From assembly GCA_965204815.1 (NCBI GenBank), contig OZ242014.1, positions 485,654 to 549,653 on the forward strand: a stretch of DNA of 64,000 nucleotides, in the 5' to 3' direction. The notes beneath the pieces are model-generated. The model did no database searches and was not told the DNA's origin. It saw nothing but the letters and a program-made list of their open reading frames with translations. Shown piece by piece: positions 1 to 64,000 of the stretch. The DNA comes from Dehalococcoidia bacterium. GTDB lineage: Bacteria > Chloroflexota > Dehalococcoidia > Lucifugimonadales > CATOSD01. Within the stretch, counting starts at the first letter, position 1, and the number at the start of each line of letters is the position of its first letter. A program made the position numbers and the translations under genes.

Positions 1-2
1 AC

Positions 3-1292
3 GACGACGACCTGGACGATGCCCGATGGGACGTGAGCTTCGAGGTCGAGGTCCCGCCCGACCTCGGCAGCGGCGTGTACGCCGCGCGCCTTACGGAGGG
101 CGACTCCGAAGACTACGTGCCCTTCTTCGTCCGCCCGGCGGAAGGCGCCGCCCAATCGAAAATCCTGTTGCTCATTCCCACCAACAGCTATCTCACCTAC
201 GCCAACAACCACTCCTACGCCCGCACTGAGTACGCGGGAAGGGTCGCGTGGGAGCCTTCCACACCGCAGGACCTGTACATCGCCGAAAACCACCTGAACA
301 GCACCTACGACGTCCACACCGACGGCTCCCCGGTCTTCTACTCGTCCTGCCGTCGGCCAAATCTCACAATGCGCCCGAAGTACAACTTCTGGTACCTGCG
401 ACTGGGAAGAGGCGGCCCCTGGCAGTTCAATGGCGACCTGCATCTTGTGGACTGGCTGGACGAGCAGGGATACGTCTACGACGTCGCTACCGACGAAGAC
501 CTGCAGATCGAGGGCATGGACCTCCTGAGTCCCTACAACGTCGTGGTAACCGGAAGCCACCCCGAGTACTGGACGAGCCGGGGACTCGACGCGGTGGATG
601 CCTACCTGGCCGCTGGCGGCAGGCTCATGTATCTGGGCGGCAACGGCTTCTTCTCGGTAGTATCCTTTCCGCCGGACAGCACCCACTGCATCGAGATGCG
701 CCGCACGGCGGCGCGGCCCCACGACGAGGCGGGACAGTCCCACCACAGCTTCACCGGCGAGCCGGGAATGAACTGGAACGCCAGGGGCAGGCCGTCGGGT
801 CGAATCCTGGGCGTAGGCTCGTCTACCGGCACCGGCTTCGACTACAGCATGCCCTACCACCGGCTGGAGGATAGCTACGACCCCAGGGCCGCCTTCATCT
901 TCGAAGGCATCGGCAGAGACGAGGTCATCGGAAACTTTGGACTGAAGCAGGGCGGCGCTGGCGGCGTCGAGATAGACCGCGCGGACTACAGCCTGGGCAC
1001 TCCTCCCCACGCGTTGGTCTTGGCCGCCGCCTCCGGGTTTTCCGACCACTACCAGCTCATCATCGAGGCCGAGTCGGTCGGCGACTACTCGCGAGGCAGG
1101 CGTCGCGGCGGAAGCCAGAACCCCCTCGTCAGGTCGGACCTCGTATACTTCGAAGGCCCGGCCGGCGGCGGCGTATTCTCTGTTGGTTCCATAGCCTGGT
1201 GCGGAAGTCTCTCCCACAACGATTACGACAACAACGTGTCCCGTATCACGAAAAACGTCCTCGATCGTTTCGCGTCTGAAGATCGTTATTGA
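3..1292 (+). CDS. N,N-dimethylformamidase beta-subunit family protein (5' truncated by window edge)
   Basis: Open frame from the window start. Motifs LGSGVYAARL, PTNSYLTYAN, STYDVHTDGSPV, GSHPEYW, GGRLMYLGGNGF and GGVFSVGSIAWCGSL are typical of the DMFase large-subunit C-terminal domain. Confidence 0.8.
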   Translation, partial: DDDLDDARWDVSFEVEVPPDLGSGVYAARLTEGDSEDYVPFFVRPAEGAAQSKILLLIPTNSYLTYANNHSYARTEYAGRVAWEPSTPQDLYIAENHLNSTYDVHTDGSPVFYSSCRRPNLTMRPKYNFWYLRLGRGGPWQFNGDLHLVDWLDEQGYVYDVATDEDLQIEGMDLLSPYNVVVTGSHPEYWTSRGLDAVDAYLAAGGRLMYLGGNGFFSVVSFPPDSTHCIEMRRTAARPHDEAGQSHHSFTGEPGMNWNARGRPSGRILGVGSSTGTGFDYSMPYHRLEDSYDPRAAFIFEGIGRDEVIGNFGLKQGGAGGVEIDRADYSLGTPPHALVLAAASGFSDHYQLIIEAESVGDYSRGRRRGGSQNPLVRSDLVYFEGPAGGGVFSVGSIAWCGSLSHNDYDNNVSRITKNVLDRFASEDRY

Positions 1293-1316
1293 TACAGGCT
1301 CAGCACCGCCATACAC

Positions 1317-1346
1317 TTGACAGGCAGCTTGGCTTTGAAGTATAAC
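1317..1346 (+). promoter_or_regulatory. sigma70-type promoter upstream of the ABC operon
   Basis: TTGACA(1317)-N18-TATAAC(1341). Confidence 0.55.
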
Positions 1347-1419
1347 TACGCCGAACTAAATGGAGGCCAAGAGCCGTCCACTGGTTCGCCATGTGAGGAC
1401 AACCAAAAGGAGGAGATCA

Positions 1420-3195
1420 GTGAAGGTCTTTAGACTGATACCATTCATCGCGGTGCTTGCGCTGTTCGCGGCGCTGGCGCTGGCGTGTTCGGCCGCAGAG
1501 CCGGAAGAGCGCCAGCAGCCACAGGCGCCGGCCCCCGCCGCTCCGGCGGCTCAGGCGCAGCAACAGGCCCCGGCCGCTCCGGCCGCTCCTGCGATGCCGG
1601 CCCCCGCCGCCGCTGCTCAGACCGCACCCGAGACTATGGTGCGCACGCAGCCCGAGGCGCCCGCGGCCCCCGGCACTACGCAGCGCGCTATTCCGCAGGA
1701 GGCAGGTGCTAAGGAGGGCGGCACGCTCGTCTTCGCGCTCGCGGCCTCGGTCAAGGCGCTCGACCCCGTGTGGACGACGGCTGGCGTGACCTGGGAAATC
1801 TCCAGGCACCTCTACGAGTTCCCGCTGAGGCTCGACACCGTTGGAGCGTTCCACAACAACATGTTCGACAGCTGGGAGATCAGCGACGATCAGTTGACCT
1901 GGACTTTCACCCTGCGCGACGATCTCAGCTTTGAGGACGGCGACCAGCTTACGACCGATGACTTCATCGCGTCCTCTTTCCGCTGGGCGGAGCGCATCAC
2001 CAGGGGCATCGCCCTCTTCCAGCGCTCGGTTGCCGGCAACAACTCCGCTGAGAGCATGTCCAAGGTGGACGACCTTACCTTCAAGATTCACCTCAAGGAG
2101 CCGTTCGCCGTAACGTCTCTGGGCTTCGGCCAGCAGCCCCTCATGATGAAACAGGAAATCGCGGGCACCGTCAGCCCCCACGACCGCATCGACGACTTCA
2201 TCGCATCCGGTCCCTGGCGGCTGGATAACTGGGCTCCCGGACACCGCTTCGACCTGCTACCCAGGGAAGGTTTCCCCGCTGGCGTCTTCCCCGAGGGCGA
2301 GAGCGTGCTGCTCGACCAGCTCCAGATCGTCGAGATTCCGGACAAGACCACGATCCTGGCAGGCCTGAAGACGGGCAAGATCCACTACGGAACCTTCATG
2401 CCCTTCCACTTCTGGCCCGAAGTCAAGGACGACCCCAAGCTCAGCACCTGGGTTCTCCCCGGAGGCTCCACGCCTGTCGTCCTCTTCAACCACACCAAGC
2501 TTCCCTTTAGCAACCTTAAGGCCCGCCAGGCGATACAGGCCGCGCTCGACGCCGACGACTGGATGCCAGCCTATGGTCCCACCGACCTGTGGAGCACCTG
2601 CGGCGCCATCTTCATCTGCGGCACGCCCAACGAGAGCGACGTCGCCCTTGAGCTCTACGACCAGGACGACTTGGAGAAGGCCCAGAGCCTGTTCAACGAG
2701 TTCGTACAAGAGACCGGCTGGGACCCCTCCACACCCATAATCATCCTGGGCAACACCAGCTACCAGGAGATGCGTGACATCAGCATCGTCAACAAGACGG
2801 TCACCGAGTCGGTCGGATTCAACGTCGACCTTCAGCAGCCCGACTGGGCGACGGCGGTAACCTTCCGCCAGGACCCCGAGTACTGGGACATGTTCCACAC
2901 AAGCTGCTGCGGCGTGCCGAGCAACAACCCGGTCACCAACTGGTACCTCAATCCCAAGACCTACGGCTGGCACGACAACCTGGAGATCGAGGAGCTGAAG
3001 TCGCAGTACTCCCGCACCTCGGATCCGGCGGAGCAGAGGCGAATCTCCGACGCCGTGCAGAAGTCGTACTACGAGAACGTCACGCACATGATCCCGGGCA
3101 ACATCACCGGCTACAACATCATCAACGCCAACGTCCGGGGCGTGCACGACCACCACTGGAACACCCGCATGACCGGAGTGTGGTTCGACAACTAA
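1420..3195 (+). CDS. ABC transporter family-5 (peptide/nickel) substrate-binding lipoprotein
   Basis: GTG at 1420 after AGGAGGAG. Lipobox LALAC, Pro/Ala/Gln linker, and motifs LDPVWTT, SWEISDDQLTWTFTLR, SGPW and PFSNLKARQA. Confidence 0.9.
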   Translation: MKVFRLIPFIAVLALFAALALACSAAEPEERQQPQAPAPAAPAAQAQQQAPAAPAAPAMPAPAAAAQTAPETMVRTQPEAPAAPGTTQRAIPQEAGAKEGGTLVFALAASVKALDPVWTTAGVTWEISRHLYEFPLRLDTVGAFHNNMFDSWEISDDQLTWTFTLRDDLSFEDGDQLTTDDFIASSFRWAERITRGIALFQRSVAGNNSAESMSKVDDLTFKIHLKEPFAVTSLGFGQQPLMMKQEIAGTVSPHDRIDDFIASGPWRLDNWAPGHRFDLLPREGFPAGVFPEGESVLLDQLQIVEIPDKTTILAGLKTGKIHYGTFMPFHFWPEVKDDPKLSTWVLPGGSTPVVLFNHTKLPFSNLKARQAIQAALDADDWMPAYGPTDLWSTCGAIFICGTPNESDVALELYDQDDLEKAQSLFNEFVQETGWDPSTPIIILGNTSYQEMRDISIVNKTVTESVGFNVDLQQPDWATAVTFRQDPEYWDMFHTSCCGVPSNNPVTNWYLNPKTYGWHDNLEIEELKSQYSRTSDPAEQRRISDAVQKSYYENVTHMIPGNITGYNIINANVRGVHDHHWNTRMTGVWFDN

Positions 3196-3208
3196 TCTGG
3201 ACTAGCCC

Positions 3209-3240
3209 AGACGGGCCGGAGGTCGACCCCCGGCCCGTCT
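3209..3240 (+). terminator. hairpin after first SBP (terminator or mRNA-stabilising stem)
   Basis: AGACGGGCCGG...CCGGCCCGTCT inverted repeat followed by GCGTTGTT. Confidence 0.55.
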
Positions 3241-3452
3241 GCGTTGTTAGTGCCCACCGCGCACAAACAAACCGCGCAAGGCGATCAATTGAAGGCGTCC
3301 CTGTTACGGGGGCGTCTTCTAGGCTATTCTGAGTTAAGAGGGGGCGCAGGGAAAAAAAAGAAACAGTTTCGAGCGAATAAGGCCCTGTCCGGCGGCGAGA
3401 CCTCGGGCTGGGTCAGGAAGAGATACAGACACCTGAGACAGGAGGTAGGCGA

Positions 3453-5231
3453 GTGAAGATAACGAGATTGCTACCATTTATCGCGGTGCTTGCGCTGTTC
3501 GCGGCACTGGCGATGGCCTGCTCGGCCGCCGAACCGGAGGCGCGGCAGCAGCCGCAAGCCCCCGCCCCGGCCGCCCCCGCGGCGCAAGCGCAACAGCAGG
3601 CCCCGGCCGCCCCGGCCGCGCCCGCCATGCCCGCGCCCGCTGCCGCGGCAGTAGCCGCCCCCGAGCAGAGGCAGGAGACCCAGCCGGTGGCCCCCGTCGC
3701 ACCGTCTCAGCGCCCAGCGCGCGTGGTGCCGCAGGAGACAGGCATGATGGAAGGCGGCAAGGCCACCTTCGCGCTCGGCGCCTCCGTGAAGACCATCGAC
3801 CCCGTGTGGACCACCGCCACCGTCACCTACGAGGTGTCGCTGCACCTCTACGAGTTCCCGTTCAGGCAAGACCCCGGCGGCGCGCTCCACAACAACATGT
3901 TCGATAGCTGGGAAATCAGCGACGACCAGCTCACCTGGACCTTCAAGCTGCGCGACGACATGAGCTTCGAGGACGGCGACCAGCTCACCTCCGACGACTT
4001 CATCGACTCCACCTTCCGCTGGGCCGAGCGCATCACCGCCGGAATCGCGCTGATGCAGCGCTCCGTGGCGGGCAACAACTCCCCCGAGAGCATGGCGAAG
4101 ATCGACGACCTCACCTTCGAGATCTACCTCAAGGAACCCTTCGCCGTCACCTCTCTCGGACTGGGCCAGGCGCCCCTCATGATGAAGTCCGAGATTGCCA
4201 GCGCCGTCAGCCCACACGACCGAGTGGACGACTTCGTCGCCTCCGGCCCTTGGAAGCTGGCCAACTGGACGCCCGGCCACCGCTTCGACATGGAACCCCG
4301 CGAGGGCTTCCCTCCGGGCATCTACCCCGAGGGTGAGCGCGTGCTGCTCGACGCGCTGGAAATCGTGGAGATCCCCGACAAGACCACCATCCTGGCCGGT
4401 CTGAAGACGGGCAAGATCCACTACACCACCGGCACTCCGCCGCACTTCTGGCCCGAGGTCAAGGACGACGCCAAGCTGTCCACCTTCGTATACCCCGCGG
4501 GCTACACGCCCGTGCTGCTGATGAACCACACCAAGCTGCCGTTCAGCAACCTGAAGGCTCGCCAGGCCATGCAGGCCGCGATGGACGCCGAGTCGATCAT
4601 GGCCGCCCACAACCCGCGAGACCTCTGGAGCCTCTGCGGCGCCATCTTCATCTGCGGCACGCCCAACGAGAGCGACGTATCGCTGGAACTGTACAACCAG
4701 AACGACATGGAAAAGGCCAAGCAGCTCTTCCAGGAGTTCCTGGATGAGACCGGCTGGGACGCCAACACCGAGATAGTCATCCTCGGCGACACCAGCTACA
4801 CCACCCACCGCGACCGCGGCATCGTCAACGCCGCCGCCGCCAGGGAGATCGGCTTCAAGGTCGACCTCCAGCAGCCCGACTGGGCAACAGCGGTAACCTT
4901 CCGCCAGGACCCCGAGTACTGGGACCTGTTCCACACCGGCTGCTGTGGCGTGCCGACCAACAACCCCGTGCTCAACTGGTACCTCAACCCCAAGACCTAC
5001 GGCTGGCACGACAACCTCGAGATCGAGGAGCTCAAGACGCAGTACTCACGCACCAGCGACCCCGCCGAGCAGAGGCGCCTGGTGGACGCGGTGCAGAAGT
5101 CGTACTACGAGAACGTGACTCACCGCATCCCGGGCAACGTGGTCAGCTACACCGTCATCAACGGCAACCTGAACGGCGTACACGACTACTACCACCGCAC
5201 CCGCATGACCGGAGTGTGGTTCAGCCAGTAG
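3453..5231 (+). CDS. second, paralogous family-5 ABC substrate-binding lipoprotein
   Basis: GTG after GGAGGTAGG; collinear and highly similar to 1420-3195. Confidence 0.9.
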   Translation: MKITRLLPFIAVLALFAALAMACSAAEPEARQQPQAPAPAAPAAQAQQQAPAAPAAPAMPAPAAAAVAAPEQRQETQPVAPVAPSQRPARVVPQETGMMEGGKATFALGASVKTIDPVWTTATVTYEVSLHLYEFPFRQDPGGALHNNMFDSWEISDDQLTWTFKLRDDMSFEDGDQLTSDDFIDSTFRWAERITAGIALMQRSVAGNNSPESMAKIDDLTFEIYLKEPFAVTSLGLGQAPLMMKSEIASAVSPHDRVDDFVASGPWKLANWTPGHRFDMEPREGFPPGIYPEGERVLLDALEIVEIPDKTTILAGLKTGKIHYTTGTPPHFWPEVKDDAKLSTFVYPAGYTPVLLMNHTKLPFSNLKARQAMQAAMDAESIMAAHNPRDLWSLCGAIFICGTPNESDVSLELYNQNDMEKAKQLFQEFLDETGWDANTEIVILGDTSYTTHRDRGIVNAAAAREIGFKVDLQQPDWATAVTFRQDPEYWDLFHTGCCGVPTNNPVLNWYLNPKTYGWHDNLEIEELKTQYSRTSDPAEQRRLVDAVQKSYYENVTHRIPGNVVSYTVINGNLNGVHDYYHRTRMTGVWFSQ

Positions 5232-5272
5232 CGCCGAGCGCCCATAGGCCGTAGGGCCATAGGCAACGAACC

Positions 5273-5320
5273 CCGCCTGTCCCGGGAGTGCATCCACACC
5301 GGGGCAGGCGGTCTCTTTTC
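5273..5320 (+). terminator. rho-independent terminator
   Basis: CCGCCTGTCCCGG...CCGGGGCAGGCGG followed by TCTCTTTT. Confidence 0.7.
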
Positions 5321-5474
5321 AAAGTCCCTTCCCCCTCGCGGAGGGAAGGTTAGAGCCATCCCCCGCTCTCGCGGGGGATGGGGGTGACGCCCCCCGCGGC
5401 GCGTTTGCGGCGCCGCGCCGTTGTGTGGTAGCCTTAGCCACTATCGAGCCGTCGAAGATGACGCGGAGGACGGA

Positions 5475-6416
5475 ATGCAAAGGTACATCGTAAAGCGCTT
5501 GCTGGCGGCCATACCCACGATGATAATCGTCGGTGTCGTCGTGTTCGGCGCCATACACCTCGCGCCGGGAGACCCCGCCTCGGTAATCGTCGGTGACGAG
5601 GCCACCCCCGAAATGGTCGAGAAGATGCGCGAAGACATGGGCCTCAACAAGCCCATCATCGTGCAGTTCGGAATCTACATCAGGCAGATAGCAACCCTTC
5701 AGCTCGGAGAGTCCGTATTCTCCGGCCACAAGGTCTCCTTCCTCCTGTCGCAGCGGCTCCAGCCCACCCTGTCCCTCGCGTCGATGGGGCTGACCATGGC
5801 CATCGTAATCGCCGTGCCGCTGGGAGTGCTGGCCGCCTGGAAGTTCAACACCTGGATCGACCGGGTCGTGATGATCTTCGCCCTGGTCGGCTATGCCGTC
5901 CCCTACTTCTTCCTCGGCTACATGCTCCTGTGGGCCTTCGCGGTGCGCGTGCACATATTCCCCGCGGGCGGCTACACCTACTTCGGCGAAGACTTCGGCC
6001 AGTGGCTGCACGGGCTGCTGTTGCCCGCCATGCTGCTGGGCATAACCGGAGCCGCGCTCATCACCCGCATGACCCGCGCCACCATGCTCGAGGTGCTCAA
6101 AGAAGACTACGTGAGGACGGCGCGCGCCAAGGGCGTGGCCGAGCAACTCGTGCTGCTCAGGCACGCGCTGCGCAACGCCGCCAACCCCATTCTCACCATC
6201 ATCGGCTTCAGCATCGCCGGACTCATCACCGGCGTCGTGATAACCGAGACGGTGTTCGCAATACCCGGCATCGGCCGCCTCATCGTCGACGCGATCGCCC
6301 AGCGCGACTACCCGATCATCCAGAGCATGGCCTTGGTGGTCGCCGCGGTCTACGTCCTGGTTAACCTCATCATCGACGTTATGTACGTCTATGTAGACCC
6401 GAGGATTCGATACTGA
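5475..6416 (+). CDS. ABC permease, DppB/OppB family
   Basis: ATG 5475 after GGAGGA. YIVKRLL, APGDPA and EAA loop EDYVRTARAKG, RDYPIIQ. Confidence 0.9.
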   Translation: MQRYIVKRLLAAIPTMIIVGVVVFGAIHLAPGDPASVIVGDEATPEMVEKMREDMGLNKPIIVQFGIYIRQIATLQLGESVFSGHKVSFLLSQRLQPTLSLASMGLTMAIVIAVPLGVLAAWKFNTWIDRVVMIFALVGYAVPYFFLGYMLLWAFAVRVHIFPAGGYTYFGEDFGQWLHGLLLPAMLLGITGAALITRMTRATMLEVLKEDYVRTARAKGVAEQLVLLRHALRNAANPILTIIGFSIAGLITGVVITETVFAIPGIGRLIVDAIAQRDYPIIQSMALVVAAVYVLVNLIIDVMYVYVDPRIRY

Positions 6417-7324
6417 TGGCAATGCAAGGCGGCAGTTTCGCAGCGGTAACCGAGGCGCAGCTAACCGGGCTCAGGCCAAAGCAGCCCCTCGTCAAGCAGG
6501 TGTGGACCACCCTGCTCAGCAACCCCAACATGCTCGTTGGGCTCATCATCGTGCTCTTCTTCGGCGTCGTGGCCGTTACGGCGCCGATCATAACGTTCAT
6601 CAACCCCTACGAGCTCAACATGAGCGAGAGGCTTGTGGGCCCCAGCGGCATCCACTGGTTCGGCACCGACAGCCTGGGACGCGACCTCTACGGCCTCGTC
6701 GCCTACGGCGCGCGCATCTCCCTGTTCGTCGGCGCTTCCGTCGCCATAGCCAGCTCCGTCGTCGGCGTCTTCATCGGCGTCACCGCCGGCTACTTCCGCT
6801 GGCTCGACGACATCGTCATGCGCTTCATGGACGGCCTCATGGCCATCCCCGGCATCCTCTTCGCCATCGTGCTCATGGCCCTCCTGGGCGGCAGCCTCTT
6901 CAACGTCATCATCGCCATCACCGTGGTAGACAGCCCACGCACCGCCCGCCTCATCCGCTCCGCCGTGCTCAGCATACGCGAGCAGATGTACATCGAGGCC
7001 GCGCGCGCTTTCGGCGCCCCATCCTGGCGCATCCTCTTCTACCACGTCATGCCCAACACCTTCGCGCCCCTCATCGTGCAGGCCACCTTCCTGTTCGCCA
7101 CCGCCATCCTGGTCGAGGCCAGCCTCAGCTTCCTCGGCGCCGGCGTCCCGCCCACCACCCCCACCTGGGGCAACACCATCGGCGAGGGCCGCACCCACGC
7201 GCTCACCGCGCCCTGGGTCGTCTTCTTCCCCGGCCTCGCGCTCTTCCTCGTCAGCATGGCCGTCAACCTCTTCGGCGACGGCCTCCGCGACAAGCTCGAC
7301 CCCAAACTCCGCGGCAGAGGCTAA
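6416..7324 (+). CDS. ABC permease, DppC/OppC family
   Basis: HWFGTDSLGRD, YGARISL, YIEAARAFGA and GDGLRDKLDP; overlaps the stop of the previous gene. Confidence 0.9.
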   Translation: MAMQGGSFAAVTEAQLTGLRPKQPLVKQVWTTLLSNPNMLVGLIIVLFFGVVAVTAPIITFINPYELNMSERLVGPSGIHWFGTDSLGRDLYGLVAYGARISLFVGASVAIASSVVGVFIGVTAGYFRWLDDIVMRFMDGLMAIPGILFAIVLMALLGGSLFNVIIAITVVDSPRTARLIRSAVLSIREQMYIEAARAFGAPSWRILFYHVMPNTFAPLIVQATFLFATAILVEASLSFLGAGVPPTTPTWGNTIGEGRTHALTAPWVVFFPGLALFLVSMAVNLFGDGLRDKLDPKLRGRG

Positions 7325-7334
7325 TTCCCGCAAT

Positions 7335-7546
7335 CCCCTCTCCCTTGATGGGTGAGGGTGAACGAAGAGCGCACTACCGCTAGTCCCTTCCCCCTCGACG
7401 GGGGAAGGCTAGGATGGGGGTGACGAACAGCCCGCCACCACTAATCACCTCTCCCTCGATGGGAGAGGGCCAGGGTGAGGGTGAACGAAAAGCCCGCCAC
7501 CGCTAATCACCTCTCCCTCGATGGGAGAGGGCCAGGGTGAGGGTGA
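7335..7546 (+). repeat. family-B REP-like palindromes (4 copies) upstream of ssrA
   Basis: CCCTCTCCC-N5-GGGAGAGGG-N3-GGGTGAGGGTG plus the variant CCTTCCCCC-N5-GGGGGAAGG-N3-GGATGGGGGTG. Confidence 0.9.
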
Positions 7547-7549
7547 CTG

Positions 7550-7558
7550 TGCTATAAT
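7550..7558 (+). promoter_or_regulatory. extended -10 promoter of ssrA
   Basis: TGCTATAAT ending 11 nt before the tmRNA 5' end. Confidence 0.7.
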
Positions 7559-7569
7559 ACCCCCGATGT

Positions 7570-7924
7570 GGGGACGCGCGGGTTCGACAGGGGAAGTTCT
7601 TGCGGGATTGCAGGCCGAGACGCCATCCACCTCGTTAAACGGTGGCAAAAAGAAGTAACTGGCGACAGAGAACTTCAGCTAGCCGCCTAACCGCGGCTAC
7701 GTCCACCCCCTCCTTACCCCGAGGGAGCGGACTGGGCGACGCAATTCGGGGTGCTGTCCGGGCAGACGCCGATACCCCGGACCCAAGACCATCGGCTGGC
7801 CTTTGCGGTTGCCCCCGCCGGCAGAGGGCCGCAGAGGTAAGAACAATCCGCTGGCTAAGCCTGTAGCATATCCCAGCCAAGGTTTCTTCTGGACGGGGAG
7901 TTCGACCCTCCCCCGTCTCCACCA
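7570..7924 (+). ncRNA. ssrA: tmRNA
   Basis: 5' GGGGAC..GGTTCGAC pairs with 3' GTCTCC-A-CCA (G:U at position 3, Ala identity). T-arm GGGAGTTCGACCCTCCC. Tag ORF 7661-7690 encodes GDRELQLAA* after AGTAACT. Confidence 0.95.
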
Positions 7925-7962
7925 CCCCCCATTCGCCAGAAACAACATCCGCGCCGCCGCTC

Positions 7963-8124
7963 GTCCCCTCTCCCTCGACGGGAGAGGGCTAGGGTGAGGG
8001 TGATAATGAGGGCGCTACCGCTCGTCCCCTCTCCCTCGATGGGAGAGGGTCAGGGTGAGGGTGGACAATGAGCGCGCTACCGCTCGTCCCCTCTCCCTTG
8101 ATGGGAGAGGGCCAGGGTGAGGGT
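7963..8124 (+). repeat. family-B tandem array (3 copies, ~61-bp period)
   Basis: Direct copies of the palindrome with near-identical linkers (..ATGAGCGCGCTACCGCTC). Confidence 0.9.
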
Positions 8125-8128
8125 AAAG

Positions 8129-8554
8129 ATGAGCCAGGTCGAAAGGGCGCGAAGCCTGAGAAAACAATCAACCGACGCCGAGCGCGTTCTGTGGAAGAAC
8201 CTTCGCCGCCGCGAACTCGCCGGGTGGAAATTCCGTCGGCAGGCGCCGATAGGCCCATACATCGTGGACTTCGTGACGTTCGATGGGAAGCTGATTGTCG
8301 AGGCGGATGGTGGCCAGCACGCCGAAAGCAAGCAACGTGACGAAAAACGAACAGCTTGGCTATCGAAAGAGGGTTTCCGTATCCTCAGGTTCTGGAACAA
8401 CGACGTGCTCACCAACACCGGAGCGGTCCTCGAAACCATCAGAGTCGAGTTGGAAGGCAACGAGTCCCCTCTCCCTCGATGGGAGAGGGCCAGGGTGAGG
8501 GTGACAATGAGCGCGCCGCCGCTCGTCCCCTCTCCCTCGATGGGAGAGGGCTAG
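8129..8554 (+). CDS. DUF559 / Vsr-like (PD-(D/E)xK) endonuclease
   Basis: ARSLRKQSTDAERVLW..KFRRQAPIGPYIVDF..LIVEADGGQH..RD..L..GFRILRFWN. It has no stop of its own; the frame ends at a TAG inside the second downstream repeat. Confidence 0.9.
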   Translation: MSQVERARSLRKQSTDAERVLWKNLRRRELAGWKFRRQAPIGPYIVDFVTFDGKLIVEADGGQHAESKQRDEKRTAWLSKEGFRILRFWNNDVLTNTGAVLETIRVELEGNESPLPRWERARVRVTMSAPPLVPSPSMGEG

Positions 8555-8687
8555 GGTGAGGGTGACAATGAGCGCGCCGCCGCTCGTCCCCTCTCCCTCG
8601 ATGGGAGAGGGCTAGGGTGAGGGTGACAATGAGCGCGCTACCGCTCGTCCCCTCTCCCTTGACGGGAGAGGGTCAGGGTGAGGGTGA
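8464..8687 (+). repeat. family-B tandem array (4 copies, 61-bp period)
   Basis: Copies start at 8464, 8525, 8586 and 8647. Confidence 0.9.
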
Positions 8688-8721
8688 AAGATCAGCGGCA
8701 TCCACCGTCAAGGAGCCTTAC

Positions 8722-9444
8722 GTGACCAAAGCGCGAGTTAGACGCGCCGCCTTCACCCCCATCCTAACCCTACGGCAGGCTCAGGGCAGGCTCTTCCCCC
8801 TGCGAGGGGGAAGGGACTTGGTGGCCCTCGCCGCCCTCGCCCTCCTCGCCGCCCTCGCCCTCCTCGCCTGCGCCCAGCCCGCCGCGTCCCCCTCCCCCAC
8901 GCCCCCGCCCGCAGTCGCGCCGCCTGCCACGTCCACGCCCGCCCCCACGCCCACGCCCACCGCGACTCCCGCGCCTACCGCCACCGCCGCGCCAACCCCC
9001 ACCCCCACCGTCGCGCCACCCGAACTCCAGCTCGGCGCCCCCGCCCCCGACTTCCAGGTCACCCGCTTCAACGGCGACACCCTCCGCCTCAGCGACCTCC
9101 GCGGCCAGGTCGTCGTCCTCAACTTCTGGGCCTCCTGGTGCCCACCCTGCCGACGCGAAATGCCCTCCTTCCAAGACGCCTGGCTCGCCTCCCGCGACGA
9201 CGGCGTCGTCTTCGTCGGCCTCGCCTCCGGCGACCTCGAGCCCGACGCCCGCGCCTTCGCCCAGCACGTCGGCGTCACCTACCCCCTCGGCCTCGACCTC
9301 GACGGCGCAGTCGCCAACGCCTACCTCGTCCGCGTCATGCCCACCACCTACTTCATCGACCGCGAAGGCCTCCTCCAGCGCAAACTCTCCGGCTTCGTAA
9401 ACCTCGGCGTCCTCAAAGTCTTCATAGCCGGCCAAACCCAGTAA
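8722..9444 (+). CDS. TlpA/ResA-like thiol-disulfide oxidoreductase lipoprotein
   Basis: GTG 8722 after AAGGAG. Lipobox LLAC, PT linker, LRGQVVVLNFWASWCPPCRREMP and PTTYFIDREG. Confidence 0.85.
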   Translation: MTKARVRRAAFTPILTLRQAQGRLFPLRGGRDLVALAALALLAALALLACAQPAASPSPTPPPAVAPPATSTPAPTPTPTATPAPTATAAPTPTPTVAPPELQLGAPAPDFQVTRFNGDTLRLSDLRGQVVVLNFWASWCPPCRREMPSFQDAWLASRDDGVVFVGLASGDLEPDARAFAQHVGVTYPLGLDLDGAVANAYLVRVMPTTYFIDREGLLQRKLSGFVNLGVLKVFIAGQTQ

Positions 9445-9502
9445 CCCCATCTCGGAATCCCTTCCCCCTTCCCCTCCGCACAGTCCCTTCCCCCTTCCCC
9501 CC

Positions 9503-9873
9503 TGTCATTCCGAGCGCAGCCGAGGAATCTAGTGCCCTTGCCAACGAGCCCGCCACCTTACATCCCGAGCGCCCCTTCCCCCCTGTCATTCCGAGCGCCC
9601 CTTCCCCCCTGTCATTCCGAGCGCAGCCGAGGAATCTAGTGCCCTTGCCAGCCAGCCGCCCCCCCTGTCATTCCGAGCGGAGCCGAGGAATCTAGTGCCC
9701 CTGCCAGCCAACCGCCCCCTCCCATTCCGAGCGCAGCGCACCCCCCTCTCCCCCTGTCATTCCGAGCGGAGCGCCTCTTCCCCCCTCCCATTCCGAGCGG
9801 AGCGCCTCCTCCCCCCTCCCATTCCGAGCGCCCCTTCCCCCCTGTCATTCCGAGCGTAGCCGAGGAATCTAGT
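9503..9873 (+). repeat. family-A REP-like array
   Basis: Several TGTCATTCCGAGCG(C/G/T)AGCCGAGGAATCTAG copies plus half copies, separated by C-rich linkers. Confidence 0.9.
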
Positions 9874-9933
9874 GTGCCTGCCAACCACCCTCCCCATTGA
9901 CAAACCCCCCGCCTACCGGCCATAGTGAAACAC

Positions 9934-10287
9934 ATGCGACTGCCGTCAAAGGAAGCCGTCGGCCTCACCCTATTCTTTGTGCTGCTGGCGGCCTCGTTGC
10001 TCGTAGTGCTACTCGGCGCGGAAAAACTACCCTCCGGCGCCTTCCGGATCATCCGGTACATAGTCACCGAAATGGAGGCCTTCGTCGTCGCCTCCGGCGC
10101 CCTGGCCTACAGCTCCACAGAAGGAGGAACCATGATAGCCGAAGCATTCCTCAAAAAGCGCCAACAAAAAGGCCGCGAGGAGGAGCGCGCCGCCTGGATG
10201 GCTTGGTACGAGGCCAACCGCGAGCACCTGAAAGGCACCACACCCCCGCCCTTTATGCGAGACTCGAAAGAAGAGGACCAACCATGA
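9934..10287 (+). CDS. hypothetical: two TM segments fused to a small charged domain (internal start at 10132)
   Basis: TTGACA(9897)-N18-CATAGT precedes ATG 9934. Hydrophobic N-half; C-half MIAEAFLKKRQQKGREEERAAW; paralog at 16789. Confidence 0.6.
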   Translation: MRLPSKEAVGLTLFFVLLAASLLVVLLGAEKLPSGAFRIIRYIVTEMEAFVVASGALAYSSTEGGTMIAEAFLKKRQQKGREEERAAWMAWYEANREHLKGTTPPPFMRDSKEEDQP

Positions 10288-10445
10288 TAGCCGAAGCATT
10301 CCTCAAGAAACGCGAACAAAAAGGCCGGGAGGCAGGCCGCCGCCAGGTCGACGCCGAGTGGCGCCCCTGGTATGAGCGCTTGCAGGCCGCCAAACAGCGC
10401 GGCGAACCCTTCGACGAACCCCCGCCAGAGAAGGCGAAACCATGA
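10284..10445 (+). CDS. small hypothetical protein MIAEAFLKKREQKGRE..WRPWYERLQAAKQRGEPFDEPPP
   Basis: RBS GAGGA and ATGA overlap; paralogous to the C-halves of 9934-10287 and 16789-17187. Confidence 0.7.
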   Translation: MIAEAFLKKREQKGREAGRRQVDAEWRPWYERLQAAKQRGEPFDEPPPEKAKP

Positions 10446-10624
10446 CCACCGAAGAACGCCTCGGCACACTCGAAGAACGCACCACCCAGCACGACGCCGC
10501 CATATCCGACGTCCGCGCCGAGCTCCGCGCCCTCAACAGCCGAATCGACCGCGTGTTCCTCGCCATACTGGGCATAGGCGCGGCCCAAATCGCCTTGCTG
10601 ATCACCCTCATACTCCGCAGCTAA
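10442..10624 (+). CDS. small coiled-coil protein with C-terminal TM
   Basis: MTTEERLGTLEE heptads plus hydrophobic tail; ATGA coupling. Confidence 0.7.
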   Translation: MTTEERLGTLEERTTQHDAAISDVRAELRALNSRIDRVFLAILGIGAAQIALLITLILRS

Positions 10625-10644
10625 GGAACCAACGGGGAAGAACC

Positions 10645-10893
10645 ATGACCACCGAAGAACGCCTCGGCACCCTCGAAGAACGCACCACCCAGCACGACGC
10701 CGCCATCGCCGACATCCGCGCCGAACTGCGCCAGGGATTCGCCGACGTCCGTGCCGACCTCCGCTCCGAGATACGCGCCGTCAACCTGCGCGTCGACTCC
10801 CTCAACGCCCGCTTCGACCGCCTCTTCTACACCCTCCTCGGCCTCCTCATCGCCCAGGCCGGCGTAATCCTCACAGTCGTCCTACGAACCTAG
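10645..10893 (+). CDS. small coiled-coil protein with C-terminal TM (paralog)
   Basis: Same first ~21 residues as 10442; RBS GGGGAAG. Confidence 0.7.
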   Translation: MTTEERLGTLEERTTQHDAAIADIRAELRQGFADVRADLRSEIRAVNLRVDSLNARFDRLFYTLLGLLIAQAGVILTVVLRT

Positions 10894-10915
10894 CGCCAGC
10901 GGCAAAGGACCAACC

Positions 10916-11125
10916 ATGAACGACGCCACACAACAGACCCTGTTCGAACTGGACAAGCGCGTAGGCGTTATCGAGGCAGAGCTCAAACACCTCGCCACCA
11001 AAGCCGACCTGAGCCTGCTGAGAGCCGACGTCGAAAAGGCCATCAACAACCAGACCCGCTGGATGGTAGGCGCCATCATCGCCACCGCCTCGTTGGTGGT
11101 GCTCATCACCAGGATCTTGGCTTAG
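10916..11125 (+). CDS. DUF1640/CCDC90-like coiled-coil membrane protein
   Basis: HLATKADL motif, NQTRW then TM; RBS AAAGGA. Confidence 0.7.
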   Translation: MNDATQQTLFELDKRVGVIEAELKHLATKADLSLLRADVEKAINNQTRWMVGAIIATASLVVLITRILA

Positions 11126-11134
11126 AGGAATCCC

Positions 11135-11344
11135 ATGACCACCACCGAACAACGCATGACAATCCTGGAAACCGAGTTCAGAACCGAACTCAAACACCTC
11201 GCCACCAAAGCCGACCTCAAAGACCTCGAAACCCGCCTAACGTCCGACATGAAAGAACTCGAAACCCGCCTCATGCTCCGCCTCGGCGGACTCATGGTCG
11301 CCGGCTTCGGCGCCGTCATAGCCGCCCTCCGACTATGGCAGTAA
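11135..11344 (+). CDS. DUF1640/CCDC90-like coiled-coil membrane protein
   Basis: HLATKADLKDLETRL..RLGGLMVAG; RBS AGAGGA. Confidence 0.75.
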   Translation: MTTTEQRMTILETEFRTELKHLATKADLKDLETRLTSDMKELETRLMLRLGGLMVAGFGAVIAALRLWQ

Positions 11345-11371
11345 CCACCTATCCCTTCCCCCCCTCCCCCC

Positions 11372-11525
11372 TGTCATACCGAGCGCCCCTTCCCCCCTGT
11401 CATTCCGAGCGCAGCCGAGGAATCTAGTGCCCTTGCCAACGAGCCCGTCACCTTACATCCCCTCCCCCCTGCCATTCCGAGCGCCCCCTCCCCCCTGTCA
11501 TTCCGAGCGCAGCCGAGGAATCCAG
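11372..11525 (+). repeat. family-A REP-like array
   Basis: Two full and several half copies; the linker TGCCCTTGCCAACGAGCCCG also occurs at 9533. Confidence 0.85.
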
Positions 11526-11571
11526 TGTCCACTCCCTCCCACACCACCCCAAAATACCGCCCCCACGCCCA

Positions 11572-11600
11572 TTGACACCACACAACATGTCCTATACACT
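11572..11600 (+). promoter_or_regulatory. sigma70-type promoter of the large surface-protein gene
   Basis: TTGACA-N17-TACACT. Confidence 0.65.
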
Positions 11601-12021
11601 TTCCGCTGTCGTATGAAATGTGTCCGGCATCCAACCCCAGTGCGTCCGCGCAAACGCACATCGGAGTCTACGCTTTGACATTTCCCGTGCGCCAGGGACA
11701 CCCGCCCGCCATCACGCAGGCGCCCCAACCCTCGCCCACCTCCGCTCTGCCCGCACCCAGCGGCGCAGAGCCTTTCTGCGTCTACCACCCACCCTCACTC
11801 CGCGACGAAAGCGAGGTCTACCATGCTTACGCCTTCCGCCTCTTCAGGAGCGGACCCTCCCCACCTTAAAGCCGGCCCCCGCCTCGTCACTCCCGCCAAA
11901 GCGGGAAACCAGGGCGTGGGTCACAACAAAGGAGCACGGACTCATCGACATCTTCTCTAATCTTCCAACCAGCAACCCCAACATCAACCATCCGTCAAAC
12001 CCAACTCACAGGGGGAAATAA

Positions 12022-15000
12022 TTGAAAAGCTCAGTTAGGATACTAGCCATAGCCCTCGCGCTGGCCTTCCTGCTCCTGGCTCGCACCGCCTTCCAGGACA
12101 GCCCCACCAGCGCGAAGGAGCACATAGACCTCAAGGACGGCGAGGCTTCCTTCGCCGACCCCATCGAGCCCAAGAACGAGGCCAAGTACCTCGGCTTCGG
12201 CAGCACCGCCACCCAAACGGTGACCTTCTACATCAAGAGCGAGGACCTCGGCACACAGATCACCGCCAGGACGTCATCGGTGGATTTGGCCGCTGCTACA
12301 AGCACGTTGACCGCTCCCGCGCCACTCGACGCCGCTCTCATCTACACTCTCCGGGGCGGCAGAACGGGGCCTGCCACCATTGATCAGATGGGCACAACTT
12401 CAGCGGTGACGGATATATCAGCTGTAAACCTCGCCGATGCCGCCGCGACCACAACCATCGCAGCGGGTCTCGACGCCTTGTATTGCGATACGAGCGCTGC
12501 GATTGAGGATTATGTCTTGGAGTACGCCGGCGGTGACGCTTACACCAAGGAGGACGCGGCGGACGCCATGATCAAAGTCGTCGGCTGGGGTGTAGCAACT
12601 ACCACCATTGAAGGTGCCGCAGGCGCCTGCCCTACCGGTGCTGCGCGAGCAGAGGGCGATCGCATGGCAATTACGGATAGTAAGCGCAACGAGCTTGCTA
12701 TGGCCGCGGTAGCCGCAATAAGGCAACTCAACACAGACGAGGAAAATGCGGCCAAGGAAGCCAACGATCTGCTCTACAGCTACAAGAGCGGCAACGACTA
12801 CGTAGCGTCCACCTCCACGAACCCCGCGCGGCGCTATACGAACCAAGTGCTCGCTGACCCAAGTGCGCCAACGCGCGACACGGTGGGCAGCACAGAAGAC
12901 AACAAAAAGCCTCTGGCTGCAGGCGGCGTCAAGATCACGGTGGTGGATACGGACACGTCTGGCACCACGCCTGTCGTAACCACCAGGACACCGCCGACTT
13001 TCGACGACAACAGAGATGGAGGGGTGTTCCGCATAGCCTTTGCGCTTGGCGCCGCGCCAAGCCCAGGCACTAGGGAGATCACCGTCGACGCGACCTTCGA
13101 CATCGTGGATGTGTACGAGGCATCGGACATGGCGTCGACGACAACGCTCTATCCCGATTACACCAGCGGCTACAGGCGCGCGTACGTGAGCAGCGGCTCC
13201 GACAGCGGCCAGTGGGTGGAGATCAAGGAAGTGGTGTCGACCACTGACGAGAATGGTTCGCCTACCTCCAACCTGTTCCGGGGCACTGTCGTTATCACCA
13301 ACGACACCAGCCAACTCACGGGCAACAACCCGCCAATCTACGCGCAGGACGGCGACACGCTCACCCTGCAGGTCTTCGACGAGAACGACAACCGCAGCAG
13401 CGACGTGCTCGCCACGGCGACCGCGCTCATCGACGACTCCCCGCCGACCATCAGCGACCTCAACCCCGCTGACAAGAGCGTCATCGACGACGACACGCTG
13501 CAGATCTCCTTCAACGTCAACGACGAGGGCGCCGGCCTTGACTTCAGGGCCGTCGACGAGGAAAAGGTCGTGACGAAGGTCGAAGCGCAGGTTATCCAAG
13601 ACGACAAGATGGGCAAGAAGTGCACGCTGGCCGGTGGCGACAAGTACCAGGGTGACATCGACAACGCCGGCGGCAACGCCAGCCGTGTCGGAGTCCTGGT
13701 GTCGCCGAGTGGTCAGAAGTTCTCCGGCCGGTGCCCCGACATCGTGAAGACGGCGGGCGGCGGCAAGTTCAACCTCATAATCACGTCGCGGGACCTCGCC
13801 GGCAACATAGACGAGCACATCACGCAGCTCACCATCGACACGGCCAAGCCGAGGGTGGACGAGAACCCGGAGGTGGGCCAGGCCTGGGACGAGGACAAGA
13901 ACAAGCGCAAGAACAGCGTGAACTCCATACTCATTGAGTTCAGCGAGTCGCTGGACCCTGACACCGTGGCCGCCACCGACTTCACGGTCGCCGGCTACAC
14001 CATCGACACCGTCCAGGTCGTGGGCACCGACGACGACAACAACAAGAACCTCAACAGGTTCGTCGTGCTCACGCTCACCGAGGACCTCGCCAACAACGCG
14101 CGGCCCAGCGTGACCGTCACCGGCGTGGACGACGTCGCCGGCAACACCATACAGAAGGTGACGCGCACCTCGGACAACAAGATCGCGGCCAAGCTCACTG
14201 TGGTGCCCTTCTCGGCGCTCATAGCCAAGGACAAGGAGCTGGCCATCAGCTTCACCGCCGACGAGGCGCTGCGCGCGACGAGCGACATGTACAAGACCGA
14301 GGCGTCGGTCAACGGCGACAAGGACGGCTTGGCCATCAAGGTGGCCGCCGATACCATGGGCGGCTCCGGCACCTTCAAGCAGAAGACGTTCGACAAGAGC
14401 CGCGCCTACGGCGTGATGATCCGCGCCGTGGACGTGAATAGCAACAAGACCGACGAGGGCGCCGAGAGCGTCGACGACGAGGACCTGACGCTGAAACTCC
14501 AAGCCGATAAGGATGAAGGCGAGACCTTCGAGGTAACGCTCAAGAAGTGGCCGCCCGCTGACGCCAACCTGGACGGCGACTTCGGCGGAGAGGTCGTGGC
14601 CAAGATCGACGGCAATGAGGTCGCATCCTCGACCGACGCCGACGACACGGTCAACTGGAGCAACGGCAAGGTGACGCTGAAGGTTAACGCCGGCGAGGAG
14701 GTGGCCAAGGACGCCACTGTCACCCTCGTCTACAAGTACGTCACCGCCGACCAGGTAATCCAGGTCGACGTGACCAAGCCGACGATGACCTCGAACCCGA
14801 AGGACAACACCGAGACCGACTACGCCTCCGGCGCGATCCAGTTCATCTGGAGCGAGGCCGACGAGTACGCCGGCGACAGCTACAAGACGGTCACGCTCAA
14901 CTCTGCCATGCACGAGGCGAGCGGCACGAGCACGGACATACTGTCCAAGCTCAGGACCAACGACAACAAGACCTGGACGTTCAACCCCGAGGCGCCCCTG

Positions 15001-15651
15001 GCGCTCGGAGCGCACGAGTTCACGCTCAAGGCCACCGACGCCGCTGGCAACAGCAACACTGTGTCGGTCACGATAACGGTCATCGAGCGTAAGCCGGTAA
15101 CGATTAACCTCAGCCCCGGCTGGAACCTCATCTCGCTCCGCGGCATGCCCGCAAGCTCGGACGTAAACGCCATATTCGCCACCTCCAGTGGCGTAAGCGT
15201 GGTGTCCCAGTACGACGGGCGCAGGGTCTCCCCCTGGACCGTCTGGAACCGCCGCGAAGACGGCAGCCTGTCGTCATCGCCCGCGGGCAGGACGGTCATC
15301 GACTCCGGCCTGGGCATGTACGTCCTCAGCGACGGCACGCCTCTCAAGGTCGACATACCCGGCACGTCGAGAGACAACCCGGACGTAGTGCCGCCGTCCA
15401 TCGAGCTGATACCCGGCTGGAACCTGGTGGCCGTCATCCTGGTAAGTGAGGACACGGTCGGAGTGAACGAATACCTGCCTGAGGGCGCGTGGTCGCGGGC
15501 ATTCCGCCTCAACAACACCACCGGGCAGTTCCAGAGCTTCTCGCCGCTTACGAGGCAAGACAACGGAATGTTCAACGACGATCCGCCGCTCAGTTCGGGC
15601 AACGCCCTCTGGGTCTACGCCACCAAGGCGGCGACCATCGTACCCAAGTAG
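12022..15651 (+). CDS. large secreted Ig-like-repeat surface (S-layer-like) protein, 1209 aa
   Basis: Signal peptide; Asp/Thr-rich; repeated D-x-AGN Ig-like motifs (RDLAGN, DDVAGN, TDAAGN); C-terminal LSPGWNLIS / LIPGWNLVA pair. Confidence 0.75.
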   Translation: MKSSVRILAIALALAFLLLARTAFQDSPTSAKEHIDLKDGEASFADPIEPKNEAKYLGFGSTATQTVTFYIKSEDLGTQITARTSSVDLAAATSTLTAPAPLDAALIYTLRGGRTGPATIDQMGTTSAVTDISAVNLADAAATTTIAAGLDALYCDTSAAIEDYVLEYAGGDAYTKEDAADAMIKVVGWGVATTTIEGAAGACPTGAARAEGDRMAITDSKRNELAMAAVAAIRQLNTDEENAAKEANDLLYSYKSGNDYVASTSTNPARRYTNQVLADPSAPTRDTVGSTEDNKKPLAAGGVKITVVDTDTSGTTPVVTTRTPPTFDDNRDGGVFRIAFALGAAPSPGTREITVDATFDIVDVYEASDMASTTTLYPDYTSGYRRAYVSSGSDSGQWVEIKEVVSTTDENGSPTSNLFRGTVVITNDTSQLTGNNPPIYAQDGDTLTLQVFDENDNRSSDVLATATALIDDSPPTISDLNPADKSVIDDDTLQISFNVNDEGAGLDFRAVDEEKVVTKVEAQVIQDDKMGKKCTLAGGDKYQGDIDNAGGNASRVGVLVSPSGQKFSGRCPDIVKTAGGGKFNLIITSRDLAGNIDEHITQLTIDTAKPRVDENPEVGQAWDEDKNKRKNSVNSILIEFSESLDPDTVAATDFTVAGYTIDTVQVVGTDDDNNKNLNRFVVLTLTEDLANNARPSVTVTGVDDVAGNTIQKVTRTSDNKIAAKLTVVPFSALIAKDKELAISFTADEALRATSDMYKTEASVNGDKDGLAIKVAADTMGGSGTFKQKTFDKSRAYGVMIRAVDVNSNKTDEGAESVDDEDLTLKLQADKDEGETFEVTLKKWPPADANLDGDFGGEVVAKIDGNEVASSTDADDTVNWSNGKVTLKVNAGEEVAKDATVTLVYKYVTADQVIQVDVTKPTMTSNPKDNTETDYASGAIQFIWSEADEYAGDSYKTVTLNSAMHEASGTSTDILSKLRTNDNKTWTFNPEAPLALGAHEFTLKATDAAGNSNTVSVTITVIERKPVTINLSPGWNLISLRGMPASSDVNAIFATSSGVSVVSQYDGRRVSPWTVWNRREDGSLSSSPAGRTVIDSGLGMYVLSDGTPLKVDIPGTSRDNPDVVPPSIELIPGWNLVAVILVSEDTVGVNEYLPEGAWSRAFRLNNTTGQFQSFSPLTRQDNGMFNDDPPLSSGNALWVYATKAATIVPK

Positions 15652-15696
15652 CCCCTCGGGGTTGCTAACCCAAAATTAGCCAGGAAGCAATGAAAA

Positions 15697-15748
15697 GCGG
15701 CCCCCTGCCCGTCACTCCCGTCAAACCGGGAACCAGGCAGGGGGCCGC
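15697..15748 (+). terminator. long hairpin after the surface-protein gene, with a REP variant in its loop
   Basis: GCGGCCCCCTGCC...GGCAGGGGGCCGC. Confidence 0.6.
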
Positions 15749-15785
15749 CCTACTTACGCCCCAGTCCCTCCCCCCTCACTCCCCC

Positions 15786-16014
15786 CGTCATTCCGAGCGC
15801 CTTCGTCCCCCTGTCATTCCGAGCGCCCTCCCCCCGTCATTCCGAGCGCCCTCCCCCCTGTCATTCCGAGCGCAGCCGAGGAATCTACCGTCCCTTCCCC
15901 CTCGACGGGGGAAGGTCAGGATGGGGGTGCCAACAAGCCCCCTACCTCTTACTCCCCTCTCCCTCGTCCCCCTGTCATTCCGAGCGCAGCGAAGCGGAGC
16001 CGAGGAATCTAGTG
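15786..16014 (+). repeat. mixed family-A / family-B REP cluster
   Basis: A copies ending near 15886 and 16011; B variant at 15890-15929. Confidence 0.85.
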
Positions 16015-16407
16015 CCCCTGCCACCCACCGAGCGTGAAAGACACAAGGAACCCCACATAGCCACCAGCCGCCGCCTGCTGGAACAGGCCGAGCGCGAGTA
16101 CCGGGCAGGCGACGTCCTACAAGCGTCCGAGAAGGGATGGGGCGCGGCCGCGCACGCAATCAAAGCCATAGCCGAAGAGCGCGGCTGGGAGCACGGCCGG
16201 CACGGCCACCTCGTCAGGGCCGCGCGCCGAATCTCCAACGAGCTGGATCAGCCCAGGGTATGGGAGCTATTCCAGGTCGCCAGCGCCCAACACCAGAACT
16301 TCTACGAAGGCTGGCTCGACAACGAAGACGTCGAACAAGCCCTCGTCAGAGTACGCGAGCTCCTCGCCCTCCTCGAATCCGCCGCGCCGCAAGCACCGCG
16401 CCACTAG
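16012..16407 (+). CDS. PaREP1-like (HEPN-related) protein
   Basis: GDVLQASEKGWGAAAHAIKAIAEERGW.H..H and HQNFYE motifs; paralog at 45601. Confidence 0.75.
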   Translation: MPLPPTERERHKEPHIATSRRLLEQAEREYRAGDVLQASEKGWGAAAHAIKAIAEERGWEHGRHGHLVRAARRISNELDQPRVWELFQVASAQHQNFYEGWLDNEDVEQALVRVRELLALLESAAPQAPRH

Positions 16408-16439
16408 CCCCCACCGCTCGTCCCTCCCCCCTCGCCCCC

Positions 16440-16681
16440 TGTCATTCCGAGCGCCCTCCCCCCTGTCATTCCGAGCGCCCACCCCCTGTCATTCCGAGCG
16501 CAGCCGAGGAATCTAGAGTCCCTTCCCCTCGCCCCCTACCGCTCGTCCCTCCCCCCCCCGTCATTCCGAGCGCCCTCGCCCCCCTGTCATTCCGAGCGCA
16601 GCCGAGGAATCTAGCGCCCCTTCCCCTCGCCCCCCACCGCTCGTCCCCTCTCCCTCGATGGGAGAGGGCCAGGGTGAGGGT
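16440..16681 (+). repeat. mixed family-A / family-B REP cluster
   Basis: Two full A copies, half copies, and a B copy at 16643-16681. Confidence 0.85.
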
Positions 16682-16788
16682 GTGAAAGGCACAACAAGCC
16701 CCCCACCCCCCGGTGTTGACAACAACCGGGCCGGATTATAGGTTGTACACGTCCCAACTGATTCAGAGGGCCATGCGAAAGGAGTAGA

Positions 16789-17187
16789 TTGCGACCGGAC
16801 AAATCACGCGAAGGGCTATACCTGGCGCTGCTTGCGGCGGCGCTGACGGCGGGATTGGCAGCAGTGGCCTGGTACGAGGTCAGGCACAACACGACCGACG
16901 GCGTGCTCGAAACGGTCCTCGCCGTATTCAAGCATATGCAGGGTGTAATAGTGTTCGCCGCGGCGGCAATCTACATCGCAGTGGAAGGAGGATACATGCT
17001 GGCAGAGAGATACCTGCGCAGGCGGTACCGCGAGGGCCGCGAAGACGGGCGCGAAGAAGGCCTGCGGGAAGGCCGGAAGGAACGCGACGCGGCGTGGTCG
17101 GCGTGGCACCAGCGCATGTTAGACGCGCAAAGGCGAGGCGACCCCTTCGACGAGCCCCCGCCCAAAATGGAAGACACTCCCGGCTAA
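16789..17187 (+). CDS. hypothetical: two TM segments plus small charged domain (internal start at 16996)
   Basis: Promoter TTGACA(16716)-N17-TAGGTT; AAGGAG-TTG start; C-half MLAERYLRRRYREGRE..WSAWHQRMLDAQRRGDPFDEPPP. Confidence 0.7.
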   Translation: MRPDKSREGLYLALLAAALTAGLAAVAWYEVRHNTTDGVLETVLAVFKHMQGVIVFAAAAIYIAVEGGYMLAERYLRRRYREGREDGREEGLREGRKERDAAWSAWHQRMLDAQRRGDPFDEPPPKMEDTPG

Positions 17188-17316
17188 CCCCCTACCGCTC
17201 GTCCCCTCTCCCTCGATGGGAGAGGGCCAGGGTGAGGGTGAACAAGCGTGAAGCCGCCCCAGGGCCGTTGACGCGCCGACCGCCATCGTAGACAATACCC
17301 GCGAAAGCGAGGCTAA

Positions 17317-17634
17317 ATGACCACCGAAAGCCGCCTCGGCGCCCTCGAAGGCACAACCGCCGAGCACGCCGCCGCCATCGCCGGCCTCAGAGACGACCTG
17401 CGCGAGGGCCTCGCCGACGTGCGCACCGAGCTACGCGACGCCCGCGCCGAGGCCGCCGCCCTCCGAACCGCCGCCCTGCGAGCCGAGATGCGCGCCGACT
17501 TCGCCGCCCTGCGAGCCGAGATGCGCGCCATCGGTGCGCGCATGGACCGGATCACGCTGGCCCTTGTCGGCGGAAGCATCGCCTTCACGCTCGCCCAGAT
17601 TGGCACAATCATCACAATCATCCTGCGAACCTAG
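17317..17634 (+). CDS. coiled-coil protein with C-terminal TM (paralog of 10442/10645)
   Basis: MTTESRLGALE; duplicated AALRAEMRA; promoter TTGACG(17268)-N17-GACAAT. Confidence 0.7.
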   Translation: MTTESRLGALEGTTAEHAAAIAGLRDDLREGLADVRTELRDARAEAAALRTAALRAEMRADFAALRAEMRAIGARMDRITLALVGGSIAFTLAQIGTIITIILRT

Positions 17635-17667
17635 ACCCTACCGCTCGTCCCCTCTCCCTCGCCCCCT

Positions 17668-17741
17668 GTCATTCCGAGCGCCCACCCCCTGTCATTCCGA
17701 GCGCCCACCCCCTGTCATTCCGAGCGCAGCCGAGGAATCTA
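17668..17741 (+). repeat. family-A copies overlapping the stop of the enoyl-CoA hydratase
   Basis: GAGGAATCTA at 17732-17741 supplies the minus-strand TAG. Confidence 0.85.
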
Positions 17742-18467
17742 CCGCCCCGCCATCACCCCCACCGCCAGCCGCCCCTCCATCTCCAGCCCCCGCCCCAGCG
17801 GCCCGTCCATCCCGTACCGCAGCGCCCGCTTCGCCGCCGACACCGCCCTCGGCTCCAGCGCCGCCAGCGACTCCGCCAGCGCCAGCGCCTCCCCCGCCAG
17901 CGCGTCCCGCGACACCACCCGGTGCACCAGACCCGCCCGCCGCGCCTCCTCCGCCGACAGCCGACGCCCCGCCAGCAGCATCTCCAGCGCCGTACCCAGG
18001 CCCGCCACCCGCGGCAGCGTCTGGCTCCCGCCCGCCGCCGGAGCCATCCCCAGCGCCGTCTCCGGCATCGCGAACGTCGCGTCCTCCGACGCGACCCGCA
18101 GGTCGCACAGGCACGCCATCTCCACCCCCGACCCTATGACGTACCCGTGCAGCGCCGCCACAATCGGCTTGTCGATAGCCAGGAACAGCCCCCACACGTC
18201 CCGTTCCCACCGCACCGCCCGCGCCACCGCCTGCGACGGCGCCGTCCCGAACTCCGACAAGTCCGCCCCTGCGCAAAACGCCCTCTCCCCTGCCCCGCTC
18301 AGCACCACCGCCCGCACCTCCGCGTCATCCCGCACCGCCTCCAGCAGCGTGAACAGCTCATCCCGCATCGCCACGTTATACGCATTCAGCCGCCGCGGCC
18401 GATTCAGCGTCAACCGCGCCACCGCCCCCGCCTTCTCAAACACCACCGTCCCAACATCCGACGTCAT
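17739..18467 (-). CDS. enoyl-CoA hydratase/isomerase
   Basis: LTLNRPRRLNA, AFCAGADL, KPIVAALHGYVIGSGVEMA and FAMPE. Confidence 0.9.
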   Translation of the reverse strand: MTSDVGTVVFEKAGAVARLTLNRPRRLNAYNVAMRDELFTLLEAVRDDAEVRAVVLSGAGERAFCAGADLSEFGTAPSQAVARAVRWERDVWGLFLAIDKPIVAALHGYVIGSGVEMACLCDLRVASEDATFAMPETALGMAPAAGGSQTLPRVAGLGTALEMLLAGRRLSAEEARRAGLVHRVVSRDALAGEALALAESLAALEPRAVSAAKRALRYGMDGPLGRGLEMEGRLAVGVMAGR

Positions 18468-18549
18468 AGCCTACCTCGCTTCCGTCGCCACAGCCTACCT
18501 CGCTTCCGTCGCCACAGCCTACCTCGCTTCCGTCGCCACAGCCTACCTC
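18468..18549 (-). repeat. 24-bp tandem repeat (3.4 units) of RBS plus mini-ORF
   Basis: (GAGGTAGGCTGTGGCGACGGAAGC)x3 then GAGGTAGGCT-ATG on the minus strand. Confidence 0.9.
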
Positions 18550-18579
18550 TCTCGCCCCTCTCCATACACCCACGCCCCC

Positions 18580-19207
18580 GTCCATTCCGAGCGCCCCCAT
18601 CCCCCCGTCATTCCGAGCGCCCTCTCTCCCCCTGTCATTCCGAGCGCAGCGAAGCGGAGCCGAGGAATCTAGTGTGCTTGCCAGCCACCACCCCTGCCCC
18701 ACGCCCCCTGTCCGCCATCACCCCTACACCACCCGCCGTCATACCCTGTCCCCTGTCACTCCGAGCGCCCGCTCTCCCCCCGTCATTCCGAGCGCAGCCG
18801 AGGAATCTAGTGTGCTTGCCAGCCACCACCCCTGCCCCACGCCCCCTGTCCGCCATCACCCCTACACCACCCGCCGTCATACCCTGTCCCCTGTCACTCC
18901 GAGCGCCCGCTCTCCCCCCGTCATTCCGAGCGCAGCCGAGGAATCTAGTGTGCCTGCCAGCCACCACCCCTGCCCCACACCCCCTGCCCGCCATCACCCC
19001 CACACCACCCGCCGTCATACCCTCTCCTCCCGTCATTCCGAGCGCCCGCTCTCCCCCTGTCATTCCGAGCGCCCGCTCTCCCCCTGTCACACCGAGCGCC
19101 TGCTCTCCCCCCGTCATTCCGAGCGCCCCCATCCCCCTGTCATTCCGAGCGCCCGCTCTCCCCCTGTCATTCCGAGCGCAGCGAAGCGGAGCCGAGGAAT
19201 CTAAAGC
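18580..19207 (+). repeat. large family-A array including a 138-bp higher-order unit x3
   Basis: GAGGAATCT at 18662, 18800 and 18938 (138-bp spacing) and at 19194. Confidence 0.9.
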
Positions 19208-19209
19208 GC

Positions 19210-19521
19210 CTATTCCGCCAGATCGTACCAATCTCTCGACAAGTCCTCCCACCTCGGATTCATCGACTCGATCAGCACTTCCTTCTTGCTCCTGCGCCAC
19301 TTCTTGAGCTGCTTCTCCCGCTCGAGCACGGCCATGACGTCTGAGGACTCCTCGTAGTACACCAGCCAGGTAATGTTGTACTTCCTCGCGTGGCCGTCCA
19401 CGAACTTCCGCTTATGCTCGTAAACTCGCCTGACGAGGTCGTTTGTTACGCCGACGTACAGGTTTCGCCTGCTGTTGGACAACATGTAGACGTAGTACTT
19501 GTGGGTGGATCCTGAGTACAT
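19210..19521 (-). CDS. small GIY-YIG nuclease (UPF0213/YhbQ-like)
   Basis: YYVYMLSN..LYVGVTNDLVRRVYEHK..KYNITWLVYYE..REKQLKKWRRSKK..LIE..NP.W.DL. Confidence 0.92.
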   Translation of the reverse strand: MYSGSTHKYYVYMLSNSRRNLYVGVTNDLVRRVYEHKRKFVDGHARKYNITWLVYYEESSDVMAVLEREKQLKKWRRSKKEVLIESMNPRWEDLSRDWYDLAE

Positions 19522-19523
19522 GG

Positions 19524-20107
19524 GCTTTAGATTCCTCGGCTACGCTCGGAATGACAAAGCGGACGGCCGCTATTCCCGGAGTGATGGAAACCCCCTACCT
19601 CGCAGTCCCCTCTCCCTCGCCCCTCTGCTATTCCCCGCGCCCTCTCCCCCCGTCATTCCGCGCGTCCCCTTTTCCCCCTGTCATTCCGAGCGTCCCCTCT
19701 CCCCTGTCATTCCGCGCGTCCCCCTTTCCCCTGTCATTCCGAGCGTAGCCGAGGAATCTAGTGTGCTTGCCAGCCACCACCCCTGCCCCACGCCCCCTGC
19801 CCGCCATCACCCCTACACCACCCGCCGTCATACCCTGTCCCCTGTCATTCCGAGCGCCCGCTCTCCCCCTGTCATCCCCGCGCCCCACTCCCCTGCCATT
19901 CCGAGCGCCCTCTCCTCCCGTCATTCCGAGCGCCCTCTCCCCCGTCACTCCGCGCGCCCCCCTCTCCCCTGTCATTCCGAGCGCCCCCCTCTCCCCTGTC
20001 ATTCCGCGCGTCCCCTCTCCCCCGTCATTCCGAGCGCCCCCCTCTCCTCCTGTCATTCCGCGCGTCCCCTTTCCCCCTGTCATTCCGAGCGTAGCCGAGG
20101 AATCTAG
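19524..20107. repeat. family-A array right of the GIY-YIG gene (first copy inverted)
   Basis: GCTTTAGATTCCTCGGCTACGCTCGGAATGACA at 19524-19556, then forward copies up to 20107. Confidence 0.9.
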
Positions 20108-20142
20108 TGTGCCTGCTCTGAGCCTGCCGAAAGCCCACCCCC

Positions 20143-20928
20143 CTACTCCCCCCGATACACCGCCCCCCGCCGCTCCAGGAACGACGCCACCCCCTCCGCG
20201 CGGTCCGCCGTGCTCTGCAACAGAAAGTTCAGGTCCCCCTCCAGCCGCAGCCCCTGGTCCAGCGACATATCCAGCCCATCGCGCACCAGCTCCTTGGTGT
20301 ACCGCGTCGCGATGGGGCCGAACGACGCCACCGCGGTCGCTATCTCCCCCGCGCGTTCGCCGACCCGCTCCCGCTCCACCACCTCGTTCACCAAGCCAAT
20401 CTCCGCCGCGCGGGCCGCGTCCAGCGTCGCGCCGGTCAGCAGCATCTCCGTCGCCGCGGCGCGCCCCACCAGGCGCGGCAGGCGCTGCGTGCCGCCGTCC
20501 CAGGGCAGCAGGCCCCGTCCGAGCTGCGTCATGCCCAAACGGGCGTCCACGGAGGCCACGCGCACGTCGCACGCCAGCGCGAGCTCCAGCCCCTGGTCGA
20601 GCGCGTCGCCGCACAGCGCGGCGATCACGGGCTTCTCCACGGCGGCCACGGCCTCTGCGACCCGCAACTCCGCCAGCGCCGACGGCAGCGCGCCGGCGTC
20701 CAGCCCCGCCAGCCCGTCGAGCGCGTCCGGGTCCGTCCCCCCGCAGAAGACGTCGCCCTCCGCCTCGAGCACCACGACCCACACCGCGTCATCCTGCCGC
20801 ACCCGCTCGCACGCCTCCCGCACCTCCGACGCCGCGCGCCCGTCGATGGCGTTCCCCGCCTCAGCCCGCGCCAGCCTCAGCCGCGCCACCCGCCCATCCA
20901 CCTCCAGCCGTACCCGCTCATAACCCAT
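20143..20928 (-). CDS. enoyl-CoA hydratase/isomerase
   Basis: ATG 20928 after GAGAGGTAGG. KPVIAALCGDALDQGLELALACDVRVA and GGTQRLPRLVG. Confidence 0.9.
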   Translation of the reverse strand: MGYERVRLEVDGRVARLRLARAEAGNAIDGRAASEVREACERVRQDDAVWVVVLEAEGDVFCGGTDPDALDGLAGLDAGALPSALAELRVAEAVAAVEKPVIAALCGDALDQGLELALACDVRVASVDARLGMTQLGRGLLPWDGGTQRLPRLVGRAAATEMLLTGATLDAARAAEIGLVNEVVERERVGERAGEIATAVASFGPIATRYTKELVRDGLDMSLDQGLRLEGDLNFLLQSTADRAEGVASFLERRGAVYRGE

Positions 20929-21217
20929 ACCGGACCTACCTCTCAGTCCCCTCTCCCTTGATGGGAGAGGGTTAGGGTGAGGGTGAACGTGTGCGGGCCG
21001 CCCTCCCCCAACCCCCATTGACACCCACGCACATCCGTGCTACTCTCTCTCCATGACACGCCGCCACCAGCCCAACCACCCAGGAACACTGAACGGAAAG
21101 AAACAAAAAGAACAGTTTGCGACAGAGTTTTTCGGGTCTCCCCTACCTCTTAGTCCCCTCTCCCTTGATGGGAGAGGGTCAGGGTGAGGGTAAAAAACGG
21201 GATGAACGTGCCCGCCC

Positions 21218-21853
21218 CTACCGCGCCCGCACGATCACCTTCCGCTCGTCACCCACTCCCGTGCTCTGCGTGGTCACCTCAGCGTGGTCCGACAGCGTGA
21301 TGTGGATGATGCGCCGCTCGTTGGGCGGCATCGGCTCCAGCGTGATCGAGCGCCCCGAGGCCGCCACGCGACGGGCCACGCGCTGCGCGAGGTTGGCCAG
21401 CGAGTCGTTGCGCCGCTTCTGGTAGCCCTCCACGTCCAGCGTGAGATTCACCCGCTCGCCCAGCCTGCGCCCCGCGATGAACTTGACCATGAACTGCAGC
21501 GCCCGCAGCGTCTCGCCCCTGCGGCCTATCAAAAGCCCGGAGTCGTCGCCCGCTATCTCGAAAATAGGCCCCTCGTCCTCGCTCTCGGCCTGCCGCAGAC
21601 TCACCACCGCGGATACGCCCAGGTTGGTGAGCACCTGCTGCAATATCTCGGTGGTCACCGTCACCAGCTCGGACCGCTGCTCCAGCAGCGTCACCCTTAC
21701 CCTGGCCGGCTCGCTTCCGATTCCCATGAAGCCGGCCTTGCCGCGGCTAACGACGTCTATTTCTACTTCTGCGCGATCTGCGTCTAGCTCCCTTAGAGCG
21801 AGCTCGATTGCCTCTTCCGGTGTCTTCGCCGACGTTTCTATCTGTCGTCTCAT
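21218..21853 (-). CDS. jag: RNA-binding Jag/EloR (KhpB) protein
   Basis: Jag_N (KTPEEAIELAL), KH (GLLIGRRGETLRALQ) and R3H (LEPMPPNERRIIH). Confidence 0.92.
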   Translation of the reverse strand: MRRQIETSAKTPEEAIELALRELDADRAEVEIDVVSRGKAGFMGIGSEPARVRVTLLEQRSELVTVTTEILQQVLTNLGVSAVVSLRQAESEDEGPIFEIAGDDSGLLIGRRGETLRALQFMVKFIAGRRLGERVNLTLDVEGYQKRRNDSLANLAQRVARRVAASGRSITLEPMPPNERRIIHITLSDHAEVTTQSTGVGDERKVIVRAR

Positions 21854-22676
21854 CGCTTGCAGTCTCCTCCGCTGGCGCCGCCAGAGCCGGGGCCGCCGCC
21901 TGCTGGGGCTGCGGCTGTGGCTGTCCCCGGCGGATTATGAAAGTGAAGATCGAGGTTATCGGCTCCCAGCCGGTCACGAACCCCTGGATGACCACGCCCA
22001 CCGCGTTGGACACCACCCAGTAGATGGCCAGCCCGCTCGGAAACTGCATCGTGAAGAAGCCGAACATGATCGGCATCATCCACAGCATCATCCGGTTCGT
22101 GGACGCCTGCCGCGGGTCCGCCGAGGGCATCGCGGTCATCTTCTGCACCAGGTACATCGACGCGCCCACCAGTATCGGCAGCACCGGCGTCCGGTCCGGC
22201 AGCGCCAGGTCCAGCCACAGGAACGAGCTGTTCAGCGGTATCACCTGGTGAACCTGCGGCAGCCAGGAGTAGAGATGCCCCGACAGCCCTATCAGCCGGT
22301 CGGGCGCCGCCGGCAGCGTCTGCAATATCGCCTGGTAAAGCCCTATCCAGATGGGGAACTGGATCACCAGCGGCCCGAGGCACCCTATCGGGTTCACCCC
22401 GTTCTCCTTGTACAGCCGCATGGTCTCCTGGGTTATGCGCTGCCGGTCCTTGGCGTACTTCTCCTGTATCTCCTTCACCTTCGGCTGTATCGCGTTCATC
22501 GCCTTGAGCTGCCGGCTCTGCCGCACCGTGAGCGGAAACATCACCACCCGCACCAGGATCGTGAAGATGAGGATGCTCACCCCGAAGCTGTTGAAGAAGA
22601 GGTAGTACAGCATCACCAGGCTGTTGATCATCGGCCTGATGATTACCGAGTTCCATATGTCGATTATGATTTCCAA
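21747..22676 (-). CDS. yidC: membrane protein insertase YidC
   Basis: FGVSILIFTILVR, IQPKVKEIQEKY, NPIGCLGPLVIQFPIW, FLWLDL and GLAIYWVVSN. Confidence 0.92.
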   Translation of the reverse strand: MEIIIDIWNSVIIRPMINSLVMLYYLFFNSFGVSILIFTILVRVVMFPLTVRQSRQLKAMNAIQPKVKEIQEKYAKDRQRITQETMRLYKENGVNPIGCLGPLVIQFPIWIGLYQAILQTLPAAPDRLIGLSGHLYSWLPQVHQVIPLNSSFLWLDLALPDRTPVLPILVGASMYLVQKMTAMPSADPRQASTNRMMLWMMPIMFGFFTMQFPSGLAIYWVVSNAVGVVIQGFVTGWEPITSIFTFIIRRGQPQPQPQQAAAPALAAPAEETASDETTDRNVGEDTGRGNRARSKGARRRSRRSRNRRR

Positions 22677-22694
22677 GTGTACGGTCCTGCCGCG

Positions 22695-23858
22695 CTAGCA
22701 GGCGGCGGCCTGTCCCCGCTGCGTGGGGCTGTCCTGGTTGGTGAAGTGTACCCACTCTTCGTCGGGATTGCCATTCGGCTTCACCCGCAGCGCCCGTATG
22801 GAGTGGTCGCGCGCCCCGAAGTAGATGAAGTCCCCCTGCGATACCACGGGCGTCCGTATCTCCTCGTTCACGTTGCAGACGTCCAGCACCGAGCCGCCCA
22901 TGCCGATGAGCCGCACCCTGCCGTCCGTGGACGCCAGCGCGATCATCGAGTCCCCCACCACCGCCGGCGAGCCGACTATCGGCCCCTCCGTCTCCACCGC
23001 CCACAGCAGGTTGCCCGTGTCGGCGTTCAGCGCGTACAGGTTGCCGTCCAGCGACGGCGCCAGTATCACGTCGCCGTGCACCACCGGCCGCGCCCAGTAC
23101 CAGTTGCTCGCCCCCTCGAAACGCCACTCCTCCACGCCCGTCCTGGCGTTGAGAGCGTAGAAAGAGCCGTCGAAGGCCCCCACGTACACCCGACCCCCGT
23201 AAACGACGGGAGAGGCCGCCACAGCGCCGCTGGCGGCGAACTTCCACTGCTGGGAGCCGTCGTGCAGCGCCACGGCGTACACGCTGTGGTCCAGCGAGCC
23301 GAAGTAGGCCACGCCGTCGCTCACCGCGGGGGTGGACCACACCTTGCCGCCCGTCGCGAACCTCCACTGCTGGGAGCCGTCCTCGACGTCCAGCGCATAC
23401 ACGTAGCCGTCCGATGCGCCCACCACCACCAGGCCGCCGCCCAATGCCGGGCCGCCCACGATGGCGTCTCCCAACGGCTCCACCCACTTGTCCCGCCCGT
23501 CCAGCGCTATGGCGTACAGCACGTTGTCGTAGCCGCCCACGTACAGCGTGTCCCCCTCCAGCACCGGCGTGCCGTACACGGCGCGGTACTGCTCCTCTCC
23601 GTGCAGCGCGAACCGCCACCTGGTGGAGCCGTCGTCGACGCTGATGGCCCTCACCTCTCCCTCGGACGTGCCGATGTAGAGCGTGTTGTCGTCCACTACG
23701 CCCCCCGACCATCCCTCGGGCACCGCGATCCTGCCGCAGCCCGCCAGGATCAGCAGCGCCAGCGCCGCCAGCGCGAGAAGCGCAAGCCGGCCTCGCACGC
23801 GCCTGCTTAGCAGCTCTGTGGAATCGCCGGGCCGATGGGCTGTCCTCTGGAAAATCAC
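22695..23858 (-). CDS. PQQ-binding-like beta-propeller lipoprotein (BamB-like)
   Basis: Lipobox LAGC; repeated VY.G..DG..YAL...G...W blades; GTG overlaps the yidD stop. Confidence 0.85.
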
Positions 23859-24070
23859 GGCAGCGGCACCGGATCGTAGCCCCGCCCGCCGAAGGGACGG
23901 CAGCGCGCCAGACGCCTGGCCCCGAGCCACACGCCCCTGGCCACGCCGTGCGCGGATATGGCGTCGTAGGCATAGCCGGAGCAGGACGGGGAGAAACGGC
24001 AGCGTCCGCCCAGGTACGGGGACAAAGCCGACTGGTATAAGCGAATCGCCCATAGCGCGAGAGTGCGCAT
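23855..24070 (-). CDS. yidD: membrane protein insertion efficiency factor YidD
   Basis: [31 protein letters not shown]. Confidence 0.92.
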
Positions 24071-24459
24071 CACGCCACCCGCGCGCCCGAACGCTGCCCC
24101 GCATCGGAATGGGTGGGCGTTCCGCGTCGAGGGCGCAACAGCTTGGCCCGCTTGAACAGATTGGTCATGGAGCGCTCTAGTTCGTGGTAGTTCGCGCCGT
24201 CGGCGCCGGCACGGGCGATAAGCAAGATGTCCCAGCCTGGACTCACGTCGCTCAGTCGGGCCGCCTCCCGCAGCCTGCGCTTCACCCTGTTGCGGGTGAC
24301 GGCGTTGCCGACGCGCTTGCTCACCGAGAAGCCGAACCTGGCAAGGTCCAGGCCGTTGGGGCGCGCCACGAGCACGAGCAGCCTGCCCGGCCAGCTACGC
24401 CCCTCGCGACGCACCAGCGCGAAGTCCCTGGACTTTCGGAGGCGTTGCTCACGGCGCAT
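24070..24459 (-). CDS. rnpA: ribonuclease P protein component
   Basis: RLRKSRDF and [25 protein letters not shown]. Confidence 0.95.
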
Positions 24460-24522
24460 GATACCGCCTGGCTGCGCACAAGCCGGGTACAGGCTCGGCC
24501 AGTGCGCTGCTTGCCCGCGGCG

Positions 24523-24660
24523 TCACACCGTGAGGCGATGCCTGCCCTTGAACATGCGCCGCTTCAGAACGTTGCGTCCGGCCTTGGTGCTCATGCGCGA
24601 TCTGAAGCCGTGAACGCGCGCGCGCCGTCGTTTTTTTGGCTGATAGGTTCGTTTCGGCAT
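24523..24660 (-). CDS. rpmH: 50S ribosomal protein L34
   Basis: [45 protein letters not shown]. Confidence 0.97.
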
Positions 24661-24847
24661 GGTTGAAATGTCCGGTTCCGCGGCCCGCGAATCGGCCCGC
24701 CTGGTCCGCGAATTATATCTTTTGAACGCTATCAGGTCAATTGGAACGCTTGGCATCAGGCGGCCAGTCTCGCTCAACTAGCCACTGGCCGCCTTAGGTG
24801 GTATTCTTTAGCACATTCTCGCTTCCCAAAGGGGGTTCGGGCGTTAG

Positions 24848-26410
24848 ATGAACACTACCGAGTTTCTGAACATAGCATCGCTTATCGTGCCGGACAGGCC
24901 GGCCATCGTTTTCGAGGACGCGCGCTACACCTACGGCGAACTGAAATCCCGGGTGAACCGGCTCGCCAATGCCCTCTCCGACCTGGGAGTTGGGGAGGGC
25001 GACCGAGTGGCAGTGCTGCAGGTGAACAGCAACGAGCACGTGGAGCTATGCTTCGCCGCCGCCCAGCTCGACGCCGTGTACGCGCCTCTCAACTTCCGCG
25101 CCCGCGCCGACGAACTGCGCTTTATGGTCGAAGATGCACAACCCAAGGTGCTGGTGGCCGGCAGCCGCTACGTGAGCATCGTGGACTCGTTCGCGGCAGA
25201 CCTCGCCAGCGCGCCACGACTGGTGTCCCTGGAGGAGCCTGCCGACGGCTGGGAGTTCTACGACGACCTCGTTGCCGCGGCCCCCGACGAGGAGCGCTTC
25301 CCGGAAGGCGACGGCCCCGACCTGACCGTGCTGCTGTTCACCTCCGGCACCACCAGCATGCCCAAGGGCGTGATGCTCAGCCACGACAGCTTCTCGTCGT
25401 ACATCCTCAGCAACGTTTCGCCCGTGGACCCGGACGACGACGAGCGGAACATTCTCACCGTTCCGCTATACCACATCGCGGGAGTACAGACGGTGATGTC
25501 GTCCATCTACGGCGGCCGCACGCTCATCATACAGCGCCAGTTCGAGCCTAAGCAGTGGATGGAACTGGTCGAGACCGAGCGAGCCAATCGCGCCGTTATG
25601 GTGCCGACCATGCTCAAGATGCTGATGGACCATTCCGACTTCCACGACCACGATCTCAGCAGCCTGAAGATTATCACCTACGGCGCCGCGCCCATGCCCT
25701 TCGAGGTCATCAGGCGCGCGATATCGGAACTGCCGGGCATCCTCTTCATCAACGCCTTCGGCCAGACCGAGACCGCTGCCACCATCACCATGCTCCCGCC
25801 GGAGGACCACGTATTGGAGGGAAGCGAAGAGGAGGTCGAGCGGAAGCTGCGCCGGCTGACCAGCGTCGGCAAGCCGCTGGAGGACGTGGATGTCCGCATA
25901 GTCGATGAGGACGCCAACCCCGTCCAGGACGGCGAGGTGGGCGAGATTGTGGCCAGCGGCCCTCGCTTGATGAAGGGCTACTGGAACCAGGAGGAGGCCA
26001 CCTCGGAGACCTTCCGCGGAGGCTGGCTGTACACCGGAGACCTCGGCTACATGGACGAGGACGGGTACATCTACCTCGCCGGGCGCTCCAAAGACTTCAT
26101 CAAGCGCGGCGGCGAAATGATCTCTCCGGAAGAGGTGGAGCAGGTGCTCCACTCCCACGACGCCATCGAGGAGGCGGCCATCATCGGCGTGCCCGATATC
26201 GACTGGGGCGAGCGCGTGAGGGCCGTTGTCGTGCTGAAGGACGGCCAGAACGCTGAGGACGGCGAGATCATCGAGTACTGCCGCCAGCGCCTCGCCAGCT
26301 TCAAGAAACCCGAGTCCGTGGTGTTCGTATCCGAGCTGCCGCGCAATCCCATGGGCAAGGTGCTCAAACGCCTGCTCAGGGAGGAGTACGACGAGCCTAT
26401 CACGGGGTAG
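24848..26410 (+). CDS. long-chain acyl-CoA synthetase (AMP-binding)
   Basis: FTSGTTSMPKGV, FGQTE, GWLYTGDLG and LPRNPMGKVLK. Confidence 0.92.
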   Translation: MNTTEFLNIASLIVPDRPAIVFEDARYTYGELKSRVNRLANALSDLGVGEGDRVAVLQVNSNEHVELCFAAAQLDAVYAPLNFRARADELRFMVEDAQPKVLVAGSRYVSIVDSFAADLASAPRLVSLEEPADGWEFYDDLVAAAPDEERFPEGDGPDLTVLLFTSGTTSMPKGVMLSHDSFSSYILSNVSPVDPDDDERNILTVPLYHIAGVQTVMSSIYGGRTLIIQRQFEPKQWMELVETERANRAVMVPTMLKMLMDHSDFHDHDLSSLKIITYGAAPMPFEVIRRAISELPGILFINAFGQTETAATITMLPPEDHVLEGSEEEVERKLRRLTSVGKPLEDVDVRIVDEDANPVQDGEVGEIVASGPRLMKGYWNQEEATSETFRGGWLYTGDLGYMDEDGYIYLAGRSKDFIKRGGEMISPEEVEQVLHSHDAIEEAAIIGVPDIDWGERVRAVVVLKDGQNAEDGEIIEYCRQRLASFKKPESVVFVSELPRNPMGKVLKRLLREEYDEPITG

Positions 26411-26445
26411 TACACTCGACATATTGTGACGCGAAGGAGACTCTC

Positions 26446-27273
26446 ATGAACGGCGCACAGCTCAGAGAAAAGGTCGCCAACGGCGGCATAGTGTACGGTA
26501 CCATGCTCTCGCTCAGCCGCAACCCGCGGTGGTCTACGGCGATGGCCGACTTCGGCCTGGACTACGTGATCATCGACACCGAGCACTCCCCGCGGGGCCG
26601 CGAGGACGTGGCCGACTTTCTGGCGGCGTTCAGCTTCAGCGGCGTCGTTCCTATAGTCCGCATTCCGGCGCCGGAGACGTATCTCGTCACCATGGCCATC
26701 GACGCTGGCTCCCACGGCGTGCTGGCCCCCTACTGCGAGACGGTGGAGGAGGCCACGTTGGTCGCCGAGGCGTGCAGGTGGAGACCTCTCAAGGGCGCGC
26801 TTGCCCGCAAGGCCATCGAGACCGGCGAGCTTCCCAGCGAGGCCTCCCGCGAGTACCTTGAGAACCGCAACCGCAACAACGTTTGCATCATCGGCATCGA
26901 GAGCGTCCCCGCGATCGAAAACCTCGACAACATACTCGGTGTGAACGGCATAGACGCCGTGTTCGTCGGCCCCAACGATCTCAGCATATCGCTGGGCATC
27001 CCCGACCAGTACGACCACCCCGATTACGAGGCCGCGCTGCGCGAGATACTGCGCGTATGCGGCTCTCACGGCATCCCCACGCTGATACACCACCAGACCG
27101 TCGCGCTGTCCCAGAAGTGGCTGCGCGAGGGCGCTCGGTTCGTGCTTTACAGCAGCGACTCCCGCACCATGCACAACGGATTCCGCGAGGAGTTTGGCGC
27201 CATCCGCAGCGTGGGCGTGGAGCTCGGCGGCGAGGCCGCAGCAGCCGTCGGCGAGTCGCAAGAGGTCATCTAG
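26446..27273 (+). CDS. HpcH/HpaI aldolase family protein
   Basis: GLDYVIIDTEH, IESVPAIENLDNI and VFVGPNDLSISLG. Confidence 0.88.
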   Translation: MNGAQLREKVANGGIVYGTMLSLSRNPRWSTAMADFGLDYVIIDTEHSPRGREDVADFLAAFSFSGVVPIVRIPAPETYLVTMAIDAGSHGVLAPYCETVEEATLVAEACRWRPLKGALARKAIETGELPSEASREYLENRNRNNVCIIGIESVPAIENLDNILGVNGIDAVFVGPNDLSISLGIPDQYDHPDYEAALREILRVCGSHGIPTLIHHQTVALSQKWLREGARFVLYSSDSRTMHNGFREEFGAIRSVGVELGGEAAAAVGESQEVI

Positions 27274-27291
27274 CGACGGCCCGCACCCCGA

Positions 27292-28479
27292 ATGGAAGCC
27301 GACATAATCGTTATCGGCGGCGGCATTGCCGGCGCCTCCGCAGCCTACCACCTCGCGGCCCGCGGCCGCTCCGTTGCGCTGCTGGAGCGTGGCGACATAG
27401 CCTCCGGCGCGTCCGGCGTAAACGGCGGCCTGCTCGGAGGCTCCGGCTGGGGACGCCTACCCGGTCTCGACGAACACCTCAGCATGGGCAGCCTCGAACT
27501 CTTCAAGACGATCCAGGCCGACCTGGGCTATCACGTCGAGTTCCGGCAGTCCGGCTCCCTCACCGCCATCCACACCGAGGAGCAGTACGCCTACGCGCTC
27601 GGTATGGTGCAATCCGCACGCGCCGACGGGCGGGACGTGGAGCTGCTCAGCCCGAGGGAGGCGCGGGCGATAGAGCCGTTCGCCAGCCCCGACCTGCCCG
27701 GCTACGTCTACACCCGCCAGCGCGGCAACGCCAACCCCGCCAAGGCCACCCGCGCCTTCGCGGACGCGGCCGGCCTGGCCGGCGCCAGCGTGCTGACCGG
27801 CCACGAAGTGACAGCATTAGAAGCCGTCGCCGACGGCTCGTACAGCGTCTCCACGCCGCGTGGCGAGCTTCGCGGGGGCATCCTGGTACTCGCGGCCGGG
27901 GCGTGGTGCGCGCCGGTGGGCGAGATGCTTGGATTGAACGTACCCGTCGTCCCCGTGCGCGGCCAGATGTGGGCCACCGAGCCGCTGCCGCCCCACGTGT
28001 TCCAAGGCATATCCTCCATGGAGTCGCAGCACTTCTGGCGGGAGCACGGCGAGGATACCACGCCCCACGATCTGACTCACCGCGGCGGCGTGCGGCAGAC
28101 CAGGCACCTGTACGGGCGACAGACACAGTCGGGGGAAATCGCGTTCGGCGGCGACAGGCAGCTAGTGGGCTACGACACCACGCCCGACGCCCAGGGTATT
28201 GAAGTGAACAAGACGCACGCCGGAGAGGTGCTGCCCCTGCTCACCGAACTGCCCATAGCCCGCACCTGGGCCGGACTGATGCCCTTCACAGTGGACGGCG
28301 ACCCGCTGATAGGAAAGATCCCGCTGCGTGAAAACCTGTACATAGTCGGAGGTCTCGCCTCCTCCGGGTTCGGGCGCGGCCCAATGGCCGGCAAGCTCAT
28401 CGCCGACTACGTGCGGACCGGTCACATGCCTCACGTGCTCGCCGAGTCCGACCCCGCCGACCGCGTCACCGAGGCGTAG
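27292..28479 (+). CDS. FAD-dependent oxidoreductase (DAO/sarcosine oxidase family)
   Basis: IVIGGGIAG, GASGVNGG, LAAGAW and WAGLMPFTVDGDPLIG. Confidence 0.9.
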   Translation: MEADIIVIGGGIAGASAAYHLAARGRSVALLERGDIASGASGVNGGLLGGSGWGRLPGLDEHLSMGSLELFKTIQADLGYHVEFRQSGSLTAIHTEEQYAYALGMVQSARADGRDVELLSPREARAIEPFASPDLPGYVYTRQRGNANPAKATRAFADAAGLAGASVLTGHEVTALEAVADGSYSVSTPRGELRGGILVLAAGAWCAPVGEMLGLNVPVVPVRGQMWATEPLPPHVFQGISSMESQHFWREHGEDTTPHDLTHRGGVRQTRHLYGRQTQSGEIAFGGDRQLVGYDTTPDAQGIEVNKTHAGEVLPLLTELPIARTWAGLMPFTVDGDPLIGKIPLRENLYIVGGLASSGFGRGPMAGKLIADYVRTGHMPHVLAESDPADRVTEA

Positions 28480-28637
28480 CGCGGGCCGCTGGCCCGGTCT
28501 GCCCGGCCGCCAACTGGACGCGCTCCGGCGGGTTGCATATAATTTGACCGGTCGCGTGGCGGGCCTTCATGACCCGTGTCGTGTGACCGCACAATCCGCA
28601 GAACTGAACGTCCGCGACGGGAAAGGCTTGTATTCAC

Positions 28638-29678
28638 ATGGCAGAAGAAACGGTACGAATCGGTTTAGTGGGGGCGGGGGCCAACACCACCCTGCGCCAC
28701 ATCCCCGGCTTCAAGGCGATAGAGGGCGTCGAGCTGGTTAGTGTCGCCAACCGCAGCCGGGCCTCAGGCCAGCGCATCGCCGACGAGTACGGCATCCCCC
28801 AGGTGTTCGACAACTGGGTTGACCTGGTGGAAGACCCCGACACCAACGCCATCTGTATCGGCACTTGGCCCTACATGCACCACGCGCTGGTACTGGCGGC
28901 GCTCGAATACGACAAACACGTTATCACAGAGGCCCGCATGGCCATGGATGCGGACCAGGCGCGCGATATGCTCTACGCCGCCCGGCTCAAGCCCAATCTC
29001 GTCACCCAGATCGTCCCCTCCCCCATGACGCTGAAGGTGGACCAGACGATCCAGGAGCTGATAGCCGACGACTACCTGGGCGACGTGCTTTCGGTGGACG
29101 TCTCGGTGCGGCAGGGCGGCTTCATCGACCGCGACGCGCCCTTCCACTGGCGTCAGAACCGCGACCTGAGCGGCTACAACATCATGAGCATGGGGATCTG
29201 GTACGAAGCGATGATGCGCTGGGTCGGACACGCCACCAGCGTTACGGCCCTGACCCGCGTCAACGTGAAGTCGCGCAGGGACGACGCCGGAGCGACGCGC
29301 CACATCTCCATACCCGACCAGATAGAGGTGCTGTGCGAGATGGAGTCCGGCGCCGTCGCACGGCTCGGCATGAGCGCGGTGTTCGGCCACGCCCCCGCGC
29401 CGGAGGCGTGGTTCTTCGGCACTGAGGGCACCCTCAGGCTGGACGGCGGCTCGATGACTCTCTACGGCGGCCGGCGCGGGGACTCTGCGCTGTCCGAAAT
29501 CGCCATACCGCCCGAAAAGCAGGGAAGCTGGCGCGTGGAGGAGGAGTTCATAAACGCCATAAGAGGCAAGGAGCAGGTGACGCACACCAGCTTCGAGGAC
29601 GGCGTCAGGTACATGGAGTTCACCGAGGCCGTAACCCGCAGCGCGGAGTCGGGCCAGACGGTGAGCCTGCCCCTCTAG
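28638..29678 (+). CDS. Gfo/Idh/MocA oxidoreductase
   Basis: VRIGLVGAG, ICIGTWPYMH and KHVITEARMA. Confidence 0.88.
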   Translation: MAEETVRIGLVGAGANTTLRHIPGFKAIEGVELVSVANRSRASGQRIADEYGIPQVFDNWVDLVEDPDTNAICIGTWPYMHHALVLAALEYDKHVITEARMAMDADQARDMLYAARLKPNLVTQIVPSPMTLKVDQTIQELIADDYLGDVLSVDVSVRQGGFIDRDAPFHWRQNRDLSGYNIMSMGIWYEAMMRWVGHATSVTALTRVNVKSRRDDAGATRHISIPDQIEVLCEMESGAVARLGMSAVFGHAPAPEAWFFGTEGTLRLDGGSMTLYGGRRGDSALSEIAIPPEKQGSWRVEEEFINAIRGKEQVTHTSFEDGVRYMEFTEAVTRSAESGQTVSLPL

Positions 29679-29726
29679 CCGCGCCAAAAAACCCGATTCC
29701 AGGACTACACAGCAGGAGGCGCGACC

Positions 29727-30917
29727 ATGAACTACGACGGACTGTTCTCCAACAGGCTGCCTGCGCCCGTCAAGACACACCCCGGTCTGGCGGCCGACAC
29801 CAAGTACGTGTTCTCGGTCACCTACGCCAACCCGCAGACACTGCCAGCGGACGGCTTCGTGGACGCGCTGCGCGTCGCGATGAGCACCCAGGCCGAGGAC
29901 CTCGCCAAGTACCCGCCGTCACAGGGCCACGTGGGTATGCGCGAGCTGATAGCCCAGAGGCTCGAGGAGAACCGCGGCCTGAAGACCGATATAGACTCGA
30001 TCTTCCTGAGCAGCGGCGCCGGCGGAGCGATCCAGGTGATACTCGACGCCTTCATCGATCCGGGCGACATCGTGCTGGTCGAGGAGTTCTGCTACCTGGG
30101 AACGCTCGCCATGCTCCTCTCCCGGCGCGCCAACGTCATCCACGTGCCCACCGACGAGCAGGGCATGGATACCGACGCCGTGCGGAGCATCCTGGTGGAC
30201 CTGGCGTGGCAGGGCAAGCGGCCCAAGATGATCTACACGATATCCGTTTACCAGAACCCCATGGGCATGACCATGAGCCTGGAACGGCGCAAAGCGCTGC
30301 TCGAGTTGTCTCAGCAGTACGGCGTCCCCATCGTCGAGAACGAGTCCTACGCCGACTTCGTGATCGACGGCGACCCTCTGCCGCAGGCCATCATGGGAAT
30401 GGACGACGAGGACTCGGTGATGTACGTGTCGGCCTACACCAAGCTGCTGGGCTGCGGCCTGCGCCTGGGATACGCGGTGGTGCCCGACGCGGTGAAGGAG
30501 ACGCTCGGCAAGCTGCGCTTCGGCGGGTCTCCAAGCCACCTCGCCTCCATGACTGTTCACGAGTACCTGAGGGAGCACAAGGACGAGTACATCGAGAGCG
30601 TAAGCGAGAGCCTGAAGGTGAAGCGTGACGCAATGCTCGCCGCGCTGGGCGAGAACTTTCCACCCAGTTGCTCCTGGTCCACGCCCAACGGCGGCATGAT
30701 GATATGGGTGCGACTGCCGGAGGGCGCCGATAGCTGGGCGGCGCTGGACAAGGCCGTCGAGGCGGACGTGAAGTACAATCCCGGCCCCGTGTTCAGGGCT
30801 GACCGCGACCGCCCCAACCATCTGCGGCTCACGTACAGCCACAACTCGCCTGACGAGATCAGGGAGGGCGTGGGGATCCTGGCCTCGGTGTTTGAGCGAG
30901 AGGGGCTGTTCGGCTAG
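29727..30917 (+). CDS. PLP-dependent aminotransferase (class I, ARO8/MocR-like)
   Basis: YQNPMG, IVENESY, SAYTKLLGCGLRLGY, GGMMIWV and LRLTYS. Confidence 0.88.
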   Translation: MNYDGLFSNRLPAPVKTHPGLAADTKYVFSVTYANPQTLPADGFVDALRVAMSTQAEDLAKYPPSQGHVGMRELIAQRLEENRGLKTDIDSIFLSSGAGGAIQVILDAFIDPGDIVLVEEFCYLGTLAMLLSRRANVIHVPTDEQGMDTDAVRSILVDLAWQGKRPKMIYTISVYQNPMGMTMSLERRKALLELSQQYGVPIVENESYADFVIDGDPLPQAIMGMDDEDSVMYVSAYTKLLGCGLRLGYAVVPDAVKETLGKLRFGGSPSHLASMTVHEYLREHKDEYIESVSESLKVKRDAMLAALGENFPPSCSWSTPNGGMMIWVRLPEGADSWAALDKAVEADVKYNPGPVFRADRDRPNHLRLTYSHNSPDEIREGVGILASVFEREGLFG

Positions 30918-30945
30918 CCCGCGCCGGGCAGATACCGGACGCCGC

Positions 30946-32211
30946 TTGAGGTACGCCGCCGACCTCCACGTCCACTCGCCGTACTCGCGCGCCACCAGTT
31001 CCCAGCTTACGCTGCCCAATCTGGCGCAGTGGGCCAAGCTCAAGGGCATAGACCTGCTCGCCACCGGCGACTTCACCCATCCGGCGTGGTTCGCGGAGTT
31101 GCGCGATAACCTGGTCGAGTCGGCTGAGGGCCTGTACACCTACGACGGCGTCAGCTTCGTTCTCGGTAGCGAGGTAGCCTGCATGGCCGAGCAGGGCGGA
31201 CGCAATCGCCGTGTGCACGTGCTCATCTTCGCGCCCGGTCTCGACGCGGCGGAGCGCGTCAACACCGCGCTCGCTCCGCACGGCGACCTGGCTTCCGACG
31301 GACGCCCCATGCTGCGGCTGACCCCGCGCGACCTGCTTCACCTGCTGCTCGACGTGGACGAGCGTTGCCTGCTTCTGCCCGCTCACGTGTGGACGCCCTG
31401 GTTCGGCGTCTACGGCTCCAAGTCCGGCTTCGACTCGCTGGCCGAGTGCTTCGGCGACGACGCCCCGCGCATCCTCGCGGTGGAGACGGGCCTGTCGGCC
31501 GACCCGGCGATGTGCTGGCGCATAGCCGAGCTCGACGACGTGGCCATCATTTCCTTCTCCGACGCCCACTCGCTGCCCAACCTGGCCCGTGAGCTTACAG
31601 TGTTCGATGGGGAGCTGAGCTACGACGGCCTGGTGGCCGCGCTGCGAGCGCAGAGCATCGCCTACACCGTCGAGTTTTTCCCGGAAGAGGGCAAATACTA
31701 CCACTCCGGCCATCGCAAGTGCGGCGTGCGCTTCACGCCAGCGCAGGCCGACGAGCACGGCGGGCGGTGTCCCGTCTGCGGGCGCAAGTTGACGCTGGGC
31801 GTCTCGCAGCGCGTGGAGAGCCTGGCGTCGCGCGGCACGGTGTCCCAGGCGCGTGAGGACGGCCTGGTGCATGGCCCGGCCGGGCGGCCGCCCTACCGGC
31901 CGCTCATTGCGCTGCGAACGCTAATCGCCGAAAATGTGGGAAGAGGCGTTAACACCAAGGGCGTGCGTGCCGAATACATGAGACTGGTGGGCGAATTCGG
32001 CAGCGAGCTGGCGCTGCTGGTCGACGCGCCCGCGCCCGACTTGGCGCGAATCGCCGGCGAGCCGCTGGCCCGCGCCATAGACAGGATGCGCCGGGGTCGG
32101 GTGAGTATCACGCCGGGCTACGATGGCTTGTACGGGACCGTAAGCGCCTTGTATGGGACTGACGAAGGTCAAACCCTCCAAAGGCCCCTTCCCTTGATGG
32201 CAGAGGGTTAG
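30946..32211 (+). CDS. endonuclease Q family (PHP domain)
   Basis: ADLHVHSPYSRATS, TGDFTHP, PAHVWTPWF, ETGLSADP, SDAHS, GKYYHSGHRKC, CPVCG and PGYDGLYG. Confidence 0.9.
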   Translation: MRYAADLHVHSPYSRATSSQLTLPNLAQWAKLKGIDLLATGDFTHPAWFAELRDNLVESAEGLYTYDGVSFVLGSEVACMAEQGGRNRRVHVLIFAPGLDAAERVNTALAPHGDLASDGRPMLRLTPRDLLHLLLDVDERCLLLPAHVWTPWFGVYGSKSGFDSLAECFGDDAPRILAVETGLSADPAMCWRIAELDDVAIISFSDAHSLPNLARELTVFDGELSYDGLVAALRAQSIAYTVEFFPEEGKYYHSGHRKCGVRFTPAQADEHGGRCPVCGRKLTLGVSQRVESLASRGTVSQAREDGLVHGPAGRPPYRPLIALRTLIAENVGRGVNTKGVRAEYMRLVGEFGSELALLVDAPAPDLARIAGEPLARAIDRMRRGRVSITPGYDGLYGTVSALYGTDEGQTLQRPLPLMAEG

Positions 32212-32239
32212 GACGGGGGTATGGAAAGGAATACCACAC

Positions 32240-32662
32240 ATGATATCCATCGAAGGGGAGATGCGAGAGCTTCTCAACAACGCGCTCGACGACGGCTTCT
32301 ACAGTTACGTCGGCACAGCCTCCCGCGACGGGCGCCCCCAGATAAGCATGAGAGGCAGCCTGAGCGTGTACGACAGCGAAACGCTCGCCTTCTGGGAGCG
32401 CTCGCGCCGGTCGTCGCTGGACAACGTGAACGACAATCCGCAGGTCGTCATCTTCTACCGCAACCCGGACAAGCGAATCAACTGGCGCTTCCACGGCACC
32501 GCCACGCTCCACGAGTCGGGGGAGGTGCGCGACAGGGTTATGGCGCAGACGCCGCAGCCCGAGCTGGACCGCGACCCGGAGCGCACAGGAATCGCGGTGC
32601 TGGTCAGGATCGACACCATCACCAGCCTGTCGGGAGAGGTGCTCCAGCAGCGCGAGGGCTGA
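32240..32662 (+). CDS. pyridoxamine 5'-phosphate oxidase-like FMN-binding protein
   Basis: VGTASRDGRPQISMRGS, NVNDNPQV and RFHGTA. Confidence 0.8.
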   Translation: MISIEGEMRELLNNALDDGFYSYVGTASRDGRPQISMRGSLSVYDSETLAFWERSRRSSLDNVNDNPQVVIFYRNPDKRINWRFHGTATLHESGEVRDRVMAQTPQPELDRDPERTGIAVLVRIDTITSLSGEVLQQREG

Positions 32663-32776
32663 GCGCGTTACGCCTCCCTCCCGATTGATCGAGAGAGGGC
32701 GCGAAATTGTGGTTGTAGTTAGGGAGGGCCGGGAGACCGGGGCGTGTGAGCCCCGCGCTCCCGACGCCTCCCGTTG

Positions 32777-34891
32777 CTAGTCGCCGTCGCCGCCTGCCGC
32801 GCCGCCCATCGGCGTCGGAGGCGTTGGCAGCATCATGAAGCTGTACAGCCTTCCTTCGGTGCCTATCACCGTCTCGTTCTTGATCGCGGCCTGGCTTACC
32901 AGCGGCAGGTTGTTCACGCGCACGTTGCGCGCCATCTCCATGTTCTGCAGGCCCACACCGTGCTTGGTGAAGGTGAAGGCCACGCCGCCGAGTCCTCTGA
33001 TGGGAATCTCACGGCCGCCTACCATTTCCTTCGAGAACAGCTTCTGCCGTCCTTCGCGCTCCAGGTTGGCAAAGTCCACCACCATGTTGCCCTCGTCGTC
33101 GAAGATGTACCCGTAGGGCGATCTGCGCGTGAGCCAGTAGACAGTTGCGCCGGCGAGGGCGACCAGCATCACAGCCGGAATCGTGAGCAGGCCCCAGTAG
33201 TTGCCGGGCGCGGGCGGCGATTGCTCCGGCGTCGGGCCGGTGGGCGCCGTCGGCGGAACTGCCGAGGACGCCAGTTGCCTCACGGAAGGCACGGCCGTCG
33301 GCATAGACGACAGCACGATGGAGTCCGACAGGTACGTGTACTGGCGTCCGGCGTAGACCAGGTTCAGCCGCAGCTCCAGCGTGTGGAGCGCGTCGCTCGC
33401 CGGCGTGAAGTAGATGTCGTACTTCCAGGCGAGGTTATCGTCCACCAGTTGCTGAGGTACGATCTCCAGCGCGCCCGCCGCAGTGTCCGACGCCACGATC
33501 GCGCCGAGGTCCGACGGCGCGACGGCGTATGGCTGGCCCAGAATGTTCGCGGCCACCTCGCCGACCTTCGTCCGGACTCCTGCCTCAAGTCCCTCGGTGT
33601 GAACCATTGTCACGTCGATCGACGGGAACGCCAGCGTCCTGAACTCGGACTGCGAAGCGATGCGCTGGTCCAGGCCGGGCCAGGTCAGCTCCAGGTGCAC
33701 CTGGTATCGGCCTTCGACCACCAGCGGCGGGATAGTGGCTGAGAAGAATCCATCGCCGGCTACCGCGTCGCCGTTCTGGCCGTCGTCCTTGAGGTCGAAC
33801 TGGAGCGTCTCGCCGCCGGGCGTCCTCACCTGGGCGGTGAGCATCACGCCCTCGGCCATGACCTTCTCTCTTTCGTGCTCCACGTAGGCCGTCAGCACCG
33901 CCGGTTCGTTCAGTGGCGTGGTGCCGAGCGGAGAGAGCACGGGCCTGTAGACGTTCATGCTCTGGCGCCAGACCATGGCGGGACCGTCCACGCCCCTGAC
34001 GTGAAGCTGCCACTCGCCCGGCTCAGGCTCGACCAGCCGCCAGATGATGGCGTTCGCGGTTTCCACCAGGAACGACGACACGCCGTCTCCGGTGGTTCGC
34101 ACCGCTCCGGACGGGCCGGTGAGAGTTACTCTGCCGCCGTCGTTCTGCTTGAAGGTGATCAGGTGCATCTCCCGGGTGCCGGGAACGGCCGAGGCCGCGA
34201 GCGTCAGCGAGTCCGAGCTGGTCAGCTCGGCTCCGCCCAGGTTCGCGAGGCCCGACCTGCCATCCAGCCGCAGAACGCTGTCCGTAAGGGCGGTGTAACC
34301 TTCCAGGCCCGAGAGGTCGAAGTGCTCGCCGCCCAGTTGGTTCGCGAGGGACGCGAGCTGGCCGTGCTGCTCGCCGAGTCCTGCCGACACGTAGCGCCAG
34401 CCCTTGTCCTGGAACGTCGCGGCCAGGCCCTCGGCGCTCGTGGCGGACTTGGTGAGATCGCGCTCTCCGCCCTCGCCGCCGATCAGGTACACCGTGCTGC
34501 CGGTGGGGGCGAGAGTGGTCTCCATGAACTTGGCAATCTCGGCCACCGCGCCGAGGACGTCCACGTCCTCATCGGCGCCGGGCGCGAGCAGCCAGCCGCT
34601 CAGGCCGCCCTGGAACGCCGTGTAGGCGTCGTCGGTGGCGAGCATCGGCCCGACGCCCCCGACGGGATCGTCGGCGCCTACGAAGCTGAAGGCCGCGTCC
34701 GGTCTGAGCGTCGCGACCAGCCCGATGACGGACTTGGCGGAATCGACGCCGTTCGGCGTCAGCGACAGCGCGTGCCTGTCCACGACAAACACGACGCTTT
34801 CGTGAACGGTGTTTGACTGGACGGCTTGACTACCGAAGCCGACCAAGGCGACTATTGCTGCGATAAATATGCTCGGAATCAGTCTGCGCAT
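32777..34891 (-). CDS. secreted/membrane protein: vWA-like N-terminus, Ig-like region with DDG..GD..AGDG motif, TM, short cytoplasmic domain
   Basis: ATG 34891 after GGGGAGGT; signal peptide; LKDDGQNGDAVAGDGFFSA; late TM WGLLTIPAVMLVALAG. Confidence 0.65.
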   Translation of the reverse strand: MRRLIPSIFIAAIVALVGFGSQAVQSNTVHESVVFVVDRHALSLTPNGVDSAKSVIGLVATLRPDAAFSFVGADDPVGGVGPMLATDDAYTAFQGGLSGWLLAPGADEDVDVLGAVAEIAKFMETTLAPTGSTVYLIGGEGGERDLTKSATSAEGLAATFQDKGWRYVSAGLGEQHGQLASLANQLGGEHFDLSGLEGYTALTDSVLRLDGRSGLANLGGAELTSSDSLTLAASAVPGTREMHLITFKQNDGGRVTLTGPSGAVRTTGDGVSSFLVETANAIIWRLVEPEPGEWQLHVRGVDGPAMVWRQSMNVYRPVLSPLGTTPLNEPAVLTAYVEHEREKVMAEGVMLTAQVRTPGGETLQFDLKDDGQNGDAVAGDGFFSATIPPLVVEGRYQVHLELTWPGLDQRIASQSEFRTLAFPSIDVTMVHTEGLEAGVRTKVGEVAANILGQPYAVAPSDLGAIVASDTAAGALEIVPQQLVDDNLAWKYDIYFTPASDALHTLELRLNLVYAGRQYTYLSDSIVLSSMPTAVPSVRQLASSAVPPTAPTGPTPEQSPPAPGNYWGLLTIPAVMLVALAGATVYWLTRRSPYGYIFDDEGNMVVDFANLEREGRQKLFSKEMVGGREIPIRGLGGVAFTFTKHGVGLQNMEMARNVRVNNLPLVSQAAIKNETVIGTEGRLYSFMMLPTPPTPMGGAAGGDGD

Positions 34892-35009
34892 CTGGCACCT
34901 CCCCTTGTCGTCAAAATATCGGATTACCGATTTTTTAGTCAATTGAAATTTGGGTTAGTTTTGAGCTTTCGACCAGACAACGTCCATTTTTTCGGCCTTC
35001 GCCGAGCCG

Positions 35010-35348
35010 GTGTTTGAGTCCTTGCGACAAGGCCGGTTTCGCCGTCTCACGTCGGCTGTCGTCGTGCTGCTGCTGGCCTGCGCCGGAGTGGTCGGCTGCG
35101 GCGGCGAGCCGGACGCCGGGACGGCCCGCGGCTACGTGATTGCGGTGGAGTCCAGGACGCTGCTGGAGCTGGACTCGGTGAGCGTGCGCAGTGAGGAAGG
35201 GGAGACGATCGAGCTTCACGCGAGAGGTAAGTTCTTCCCGGGCTTTTCGCCGTCTCACCTGAGGGAGCACATGGTGCAGGGGCTGCCGGTGACGGTGACC
35301 TATCACCGGGAGAATGGCGAATTGGTGCTCGACGACGTGAGGGACTAG
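35010..35348 (+). CDS. small hypothetical lipoprotein
   Basis: Signal peptide ending VVGC; SHLREHM..G.PVTVTY (possible metal-binding OB-like fold). Confidence 0.65.
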   Translation: MFESLRQGRFRRLTSAVVVLLLACAGVVGCGGEPDAGTARGYVIAVESRTLLELDSVSVRSEEGETIELHARGKFFPGFSPSHLREHMVQGLPVTVTYHRENGELVLDDVRD

Positions 35349-35989
35349 CTTTCGGCGGCCCGCCTCGCGCGGCGCGACCTGATCCACAGGTAGACCACGC
35401 CGCCCACTATGGCGCCGGTGGCGAGCACGAACACTATCGTGCCCTCGATGCCGGGCAGCAGGGGCTGGCGTCCGATGCGCAGCGGGGTGTCCAGCGATGT
35501 CGGGCCGATGGCGTCGTGTTCCAGTTGGACGCGCAGCACCCAGTTCCCCGCCCTTCTGAAAGTGATGTTGGCGTCGTAGTAGGGCGGCGAGGTCTCGTCC
35601 GATCCGGGCGTGAGCAGCGCCGGAGCCTTGTACACAGGCTCGCCGTCTTCGTCGACGGCGTACACGGTTATCTCGGCGTCCAGCACGGGCCGGGAGGTCG
35701 CCCTCTCGTGGGGAATGACCGAGATGTGCACCGAGCCGACTACGGGCCGCACGGGCTGAACCTCGACCTCGACGTAGTAGGCGCCCGTGACGCCGCGGAA
35801 GACCACGATCGTGGAGCCCTGTCCGTGGGCCTGGGCGCGGCCCGTCGAGATGAGGAGCGCCGCAAGCAGCACCGCCGCGAGCAGTCCTCCCGCCGCGGCC
35901 ACTCTCAGCGCGACCGGCGTCAGGCACCTAGGCGCGCGCCTGCGCTGGCGTTGCGGTTCGTCGAGCAAGTTCAGCCTCCACAACTGCAT
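35345..35989 (-). CDS. exported YtkA/FixH-like protein with C-terminal TM (start uncertain)
   Basis: Signal peptide ..AQA/HGQ, YYDANITFRRAGNW, C-terminal TM plus basic tail. Confidence 0.55.
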   Translation of the reverse strand: MQLWRLNLLDEPQRQRRRAPRCLTPVALRVAAAGGLLAAVLLAALLISTGRAQAHGQGSTIVVFRGVTGAYYVEVEVQPVRPVVGSVHISVIPHERATSRPVLDAEITVYAVDEDGEPVYKAPALLTPGSDETSPPYYDANITFRRAGNWVLRVQLEHDAIGPTSLDTPLRIGRQPLLPGIEGTIVFVLATGAIVGGVVYLWIRSRRARRAAES

Positions 35990-36586
35990 AGTCGGATGTG
36001 CGCCAAGCATGGTACGCGTCGGCGCGCCCGGAAGTCCAGAGGCCGAAATCTGCTCCATTCTGCTCCGTTCTGTTCGTTTCGTAGCTGAGAGTGTCGGCGG
36101 GTCTGCGTCATTCTGTACTGCCGACGTGGGCAAGATGGAGCAGAAGCGTCACTCCGCGCGGCAGAATAGGACAGGCCTGAGGCGGGGCCAACCAGCCGCA
36201 CATCGGCTGGTCCGGGGCGCCCACGAAGGACGCCGCTCCGGGTCGTGGGGTCTTCACCCCGATGGTGGCCCTTCGGTAGGCTCAGGGCAGGCTCTTCCCC
36301 GACAATGGGGAAGGGACTCTTCGGTTGGTGGAGTTGCTTGAACATGGAGCTAGAGTAGTACGCATGTGCGTATATTGTCAAGAGCGTTGGCGAGGTCGGC
36401 GGATCAGGGCGGAATTGTGGGAAGAAATGGCGCAGGCGTATGGACGGAGCGGGGCGTGGGTGGGGAAGGGATGGGGCAGGGCTGGGGACCGGGTGGCGCG
36501 GGGAAGTGACGGAATTTTCGGGGTATGTGGGGCGCGATGGCACTTCGGCGGCTTATGCCGTGAGGTGGCCGCTTTAGATTCTTCGG

Positions 36587-36958
36587 CTACGCCCTCGCCT
36601 GGATGACGACTCTGCCCCCGTGCTCTACTTCGATATTCAGGTTGTGGCGGTCCAGCATCCGCATACCCACCAAGGGCGTTGCTTCGGCAGCGTCTGCCTC
36701 TACGTATCTTGGCTGGCCGTCCCAGTGCACGGCAACGTCGTAGACATCGAAGCTGACCTCGCTGCCGTCAGCAAGGGTCCCACGGCTCGTGCCACGGAAG
36801 CCCAGTCCCAATTCCGCCGCCAACGCCGGGGTCACGGTCAGGTAGCCGTTGAAGCCGGTGTCTATCACGGCCTCTATCTCACTTGTCAGACCGGACGGGC
36901 CGTGCACGGTAAGGGTTACCACAGGCTCATAGGCGGCGTTCACCGCGCCCTCGATCAC
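36587..36958 (-). CDS. clan AA (retropepsin-like) aspartic protease
   Basis: AVIDTGFNGYL catalytic motif, TLADGS and PLVGMRML. Confidence 0.85.
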   Translation of the reverse strand: MIEGAVNAAYEPVVTLTVHGPSGLTSEIEAVIDTGFNGYLTVTPALAAELGLGFRGTSRGTLADGSEVSFDVYDVAVHWDGQPRYVEADAAEATPLVGMRMLDRHNLNIEVEHGGRVVIQARA

Positions 36959-37272
36959 TCGCCGCTTCGAAGGGGGCGGCCGCCGAAGTGGTAGAGCCCC
37001 CGGTGGCCGACACGGAGCAGCCAGACGTCAACGGCGTCAGTGCCCTTTGCCCGCAGTTGGTCCGTCGCGGCAATCACGTCGTTTCCAATAGCCCAACTCC
37101 CGCTTTCTACGTCGATTGCCACCACCTCTCCGTGGTGGTCCGCTTCGACCTGAGTGCGGATGTCCCGCTCGTATATCTCGTCGCCGAGGCGGGCCGTCTC
37201 TTCGCGAGGGCGGCGCTGGAGCGCGGCGACGCTCTCTCCCTGCGCGTCAGCCGGGATCAGCGCATCGTTCAT
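36955..37272 (-). CDS. small DUF5678-like protein coupled to the aspartic protease
   Basis: ARLGDEIYERDIR..HGEVVAIDVESG..WLLRVG; 4-nt overlap with the protease. Confidence 0.65.
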   Translation of the reverse strand: MNDALIPADAQGESVAALQRRPREETARLGDEIYERDIRTQVEADHHGEVVAIDVESGSWAIGNDVIAATDQLRAKGTDAVDVWLLRVGHRGLYHFGGRPLRSGE

Positions 37273-37661
37273 TCGTTCACCTCTTTGGGCATACCTACAC
37301 ACGTCGCATTTTAGCGCTTTGGCGCGGGCACGGGCAATGATGATGGGGCGAGGTCGGCGGATCAGGGCGGAATCGTGGGGAGAAATTGCGCACTAATGAG
37401 AACTGGCGGGACGCGGGTGAGAATGGACAGGGCACGGATGAGAACGGATGGCGCGGGAAAGTGACGGTATTTTCGGGGTATGTGGGGCGCGATGGGCCGA
37501 GTTAGGGCGAGATTTGAGTGGCCGAAGGGGCTGATACGGGCAGGCCCCAAGGAAGGATCTCCACCTTGCTCACTTGTTGAAGAGTGATTCACAAGTGAAT
37601 AGAATGTGACCAGCAACTGTGTAGGATGTTCAAACGCAGCTAGGGATCAGAACACACTCAC

Positions 37662-39767
37662 ATGAGCAATCAACAGGAGACTACTGCTGGCGGTCACTTC
37701 GACGCTGACCGGCCCATTGAGCGGCGCGAGCAAGACCGTCTCGGCCGGCGGTCATTCGCGGAAGCGATTGCTCGACAGGTGCGTGCCGTTCCCGCTGAAC
37801 ATGGTTTCACCGTCGCCGTCGAGGGGGAGTGGGGATCGGGGAAGACTTCGGTTCTCAATATGGTGGCAGAGACACTTGAAGCTGATGATGACGTAGCCTT
37901 GCTCCATTTCAACCCCTGGCTCTTCAGCAGCGCAGACGACCTCGTGACACGATTCTTTAGCGAATTGAGCGCGCAACTCGATCAAGATAGGTTTGAAGGA
38001 TTGAAGGACGTCGCGACAGCACTCGTCGGCATGGGACAAGTTCTTGCGCCCCTGTTCCCCGTGCCAGGCGCAACCGGAATGATGAATGTTGCTGCCGACC
38101 AGATTACTTCTCTGATGAAGCCGCCAAGCCTCCACGAGAAACGTGACCGGCTCAGGAGAGCACTAGAACAGGCAGACTCGAGAATCGTTGTCGTCGTTGA
38201 TGACATTGACCGACTGGAGCCCGGCGAAATTCGAGAGGTAATGCGACTTGTGCGGTTGACCTCGGATCTTCCGAACGTCGTCTTCTTAATGGCATTCGAT
38301 AGCGGGCATGTCGCGAGGGGTTTGAGAGAGAACGAAGGAGAAGGCCGACGGTACCTGGAGAAAATAGTTCAGGTCAGCCATGACCTTCCCACTGTGCGTG
38401 AAGCGATCTTGCCTGATATGTTCTTGCGATGGCTTGATGAGTTGATACGGGGGCGAGACCTCACTGAGTTGGATAGAGACGTGTGGGGGCGCGTGTTCTA
38501 CGATGTGATTAGGCCTCTTCTTGGCAATCTCCGAGACGTAAAGCGCTACATCTACTCGCTCCCCGTGACCCTCGACACCATCGGCCAAGAGGTTGCACTG
38601 GCCGACCTTCTCGGCTTGGAAGCACTTCGTGTGCTAAGGCCCCCCTTATTCAATGAATTGAGAACACACGTCAATTGCTTGGTGCACTCCGAGTCAGTAC
38701 CAGAATCGTGGTTGATTGAAGAGGTCCGCAATAGGGAGATCGAAAAGATACTTTCGGTGATGCTTGATCGTGCAGAAGACAACCGAGCGATATTGAATGC
38801 CGTCTTTGAGATTCTGTTCCCAGCAACGCAGACGTTTCTTGGACGTATGGGGCATGGACCAGAGTGGGATGCGGTCTGGCGGAAACAGCGACGGGTGGCA
38901 TGTGAGGAAGTGTTGCGCATATACCTGCAAGCTGGGCTTGACGAGGGCACAATCCCATCACGTGAGATCCAGGATCTGGTAGGAGCATTGACCGACGATA
39001 CGAAACTCGTGAGTCTGTTAGACGCTCTTGACGAACAGCGCCTCGAGGCAGCCCTAGAGAGGCTTGAGGACTACGAACACGATTTCCCGATGGAGGCCGC
39101 GCCTGTAGCTGTGCCGGTGCTCTTGAACCGAATATGGAGACTGAGTCCCCACTCCGCGGGCGCGCTTGGGTTGGCTCCTCGTTCCAGCGTGACTAGAGTT
39201 GTGCTTCGGTTGCTGAGCAGGTTCGAGAATGCGGAAGAACTCGCAACTAGGCTGTCAACTATTCTTGAGGGGATCGACACCCTGTCCGGCCTATTGGCGA
39301 TAGTCGAAATGGTTGGATATCGCCAGTTAAGTGGACGCAAGCTCGTCGGAGAAGAGCAAGCAAGGAAGCTAGAGGAGCAGTTGGTGGATCGTTTGAAGTC
39401 CGCAACAGCAGAGGATCTTAGGGGCGAATGGAACCTCTTTGCTCTCTCGCTACGACCTCTGAATTGGGTAGAGGGTGAAGAAAAGAGTAGACTCACTTCC
39501 AGGTTGCGTGAGCATCTGGTTGACGACGGATTTGTCCTTACACTTCTACGCACTTCCGTAGATTATGCTTACCTCAACGGCCGTCCCCAGAAGCGGCTCT
39601 TCTGGGACCTTCTTGTTGAAATCTTCGGCGACGGTCTTTTGGTAGCGGTCAACAGGTTAGGTCACTCACAGTTGTACCACGACCTGTCACAGGAGGACCA
39701 GGACACCATCAATCTCGCCGAGAAGTACGCGACAGGGTGGCAACCGAGAGGATTACACAATCGCTAG
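37662..39767 (+). CDS. KAP family P-loop NTPase
   Basis: DRLGRRSFA, GEWGSGKTS, FNPW, VVVDDIDRL, YLEKIVQ and NLRDVKRY; lower GC than the flanks. Confidence 0.92.
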   Translation: MSNQQETTAGGHFDADRPIERREQDRLGRRSFAEAIARQVRAVPAEHGFTVAVEGEWGSGKTSVLNMVAETLEADDDVALLHFNPWLFSSADDLVTRFFSELSAQLDQDRFEGLKDVATALVGMGQVLAPLFPVPGATGMMNVAADQITSLMKPPSLHEKRDRLRRALEQADSRIVVVVDDIDRLEPGEIREVMRLVRLTSDLPNVVFLMAFDSGHVARGLRENEGEGRRYLEKIVQVSHDLPTVREAILPDMFLRWLDELIRGRDLTELDRDVWGRVFYDVIRPLLGNLRDVKRYIYSLPVTLDTIGQEVALADLLGLEALRVLRPPLFNELRTHVNCLVHSESVPESWLIEEVRNREIEKILSVMLDRAEDNRAILNAVFEILFPATQTFLGRMGHGPEWDAVWRKQRRVACEEVLRIYLQAGLDEGTIPSREIQDLVGALTDDTKLVSLLDALDEQRLEAALERLEDYEHDFPMEAAPVAVPVLLNRIWRLSPHSAGALGLAPRSSVTRVVLRLLSRFENAEELATRLSTILEGIDTLSGLLAIVEMVGYRQLSGRKLVGEEQARKLEEQLVDRLKSATAEDLRGEWNLFALSLRPLNWVEGEEKSRLTSRLREHLVDDGFVLTLLRTSVDYAYLNGRPQKRLFWDLLVEIFGDGLLVAVNRLGHSQLYHDLSQEDQDTINLAEKYATGWQPRGLHNR

Positions 39768-39863
39768 TGCGCCCACATCGCTTCTGGGCTGCCCAGCCAC
39801 AGACGCAATAAAGCAATTCCAAAGATAAGAAGCGTAGAGCAGCGAAAGGGTATCTTAGTGCCC

Positions 39864-41840
39864 ATGGGCGTAACCACCATAACCAAAGCCTATGGCGAGG
39901 CTGGCGACAAACGCAGGGGCGGCTTGCCTATCCCGTTTGTGTCGCGCCCACTCATCGCCGCTCTGGTTGTGCTCCTCATCGCGAGTCTCAGCATGATGCC
40001 CGCCAACGCCAACGCGCAGGCCCCGCCCGACACAGTCGAGTCGGACAGAGCGGTGCTGGTTGCGCTGTACCATGCCACAGACGGCCCGAATTGGCGTAAC
40101 AGAACCAATTGGCTGAGCGATGCGCCCCTCAACGAGTGGCACGGGATAACGACCGACGGCAGCGGTCGCGTTGTGACCGTCGACCTCTTTCTCAATGGTC
40201 TGGCCGGCTCTATGCCTACGGAACTCGGCAACCTAACCGCGCTGAGGACATTGACTCTGTCGGGCAGTTCCTTGAGTGGTCCTATACCCTCTGAACTCGG
40301 CAGACTCGCCAACCTAGAGAAGCTGAGCCTAATCGTCAATCGACTGAGCGGTACCATCCCTCCCGAGCTCGGCAACCTTCACAAGCTGCGACTGTTAACG
40401 CTAAGCGCCAATCAGCTGACCGGTACTATCCCTCCCCAGCTCGGTAGACTCGCCAACCTAGAGAAGCTCGTGCTTGCTGACAATCAACTGAGCGGCGCCA
40501 TCCCGACTGAACTCGGCAATCTTCATAAGCTGCAACTATTAACGCTAAGGGCCAATCAACTGAGCGGCGCCATCCCGACTGAACTGGGCGGTCTCACCAA
40601 TCTGGAGGAGCTCGACCTCAGCGAAAATGTACTGACCGGGTCGATCCCTCCTGAACTCGGCAGTCTCACAAACTTGCGGATACTCAACCTTTTCGACAAT
40701 CGACTGAGTAGTTACATCCCTCCCGAAGTACGCAAACTCGGCGTCCCCGTGTACCTAGACCAGCCCCCGCCGACGCCGACGCCTATTGCGACGTTTGCTC
40801 CGATAGGGGCGGTTGCGCAGGACGGGGCGGTGGTGAGGCTGGCGCTTTCCTACTATGGACGGCCTATATCGCAGATTACCGATGCTGTAGCGGAAATCAG
40901 GTGTCTTACGGAGGATTGGCCGGCCGTGGAGGTGGAGGCGTTGGTTTTGTACGATGGCGTTGCTGAACGCTACGAGGTGCGGGGCCTAGGGCCTGGCAGG
41001 TATTGGGTGGATGTGTTCGTTGATGCTGCCGAGCCGTTCAATGGCGAACGCGGGTTTGGGCTGGACTTTGAAGGTGTAGGCTCCTTCGAAATCTCCGGGG
41101 ATGGGGGGGTGGTGGAGGCGGATGTGCATTTGACGAAACATATTCGGCTCACCGCGCCTGTAGACAATCTGAGTACGCTTGGCGGTGCCGAGGATGGGAA
41201 GAACGCATATCCGCCCGGTCCGCTTCTGTTTTCGTGGGAGGAGGTACCCGAAGCCGAGACATATTTCGTGCATGTAGGTGTGTGGGGAGAAGGGTTTTCG
41301 TCGTTCCTTGGTGGGACGACTACGGTGCCTGTTGAAGAGGTATTGGCTCGAGAGCTGAAAGAGACGAGCGTGGAGTTGGACCTTGAAGAGAGCCGTGAGG
41401 GTGAGTTTTACGGCTTTGAGGTAACGGCATTTGAGAGCGATGCAGGCTCTGGGAGAGGGGCGCAGGTGGCGTCGTTGTCGGTGCGATATTCAGGGAAGCG
41501 TTATGGACCCGGCTACTACTTCAGGATCGTGGGTGGTTCAGCAGGAGGAGGGGCTGGTTCGAGGGGTTCGTCGGCTGCGGAGACGGCTGCGCCGACGCCG
41601 GTTGCTCCGAATGCGCCGGCCGGGGAGTCGGAACCCATGCCAACTCCCGCGCGGGCGTCAGTGGTCGCACCCGTTCCGGCACCCAAGGTGGAGCGGGGTT
41701 TCTTCACCAACTCGGTGCCCTCGCCGGACGACGTGGAGGCGGGCCTGCCGTTCGACATTATGGATCCGGTGACGCTGTCGCTGATAGGCGTACTGGTGAC
41801 GCTGGGCGCTACCGCCATCCAACTGTTCAGGGGGAAGTGA
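39864..41840 (+). CDS. secreted leucine-rich-repeat protein (plant-type 24-aa LRR) with C-terminal TM
   Basis: SDRAVLVALYHATDGPNW cap; ~8 repeats of LxxNxLSGxIPxELGxLxxL; C-terminal hydrophobic segment. Start uncertain. Confidence 0.88.
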   Translation: MGVTTITKAYGEAGDKRRGGLPIPFVSRPLIAALVVLLIASLSMMPANANAQAPPDTVESDRAVLVALYHATDGPNWRNRTNWLSDAPLNEWHGITTDGSGRVVTVDLFLNGLAGSMPTELGNLTALRTLTLSGSSLSGPIPSELGRLANLEKLSLIVNRLSGTIPPELGNLHKLRLLTLSANQLTGTIPPQLGRLANLEKLVLADNQLSGAIPTELGNLHKLQLLTLRANQLSGAIPTELGGLTNLEELDLSENVLTGSIPPELGSLTNLRILNLFDNRLSSYIPPEVRKLGVPVYLDQPPPTPTPIATFAPIGAVAQDGAVVRLALSYYGRPISQITDAVAEIRCLTEDWPAVEVEALVLYDGVAERYEVRGLGPGRYWVDVFVDAAEPFNGERGFGLDFEGVGSFEISGDGGVVEADVHLTKHIRLTAPVDNLSTLGGAEDGKNAYPPGPLLFSWEEVPEAETYFVHVGVWGEGFSSFLGGTTTVPVEEVLARELKETSVELDLEESREGEFYGFEVTAFESDAGSGRGAQVASLSVRYSGKRYGPGYYFRIVGGSAGGGAGSRGSSAAETAAPTPVAPNAPAGESEPMPTPARASVVAPVPAPKVERGFFTNSVPSPDDVEAGLPFDIMDPVTLSLIGVLVTLGATAIQLFRGK

Positions 41841-42469
41841 CTATGGCGACGCGAGTGCTGGTCAACGTGCTGGTGGCGCTGCCGTTCTTCGTGGTCGGCG
41901 TTGTGGGGTTGGTGCGCGACGACCTGCCGGATGATGCATCGGCGGCGGTGCTGTCCATCGGGGCGCTGGTCGTCCTGGTCGGGCTCTACGTGAGCGTTCT
42001 GTCGCGCCCACGGCTCAATCTCATGGCGAACGAAGAGACGCTGGAGTTGCGGCACCCTTCGATGAAGCCGGCGTTCGCCCGGATACTGCTGAGCGTCCCC
42101 TTCTTCCTGGGTGCGGGATACCTGTTGCAGTTCACGACTCTGCCCTACGTCTATCCGTTCGTGCCCTTTGTGATTGCGATGTACCTGTACTTTCGCGGGG
42201 TCATCAAGTACTGGGTCAACCACCACACCACCTACTACGTGACGAGCCGGCGGGCGGTGCATATGTACCGGTTCATCTGGCTGGATACGACGGAGATACC
42301 GGTGAACTCGATCAACTCCATCTCGGAGACGAGGAGTTTCATCGAGATGCTCACGGGCCGGGGGAGCGTGCTGGTGGCGAGCGGGATAGGGGCGCGGCAC
42401 AAGGTTCGGATGGGGGAGATAGACAGTCCGGGGCCGGTGGCGGCGGCGCTTCGGGGGCTTGTGCCGTAG
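41837..42469 (+). CDS. membrane protein with bacterial PH (bPH_2-like) domain
   Basis: 4 TM segments, then TTYYVTSRR..IPVNSINSI..TGRGSV. Confidence 0.7.
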   Translation: MTMATRVLVNVLVALPFFVVGVVGLVRDDLPDDASAAVLSIGALVVLVGLYVSVLSRPRLNLMANEETLELRHPSMKPAFARILLSVPFFLGAGYLLQFTTLPYVYPFVPFVIAMYLYFRGVIKYWVNHHTTYYVTSRRAVHMYRFIWLDTTEIPVNSINSISETRSFIEMLTGRGSVLVASGIGARHKVRMGEIDSPGPVAAALRGLVP

Positions 42470-42477
42470 GCGGGCCG

Positions 42478-42710
42478 CTTTAGATTCCTCGGCTGCGCTG
42501 CGCTCCGCTCGGAATGACAGAGGGGGCATGGAATGACCGGGGGAGTTGCGCTCGGAATGGCAGGGTGGTTGGCGGAGAGGGGGCTGGCGGAAGGCTCGTC
42601 GTCACCCTCACTCTGGCCCTCTCCCATCGAGGGAGAGGGGACGAGCGGTAGGGCGGTCCCCGTCGTCGTCACCCCCATCCTAGCCTTCCCCCGTCGAGGG
42701 GGAAGGGACT
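42478..42710 (-). repeat. inverted family-A and family-B copies
   Basis: CTTTAGATTCCTCGGC..CGCTCGGAATGACA; TCACCCTCACTCTGGCCCTCTCCCATCGAGGGAGAGGG; TCACCCCCATCCTAGCCTTCCCCCGTCGAGGGGGAAGGG. Confidence 0.85.
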
Positions 42711-42839
42711 TGTCGGACAGGCTCTAGTTGATACAGGTTCCGGTATCAAAACCAAATTGACAGAGGCGGCAATCTGGTGGTAGGCTGAACGCATTCTGGG
42801 CAAGTGTTTGCTTTTTTCACAAGCGCTGGGAGGAATGCT

Positions 42840-44276
42840 ATGGGACAGTCTAAAGTCTATTACATGGACGCGCATTCGGAATCGACGGAAACGAGCCTGG
42901 TCTCGAAGATGCTCACCGTCTTCGACGCGGCCGCCCTCGACGAGCTGGTAAAGCCCAACGACATCGTGGCTATCAAGGTGCATTGCGGCGAGTGGAACAA
43001 CTCCGCGTACCTTCGTCCCGTCTACGCCCGGGCGCTGGCGGACAGGATCAAGGAGCTGGGCGGGCGCCCGTTCGTCTGCGACACCACAACCTCGACCTAC
43101 TCGCCGTGGGGTTCGAGGTCGTCCGAGCTGGACATCGTGCTGACGGCGGAGCGCAACGGCTACAGCTCGGCCACGCTGGGCTGCCCGTTCATCTGCGCCG
43201 ACGGCTTCATCGGCACCAGCGACTACCGCGTGGACCTGCCGGAGGGCTACCTGCTCAAGGAGGCCTACGTCGCGCAGGCCATCGCCGCGGCCGACGTTCT
43301 CATAGCGCTGACCCACTTCAAGGGCCACGGCATGGGGGTTATCGGCGGCGCGCTCAAGAACCTGGGAATCGGCGCCCAGTCCAAGCGCGGCAAGCTCAAC
43401 GTTCACATGGGCGGCCACCCCAACTACGGCTACGGCGCGGCGGCCAAGTTCCATCCGGAGCGGTTCAAGGGCAAGGCCGAGACGCCCGACTGGGAGATTC
43501 TGGAGGACTGCTGCCCGTTCAACCTGTACCACATCAACGAGAACGACGAGCTCGAGTGGGAGCGTGAGCGCTGCGCCACCTGCCTGGGCTGCTTCGGCGT
43601 GATGGGTCCTCGCGGCCTGGCCGAGGTGCCGCCGGTCAACTTTGACGCGGTGGACGTTGCGATCGCCGACGCCTGCCTGGGCGTTGAGAAGGCGGTGGGC
43701 CGCAGTAAGGTCGGCTACATCAACATGGCCATCGACGTGTCCCCGCGCTGCGACTGCGCGAACCACGCCGACATCCCGATAGTGCCGCACCTGGGCGTGT
43801 TCGCCAGCAAGGACGCCGTCGCCATCGACATGGCGTGCGTCGACGCCGCGCGGCAGTCGGTGGGTATGCCCGGCTCCGCGGCGGAGCTGATGGAGGCGCA
43901 CCACGCGGGCGACGCCAAGTTCGAGGCGGCCGCGGCGACCTTCCACGGCCAGAGCGAGGTTGCGAGCATCAACACCGGCCACGAGATCGGCCTCGGCAGC
44001 CGGGACTACGACCTGGTGGACGTGGCGCCCGCCGACGGCGACAAGTACAAGTTCCCCTACGACCGCAGGCCCAGCCGCCAGCGCTTCGGCGAGCGGTTCG
44101 AGAAGTTCCAGCCGTTCCCCTACGACAGGCACGACGGCAAGGGATTCTCCCGCCACGACGAGGTGGACCTGGAGGCGATGAAGAAGCACTACCCGCACTA
44201 CGTCAACGGGGAGCTTTCCAACGGCCACGCCGAGGTCCCGCTCGAGGAGCTCGTGCCCGCGGACGACAACGACTAG
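42840..44276 (+). CDS. DUF362 Fe-S protein
   Basis: VAIKVHCGE, LTHFKGH..GGALKNLGIG, CATCLGC and DVSPRCDC. Confidence 0.88.
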   Translation: MGQSKVYYMDAHSESTETSLVSKMLTVFDAAALDELVKPNDIVAIKVHCGEWNNSAYLRPVYARALADRIKELGGRPFVCDTTTSTYSPWGSRSSELDIVLTAERNGYSSATLGCPFICADGFIGTSDYRVDLPEGYLLKEAYVAQAIAAADVLIALTHFKGHGMGVIGGALKNLGIGAQSKRGKLNVHMGGHPNYGYGAAAKFHPERFKGKAETPDWEILEDCCPFNLYHINENDELEWERERCATCLGCFGVMGPRGLAEVPPVNFDAVDVAIADACLGVEKAVGRSKVGYINMAIDVSPRCDCANHADIPIVPHLGVFASKDAVAIDMACVDAARQSVGMPGSAAELMEAHHAGDAKFEAAAATFHGQSEVASINTGHEIGLGSRDYDLVDVAPADGDKYKFPYDRRPSRQRFGERFEKFQPFPYDRHDGKGFSRHDEVDLEAMKKHYPHYVNGELSNGHAEVPLEELVPADDND

Positions 44277-44345
44277 CACGAACCCGGCGGCGGCCGGACG
44301 GTCCACACCGCTTCCGGCGCGCCGCCGCACAACGGAGAGGCGCAG

Positions 44346-44669
44346 ATGCCACAGTCAGGACAGGACATGCTCGACGAGGCGATCGCCACCTGCCGGCAGA
44401 TCGCCGACGGCCTGGGAGTTCAGAACCAGGCGTGGGAAGACTCGGTAGTCGAGATCGTCGAGAAGTTCGACGAGGTCAGCGACACGTTCTTTTTCAAGAC
44501 GATGCCGAGCGTCCCGGTGACCAGGAGCTGCAACCGCGACGCGGCCGCGGCGCTGGAACTCAAGAGCGCCCAGGACTGGGACTCCTTCGGCCCCGCGCTC
44601 GAACAGCTAATCGCGAGCGCGCAGAACGTGATAGACAAGGCCGGCATGAGGGGAACGACCCTCACGTGA
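44346..44669 (+). CDS. hypothetical protein
   Basis: Clean ORF with RBS GGAGAGG and host-like codon usage. Confidence 0.7.
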   Translation: MPQSGQDMLDEAIATCRQIADGLGVQNQAWEDSVVEIVEKFDEVSDTFFFKTMPSVPVTRSCNRDAAAALELKSAQDWDSFGPALEQLIASAQNVIDKAGMRGTTLT

Positions 44670-44693
44670 CGCCTCCCGCCCAGGCAGGTGACA

Positions 44694-45590
44694 ATGGATG
44701 ACACCACCCAGCGAGAGAGCGGGCTCGTTCTCGTAACGGGCGGCGCGGGAAGCGTGGGCCGACAGCTCATAGACCGACTCAGAGGGGCCGGGCGTCCCGT
44801 TCGCGTGTTCGACCTTCCGGTAATGGACTTTTCGGGTCTGGAGGACGACCCCGGCATAGAGATCGTGAAGGGGGACATCACCAGGCCCGACGACGTGGCG
44901 AGCGCCGCCGTAGGGCTGTCCTCAGTGGCGCACCTCGCGGCGCTATTGCCGCCGAACAGCGAGCGCGACCGCGACCTGACGTTCGCCGTGAACGTCGACG
45001 GTACCCGCAACCTTATCGAGGCGCTGTGGGAACACAGTCCCAGCGCGACCCTGGTGTTCACATCATCGATCAGCACCTACGGCGATACCTCCGCCGAGCA
45101 GCCGCCGGTGACGGTCGAGCACTCGCAGCGGGCCATCGACCTGTACGCGGAGAGCAAGATCGCGGGCGAGAAGCTGGTCGCCGAGTCGGCACTGAGCGCG
45201 GTGTCCTTGCGCATCGCGCCCATCGCCGTACCCGCGTTCCTGGAGCCGCCGCAGGTGTGGCCGTTCATGCCGGACCAGCGGGTGGAGATGGTGCACCGCG
45301 ACGACGTGGTCGACGCGCTGTTCGCGGCGGTCACGCTGGCGGAAGGCGCCCAGGGCGTGCTGAACGTAGCAGGCGGCCCCTCGTGGCAGCTGACGGGGCG
45401 GGACTACGTGAACGACTTCTACGGCTTCGTCGGCGCGCCCTCGGACGACGCGGTGTACCGTGACTCCCCCGGGTGGGTGGACTGGTACGATACGGAGGAG
45501 TCGCAGAGAGTCCTGGGCTACCAGAACCGGCCCTACGGACACTACGCCCAGCAGATGCGCGACATAGTGCAGGCGATGATGGAGGAGTAA
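44694..45590 (+). CDS. NAD-dependent epimerase/dehydratase
   Basis: LVTGGAGSVG, HLAA, FTSS and YAESK. Confidence 0.88.
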   Translation: MDDTTQRESGLVLVTGGAGSVGRQLIDRLRGAGRPVRVFDLPVMDFSGLEDDPGIEIVKGDITRPDDVASAAVGLSSVAHLAALLPPNSERDRDLTFAVNVDGTRNLIEALWEHSPSATLVFTSSISTYGDTSAEQPPVTVEHSQRAIDLYAESKIAGEKLVAESALSAVSLRIAPIAVPAFLEPPQVWPFMPDQRVEMVHRDDVVDALFAAVTLAEGAQGVLNVAGGPSWQLTGRDYVNDFYGFVGAPSDDAVYRDSPGWVDWYDTEESQRVLGYQNRPYGHYAQQMRDIVQAMMEE

Positions 45591-45600
45591 GGCCACCGCC

Positions 45601-45966
45601 ATGACGCTCGCGCAGGACAACATAACGACCAGCCGCCAGCTCATCGAGCACGCGGAGGAGGAGTTGCGCAGCGGCGAATCGCTACAGGCGTCGGAGAAGG
45701 CGTGGGGCGCGGTGGTGCACCGCCTTAAGGCGATTGCGCGTCAGCGACGATGGCGACACGGCGGACACTACCACTTGGGGCAGATTGTAAGACGCCTGGT
45801 GGATGAGAACGGCGATGGTGAGATTCAGAGCTTTTTCTCGATAGCAGAGAGCCTGCACGCCAATTTCTACAACAACTGGAAGACGGAGGCGGCGGTGCGC
45901 GACGACATAGAGTCAGTCAAGCTACTGCTGGACAAGCTGAGCACCGTGTACGAGAACGGAAACTGA
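45601..45966 (+). CDS. PaREP1-like protein
   Basis: LQASEKAWGA..KAIA..RRW.H..H and LHANFY. Confidence 0.78.
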   Translation: MTLAQDNITTSRQLIEHAEEELRSGESLQASEKAWGAVVHRLKAIARQRRWRHGGHYHLGQIVRRLVDENGDGEIQSFFSIAESLHANFYNNWKTEAAVRDDIESVKLLLDKLSTVYENGN

Positions 45967-46000
45967 ACGGCGGTTGCTCGCCGCCCGTGGAGACGATTAG

Positions 46001-46870
<870 letters not shown>

Positions 46871-46882
46871 AAGGACAGAACC

Positions 46883-47629
46883 ATGAGACTTGAAGGCAAA
46901 GTTGTTCTCATCAGCGGCGGCGCGCGCGGCATGGGCGCCGCGGAGGCGCGGCGGTTCGCCCGCGAGGGGGCGAAGGTGGGCATCGCGGATGTGCTCGAAG
47001 ACGAGGGACGCCGGCTGGAGGCCGAGATCGCCGAGGCCGGGGGCGACGCGGTGTTCATCCGGCTCGACGCCACCAGCGAGGACGACTGGAACAGCGCCGT
47101 CGCCGAGGTGGAGCAACGCTACGGCAAGCTCGACGTACTCGTGAACAACGCCGGCATCTACCGGCGCGGCTACGTGCTGGAGACCGACTCCCAGACCTGG
47201 GACGACGTGATGGACGTGAACGCCAAGGGCGTGTTCCTGGGCACCAAGGCGGCCATTCCTGCCATGCGCAGAGCCGGCGGCGGCTCCATCGTCAACATCT
47301 CGTCTACTGCCGGGCTGGTCGGTGGCGGCGCGGCGGCGTACAACGCGTCCAAGGGCGCTGTGCGGCTGCTCACCAAGGCGACCGCCATCCAGTACGCCAA
47401 GGAAGGCATCCGGGTTAACTCGGTACACCCCGGACCCATCGACACCGATATGCTGGCGATGGTGTACACCTCGCCCGAGATGCGCGAAGAGCGCCTGGCG
47501 AACATACCTCTGGGCCGCGCGGGCCGTCCGGAGGAGGTGGTGAACGGGGTGCTGTTCCTGGCGTCGGACGAGGCGTCGTTCATGACCGGCAGCGAGCTGG
47601 TCATCGATGGGGGCGCTACCGCGCAGTAG
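46883..47629 (+). CDS. SDR family oxidoreductase
   Basis: ISGGARGMG, VNNAG, YNASKG and VNSVHPG. Confidence 0.92.
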   Translation: MRLEGKVVLISGGARGMGAAEARRFAREGAKVGIADVLEDEGRRLEAEIAEAGGDAVFIRLDATSEDDWNSAVAEVEQRYGKLDVLVNNAGIYRRGYVLETDSQTWDDVMDVNAKGVFLGTKAAIPAMRRAGGGSIVNISSTAGLVGGGAAAYNASKGAVRLLTKATAIQYAKEGIRVNSVHPGPIDTDMLAMVYTSPEMREERLANIPLGRAGRPEEVVNGVLFLASDEASFMTGSELVIDGGATAQ

Positions 47630-47694
47630 CCGGCGGCCTTAGATTCCTCGGCTACGCTCGGAATGACATGGCTACGCTCAGAGTTATCTGACAT

Positions 47695-48408
47695 CTACAG
47701 GAATGACATTGGTGACGCGGCGTGCGCCACCAGCCTGTCGAACAGCCTGTCGAAGTGCGGCGGAATCTCCTTCCGCCGCTCCGGGTGGAACTGCACCGCC
47801 AGCACCCAGGAGTGGGTCGGGCTCTCCAGGGCCTCCACGTAGCCGTCTTCCAGCGAATAGGCAGACGCCAGCAGTCCCGGCGCTTTCTGCGCCTCCCTCA
47901 CGGCTTGGTGGTGGATGCTATTGACGCGCACGAAGCCGCCGGAACCGACCACCGACGCGAGCAGGCTGCCGGGCGTGATGAAGATGCGGTGGTAGTCGGA
48001 AACGTGATTCTCGCCGTCCACGGTGCCGCTGTGGTCTTCGATGTGCTGGAGCAGCTCGCCGCCCATCACGACGTTCAGCGCCTGCATCCCCCGGCATATG
48101 CCCAGCGTGGGCAGGTCGGCCTCGAGCGCGGCCTCCAGCACGGGCAGCTCCACGTCGTCGCGCGCCTCGTTCAGGGTCAGCTCGACGCCGGGCTGCGGCT
48201 CGTGTCCGTACCAGCGCGGGTGAATGTCCTCGCCGCCGCAGACCAGCAGCCCGTCCATGCGCGCTGCCGTGTCCCCGGGGGAGAGGTCGTGGCCGGGCAG
48301 AATGAGCCACGGCCTGCCGCCGCTGCGCTCTATCGCCGCCGCGTACTCCCTGGCGTAGCTGGTGTTGTTGATGGTCAGGCCTATGACCGGCCTGTTGTCG
48401 TCAGGCAT
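47695..48408 (-). CDS. gamma-glutamyl-GABA hydrolase family (peptidase C26)
   Basis: PVIGLT, GGEDIHP, LGICRGMQ, VNSIHHQA and VQFHPE. Confidence 0.88.
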   Translation of the reverse strand: MPDDNRPVIGLTINNTSYAREYAAAIERSGGRPWLILPGHDLSPGDTAARMDGLLVCGGEDIHPRWYGHEPQPGVELTLNEARDDVELPVLEAALEADLPTLGICRGMQALNVVMGGELLQHIEDHSGTVDGENHVSDYHRIFITPGSLLASVVGSGGFVRVNSIHHQAVREAQKAPGLLASAYSLEDGYVEALESPTHSWVLAVQFHPERRKEIPPHFDRLFDRLVAHAASPMSFL

Positions 48409-48422
48409 CCGAATCTGCGTCC

Positions 48423-49202
48423 CTAGTGGTAGCGCGGCTCGCGGCGCTCGCGGAACGCGACCAGCGCCTCCTTGTGGGATGGGGTAGCCTGGGACTGGCG
48501 GAATATCTCGGACTCTATGTTCCGCACCATCTCGACGTCCCGCTCCATGTAGTGGTCGTGGATCAGCCGCTTGGTCTGCGAGAGCTGCCACTCGGGGTTG
48601 GACGCGATCTCCTGGGCCAGCCCCACGGCCTCATCCAGCATCGCCTCCGCCGGGTACACGTGGTTGACGAGGCCGATGGTCTTGGCTTCCTGCGCTTCGA
48701 TGAACTTGCCGGTGAGCATCAGCTCCATCGTCTGGCCGAGCCCCACCAGGTACACCAGGTAGTGCGTGCTCGCGTACTCAGGCGTCAGGCCGATGCGCAC
48801 GAACCGGAACGACATGCGCGCGCCCTCGGCGGCGACGCGAACGTCGCAGGGCAGCGTGGTGGTGATGCCCATGCCCACGGCGACGCCGTTGATGGCGCAC
48901 ACGATGGGCTTGGATCGGCGCACCAGCGCGAGCCAGTCCTCGCCTATTGGCGATGGCCTGTCGCGCCGCCCGCCCTCGCGCACCGTCTGCTCGAAACTGC
49001 CGATGTCGGCGCCGGAGGAGTAGCCGCGTCCGGCGCCGGTTATCACCATGGCGCCGATCTCCGGGTCCTCGTTCCACGCCGACATCTGCTCGCCCATCTC
49101 GCGCGTCATCGTCGACGACATGGGATTGAGCTTCTGGGGCTGGTTCATCGTGATGATCCCTACCCTGCCCTTTACCTCTGTCAGTATCTGCTCGTAGCTC
49201 AT
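48423..49202 (-). CDS. enoyl-CoA hydratase/isomerase
   Basis: YSSGADI, KPIVCAINGVAVGMG and FVRIGLTPE. Confidence 0.9.
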   Translation of the reverse strand: MSYEQILTEVKGRVGIITMNQPQKLNPMSSTMTREMGEQMSAWNEDPEIGAMVITGAGRGYSSGADIGSFEQTVREGGRRDRPSPIGEDWLALVRRSKPIVCAINGVAVGMGITTTLPCDVRVAAEGARMSFRFVRIGLTPEYASTHYLVYLVGLGQTMELMLTGKFIEAQEAKTIGLVNHVYPAEAMLDEAVGLAQEIASNPEWQLSQTKRLIHDHYMERDVEMVRNIESEIFRQSQATPSHKEALVAFRERREPRYH

Positions 49203-49212
49203 TGGTCACCCC

Positions 49213-49932
49213 CTACGGTATCTCCATTCTGCGAAGCCTCAGCGCGGTGAGCAGGAAGAAGACGACCGTTACCAGCGCGGCGCCCACCAGCGCCGCCTCG
49301 AACTCGATGGCCCGCTCGCCCAGCATCTCCAGCTCGTCCTTGTCCAGGGCGTGGGCGACGGCCCGTGTGTATGCGCCAATACTCAGGTAGCGTATTCCCT
49401 CCAGGAAGCCCGCCAGCAGGCTCTCCCAGAGGAAGACGTACACCAGCGCGAAGCCCAGCGCGCGGCTCGTTATCGCGCCCGCCCAGGTGAAGACGGCGGA
49501 GTAGGCGATTGTGCCGCACAGGATGCCCGCGCAGACGGACAGGGCGGGCCGGACGTCGCCCTCGAAGGCGATCAGCATCGCCGCCAGCGTTCCCACCAGC
49601 AGCGGGGGCGCAGCGAGAGCGACCGACGCCAGCAGTTTCGGTAGCGCGATGCGCCAGTGCGCCAGCGGCTTCGTCGCGAGCAGCCCCAGCGTCCGGTCCT
49701 CTATCTCGTTGCCGAACGCCGTCGTCGCGAGCGCTATAGTCACGATGGGCAGCACCACGCCTACCATAAGCTGCTCTATCAGAACCTGCACCAACTCGGC
49801 GTCCACCGAGCCGTCGATATTCCAGGCCGCCCACGCCACGATTATCGCGGGCAGCGCGGCCAGGAACGCTATCAGCGCGAGCCTCCACCGGCTCGCCATC
49901 TGGCGCATGGACAGCCGAAACACCGCGCCCAC
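49213..49932 (-). CDS. ABC-2 type permease
   Basis: 6 TM segments; EIEDRTLGLLATKP. Confidence 0.82.
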   Translation of the reverse strand: MGAVFRLSMRQMASRWRLALIAFLAALPAIIVAWAAWNIDGSVDAELVQVLIEQLMVGVVLPIVTIALATTAFGNEIEDRTLGLLATKPLAHWRIALPKLLASVALAAPPLLVGTLAAMLIAFEGDVRPALSVCAGILCGTIAYSAVFTWAGAITSRALGFALVYVFLWESLLAGFLEGIRYLSIGAYTRAVAHALDKDELEMLGERAIEFEAALVGAALVTVVFFLLTALRLRRMEIP

Positions 49933-49933
49933 G

Positions 49934-50866
49934 CTACGCCTCCACCAGGTAGCCGAACACGCTCTCCAGCGAGTCGTCCAGCGGCTCCACACGCGTCAGG
50001 CGGACCTGCTCGCGCTGCGCCAGCCGCGGCGCGGTGCGCTGCAGCTCCGCGACGCTCCTGCTCAGCACCACCAGCGCGCCGCCGGGCTCGAAGGCCACGG
50101 ACTCTACGGCGTCGAGCGCGACCAGCGCGGCGGCCAGCGCGCGCGGCTTGTCGCACTCGATCAGCACCTTGTACGGGCGCTCGTCCAGCTTCTCGCGAAT
50201 CGCGTGAAAGTCTCCCGCCGCCGCGAGCTTGCCGCTCACCATGAGCAGGATGCTGCCGGCGAGCGTCTCCACCTCCTCCAGTATGTGGGACGAAATCAGG
50301 ATGGTGCGCCCCTGCTCGGCAAGGTCGCGCAGCAGGTCGCCAAACTCGATACGCTGGCGCGGGTCTGTGCCGTTCAGCGGCTCGTCCAGCAGCAGCACTT
50401 CGGGGTCGTGCACCAGGGACGCGGCGAGGCGGATGCGCTGCCTCATGCCGCGCGAGTAGCCGCCCACCTTGCGCCCCTGCGCGTCGCCCAGGTTCACCAT
50501 GTCTATCGCCCGGCTCGCCGCGTCGCCCGCGTCCGCCAGCCCGTGCAGCCGCGCCGAGAGCTCCACGAACTCCCGGCCGGTGTAGAACGGGTACAGGGCG
50601 TCGTGCTCCGGCATCACGCCCACGCGGCGGTAGATTTCCGGGTTGGCGCGCACCGGCTCGCCGAACGCGGTAATCTCGCCCTCGGATACGCGCGACAGCC
50701 CGGCCATCATGCGCAGCAGCGTGGTCTTGCCGGCCCCGTTCGGTCCCAGCAGTCCGGTGATTCCGGGGAACACGCCAAAGGACACGTCGCTTATGGCGAC
50801 GACGTTGCCGTACCACTTGGAAACATGGCTCACGGATATGGTGGGGGCGCCCCTGTCCACGGTCAC
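49934..50866 (-). CDS. ABC transporter ATP-binding protein
   Basis: GPNGAGKTT, YSRGMRQR and LLLDEP. Confidence 0.92.
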   Translation of the reverse strand: MTVDRGAPTISVSHVSKWYGNVVAISDVSFGVFPGITGLLGPNGAGKTTLLRMMAGLSRVSEGEITAFGEPVRANPEIYRRVGVMPEHDALYPFYTGREFVELSARLHGLADAGDAASRAIDMVNLGDAQGRKVGGYSRGMRQRIRLAASLVHDPEVLLLDEPLNGTDPRQRIEFGDLLRDLAEQGRTILISSHILEEVETLAGSILLMVSGKLAAAGDFHAIREKLDERPYKVLIECDKPRALAAALVALDAVESVAFEPGGALVVLSRSVAELQRTAPRLAQREQVRLTRVEPLDDSLESVFGYLVEA

Positions 50867-51768
50867 AGCGCCAGCCTCCGGTAGCGTTCCCACAGCAGGG
50901 CCGCGGGCAGCACCACGCTCAGCGCGAACGCGCCCCACACGGCGTAGGACGGCAGCAGAGCTGCGTACTCCGATGCGCTGGATGGGGACTGAACGGACTC
51001 TTTGGCGAAGACCATGTCGTTGATGAATACAGGATAGTCGCTGATCGAGACTAGCGCGAACCACTTCGCCAGGTCCTCCGACGCCTGCGCCGTGGCGATT
51101 CCGGCTATCACGTTCGCCACCAGCACCACCGCGATGACGAACACGGCGGCGTAGGCGCGACGGCCCACGAACGCGGACACGCACAGTGGAAGAGTGGTGG
51201 CGAACATCGCGAGCGCCGCCCCCGCCGCGACGAATCGCGGCACATCGGTCCAGTTGTCACGTATGTATTCCACCTGATCCCCGGCGCCCAGTATAAGCCC
51301 GGCGGACAGTGTCGCCTGCGGCACGAGCAGCATCACGAGGGCGACGCTGAAGAAAGCGAGCCATCTGCCCAGCACGTAGTCCGAGGTGGTGAGCGGGCGC
51401 ACGAGGTACAGGTTTATGACGCCGCTGCGCCTGTCGGAGACGAGCAGCTCCGGCCCGACTATGGCCGTGAAGAGTATGAACACGAGGACGATTGGAGGCG
51501 AATAGAATTCGTCCTGCCCCGGGATGATGTCCCCAAAGCCGTCGGAGCCGCCGAACATGGCCGAGAGCACCGGAAAGAGCAAGGCGGGAATCATCAGCAC
51601 GAGAAACGCGAGGCCGGGGATGATCTTGGCGAACAGCCCTCGCCCGATGCCGAGCGAGGTCCGGACGCCGTTGGTCCACAGCGTCTTGATGGCGCGGACG
51701 CGGCCCTCGCGCTCTCCGTGGTAGCGCTGGTAGCCAATGTCGAAGACCTCGCCCTGGGCCTGGGTCAC
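50863..51768 (-). CDS. ABC-2 type permease
   Basis: Multiple TMs; DRRSGVINLYLVRP. Confidence 0.82.
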   Translation of the reverse strand: MTQAQGEVFDIGYQRYHGEREGRVRAIKTLWTNGVRTSLGIGRGLFAKIIPGLAFLVLMIPALLFPVLSAMFGGSDGFGDIIPGQDEFYSPPIVLVFILFTAIVGPELLVSDRRSGVINLYLVRPLTTSDYVLGRWLAFFSVALVMLLVPQATLSAGLILGAGDQVEYIRDNWTDVPRFVAAGAALAMFATTLPLCVSAFVGRRAYAAVFVIAVVLVANVIAGIATAQASEDLAKWFALVSISDYPVFINDMVFAKESVQSPSSASEYAALLPSYAVWGAFALSVVLPAALLWERYRRLAL

Positions 51769-52667
51769 GTCCGGTCGCCTCGGAAGATGTCAGCGAGCTG
51801 CCGGCGGCGCGGCGCAAGCCTGCGCAGCCGCGCGCCGGTCTCGACGACGGCGTCGCGCACGTCGTCGAACTGCTCGTCGGTGAGGTTTTCGGCAACGATG
51901 CCCGTGCCCATCGGCTGCACCGCCAGGCCGCGCTCGCCCAGGGCCGCCAGCACCTCCTCCTGCTTGTCGTCCACCTCGATGAACAGCATCTGCGTGTCCT
52001 GGGTGAACCCCTTGACCTCGCCCTGCTCCATCAGGGATCCCGCGTCCAGCACCACTATGCGGTCGCAGGTGCGCTCGACGTCGCCCATCAGGTGTGTGGA
52101 CAGCACGATGCTTATGCCGAAGTCGGCGCCGATGCGACGGACGAGATCGAGCATCTCCTCGCGGCCGGCGGGGTCCAGCCCGGCGGTTGGCTCGTCCAGC
52201 AGCGCCAGCACCGGGTCGTGCACCAGCGCCTGCGCAAGCTTGACTCGTTGCTTCATGCCGGTGGAGTACTCGCCTATGGGCCGGTAGCGCTCCTCGTCCA
52301 GGCCCACGTGTCTCAGGGTATCCGCCGCGCGGGTGCGCGCCTCGCCCGGCGGCAGTCCGCTGAGCTGGGCCATGTGGGAGAGGAACTCCGCGCCGGAAAC
52401 GTTATCGGGCAGGCAGTCGTGCTCCGGCATGTAGCCCAGCCGCTCGCGCACCGTAACGTTGTGGTACGGCTCCTCGCCCAGCACGGTCGCCGCGCCCGCC
52501 GTGGGACGCAGCAGGCCCAGGAACAGCTTGATGGCGGTGCTCTTGCCCGCGCCGTTCGCGCCGAGAAGCCCGGTAATGCCCTCCGACACCTCGAAGCTGA
52601 CGCCGTCGAGGGCGACCGTGGCGCCGTAGTGTTTGGTCAAGTTATTGGCTTGCAGTAGCGTCGTCAT
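51765..52667 (-). CDS. ABC transporter ATP-binding protein
   Basis: GANGAGKST, YSTGMKQR and LLDEPTAGLDP. Confidence 0.92.
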   Translation of the reverse strand: MTTLLQANNLTKHYGATVALDGVSFEVSEGITGLLGANGAGKSTAIKLFLGLLRPTAGAATVLGEEPYHNVTVRERLGYMPEHDCLPDNVSGAEFLSHMAQLSGLPPGEARTRAADTLRHVGLDEERYRPIGEYSTGMKQRVKLAQALVHDPVLALLDEPTAGLDPAGREEMLDLVRRIGADFGISIVLSTHLMGDVERTCDRIVVLDAGSLMEQGEVKGFTQDTQMLFIEVDDKQEEVLAALGERGLAVQPMGTGIVAENLTDEQFDDVRDAVVETGARLRRLAPRRRQLADIFRGDRT

Positions 52668-52806
52668 TTGGTGTCAGCGGGGGGAGTATGGGACGTGCTG
52701 TGCCCCTGTGGCAGAACTGGGTTTGTGCGCCGACGGAGAAGGCGTCGATCTTAGGCGACGGCCGCCTACAATTGTAGCACACGGCTCCGGGAGGGGCCTT
52801 GGGTCG

Positions 52807-53244
52807 TCACGCGCCGATTGGGTCTCGCGTCGTAAGTTCTGGGAATAGCGAAAAGTCCCGGTCCCGGGTCAGGAGCGCTTCGGCTCCGTGGGCTACGCAT
52901 ATTGCAGCTATCCTGGCGTCGTGAACGACTCCTCCCATAACTCTGGGACGTCGTATGAACCCTTCCAGTATCTCCGGGAAGTCCTCGGTCTCCCCTATCA
53001 GCCGTAACGATGGAGAGGCTATCCACGCTGAAAGCTGACGCCACGATTGCTCCGGGCTAGTGGCGTTCTCCTTCCAGATGCGCGGATTGGTCACCACGCT
53101 GTGGAACTCGTAGCAGCAGGGCCAGGGAATCGCCCAAGCATCATTGCCTTCCGCCAATTCCCGCACAATCGACGCAGCCGCGTCGTGATGCCTCGATTCG
53201 CGGCGATGTGCGTACACGAGCAAATTCGTGTCGATGGCGATCAT
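52807..53244 (-). CDS. vapC: VapC PIN-domain toxin
   Basis: MIAIDTNLLVYA, EF..VVT.PR, HDARIAA and TRDRDF. Confidence 0.9.
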   Translation of the reverse strand: MIAIDTNLLVYAHRRESRHHDAAASIVRELAEGNDAWAIPWPCCYEFHSVVTNPRIWKENATSPEQSWRQLSAWIASPSLRLIGETEDFPEILEGFIRRPRVMGGVVHDARIAAICVAHGAEALLTRDRDFSLFPELTTRDPIGA

Positions 53245-53489
53245 CGGGTTGCAGGCTCTCCGTAAATGACCTCTCGAAGGTCCTGCCAAGAGAACGCCTC
53301 CAAGGGGTCCTTTCCCCCTGCTTCGCCCACGCTGTGGTCGGGCAACCGATAGCTTCTGCGGGGAGCAGAGCTGGAGAGCACTTGGCGAAGACCGTCTTCA
53401 ACTACGGCACGCAGCGTGCGTCCGGTCCGCCGGGCATGCCGCTTCGCGCGGACTAACAATTCGTCCTGGATTTCAAGCGTGGTCTTCAT
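53241..53489 (-). CDS. vapB: VapB-type (RHH, DUF2191-like) antitoxin
   Basis: MKTTLEIQDELLVRAKRHA..TLRAVVEDGLR; 4-nt overlap with vapC; three CCATAT repeats upstream (53495-53531), a possible operator. Confidence 0.85.
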   Translation of the reverse strand: MKTTLEIQDELLVRAKRHARRTGRTLRAVVEDGLRQVLSSSAPRRSYRLPDHSVGEAGGKDPLEAFSWQDLREVIYGEPATR

Positions 53490-53582
53490 AAGACCCATAT
53501 TAGCCATATCGCTAACAACGGTCAAACCATATTGGAGCTATCCGCTCCAATCTCTTCCGAAATTTTGACTCAATTCAGCATC

Positions 53583-53850
53583 TTGACAGCACCGCGCGCC
53601 TGCTGCTAATATCCCCTTGATTTCCCGTATGCTTTGTCTCATATAAGTACCTGGCGTGGATTGAGATTACATCTCAGTCTATCGACCATGTGGTTGGCTT
53701 GAGGCTTGGATGCGGGGCGGCGACAGTTTGTGATGGCCGCGTCACGGGCATAACGAGCATCGCCACACAACTCTCACACATCATGCCGAGCGAGGTGAGC
53801 TTGACGGCTGTAGTGAGATAAAATCTCACTAGATATGAGACTACATATCA
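53583..53850 (+). promoter_or_regulatory. promoter and three Fur/Zur-like boxes upstream of the Zn SBP
   Basis: TTGACA(53583)-N18-TAATAT; TGAGAT-TAC-ATCTCA 53662-53676; TAGTGAGAT-AAA-ATCTCACTA 53811-53831; TGAGAC-TAC-ATATCA 53836-53850. Confidence 0.7.
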
Positions 53851-53949
53851 AATGACTGGATGCCGCGCCTCTCCTCGCCGGGCTTGGCCCACAGGCGAGG
53901 TGTAGGCGCGCGGCCAGAAAGGGATAGCCTTGGAGGTGTTGAATTGAAG

Positions 53950-56277
53950 ATGTTTAGCAAAGAATGGTTCTGGCGCTCGCTGCTGGCCGTGGTCGCGCTG
54001 TCCGCGCTGATCGCGGTCGCCTGCGGCGGCGGCGACGAACCGGATCCCACGGCGCAGCCCGCCGCCGCGACGGCCCAGCCGGCTCCCGTCTCTCCGACGC
54101 AGCCCGCGGGTGCGCCCGCGCAGCCCGCGACCGCGGCGACGGCGGCTCCCGCGGCGACGGCGGCGCCCCCGGCGGCCCCACCCACGGCAGCCCCCTCGCA
54201 GCCCGCAATGAGCGACGCGCCAAAGGTGCAGGTGGTCACCACCACCAACTTCGCGGCGGATTGGGCGCGAATCGTGGGCGGCGATCGCGTCGAGGTTTTC
54301 AGCCTGTTGCCGGTCGGCGCAGATCCGCACTCCTTCCAGCCCGGCGCGGCCGACGTGGCCAAGCTCGCCAAGGCTGACGTTGTCGTGTCCATTGGGCTCG
54401 GCCTGGAGGGCGGCTGGCTCGAAGAGCTCATCCACAACGCCAGCGCCGAAGATACCATCATGATCGAGCTGGGCCACGAGATCGACCCTATCGAGTTCGC
54501 GGTCACCGGCCACGATGACCACATGGAAGAGGAGGGCGGCGATCTGATGGGCCGTCTGCTCATCGCGGACCGTGACCAGGCATCGATATCGGTGCTCGAC
54601 CTCACGTCCGGGCTTCTGGCTGAGAACAGCCTGCAGGTGGCCGCACCGGGCGCGACGCTCTACTCCAGCCCCAGCGCCCGCTTCGCGTTCGCGCTCGCGC
54701 GCGGACCGGAGGACAACGACGACCGGGTGCACATAATCGACGGCGGCGTCTATCTCGAACCCCACGACGGGCACATGGACCTCGTGACGGGTCCGGTTTC
54801 GCTGCTATCTCTCGGCACCTCGGACGAGAGGCCTATACACACGAGCGTCCACAGCGGCTGGACCGCGATCTACCACGACGGCAGCGGACGCGCGGCGCTG
54901 TTCGAGGAGCACGACCTCGAAGAGGAGCGCGACGACTACGAGCCGGTCTGGTTTGATGCTGGATTGCAGCACGGCGCGGTGGTGGCGCTGGGCGATGACT
55001 ACTTCATGGTGACCTCCAACAACCCGGATTACCCGGCCACCGCCGAGAGCAGCCTGCCGCTCGGAGCCGAGGTGTGGACGTTGGACGGCCAGGTCGTCTA
55101 CGACGCCAGCAACCGCTCGTGCCCCGGGATGCACGGCGAGGCCGCCAATGCCCACGGCGTGCTGCTGGGCTGCGTCGGCGGCGTCCTCTTCATCGAGGGC
55201 CACGACGGCGAGTTCGAGCACGACTTCATCGACAACCATGCCGACATGCACGAGTCCGCCCGCATAGGGAGCGTATGGGGTCACGACGACTCCGAGCACT
55301 TCTTCGGCAGCGCGAGCTACCGGGAGGACGGCGAGAGGAAGTCCGGCGGCCTGTGGATGATCGACCCCGAGGGCGGTTCCATGACGCGCGTGTCGCTGTC
55401 CGATGGTAGCGGGCAGGTTTACGGCACGGCCTTCGACGGCCACGGCGAGGAGTTCTTCGCGCTGACGGCGGACGGCATGATCAACGTCATCAGCACCGAA
55501 TCAGGCGAAGTCGAAGAGACGGTCCAGCTCATGGACCCGTTCGACGGCGACACGTCGCCGTACTTCATCGTAATCGGCGAAGTGCTCTACCTGTCCGACA
55601 GGGCCGGCGGGCGCATCGCCGAGTTCCACATAGCGGAGGGCGAAGTAGAGAACGAGTGGCCCATCGGCGGAAACCCGGGCAGGCTCGCCTTCGTTGGCGT
55701 AGGCGCCGGGGAGGAAGGCGAGGACGGTCACGCGGAGCACGGCCACGGGCCGCTGGACCCGCACTTCTGGTTCGACCCGCTGCGTGTAAAGGTGGCGGTG
55801 GAGGGCCTCGCGGAGGAGTTTGGGCATATCGATCCGGACTCCGCCGACACCTTTATGGCGAACGCGCGCGCATACGGCGCCGAGCTGGACGACGTCCACG
55901 CCTGGGCCCAGCAACAGCTCAGCGTCATACCGGAGGAGCGCAGAGTGCTGGTGACCTCGCACGACAGTTTCAGCTACTTCGCGGTGGTCTACGGCTTCGA
56001 GGTGGTGGGCACGGTGCTGCCCGGCGGAACGACCGAGGTCGACCCGTCGGCGCGCGACGTGGCCGAGCTTATACATACCATCGAGGAGCACGGCGCGGGA
56101 GCGGTGTTCGGCGAGACCACCGTCAGCGAGCGCGTGGCCAGGGCCATATCGCAGGAGGCGGGCGTCGAGTTCGTGGCGCTGCACTCCGGCTCGCTTGGCG
56201 CGGCGGGAAGCGGCGCGGATACCTACCTTGGGATGTTCCGCCAGAACGTCCAGGCCATCGCCGACGCTCTCAAGTAG
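53950..56277 (+). CDS. ZnuA/AztC-type metal SBP lipoprotein with inserted AztD-like beta-propeller
   Basis: Lipobox AVAC. VVTT..DPHSFQP..GLGLEGGW (N-half) and DPHFWFDP..VTSHDSFSYF..FGE (C-half) are split by a ~390-aa His-rich insert. Confidence 0.82.
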   Translation: MFSKEWFWRSLLAVVALSALIAVACGGGDEPDPTAQPAAATAQPAPVSPTQPAGAPAQPATAATAAPAATAAPPAAPPTAAPSQPAMSDAPKVQVVTTTNFAADWARIVGGDRVEVFSLLPVGADPHSFQPGAADVAKLAKADVVVSIGLGLEGGWLEELIHNASAEDTIMIELGHEIDPIEFAVTGHDDHMEEEGGDLMGRLLIADRDQASISVLDLTSGLLAENSLQVAAPGATLYSSPSARFAFALARGPEDNDDRVHIIDGGVYLEPHDGHMDLVTGPVSLLSLGTSDERPIHTSVHSGWTAIYHDGSGRAALFEEHDLEEERDDYEPVWFDAGLQHGAVVALGDDYFMVTSNNPDYPATAESSLPLGAEVWTLDGQVVYDASNRSCPGMHGEAANAHGVLLGCVGGVLFIEGHDGEFEHDFIDNHADMHESARIGSVWGHDDSEHFFGSASYREDGERKSGGLWMIDPEGGSMTRVSLSDGSGQVYGTAFDGHGEEFFALTADGMINVISTESGEVEETVQLMDPFDGDTSPYFIVIGEVLYLSDRAGGRIAEFHIAEGEVENEWPIGGNPGRLAFVGVGAGEEGEDGHAEHGHGPLDPHFWFDPLRVKVAVEGLAEEFGHIDPDSADTFMANARAYGAELDDVHAWAQQQLSVIPEERRVLVTSHDSFSYFAVVYGFEVVGTVLPGGTTEVDPSARDVAELIHTIEEHGAGAVFGETTVSERVARAISQEAGVEFVALHSGSLGAAGSGADTYLGMFRQNVQAIADALK

Positions 56278-56289
56278 ACATCCAAAAGG

Positions 56290-56319
56290 GGCGCGCCCGA
56301 CCACCCGGCCGGGCGCGCC
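56290..56319. terminator. hairpin between convergent genes
   Basis: GGCGCGCCCG...CGGGCGCGCC, with an A-run before and TT after. Confidence 0.6.
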
Positions 56320-56355
56320 TTAGTCTTCTATCCCTCGAGCGTGAGGGCCAATGCA

Positions 56356-56395
56356 GTCCCTTCCCCCTTGATGGGGGAAGGTTAGGATGGGGGTG
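56356..56395 (+). repeat. isolated family-B variant copy
   Basis: GTCCCTTCCCCC-TTGAT-GGGGGAAGG-TTA-GGATGGGGGTGA. Confidence 0.85.
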
Positions 56396-56413
56396 AGTGA
56401 CCCGGAGACGCCC

Positions 56414-56740
56414 CTACTGTAGCGGCGAAAAATCCGTGGGCGCCCACAGCGCGTTGGTGATGCGCGTGGTCAGCGGCCCGTCCACCTCGGACGCGGCCCG
56501 CACCTGCTGCCACTCCGGGTCGTCGCGGAATGACGCCCAGGCGCGCTCACGCTGCCCCTCGTCCTCGAACGCCACGATGTAGATCAGCTTATCGTTCCAG
56601 TCCCCGACGCTGGCCGTCCAGTAGCCCACGTTCTTGATGCCGTGGCGCTCGAAAATCTCCAGCGTGTGGTCGCGGAACCGCGACTGCAGAGCGGCCATCT
56701 TGCCGGGCGCCGCCTCGTATACCCTGAGTTCGTAGATCAT
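56414..56740 (-). CDS. NIPSNAP family protein
   Basis: MIYELRVY..PGK, WASFRDDPEW and PTDFSPLQ. Confidence 0.9.
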   Translation of the reverse strand: MIYELRVYEAAPGKMAALQSRFRDHTLEIFERHGIKNVGYWTASVGDWNDKLIYIVAFEDEGQRERAWASFRDDPEWQQVRAASEVDGPLTTRITNALWAPTDFSPLQ

Positions 56741-56761
56741 CGTATCCTCCTGTCCGTCACT

Positions 56762-57547
56762 CTATTCCCTCGATTTGAGTTGCTCGGTAAGTCCCTGCGC
56801 TATCGACTCGAACACGGCGTCCGGCGCTCCGTTCGAGAACACCAGGTCCACCGGCGTAATCGAGATGCGCTTGTTGCGCACCGCCCACCTGTCCGTGCCC
56901 TCCGCCGGCTGATTGTTGATCGACCGGTTGTGGCGAATCCAGAAGAACTCGCGCCGCCCGTCTCCGCCACGCTCCACGTTCTCCAGGAACGCCTTGGGAC
57001 CCAGCCGCGTTAGCTGCACCATCTCAATCTCGTCCAGGCCGAGAGCGGGCAGGTTCACGTTTAGCAGCAGCGGCAGCGGCATGGGACTGGCCAGCACCGC
57101 CTTTGCCAGCGCGCCGGTGATCCACGCGGCGGCGTCGTAGCGCGGGTTTGTGAGCGACGCGACCGAGACGGCGATGGAGGGGATGTCGCGGAAGTAGCCG
57201 TGGAACGCGCCGCCGACGGTGCCGGAGTTGATGACGTCCAGCCCGAAGTTCGCCCCCTGGTTGATACCGGACACCACCAGGTCGAACGGCTCTTTCACCA
57301 GATGCTCCGTCGCCAGTATCACGCAGTCGCCGGGCGTGCCCTGCACCGAGTAGGCGCTGACGCCTTCGATGGGCGACGTGACCTCGGACATCCGAAGTAT
57401 GGTGCTCAGCGTCATCGCCGCGCTTACGCCGCTCAGGTCGCGGTCCGGCGCGACCACCGTGAGCTCGCCCAGCCCGGCGAGCGCCTCGGCGGCGCTCCAG
57501 AGGCCCTTGGCGTTTATGCCGTCGTCATTCGTTAGCAGTATTCTCAA
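56762..57547 (-). CDS. surE: 5'/3'-nucleotidase SurE
   Basis: RILLTNDDG, VAPDRDLSG, GTPGDCV and VSGINQGAN..SGTVG. Confidence 0.93.
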   Translation of the reverse strand: MRILLTNDDGINAKGLWSAAEALAGLGELTVVAPDRDLSGVSAAMTLSTILRMSEVTSPIEGVSAYSVQGTPGDCVILATEHLVKEPFDLVVSGINQGANFGLDVINSGTVGGAFHGYFRDIPSIAVSVASLTNPRYDAAAWITGALAKAVLASPMPLPLLLNVNLPALGLDEIEMVQLTRLGPKAFLENVERGGDGRREFFWIRHNRSINNQPAEGTDRWAVRNKRISITPVDLVFSNGAPDAVFESIAQGLTEQLKSRE

Positions 57548-58440
57548 TCCGCGGTCCCTCTCATGTATCGTTCCACCAGAAGCCGTATCTCCTCCGACCT
57601 TTCCTCGCTGAGCGTGCCCTTCTCCACCGAGAACGGCAGCCCGGCCAGCGCGAGCTCGCAGTACAGCGGCAGCACGTGCGGCGCTCGCTCGCTGAGCGCC
57701 TCCAGGTGCTTACGCACCGTGCCCACGTCGCCGCGCGCGTAGGGTCCGGCCACCGCGCCGGGCAGGCCGGACGACGACAGGTTGACGGACACCTGCCGCA
57801 TCATGGGCATCAGCGCCCGAATCCCGTCCTCGCGTTTGTAGCCCAGCTCCTCCCACAGCGTCGCCGTAGCCGCGCCAAGAGTGGTGAGCAGGCCGCCCAT
57901 CATCACCCCCGTCAGGTGGTACAGCGGCTTGTCCTCCGACCGCACGAATATGGGATACGCGCCCAGGTCGTCCGCCATGGCGCTGAGGAACGCGCGCATG
58001 TCGGCGCCGCCCTCTATGCCAAAGGTAATGCCGCGTATGCTCTTGGAGCCGTTCTCTATGGACGACACCGCCTGCAGCGGATGGAACGCGCCCGGTATCG
58101 CTCCCTGCGCGGATGCCTCGTCGAGGGCGTCGAGCGACGCCGCGCCCGAGCAGTGGGCCACGCCCTGCCCTGCCCGCCAGTCGATGGAGCCGGCCACGCC
58201 CGGTATCGCGTCGTCGGGCGTGGTCAGAAACACGAAGTCCGCGGCGTCAACAGCCCGCTGTGGCGACTCGTAAGCCGCGCAGCCCTCGGCCCAGCGCGCC
58301 AGCTCCCGGGCCGACGCGAACGACCGGCTCGCGCACGCCGCGACGCTGTAGCCGGCGCGGCTGAGGGCGGCCGCCAGCGAGCCGCCGACCACGCCGGCAC
58401 CTACGAATGCCAGCCGCGTGTTGTCCTTAGACCACGCCAC
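57544..58440 (-). CDS. Rossmann-like / DUF2520 oxidoreductase
   Basis: FVGAGVVG, TTPDDAI, HCSGA, FHPLQ and GPYARGD..V..H. Confidence 0.88.
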   Translation of the reverse strand: MAWSKDNTRLAFVGAGVVGGSLAAALSRAGYSVAACASRSFASARELARWAEGCAAYESPQRAVDAADFVFLTTPDDAIPGVAGSIDWRAGQGVAHCSGAASLDALDEASAQGAIPGAFHPLQAVSSIENGSKSIRGITFGIEGGADMRAFLSAMADDLGAYPIFVRSEDKPLYHLTGVMMGGLLTTLGAATATLWEELGYKREDGIRALMPMMRQVSVNLSSSGLPGAVAGPYARGDVGTVRKHLEALSERAPHVLPLYCELALAGLPFSVEKGTLSEERSEEIRLLVERYMRGTAD

Positions 58441-59410
58441 TGCCGTCCAGCTCCCCTACGGCCGGCACGCCGCCCAGTCCGGTCGCGGCGCGCACGCCGC
58501 TTGCGATGGCCCTAGCCGCGCACATCGCGACCGCGGCGCACAGACGGTACATGTCCGGCGGCCCCTCCACGGTGCCCGTACCCAGCGCGAACATGGTGTC
58601 GCCATCGTTCATCGTGTGCGCGGGCCGGATCGCCAGCGCCAGGCCGTCGTGGGCGGCGGAAGCGAGCTTGTTGGCCTGCTCCTTGGAGAGCCGCGCGTTG
58701 GTGGCCACTATGCCAATGGTGGTGTTGGTGGCGGCGGGCGGCTCGCGGGTGTAGCCGGGCGTGGTTATCAGCGACATCGACTCGAGCATGGAGGCGCCAT
58801 CGTCGGACAGCGGACCGGCTACCAGGCCGCCCGTGTCGACGTCGTAGACGCCGCCGACGGCGTTCACCGCGACGATTGCGCCGACCATCACGCCGTCGCC
58901 CAGGTCCAGGCTGGAGGTGCCGATGCCGCCCTTTATGGAGCGCGTCCGGCCCAGCGCCTTTGCCACGGTCGCGCCGGTGCCGGCGCCGACGCTGCCCTCC
59001 GCCACTCGCCCGGCGGTGGCGCGCAGGCAGGCGGCGTAGCCGTCGTCAGGGCCGGGGCGCACGCGGTGCGTGATCAGCCGCAGGTCGAACAGGATCGCGG
59101 CGGGGACTATGGGAACCGTGATGCCATCGCCGGCGGGGTATCCCACGCCACGCTCCTCCAGGTAGCGCATCACGCCCGCGGCGGCGTTGAGGCCGAAGGC
59201 GCTGCCGCCGCTCAGCAGCACGGCCTGTGCCTCGCTCACGTTGTTCATTGGACGCAGCAGGTCCGTCTCGCGCGTGCCCGGCGACGAGCCGCGGACGTCC
59301 ACGCCGCCCACGGCGCCATCCTCGCACAGCACCACGGTGCAGCCGGTGGCGGCCTCCGCGTTGGTGTAGTGCCCGACCCGTATGCCGGGCACGTCGGTAA
59401 TGTCGTCCAT
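58427..59410 (-). CDS. P1/S58 (DmpA-like) peptidase
   Basis: ITDVPGIRVGH, PGTRETDLL, LSGGSAFGL, GSVGAGTGA, NTTIG and DGDTMF. Confidence 0.9.
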   Translation of the reverse strand: MDDITDVPGIRVGHYTNAEAATGCTVVLCEDGAVGGVDVRGSSPGTRETDLLRPMNNVSEAQAVLLSGGSAFGLNAAAGVMRYLEERGVGYPAGDGITVPIVPAAILFDLRLITHRVRPGPDDGYAACLRATAGRVAEGSVGAGTGATVAKALGRTRSIKGGIGTSSLDLGDGVMVGAIVAVNAVGGVYDVDTGGLVAGPLSDDGASMLESMSLITTPGYTREPPAATNTTIGIVATNARLSKEQANKLASAAHDGLALAIRPAHTMNDGDTMFALGTGTVEGPPDMYRLCAAVAMCAARAIASGVRAATGLGGVPAVGELDGSGVV

Positions 59411-59494
59411 ATCCGTTCCTATTTGTCCAGAACTAGCTCGTCTGCCAGTCCCAAAAGTCTGCCCAACGTTTGCCTTTCAACGCGGCAACCTCGA

Positions 59495-60661
59495 CTACAG
59501 GGGTTCTGTTCCCTCGCTCAGAACGTCGAGGTAGCGGTTGTAGGCAAACAGCCGGTTTCGGCGCCGGCCCGTAATCTCGCGAGCTATGCCCAACTCGACC
59601 AGCAGGTTCATTCCCGACGTAGCGCCGGGAAACGTCAGTCCTGACTCCTTCTGCGCGTCCGATAGCGACAGCAATGGGCGAGAAGTAAGCACCTGATGCA
59701 CGCGAAGTGCGGAACCGGCCCTGCGGGCCCCGTGTCGCGTGATGCTTGCATGGTCTTCTTCGAACACGTCCAGCAATTGCCGTGTCGTTGCCACGGTGCC
59801 TTGGGCCGTCTCCTGCACGCCCTCGAAGAAGAAGGCTAGCCACTTCTCCCAGTCACCGGTGCGCCGCACACCGTCGAGCAGGTCATAGTAAGTTGAACGA
59901 TGCCGCTTGAGGTACAGGCTCAGGTACAGAAGCGGCTCGCCCAGCACGCCCGCTTCGCAGAGCAGGAAGGTGATGAGAAGCCGTCCCACGCGCCCGTTTC
60001 CATCCAGGAAGGGGTGAATGGTCTCGAACTGCACGTGCGCCATCCCCGCGCGGGCGAGCATGGGAAGGCCGTCCGCCCTGACGTGCAGGAAGCTTTCCAA
60101 TGCTCCCATGCACTCTATCACTTCAGTGTGCGGCGGTGGCACGTAGGCGGCATTGCCCGGGCGTGTGCCGCCAATCCAGTTCTGAGACGTGCGAAACTCT
60201 CCCGGTAGTTTCTCGCTGCCCCTGCCGCTCGAAAGCAGTACCTTGTGGATCTCCCGGATTAACCGGCTGGAGAGTGGGAAACCGCCGCGCAGCCGCTCAA
60301 GCCCGTGATTGAGGGCAGATACGTAGTTCGACACTTCCACAACATCGTCGGTGGGCGCGCCGGGAGCTTGGCCATGTTCGAACAACAGCAGGTCGGATAG
60401 CGAGGACTGCGTTCCCTCGATCTGCGACGAGAGAACCGCCTCCTTGCGAACGTAGTTGTAGATGAACAGTAGCGGGTTAGGCAGCAACTGGGTAACGCTA
60501 TCGAGCCGACCAAGCGCGAGGAGCGCCTCTTCCAACGACTGCTGTAACGGGCCATCCAGCATAAGCGGCGGGTCAGGCGGCAGAGGGGCCGGAATAAAGG
60601 CCCGCACTACCTCGCCACCATAGTTAGTAACTTGGTAGCGGCCGGTCTTTCCACGCTCCAC
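59495..60661 (-). CDS. Fic family protein with C-terminal HTH
   Basis: EAVLSSQIEGT and HPFLDGNGRVGR. Confidence 0.92.
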   Translation of the reverse strand: MERGKTGRYQVTNYGGEVVRAFIPAPLPPDPPLMLDGPLQQSLEEALLALGRLDSVTQLLPNPLLFIYNYVRKEAVLSSQIEGTQSSLSDLLLFEHGQAPGAPTDDVVEVSNYVSALNHGLERLRGGFPLSSRLIREIHKVLLSSGRGSEKLPGEFRTSQNWIGGTRPGNAAYVPPPHTEVIECMGALESFLHVRADGLPMLARAGMAHVQFETIHPFLDGNGRVGRLLITFLLCEAGVLGEPLLYLSLYLKRHRSTYYDLLDGVRRTGDWEKWLAFFFEGVQETAQGTVATTRQLLDVFEEDHASITRHGARRAGSALRVHQVLTSRPLLSLSDAQKESGLTFPGATSGMNLLVELGIAREITGRRRNRLFAYNRYLDVLSEGTEPL

Positions 60662-60675
60662 GACAGATTACACCT

Positions 60676-60836
60676 GCAAGTTTGATTATCCGAGCTATTG
60701 CATCAACCCTTAATACTTTGATTGGTTATTGAGGGTTAGCAGCTAAAGCTTAATAGCAAGTTTGATTATCCGAGCTATTGCACCAACCCTTAATACTTTG
60801 ATTGGTTATTGAGGGTTAGCAGCTAAAGCTTAATAG
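60676..60836. repeat. 80-bp AT-rich tandem duplication (2 copies, 1 mismatch)
   Basis: Units start at 60676 and 60756; internal inverted repeat AACCCTTAATA..TATTGAGGGTT. Confidence 0.92.
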
Positions 60837-60877
60837 GGATGCATTGAGAAGTCAAACGCGGAGCGTCCGATCCCGCC

Positions 60878-61270
60878 CTAGATGATGCTGTCGGGGTCGA
60901 CCAGCGACTCGGCTCGCTCGCGGTCGTCGGTGGAAACGGCGATGGTGGTGTGACCCTCGCGGCGGTCGAGGATGTGCAGGGTCTGGATGTTGATGCCGGC
61001 CTCCTTGAACCGCTCGGCGACTTTGGCGAGCGCGCCGGGTTCGTCACGCAGGCTCAGCATCAGCGAATCGTCCGCCGATGCCTTGAACCCGGCGTCGGTC
61101 AGCACCCGCAGCGAGGCGTCATCGTCGTCGGTCGTCAGCGTGATGACGCCCTTGTCGCCCAGGGCCTTAGCGCTGATGGTCTCGATGTTGATACTGGCGT
61201 CGGCCAGCGCCCGGCTGATGTCCGCGATGACGCCGACTTCGTTCCTCGCCATTATCACAATCCTGGTCAT
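60878..61270 (-). CDS. tandem ACT-domain protein
   Basis: NEVGVIADISRALADASINI and DEPGALAKVAERFKEAGINI; RBS AAGGAG. Confidence 0.88.
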   Translation of the reverse strand: MTRIVIMARNEVGVIADISRALADASINIETISAKALGDKGVITLTTDDDDASLRVLTDAGFKASADDSLMLSLRDEPGALAKVAERFKEAGINIQTLHILDRREGHTTIAVSTDDRERAESLVDPDSII

Positions 61271-61302
61271 CCGGGTCTCCTTCCGTGCGCGGGCAGTGTG
61301 CG

Positions 61303-62397
61303 CTATCTGAGGCAGTCGTCCACGACCGCGTCTATCTGCTCGCGGCTGACGTTTGGCATGGCGATTATGTGGGCTATGTCCTCGTAGGGGGCGATCGACC
61401 ACCTGTGGACGACCTCCTCGGAGGGGCGCGGGAACACCACCGTCACGGAGTTCCTGTTCCGCCAGGCGGGTATGCCGCTGTCGTTGAACCGCGTCACCGC
61501 GTACTCGGCGGTCTCGAGGCACCTGGCGACGATGCTCCGGTAGCCGTCCAGGCCGTGCTTCTGCAGGGCGTACCAGATTATCAGCGGCGCCAGCGCGCTG
61601 CGGGAGCCGGTGAGCGTGGTGTCGAGCACCCCAACGTATTCGACCGAGCGCGAGACGCGCGCCACGTACTCCCGCTTGGTGAGCGCGACGCCGCACGGCA
61701 CGGGTGAGCCGATCATCTTGTGTCCGCTCACGGCCATGCTGTCGATGCCGGAGTCGAAGCCGTAGGCCTGCGGGTCGTCCACGAAGGGCAGGATCATGCC
61801 GCTGAGCGCCGCGTCGGCGTGGATGTAGCGCCGGTTGACGGCGAGGTCGTCCAGCATGTCCCGCACCTTGCGCACGTCGTCCACGGCGCCCTTCATGGTC
61901 GTGCCAATGTTCGTGACGACTATGGCCGGCGCGTCCCGGTTGACTCGCACTGCCTCGTACAGGTCGTCGTAGTCCACCTCGCCGTTGTCCTGGCTCTTGA
62001 CCATGATGTTACGGGCATTGATCAGGCTCATTATCTTCACGACGCTGTAGTGCGTGTCCTCGGAGTAGTAGACTATGCCGTCGGGGAAGAGGGCGCGCCC
62101 CAGGTACAGGCCGTACATGTTGCCCTCGGTACCGCCGGAGGTGACGTAGCCCCACGAGTCGTCGCGCGAAATGTGCATCAGGTCGGAGAACGTGTCGATG
62201 ACCTCGCGCTCGAATTCGTGCGTGTTCATGCTGAAGTTGCTCTCGTGGAAGGGGTCGCCCACGTTGTTGATGCTGAACTCCAGGAAGGGCAGCAGCTCGG
62301 AGTAATCGAAGTCCTGGTTGACGGGATAACCCACAAACCGGGGCGACATCTCTTGAAACCGGGCGTACAGGGCCTGAAGTCGTTCTTCAGTAGTCAT
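61303..62397 (-). CDS. PLP-dependent histidine decarboxylase-like enzyme (group II)
   Basis: GYPVN, INNVGDPF, GYVTSGGTEGNMYGL, THYS, HADAALSG and SGHKMIGSPVPCG. Confidence 0.85.
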   Translation of the reverse strand: MTTEERLQALYARFQEMSPRFVGYPVNQDFDYSELLPFLEFSINNVGDPFHESNFSMNTHEFEREVIDTFSDLMHISRDDSWGYVTSGGTEGNMYGLYLGRALFPDGIVYYSEDTHYSVVKIMSLINARNIMVKSQDNGEVDYDDLYEAVRVNRDAPAIVVTNIGTTMKGAVDDVRKVRDMLDDLAVNRRYIHADAALSGMILPFVDDPQAYGFDSGIDSMAVSGHKMIGSPVPCGVALTKREYVARVSRSVEYVGVLDTTLTGSRSALAPLIIWYALQKHGLDGYRSIVARCLETAEYAVTRFNDSGIPAWRNRNSVTVVFPRPSEEVVHRWSIAPYEDIAHIIAMPNVSREQIDAVVDDCLR

Positions 62398-62924
62398 TTG
62401 CGCCTCCATCCCGCATTTGGTGTCGCACACGAAGACTGCGACGCAATAGCCCGACATGCTCTCCGTTAGCTGCGCTATATCACGCCGCACGCGATTCGGG
62501 CGCCCGCCGACCCCACGTCCAGGTAATCGTCAGCGTCAGCGTCACCTCGCCCATCGCGTGTCCGACCGGCGCGGTGTGCGTCGCACGGGCGGTCGCGCCA
62601 ACCTCCCCCGGTGAGTCGCCGCCGCTGCATGCAGCAGCCGCGAGAAGTGCGACTGTGGCGAGGATTGCTCAAAGCGTTCTTGGCATCTGTACATCCTTCA
62701 TTGCCGTGGCATCGCTACCTGGATGATCGAGATGGAGTATAGCATAAGCGGCGCTGGGAAGACGCCCGGACGCGCGCGCTCGAGCCTGTCCCGGATTCGT
62801 GGTTGAAGTTGAAGAGCAAATTGAACTCGCAAATGTTATGATGGCCTAACAAATCCGTGTCTGTCTTTTGAACGCTGGTGCAGCACTGAATGGCCTGCCA
62901 TAGACACGCTAGGGAAGGTGAGTC

Positions 62925-63764
62925 ATGCAACGCGATAACTTCAACAGTTATTGCGAATCCCTGCTCGCTCAGTACAACCGCAGAAACACCCAGGCAACCA
63001 GAAGGCGCATAGACGGGCTGTGCAACATTCTTAGACAAGAAGGCAACCACACGGTGCAGACCATGTTCGGCGGCTCGGTGGGACGGCGCACTTACGTGAA
63101 CGGCCTCAGCGACGTCGACGTCCTGCTGATAGTGAACCAGTCTTCGCTTGTGAACCAGCCCCCGTCAAAGGTCATACAGTACGTGCGGGACACAATCCAG
63201 CGCCGCCTCCCATCTAACTCCGTAAGCGCGGGCAGACTTGCTGTGACGGTCGATTACTCTGACGGAACCGAGATTCAGATACTGCCCGCCATTAGGAGGG
63301 AAAGCGGGAACGTTCGGATTGCACGCCCAGGAAGCACCAGGTGGAGCAACATCTTGCAACCTGACCGCTTTGCCGAAGAACTCGCCCAGGTCAACCAAGC
63401 GAATGGGGGCAGAGTGTTGCCGACCATAAAGCTCGCCAAGGCGATGGCGGATTGTTTCATCACAAATCAGGACAGGAAAATTAGCGGCTTTCACATGGAG
63501 GCTCTCGCCATTGACGCCTTCAGAAACTACACGGACGACCGCGATCACAAGTCCATGCTAGTTCACTTTCTAAGACACTCCACGAGAGCAGTGATGCACC
63601 CTATCGCCGATCCCACCGGGCAATCGCGACATGTGGATGAATACTTGGGTCAGTCAGGTTCCCTAGAACGTAAGCGTGCGTCAACCTATTTTGGCCAAAT
63701 GCGCGGCGAGGTTAATCGTTGCGTCACAAGGGCGCGGTTCAACAAGCTGTTTTGTGTCAACTGA
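62925..63764 (+). CDS. cGAS/DncV-like (SMODS) nucleotidyltransferase, CBASS-type cyclase
   Basis: FGGSVGRRTYVNGLSDVDVL, AVTVDY..EIQILPA, TIKLAK, SGFHME and IADPTG; atypical codon usage. Confidence 0.82.
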   Translation: MQRDNFNSYCESLLAQYNRRNTQATRRRIDGLCNILRQEGNHTVQTMFGGSVGRRTYVNGLSDVDVLLIVNQSSLVNQPPSKVIQYVRDTIQRRLPSNSVSAGRLAVTVDYSDGTEIQILPAIRRESGNVRIARPGSTRWSNILQPDRFAEELAQVNQANGGRVLPTIKLAKAMADCFITNQDRKISGFHMEALAIDAFRNYTDDRDHKSMLVHFLRHSTRAVMHPIADPTGQSRHVDEYLGQSGSLERKRASTYFGQMRGEVNRCVTRARFNKLFCVN

Positions 63765-63782
63765 GACAGGTGTTGTTAGCCA

Positions 63783-64000
63783 ATGAACGGTAAGTTCATC
63801 TACATCTCAGGCAGTGCAAACCCCTCGTGCTCCCAAGACAAGTTGAAGTTCGCTTACCAGTTCGTCACGCTCTTTACCGCAGAGACGCTTAGGCGCGGCG
63901 GCGGCATAGTCGTACTCGCCGGAGATGAGAAGGACACTGGCGATGAACAAGGCGCACCGCTCATATTCGACTGGGTGGCTCTGCGAGAAGTTGAGCGCTA
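63783..64000 (+). CDS. SLOG-like putative CBASS effector (runs off window)
   Basis: Manual translation: MNGKFIYISGSANPSC..LRRGGGIVVLAGDE..PLIFDW, 18 nt after the cyclase. Confidence 0.55.
   Translation, partial: MNGKFIYISGSANPSCSQDKLKFAYQFVTLFTAETLRRGGGIVVLAGDEKDTGDEQGAPLIFDWVALREVER

Follow-up and report, generated by a model that had tools for sequence, protein, structure and literature searches.

What is the short repeat that occupies positions 7383-7546 of this 64-kb window (the whole stretch of DNA analysed here): an ordinary hairpin element, or a DNA strand that folds back on itself as a triple helix, and which protein would act on it? Each unit is about 41 nt long and consists of (A)GTC, nine pyrimidines (Y9), a loop, nine purines (R9), three nucleotides (N3), an R9 tail and TGA; three units lie within this interval (Table 1). 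Both type B units there read ACCTCTCCC tcgat GGGAGAGGG cca GGGTGAGGG TGA, and they have an 8-bp stem because of a mismatch (A) at stem position 1. The type B' unit at 7383-7423 is predicted to fold as DNA into a 9-bp hairpin of -10.3 kcal/mol with its tail free (ViennaRNA minimum-free-energy structure). The initial annotation had described segment 2 as the reverse complement of segment 1, and segment 3 of either type as a mirror image of segment 2 in which the A at position 4 is replaced by T; it had also noted that the two positions at which B and B' differ change jointly in all three segments. Each of these statements is evident from the sequence itself, as are the segment architecture of the two types and the placement of type B' at 7383, 15890, 42669 (inverted) and 56356, counted from GTC.

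Two other pairings were considered and rejected. A hairpin between segment 1 and the tail is possible in type B with one T-T mismatch but needs two mismatches plus two wobbles in type B', and pairing of the terminal GTC with GAC is absent from the minimum-free-energy fold, GAC itself not being conserved. TGA closes the units, and most spacers in types B and B' read as a stop codon in reverse complement.

Unit boundaries were obtained from metagenome contigs, many of which share exactly 7383-7423 and differ outside it; likewise, contigs from four runs match only 56356/7-56396. Contigs of related strains break at the repeats, and these boundaries were the sole gain from comparing them, since no empty site or insertion polymorphism was found among the related-strain contigs (runs X2, X3, X4, X6 and X8; 6800-9100 and 41800-57200). 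One X3 contig spans 56294-56413 with 110 unaligned letters instead of 118. The unit at 7509-7546 belongs to a tandem array at 7350-7546 with a period of 62 bp, and the truncated unit at 7336-7361 looks like the product of a deletion between its two similar purine blocks.

Table 1. Repeat units and neighbouring genes in the 64-kb window.
Feature	Position	Strand	Details
Truncated unit	7336-7361	+	CCCTCTCCC, ttgat, GGGTGAGGG, TGA; segment 2 and spacer absent
Type B' unit	7383-7423	+	GTC CCTTCCCCC tcgac GGGGGAAGG cta GGATGGGGG TGA; segment 1 7386-7394 CCTTCCCCC, loop 7395-7399, segment 2 7400-7408 GGGGGAAGG, spacer 7409-7411, tail 7412-7420 GGATGGGGG, TGA 7421-7423
Type B unit	7447-7484	+	segment 1 7447-7455, segment 2 7461-7469, tail 7473-7481, TGA 7482-7484
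Type B unit	7509-7546	+	segment 1 7509-7517, segment 2 7523-7531, tail 7535-7543, TGA 7544-7546
tmRNA gene	7570-7924	+	Rfam RF00023, 135.7 bits, E 5.9e-53; between repeat arrays
Array of 3 type B units	7963-8126	+	segment 1 at 7966, 8027, 8089; period 61-62 bp
DUF559 gene (Vsr-like PD-(D/E)XK fold)	8129-8554	+	PF04480, 142.5 bits against a cut-off of 20.6
Array of 4 type B units	8464-8687	+	segment 1 at 8467, 8528, 8589, 8650; period 61 bp
B'-like unit	8753-8817	-	hairpin CCTTCCCCC / GGGGGAAGA, tail GGATGGGGG, TGA; insert of ~23 nt
Type B' unit, solitary	15890-15930	+	
Type B unit, solitary	16643-16683	+	
Type B unit	17201-17241		
Type B unit	20946-20986		
Type B unit	21153-21193		
Two adjacent units	42602-42709	-	type B 42602-42642 (tail GAGTGAGGG), type B' 42669-42709
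Type B' unit, solitary	56356-56396	+	

Copies are far more numerous in the window than chance would provide. The type B hairpin, allowing up to two mismatches, occurs 15 times against 0.02 expected from shuffles, and the type B' hairpin 6 times against 0.00. For the full three-segment pattern we counted 11 matches to type B and 4 to type B' (segment 1 at 7386, 15893, 42672 on the minus strand, and 56359), with an expectation of 0 for both. The array at 8464-8687 is oriented as the upstream array at 7963-8126, so that the two are direct. At 8753-8817 the insert sits between the hairpin and the spacer plus tail, and this hairpin-plus-insert form has 14 copies genome-wide.

We counted 305 units in the 3.3-Mb genome, of which the plus strand carries 175 and the minus strand 130. 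Three main types account for 125 (B'), 86 (B) and 25 copies (B'', which reads TCCTCTCCC / GGGAGAGGA / AGGTGAGGG), and copies are near-identical within each type. One hybrid copy, CCTTCTCCC / GGGAGAAGG / GGATGAGGG, has one of the B/B' positions altered in all three segments. By a crude ORF caller, 277/305 units are intergenic. The cumulative GC skew of the assembly is noisy, and neither origin nor terminus can be placed from it.

To ask how strictly the tail follows the stem, we compiled 16 distinct purine arm cores from this genome and from 54 DUF559 loci of other genomes. A perfect triad-compatible mirror tail accompanies 13 of the 16, as against 17 of 240 cross-type pairings, and none of 10,000 tail shuffles equalled the observed value. 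Among mirrored cells, a duplex G stands opposite a tail G in 101/104, and a duplex A stands opposite A (23) or T (16) in 39/40 and never opposite G. When the register was slid by 1 nt, these agreements dropped to 135/208 for G cells and 21/80 for A cells. Judged from sequence, the rule that duplex G calls for tail G, and duplex A for tail A or T, corresponds to the R*R-Y purine-motif code. Reading the tail as a direct repeat was rejected, since the match is then perfect for only 1/16 types. At least 10 further types in other genomes follow the same mirror rule, and the class I order (the pattern read backwards) is near zero in genomes with hundreds of forward matches. Three of the 16 types carry one or two non-canonical triads, for example GGGGAAGGG with tail GGGATGAGG (three sources), which counts against the triplex rule. 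Across these sequence types, then, the tail does not vary independently of the stem, the outcome that the initial annotation had named as fatal to its reading, and these comparisons support a mirror relation that is real, beyond chance or shared descent.

The triplex reading is not new for type B, because type B is the published TMECO/BoxC/PIT motif. According to the accessible text of Holder et al. (2015, NAR 43:10126, PMC4666352), which cites earlier BoxC work and Hoyne/Maher 2000, CD and NMR identify the in vitro fold of these repeats as an intrastrand triplex of the class II purine-motif type. For a motif identical to type B, the CD spectra were of triplex type and 1H-NMR showed 18 imino signals, read there as excluding a G-quadruplex; an in vivo DMS footprint showed no protection. 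The hairpin-triplex proposed in the initial annotation thus gains support from the mirror tails, the triad code and this published fold. A stable triplex has been seen in vitro only, for type B, and its formation is unproven in cells.

Several features are common to the published repeats and those described here. The pattern CCCTCNCCC N3-6 GGGNGAGGG N3 GGGNGAGGG is matched exactly by type B (11 times in the window, where 0 are expected), although the type B units within 7383-7546 miss it by one base, the A at stem position 1. The 5'-Y-R-R*-3' order (class II, with the reverse-Hoogsteen arm 3') is the same, and in both cases the repeats are multi-copy, intergenic and little biased in orientation, occurring as singles, pairs and arrays. 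Other features differ. The host here belongs to the Chloroflexota, whereas published hosts are proteobacteria or cyanobacteria, and there are 305 copies in 3.3 Mb as against the 23 that the accessible literature reports for E. coli K-12. The repeats here frame a DUF559 gene; the accessible text of PMC4666352 mentions DUF559 0 times and reports no mobility-type gene near the published repeats. Types B' (CCTTCCCCC...) and B'' (TCCTCTCCC...) fall outside that pattern yet follow the triad code; by their sequences, they are new variants that act as natural compensatory mutants.

In H-DNA, an intramolecular triplex arises where supercoiled duplex DNA carries a homopurine-homopyrimidine mirror repeat. 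The stretch from segment 2 through the spacer to the tail is likewise a purine mirror repeat, and R*R-Y triads are common to both. In contrast to H-DNA, which can do without a complementary arm in its own strand, the tracts here are merely 9 nt long, and the covarying pyrimidine arm provides the duplex, so that the fold is possible within one strand.

Could the units act as RNA rather than DNA? They might be RNA hairpins that stabilize or terminate mRNA 3' ends in a REP-like manner, with the tail either incidental or a ribosome-binding/stop-codon module. Enrichment 3' of genes fits this idea (67 units in 417 convergent gaps against 36 in 417 divergent gaps), as do the TGA ends, the stop-codon-like spacers and a tail with GAGGG that ends 2 nt 5' of the DUF559 start codon. 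However, no U run follows the hairpin in the sequence of 7383-7546, and the mirror code would be left unexplained. In tandem gene contexts 105 units are co-oriented with transcription and 68 anti-oriented, a weak bias that is inflated by co-oriented arrays and that argues against a one-strand RNA role. In addition, purine-motif triple helices are not formed by RNA, according to literature cited in the accessible text of PMC4666352. We therefore regard an RNA role as unlikely.

A protein that reads the three blocks on ordinary duplex DNA through several half-sites, with the mirror reflecting its binding geometry, appears to us very unlikely. Two-fold symmetric proteins read direct or inverted but not mirror repeats, because of strand polarity. 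Moreover, free exchange of A and T opposite A-T, combined with strict G opposite G-C, is a reverse-Hoogsteen code and would be an atypical protein read-out, and the rule is kept across widely differing sequence types. This reading does draw on the genetic linkage of a nuclease gene to the repeats and on the in vivo DMS footprint without triplex protection (accessible text of PMC4666352).

Selection of the G-rich half (segment 2, spacer and tail) as a G-quadruplex, with the C-rich arm as a switch, is suggested by type B, which reads G3N3G3N3G3N3G3; moreover, published CD alone cannot separate a triplex from a parallel G-quadruplex, as the accessible text of PMC4666352 indicates. But the canonical motif (four runs of at least 3 G, N1-7) occurs in type B only. 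The G runs are 5, 2, 2, 5 in type B' (125 copies), where the initial annotation had rightly seen them broken with the mirror kept, and 3, 2, 2, 3 in type B'', so that three tetrads are impossible. Because type B' cannot form a three-tetrad G-quadruplex, the two readings are cleanly separated. A G-quadruplex would place no constraint on A, yet A is mirrored in nearly every cell, and A-rich types such as AAAGGGGGA / AGGGGGATT follow the mirror rule. It would also have no need of the complementary arm, which covaries with the purine arm, and the authors took the imino signals of the type B oligonucleotide to exclude it (accessible text of PMC4666352). We consider this explanation highly improbable.

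Finally, that the mirror arose by accident from low-complexity G-rich sequence and the common ancestry of a few master copies, its structure not selected, is scarcely credible: this genome has just three main types and G-rich purine 9-mers often match (cross-type mean 7.13 of 9), but perfect tails far exceed those of cross pairings and shuffles, G-run lengths on either side of the spacer match (2/2, 3/3, 4/4, 5/5), the types are drawn from several phyla, and the signal is lost in slid registers.

The best explanation, and in our view a probable one, is that the units belong to the BoxC/PIT/TMECO kind of class II intrastrand-triplex-motif repeat and are probably REP-like in behaviour, with DUF559 as the likely recognizing nuclease. 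The DUF559 gene of this window is the single stand-alone copy in the genome (PF04480) and lies between type B arrays that are the genome's largest, with the tmRNA gene adjoining. DUF559 homology spans 8129-8458, after which the open frame continues into the repeats that follow and ends with a TAG located in a spacer. The protein matches PDB 3HRL ('endonuclease-like protein') with E 6.5e-28 over residues 15-106, and D47, E58, D60 and H64 are invariant in 13 homologues. Its acidic and His residues, of catalytic type and intact, are conserved in a family with a fold like that of Vsr (very-short-patch repair endonuclease). The score against the NCBIfam equivalog PRK09767 was 105, under its cut-off of 218. 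Titles and abstracts in the searched literature naming DUF559 report no activity for these proteins.

The association extends beyond this genome. A repeat unit lies within 200 nt of the DUF559 gene in at least 39 of 54 homologous loci, compared with 0.115 units per kb elsewhere in those loci, which come from Chloroflexota, Alpha- and Gammaproteobacteria, Verrucomicrobiota, Acidobacteriota and Elusimicrobiota. Most loci have their repeats inverted, with an inward-facing pair around the gene in 18/54; the direct arrays seen here depart from this, which counts against the link. In a 297-genome phylum sample, at least 10 motif matches were present in 72/86 DUF559-positive and 69/211 DUF559-negative genomes (medians 76 and 3), a contrast whose p-values are overstated because kin are not independent. 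Within one genus, four species share synteny at the DUF559 locus, which fits vertical inheritance.

Other observations weaken the link or leave it neutral. Among the 211 DUF559-negative genomes, 16 carry 100 or more motif matches; a recheck of five of these with PF04480 gave no match in three and, in one, nothing but a fused 2143-aa frame. Repeats can therefore be present without DUF559. Some DUF559 genes (L009, L035) are framed by hairpins without a mirror tail, which counts against the link, and type B', the commonest here, flanks no DUF559 gene in this genome. Repeat types did not cluster on a tree of 49 DUF559 proteins with poor depth resolution (22/45 inner branches open), on which the 6 rows of the GGGGGAGGG type imply 6 changes. 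In E. coli K-12, the 3' end of ycjD, whose product YcjD belongs to the DUF559 family, carries only a degenerate hairpin, CCCTCTCCC-tgaaaga-GCGAGGGGG, and no intact unit was found at this gene. Among titles and abstracts of the searched open-access literature, none connects BoxC/PIT/TMECO repeats with a nuclease, and only PMC4666352 treats the repeats. Taken together, genomic neighbourhood and co-occurrence make DUF559 the likely partner enzyme by association, with the folded repeat as its putative substrate.

The repeats resemble REP/RAYT systems in some features and depart from them in others. Like REPs and REPINs, the units are short, GC-rich, hairpin-forming extragenic repeats present in hundreds; as with RAYTs, a small single-copy nuclease-type gene is framed by repeats and is partly vertically inherited, as the four-species synteny illustrates. 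Unlike in those systems, the repeat has a third, mirror block, the framed gene encodes a Vsr-like PD-(D/E)XK fold, and the flanks in this window are direct arrays rather than an inverted pair. A RAYT as partner gene was rejected for lack of any Y1_Tnp (PF01797) match in this genome, which is 95.7% complete.

We propose the following mechanism. Three nucleotides separate the 9-bp pyrimidine/purine hairpin from a purine-rich tail, the mirror of the purine arm; the single strand is predicted to fold with the tail antiparallel in the major groove, forming G*G-C, A*A-T and T*A-T triads. Selection would keep this fold as it is exposed in transiently single-stranded DNA. The repeats are likely REP-like, and by analogy to REP/RAYT the Vsr-like DUF559 nuclease would recognize and nick them. 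If one enzyme does serve three repeat types, it would read shape more than sequence. More tentatively, and with doubt on our part, DUF559 proteins may be structure-specific nucleases acting on a folded triplex knob that, together with their repeats, form REP/RAYT-like systems, largely domesticated, in many phyla.

BoxC/PIT/TMECO repeats have been on record since the 1990s and, to our knowledge, have no known function, origin or partner protein. The joint change of all blocks in three types here, and in more than 10 across genomes, is evolutionary evidence that triplex compatibility is maintained, and the repeat-framed DUF559 gene is a concrete candidate for the missing enzyme. Should the link to DUF559 fail, the repeats would still be a well-documented new variant that widens the host range of a known class. 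If it is true, this would be the first case in which a selfish or genome-shaping element is recognized through a natural DNA triple helix, and one enzyme gene with three covarying types in a single genome would show that shape, not sequence, is read. It would also provide a first function for a large nuclease family of 'unknown function' that includes E. coli YcjD.

Read from the sequence, positions 7383-7546 hold three head-to-tail units of a repeat of about 41 nt, each made of a pyrimidine arm (segment 1), a loop, a purine arm (segment 2), a 3-nt spacer and a purine-rich tail. They form part of a plus-strand cluster with a repeat period of 61-62 bp that runs from a truncated unit through these three units, the tmRNA gene and three type B units to the DUF559 gene and four more type B units. 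The initial annotation had described the repeats at 7383-7546 and placed them correctly; the type B hairpin pattern has 15 matches in the window (0.02 expected) and the type B' pattern six (0.00 expected), and the complete three-block pattern occurs 11 times for B and four times for B', with none expected for either. The truncated unit looks like the product of a deletion between the two similar purine blocks.

Units and genes of the repeat cluster (window coordinates)
Feature	Position	Strand	Details
Truncated unit	7336-7361	+	segment 2 and spacer missing
Type B' unit	7383-7423	+	GTC, CCTTCCCCC (segment 1), tcgac, GGGGGAAGG (segment 2), cta, GGATGGGGG (tail), TGA
Type B units (two)	7447-7484, 7509-7546	+	ACCTCTCCC, tcgat, GGGAGAGGG, cca, GGGTGAGGG, TGA
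tmRNA gene	7570-7924	+	Rfam, 135.7 bits
Type B units (three)	7963-8126	+	upstream of DUF559 gene
DUF559 gene	8129-8554	+	between type B arrays
Type B units (four)	8464-8687	+	after DUF559 homology region

On the minus strand, at 8753-8817, lies a B'-like unit whose hairpin and tail are separated by an insert of about 23 nt (AGCCTGCCCTGAGCCTGCCGTAGG-like). This form has 14 copies in the genome, and a second small hairpin occupies the insert position in the related loci L012 and L025. The window also contains a second, unrelated repeat family at 9561-20091, in arrays of 23-31 nt period built around CCCCCTGTCATTCCGAGCGC, to which AGCCGAGGAATCTAG is added in some; the family includes a 138-bp tandem in three copies (18653-19072). 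Repeats with 72- and 144-bp periods at 40294-40671 resemble coding leucine-rich-type repeats, and an AT-rich 80-bp tandem in two copies (60676-60836, 98% match) is unlike the GC-rich remainder of the window.

We scanned the genome (3.31 Mb, 64.7% GC, a single contig) for hairpins in which a 3-7 nt loop joins a Y9 arm to its R9 complement (one mismatch allowed), followed after a spacer of 2-5 nt by a tail with triad-compatible bases in at least eight of its nine places. This search returned 305 units (175 plus strand, 130 minus), with 125 copies of B', 86 of B and 25 of B'' (TCCTCTCCC / GGGAGAGGA / AGGTGAGGG), a third type absent from the initial annotation. Segment 2 of B'' has a 3'-terminal A that recurs at the 5' end of the tail, as expected of a mirror, and T again stands at tail position 4. 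One hybrid copy (CCTTCTCCC / GGGAGAAGG / GGATGAGGG) is altered at one of the two positions that distinguish B from B', in all three blocks. Flank consensus bounds the units by a 5' (A)GTC and a 3' TGA. This agrees with metagenome contigs, whose common sequence is confined to 7383-7423, 7966-8003 and 56356/7-56396 and which diverge beyond these spans. By a crude GC3-based ORF caller, 277 of the 305 units are intergenic, and gaps between convergent genes hold about twice as many units as divergent gaps (67 versus 36, over 417 gaps each). Orientation relative to tandem neighbours is weakly biased (105 co-oriented, 68 anti-oriented), a figure inflated by the window's arrays. Single-stranded DNA fold prediction, with software that does not model third strands, gave a 9-bp hairpin (-10.3 to -10.4 kcal/mol) with the tail free.

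Genome-wide, most 3-nt spacers between arm and tail read TTA, CTA or TCA (for example 7409-7411 and 7989-7991), each the reverse complement of a stop codon; such spacers make up 91% of those in B' units and 79% in B units, but just 6% in B'' units. Because units also end in TGA, a unit landing at a gene end may provide a stop codon in either orientation.

For covariation analysis we pooled all pyrimidine-first hairpins from the window's genome (696 strand readings) and from DUF559 loci L001-L056 of other genomes (232 readings), leaving out L027, the window's own locus, and L057, from E. coli. Because both strands of every hairpin were read, roughly one reading in two faces the wrong flank. Readings were kept if the 3' flank was C-poor with at least five G, a filter independent of the mirror rule, and if the last nine arm bases were purine; 450 passed the flank filter, while the A-rich type AAAGGGAGA was lost at its G threshold. 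With every distinct arm core represented by its most frequent tail, 16 cores remained. The tail was compatible at all nine mirrored positions in 13 of these, compared with 17 of 240 wrong arm-tail pairings, and 0 of 10,000 tail shuffles matched the observed mean or the observed count of perfect types. Cores of 8 nt gave 14 of 18 perfect, versus 26 of 306 wrong pairings. The three-way covariation claimed for the repeat is borne out, with tails tracking arms in most of the 16 cores. Reading the tail as a direct repeat was perfect in only one of 16 types, type B, which is its own mirror.

Duplex G lies opposite tail G in 101 of 104 cells, and duplex A lies opposite A (23) or T (16) in 39 of 40 and never opposite G. 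Shifting the register by 1 nt lowers the G match to 135/208 and the A match to 21/80. G-run lengths on either side of the spacer correspond (2/2, 3/3, 4/4, 5/5), and new arm/tail types include GGGGGAGGG / GGGTGGGGG, GGGAGAGAG / GAGTGAGGG, GGGAGAAGGG / GGGATGAGGG, GGGAGAGGGGG / GGGGGTGAGGG, GGGGGAGAAG / GATGAGGGGG and AAAGGGGGA / AGGGGGATT. The mirror rule is broken by GGGGAAGGG / GGGATGAGG, which has a single A opposite G-C and occurs in three sources, and by two singletons. Such a pattern, in which G-C pairs face G and A-T pairs face either A or T, is the antiparallel purine-motif (reverse-Hoogsteen) code. Neither a parallel duplex nor a two-fold-symmetric protein would yield the equivalence of A and T opposite A-T. 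Nearly all types carry exactly one tail T, always opposite A-T and always followed by G, where the code permits A or T.

Type B fits exactly the published TMECO pattern, 5'-CCCTCNCCC N3-6 GGGNGAGGG N3 GGGNGAGGG, which Holder et al. 2015 (PMC4666352) equate with E. coli BoxC and the PIT elements of Hoyne/Maher 2000. According to that paper, TMECO is a class II purine-motif intrastrand triplex with 3610 occurrences in 262 proteobacterial genomes. In vitro it forms a triplex and not a G-quadruplex (CD, melting at 70-82 C, 18 sharp 1H-NMR imino signals), with little effect of Mg2+, and DMS footprinting in vivo gave no protection. The authors tie TMECO to genomic instability and report that transposase or integrase remnants were never found near it. 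The proposal of a triplex for type B was thus right, and already published on CD and NMR evidence. Types B', B'' and others fall outside the published pattern, and the word stem 'covaria' does not occur in that paper. To a repeat class already known, triplex included, the present analysis adds these off-pattern variants, an explicit covariation test and a new host lineage, which is likely Chloroflexota.

A single stand-alone DUF559 gene is present in the genome (PF04480, 142.5 bits, 8135-8452); two further PF04480 matches are weak and lie inside frames of about 1580 aa, and no RAYT-type transposase was found in the genome. The protein matches PDB 3HRL, an 'endonuclease-like protein' (E 6.5e-28), and contains D47, E58, D60 and H64, all invariant in 13 homologues. 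The gene's start codon follows a repeat tail at a distance of 2 nt, and its reading frame continues into the downstream repeats.

Homologous loci came from a genome-contig search (26) and from a 301-genome sample of the window's phylum (30), in which 88 genomes, including the unpublished G038, have a DUF559 homologue (E <= 1e-10). At least one unit lies within 200 nt of the gene at 39 of the 54 loci with a tblastn match, a lower bound because the automatic count misses L036, L042 and L052, each with a unit beside the gene. An upstream unit points towards the gene at 24 of the 54 loci (opposite orientation at eight) and a downstream unit is inverted at 29 (opposite at five), with both arrangements together at 18; the remaining 182 kb of the same loci contain 21 units, or 0.115 per kb. 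These loci span Chloroflexota, Alpha- and Gammaproteobacteria, Verrucomicrobiota, Acidobacteriota and Elusimicrobiota, and the closest relatives of the window protein are labelled Chloroflexota. A genome marked as belonging to the window's phylum also encodes a DUF559 protein identical to that of a record titled Chloroflexota. The DUF559 proteins of L022 (Acidobacteriota record) and L024 (Verrucomicrobiota record), both at 2501-2800, are sisters on short branches (0.14 and 0.06, support 100/100), which suggests recent transfer between phyla. Upstream of DUF559 in L010 and L020 (Legionella and Tatlockia records), arms CCCTCTCCCGCG / CGCGGGAGAGGG enclose a loop of about 35 nt followed by ttg GGGAGAGGGG, a long-loop form of the same element.

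Across the phylum sample, with G000 and three unpublished genomes dropped, we counted matches to a degenerate Y9-R9-tail pattern. At least 10 matches occur in 72 of 86 DUF559-positive versus 69 of 211 DUF559-negative genomes (kin are not independent, so nominal p-values are overstated), with medians of 76 and 3; the reversed pattern gave near zero. Against strict dependence of the repeats on DUF559, 16 negative genomes have at least 100 matches, and among five of these rechecked with the Pfam model three had no match and one only a fused frame. Several further observations count in the same direction: the commonest type, B', frames no gene in the window's genome; L009 and L035 have hairpins without tails; the DUF559 locus is syntenic in four species of one genus and lies elsewhere in three; repeat types are unclustered on a poorly resolved DUF559 tree; and the end of E. 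coli K-12 ycjD carries no more than a degenerate hairpin. Among the titles and abstracts found in open-access literature, none reports a partnership of DUF559 with these repeats.

Our analysis establishes the sequence architecture, the triad code across types, the copy number and placement of units and their genetic linkage to DUF559. We propose that the triplex would fold when the strand is transiently single-stranded, that this fold may be what selection keeps, and that units may spread or persist in the manner of REP elements. Metagenome contigs compared at 6800-9100 and 41800-57200 revealed no insertion polymorphism of units, so mobility in the window's lineage stays hypothetical. The Vsr-like DUF559 protein is a candidate nuclease that would recognise and nick units, and one gene serving three sequence types would point to recognition by shape. 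The B, B' and B'' variants are natural compensatory mutants for a textbook-style test of structure, and DUF559 is a concrete candidate for the enzyme that has been missing from this repeat for decades.
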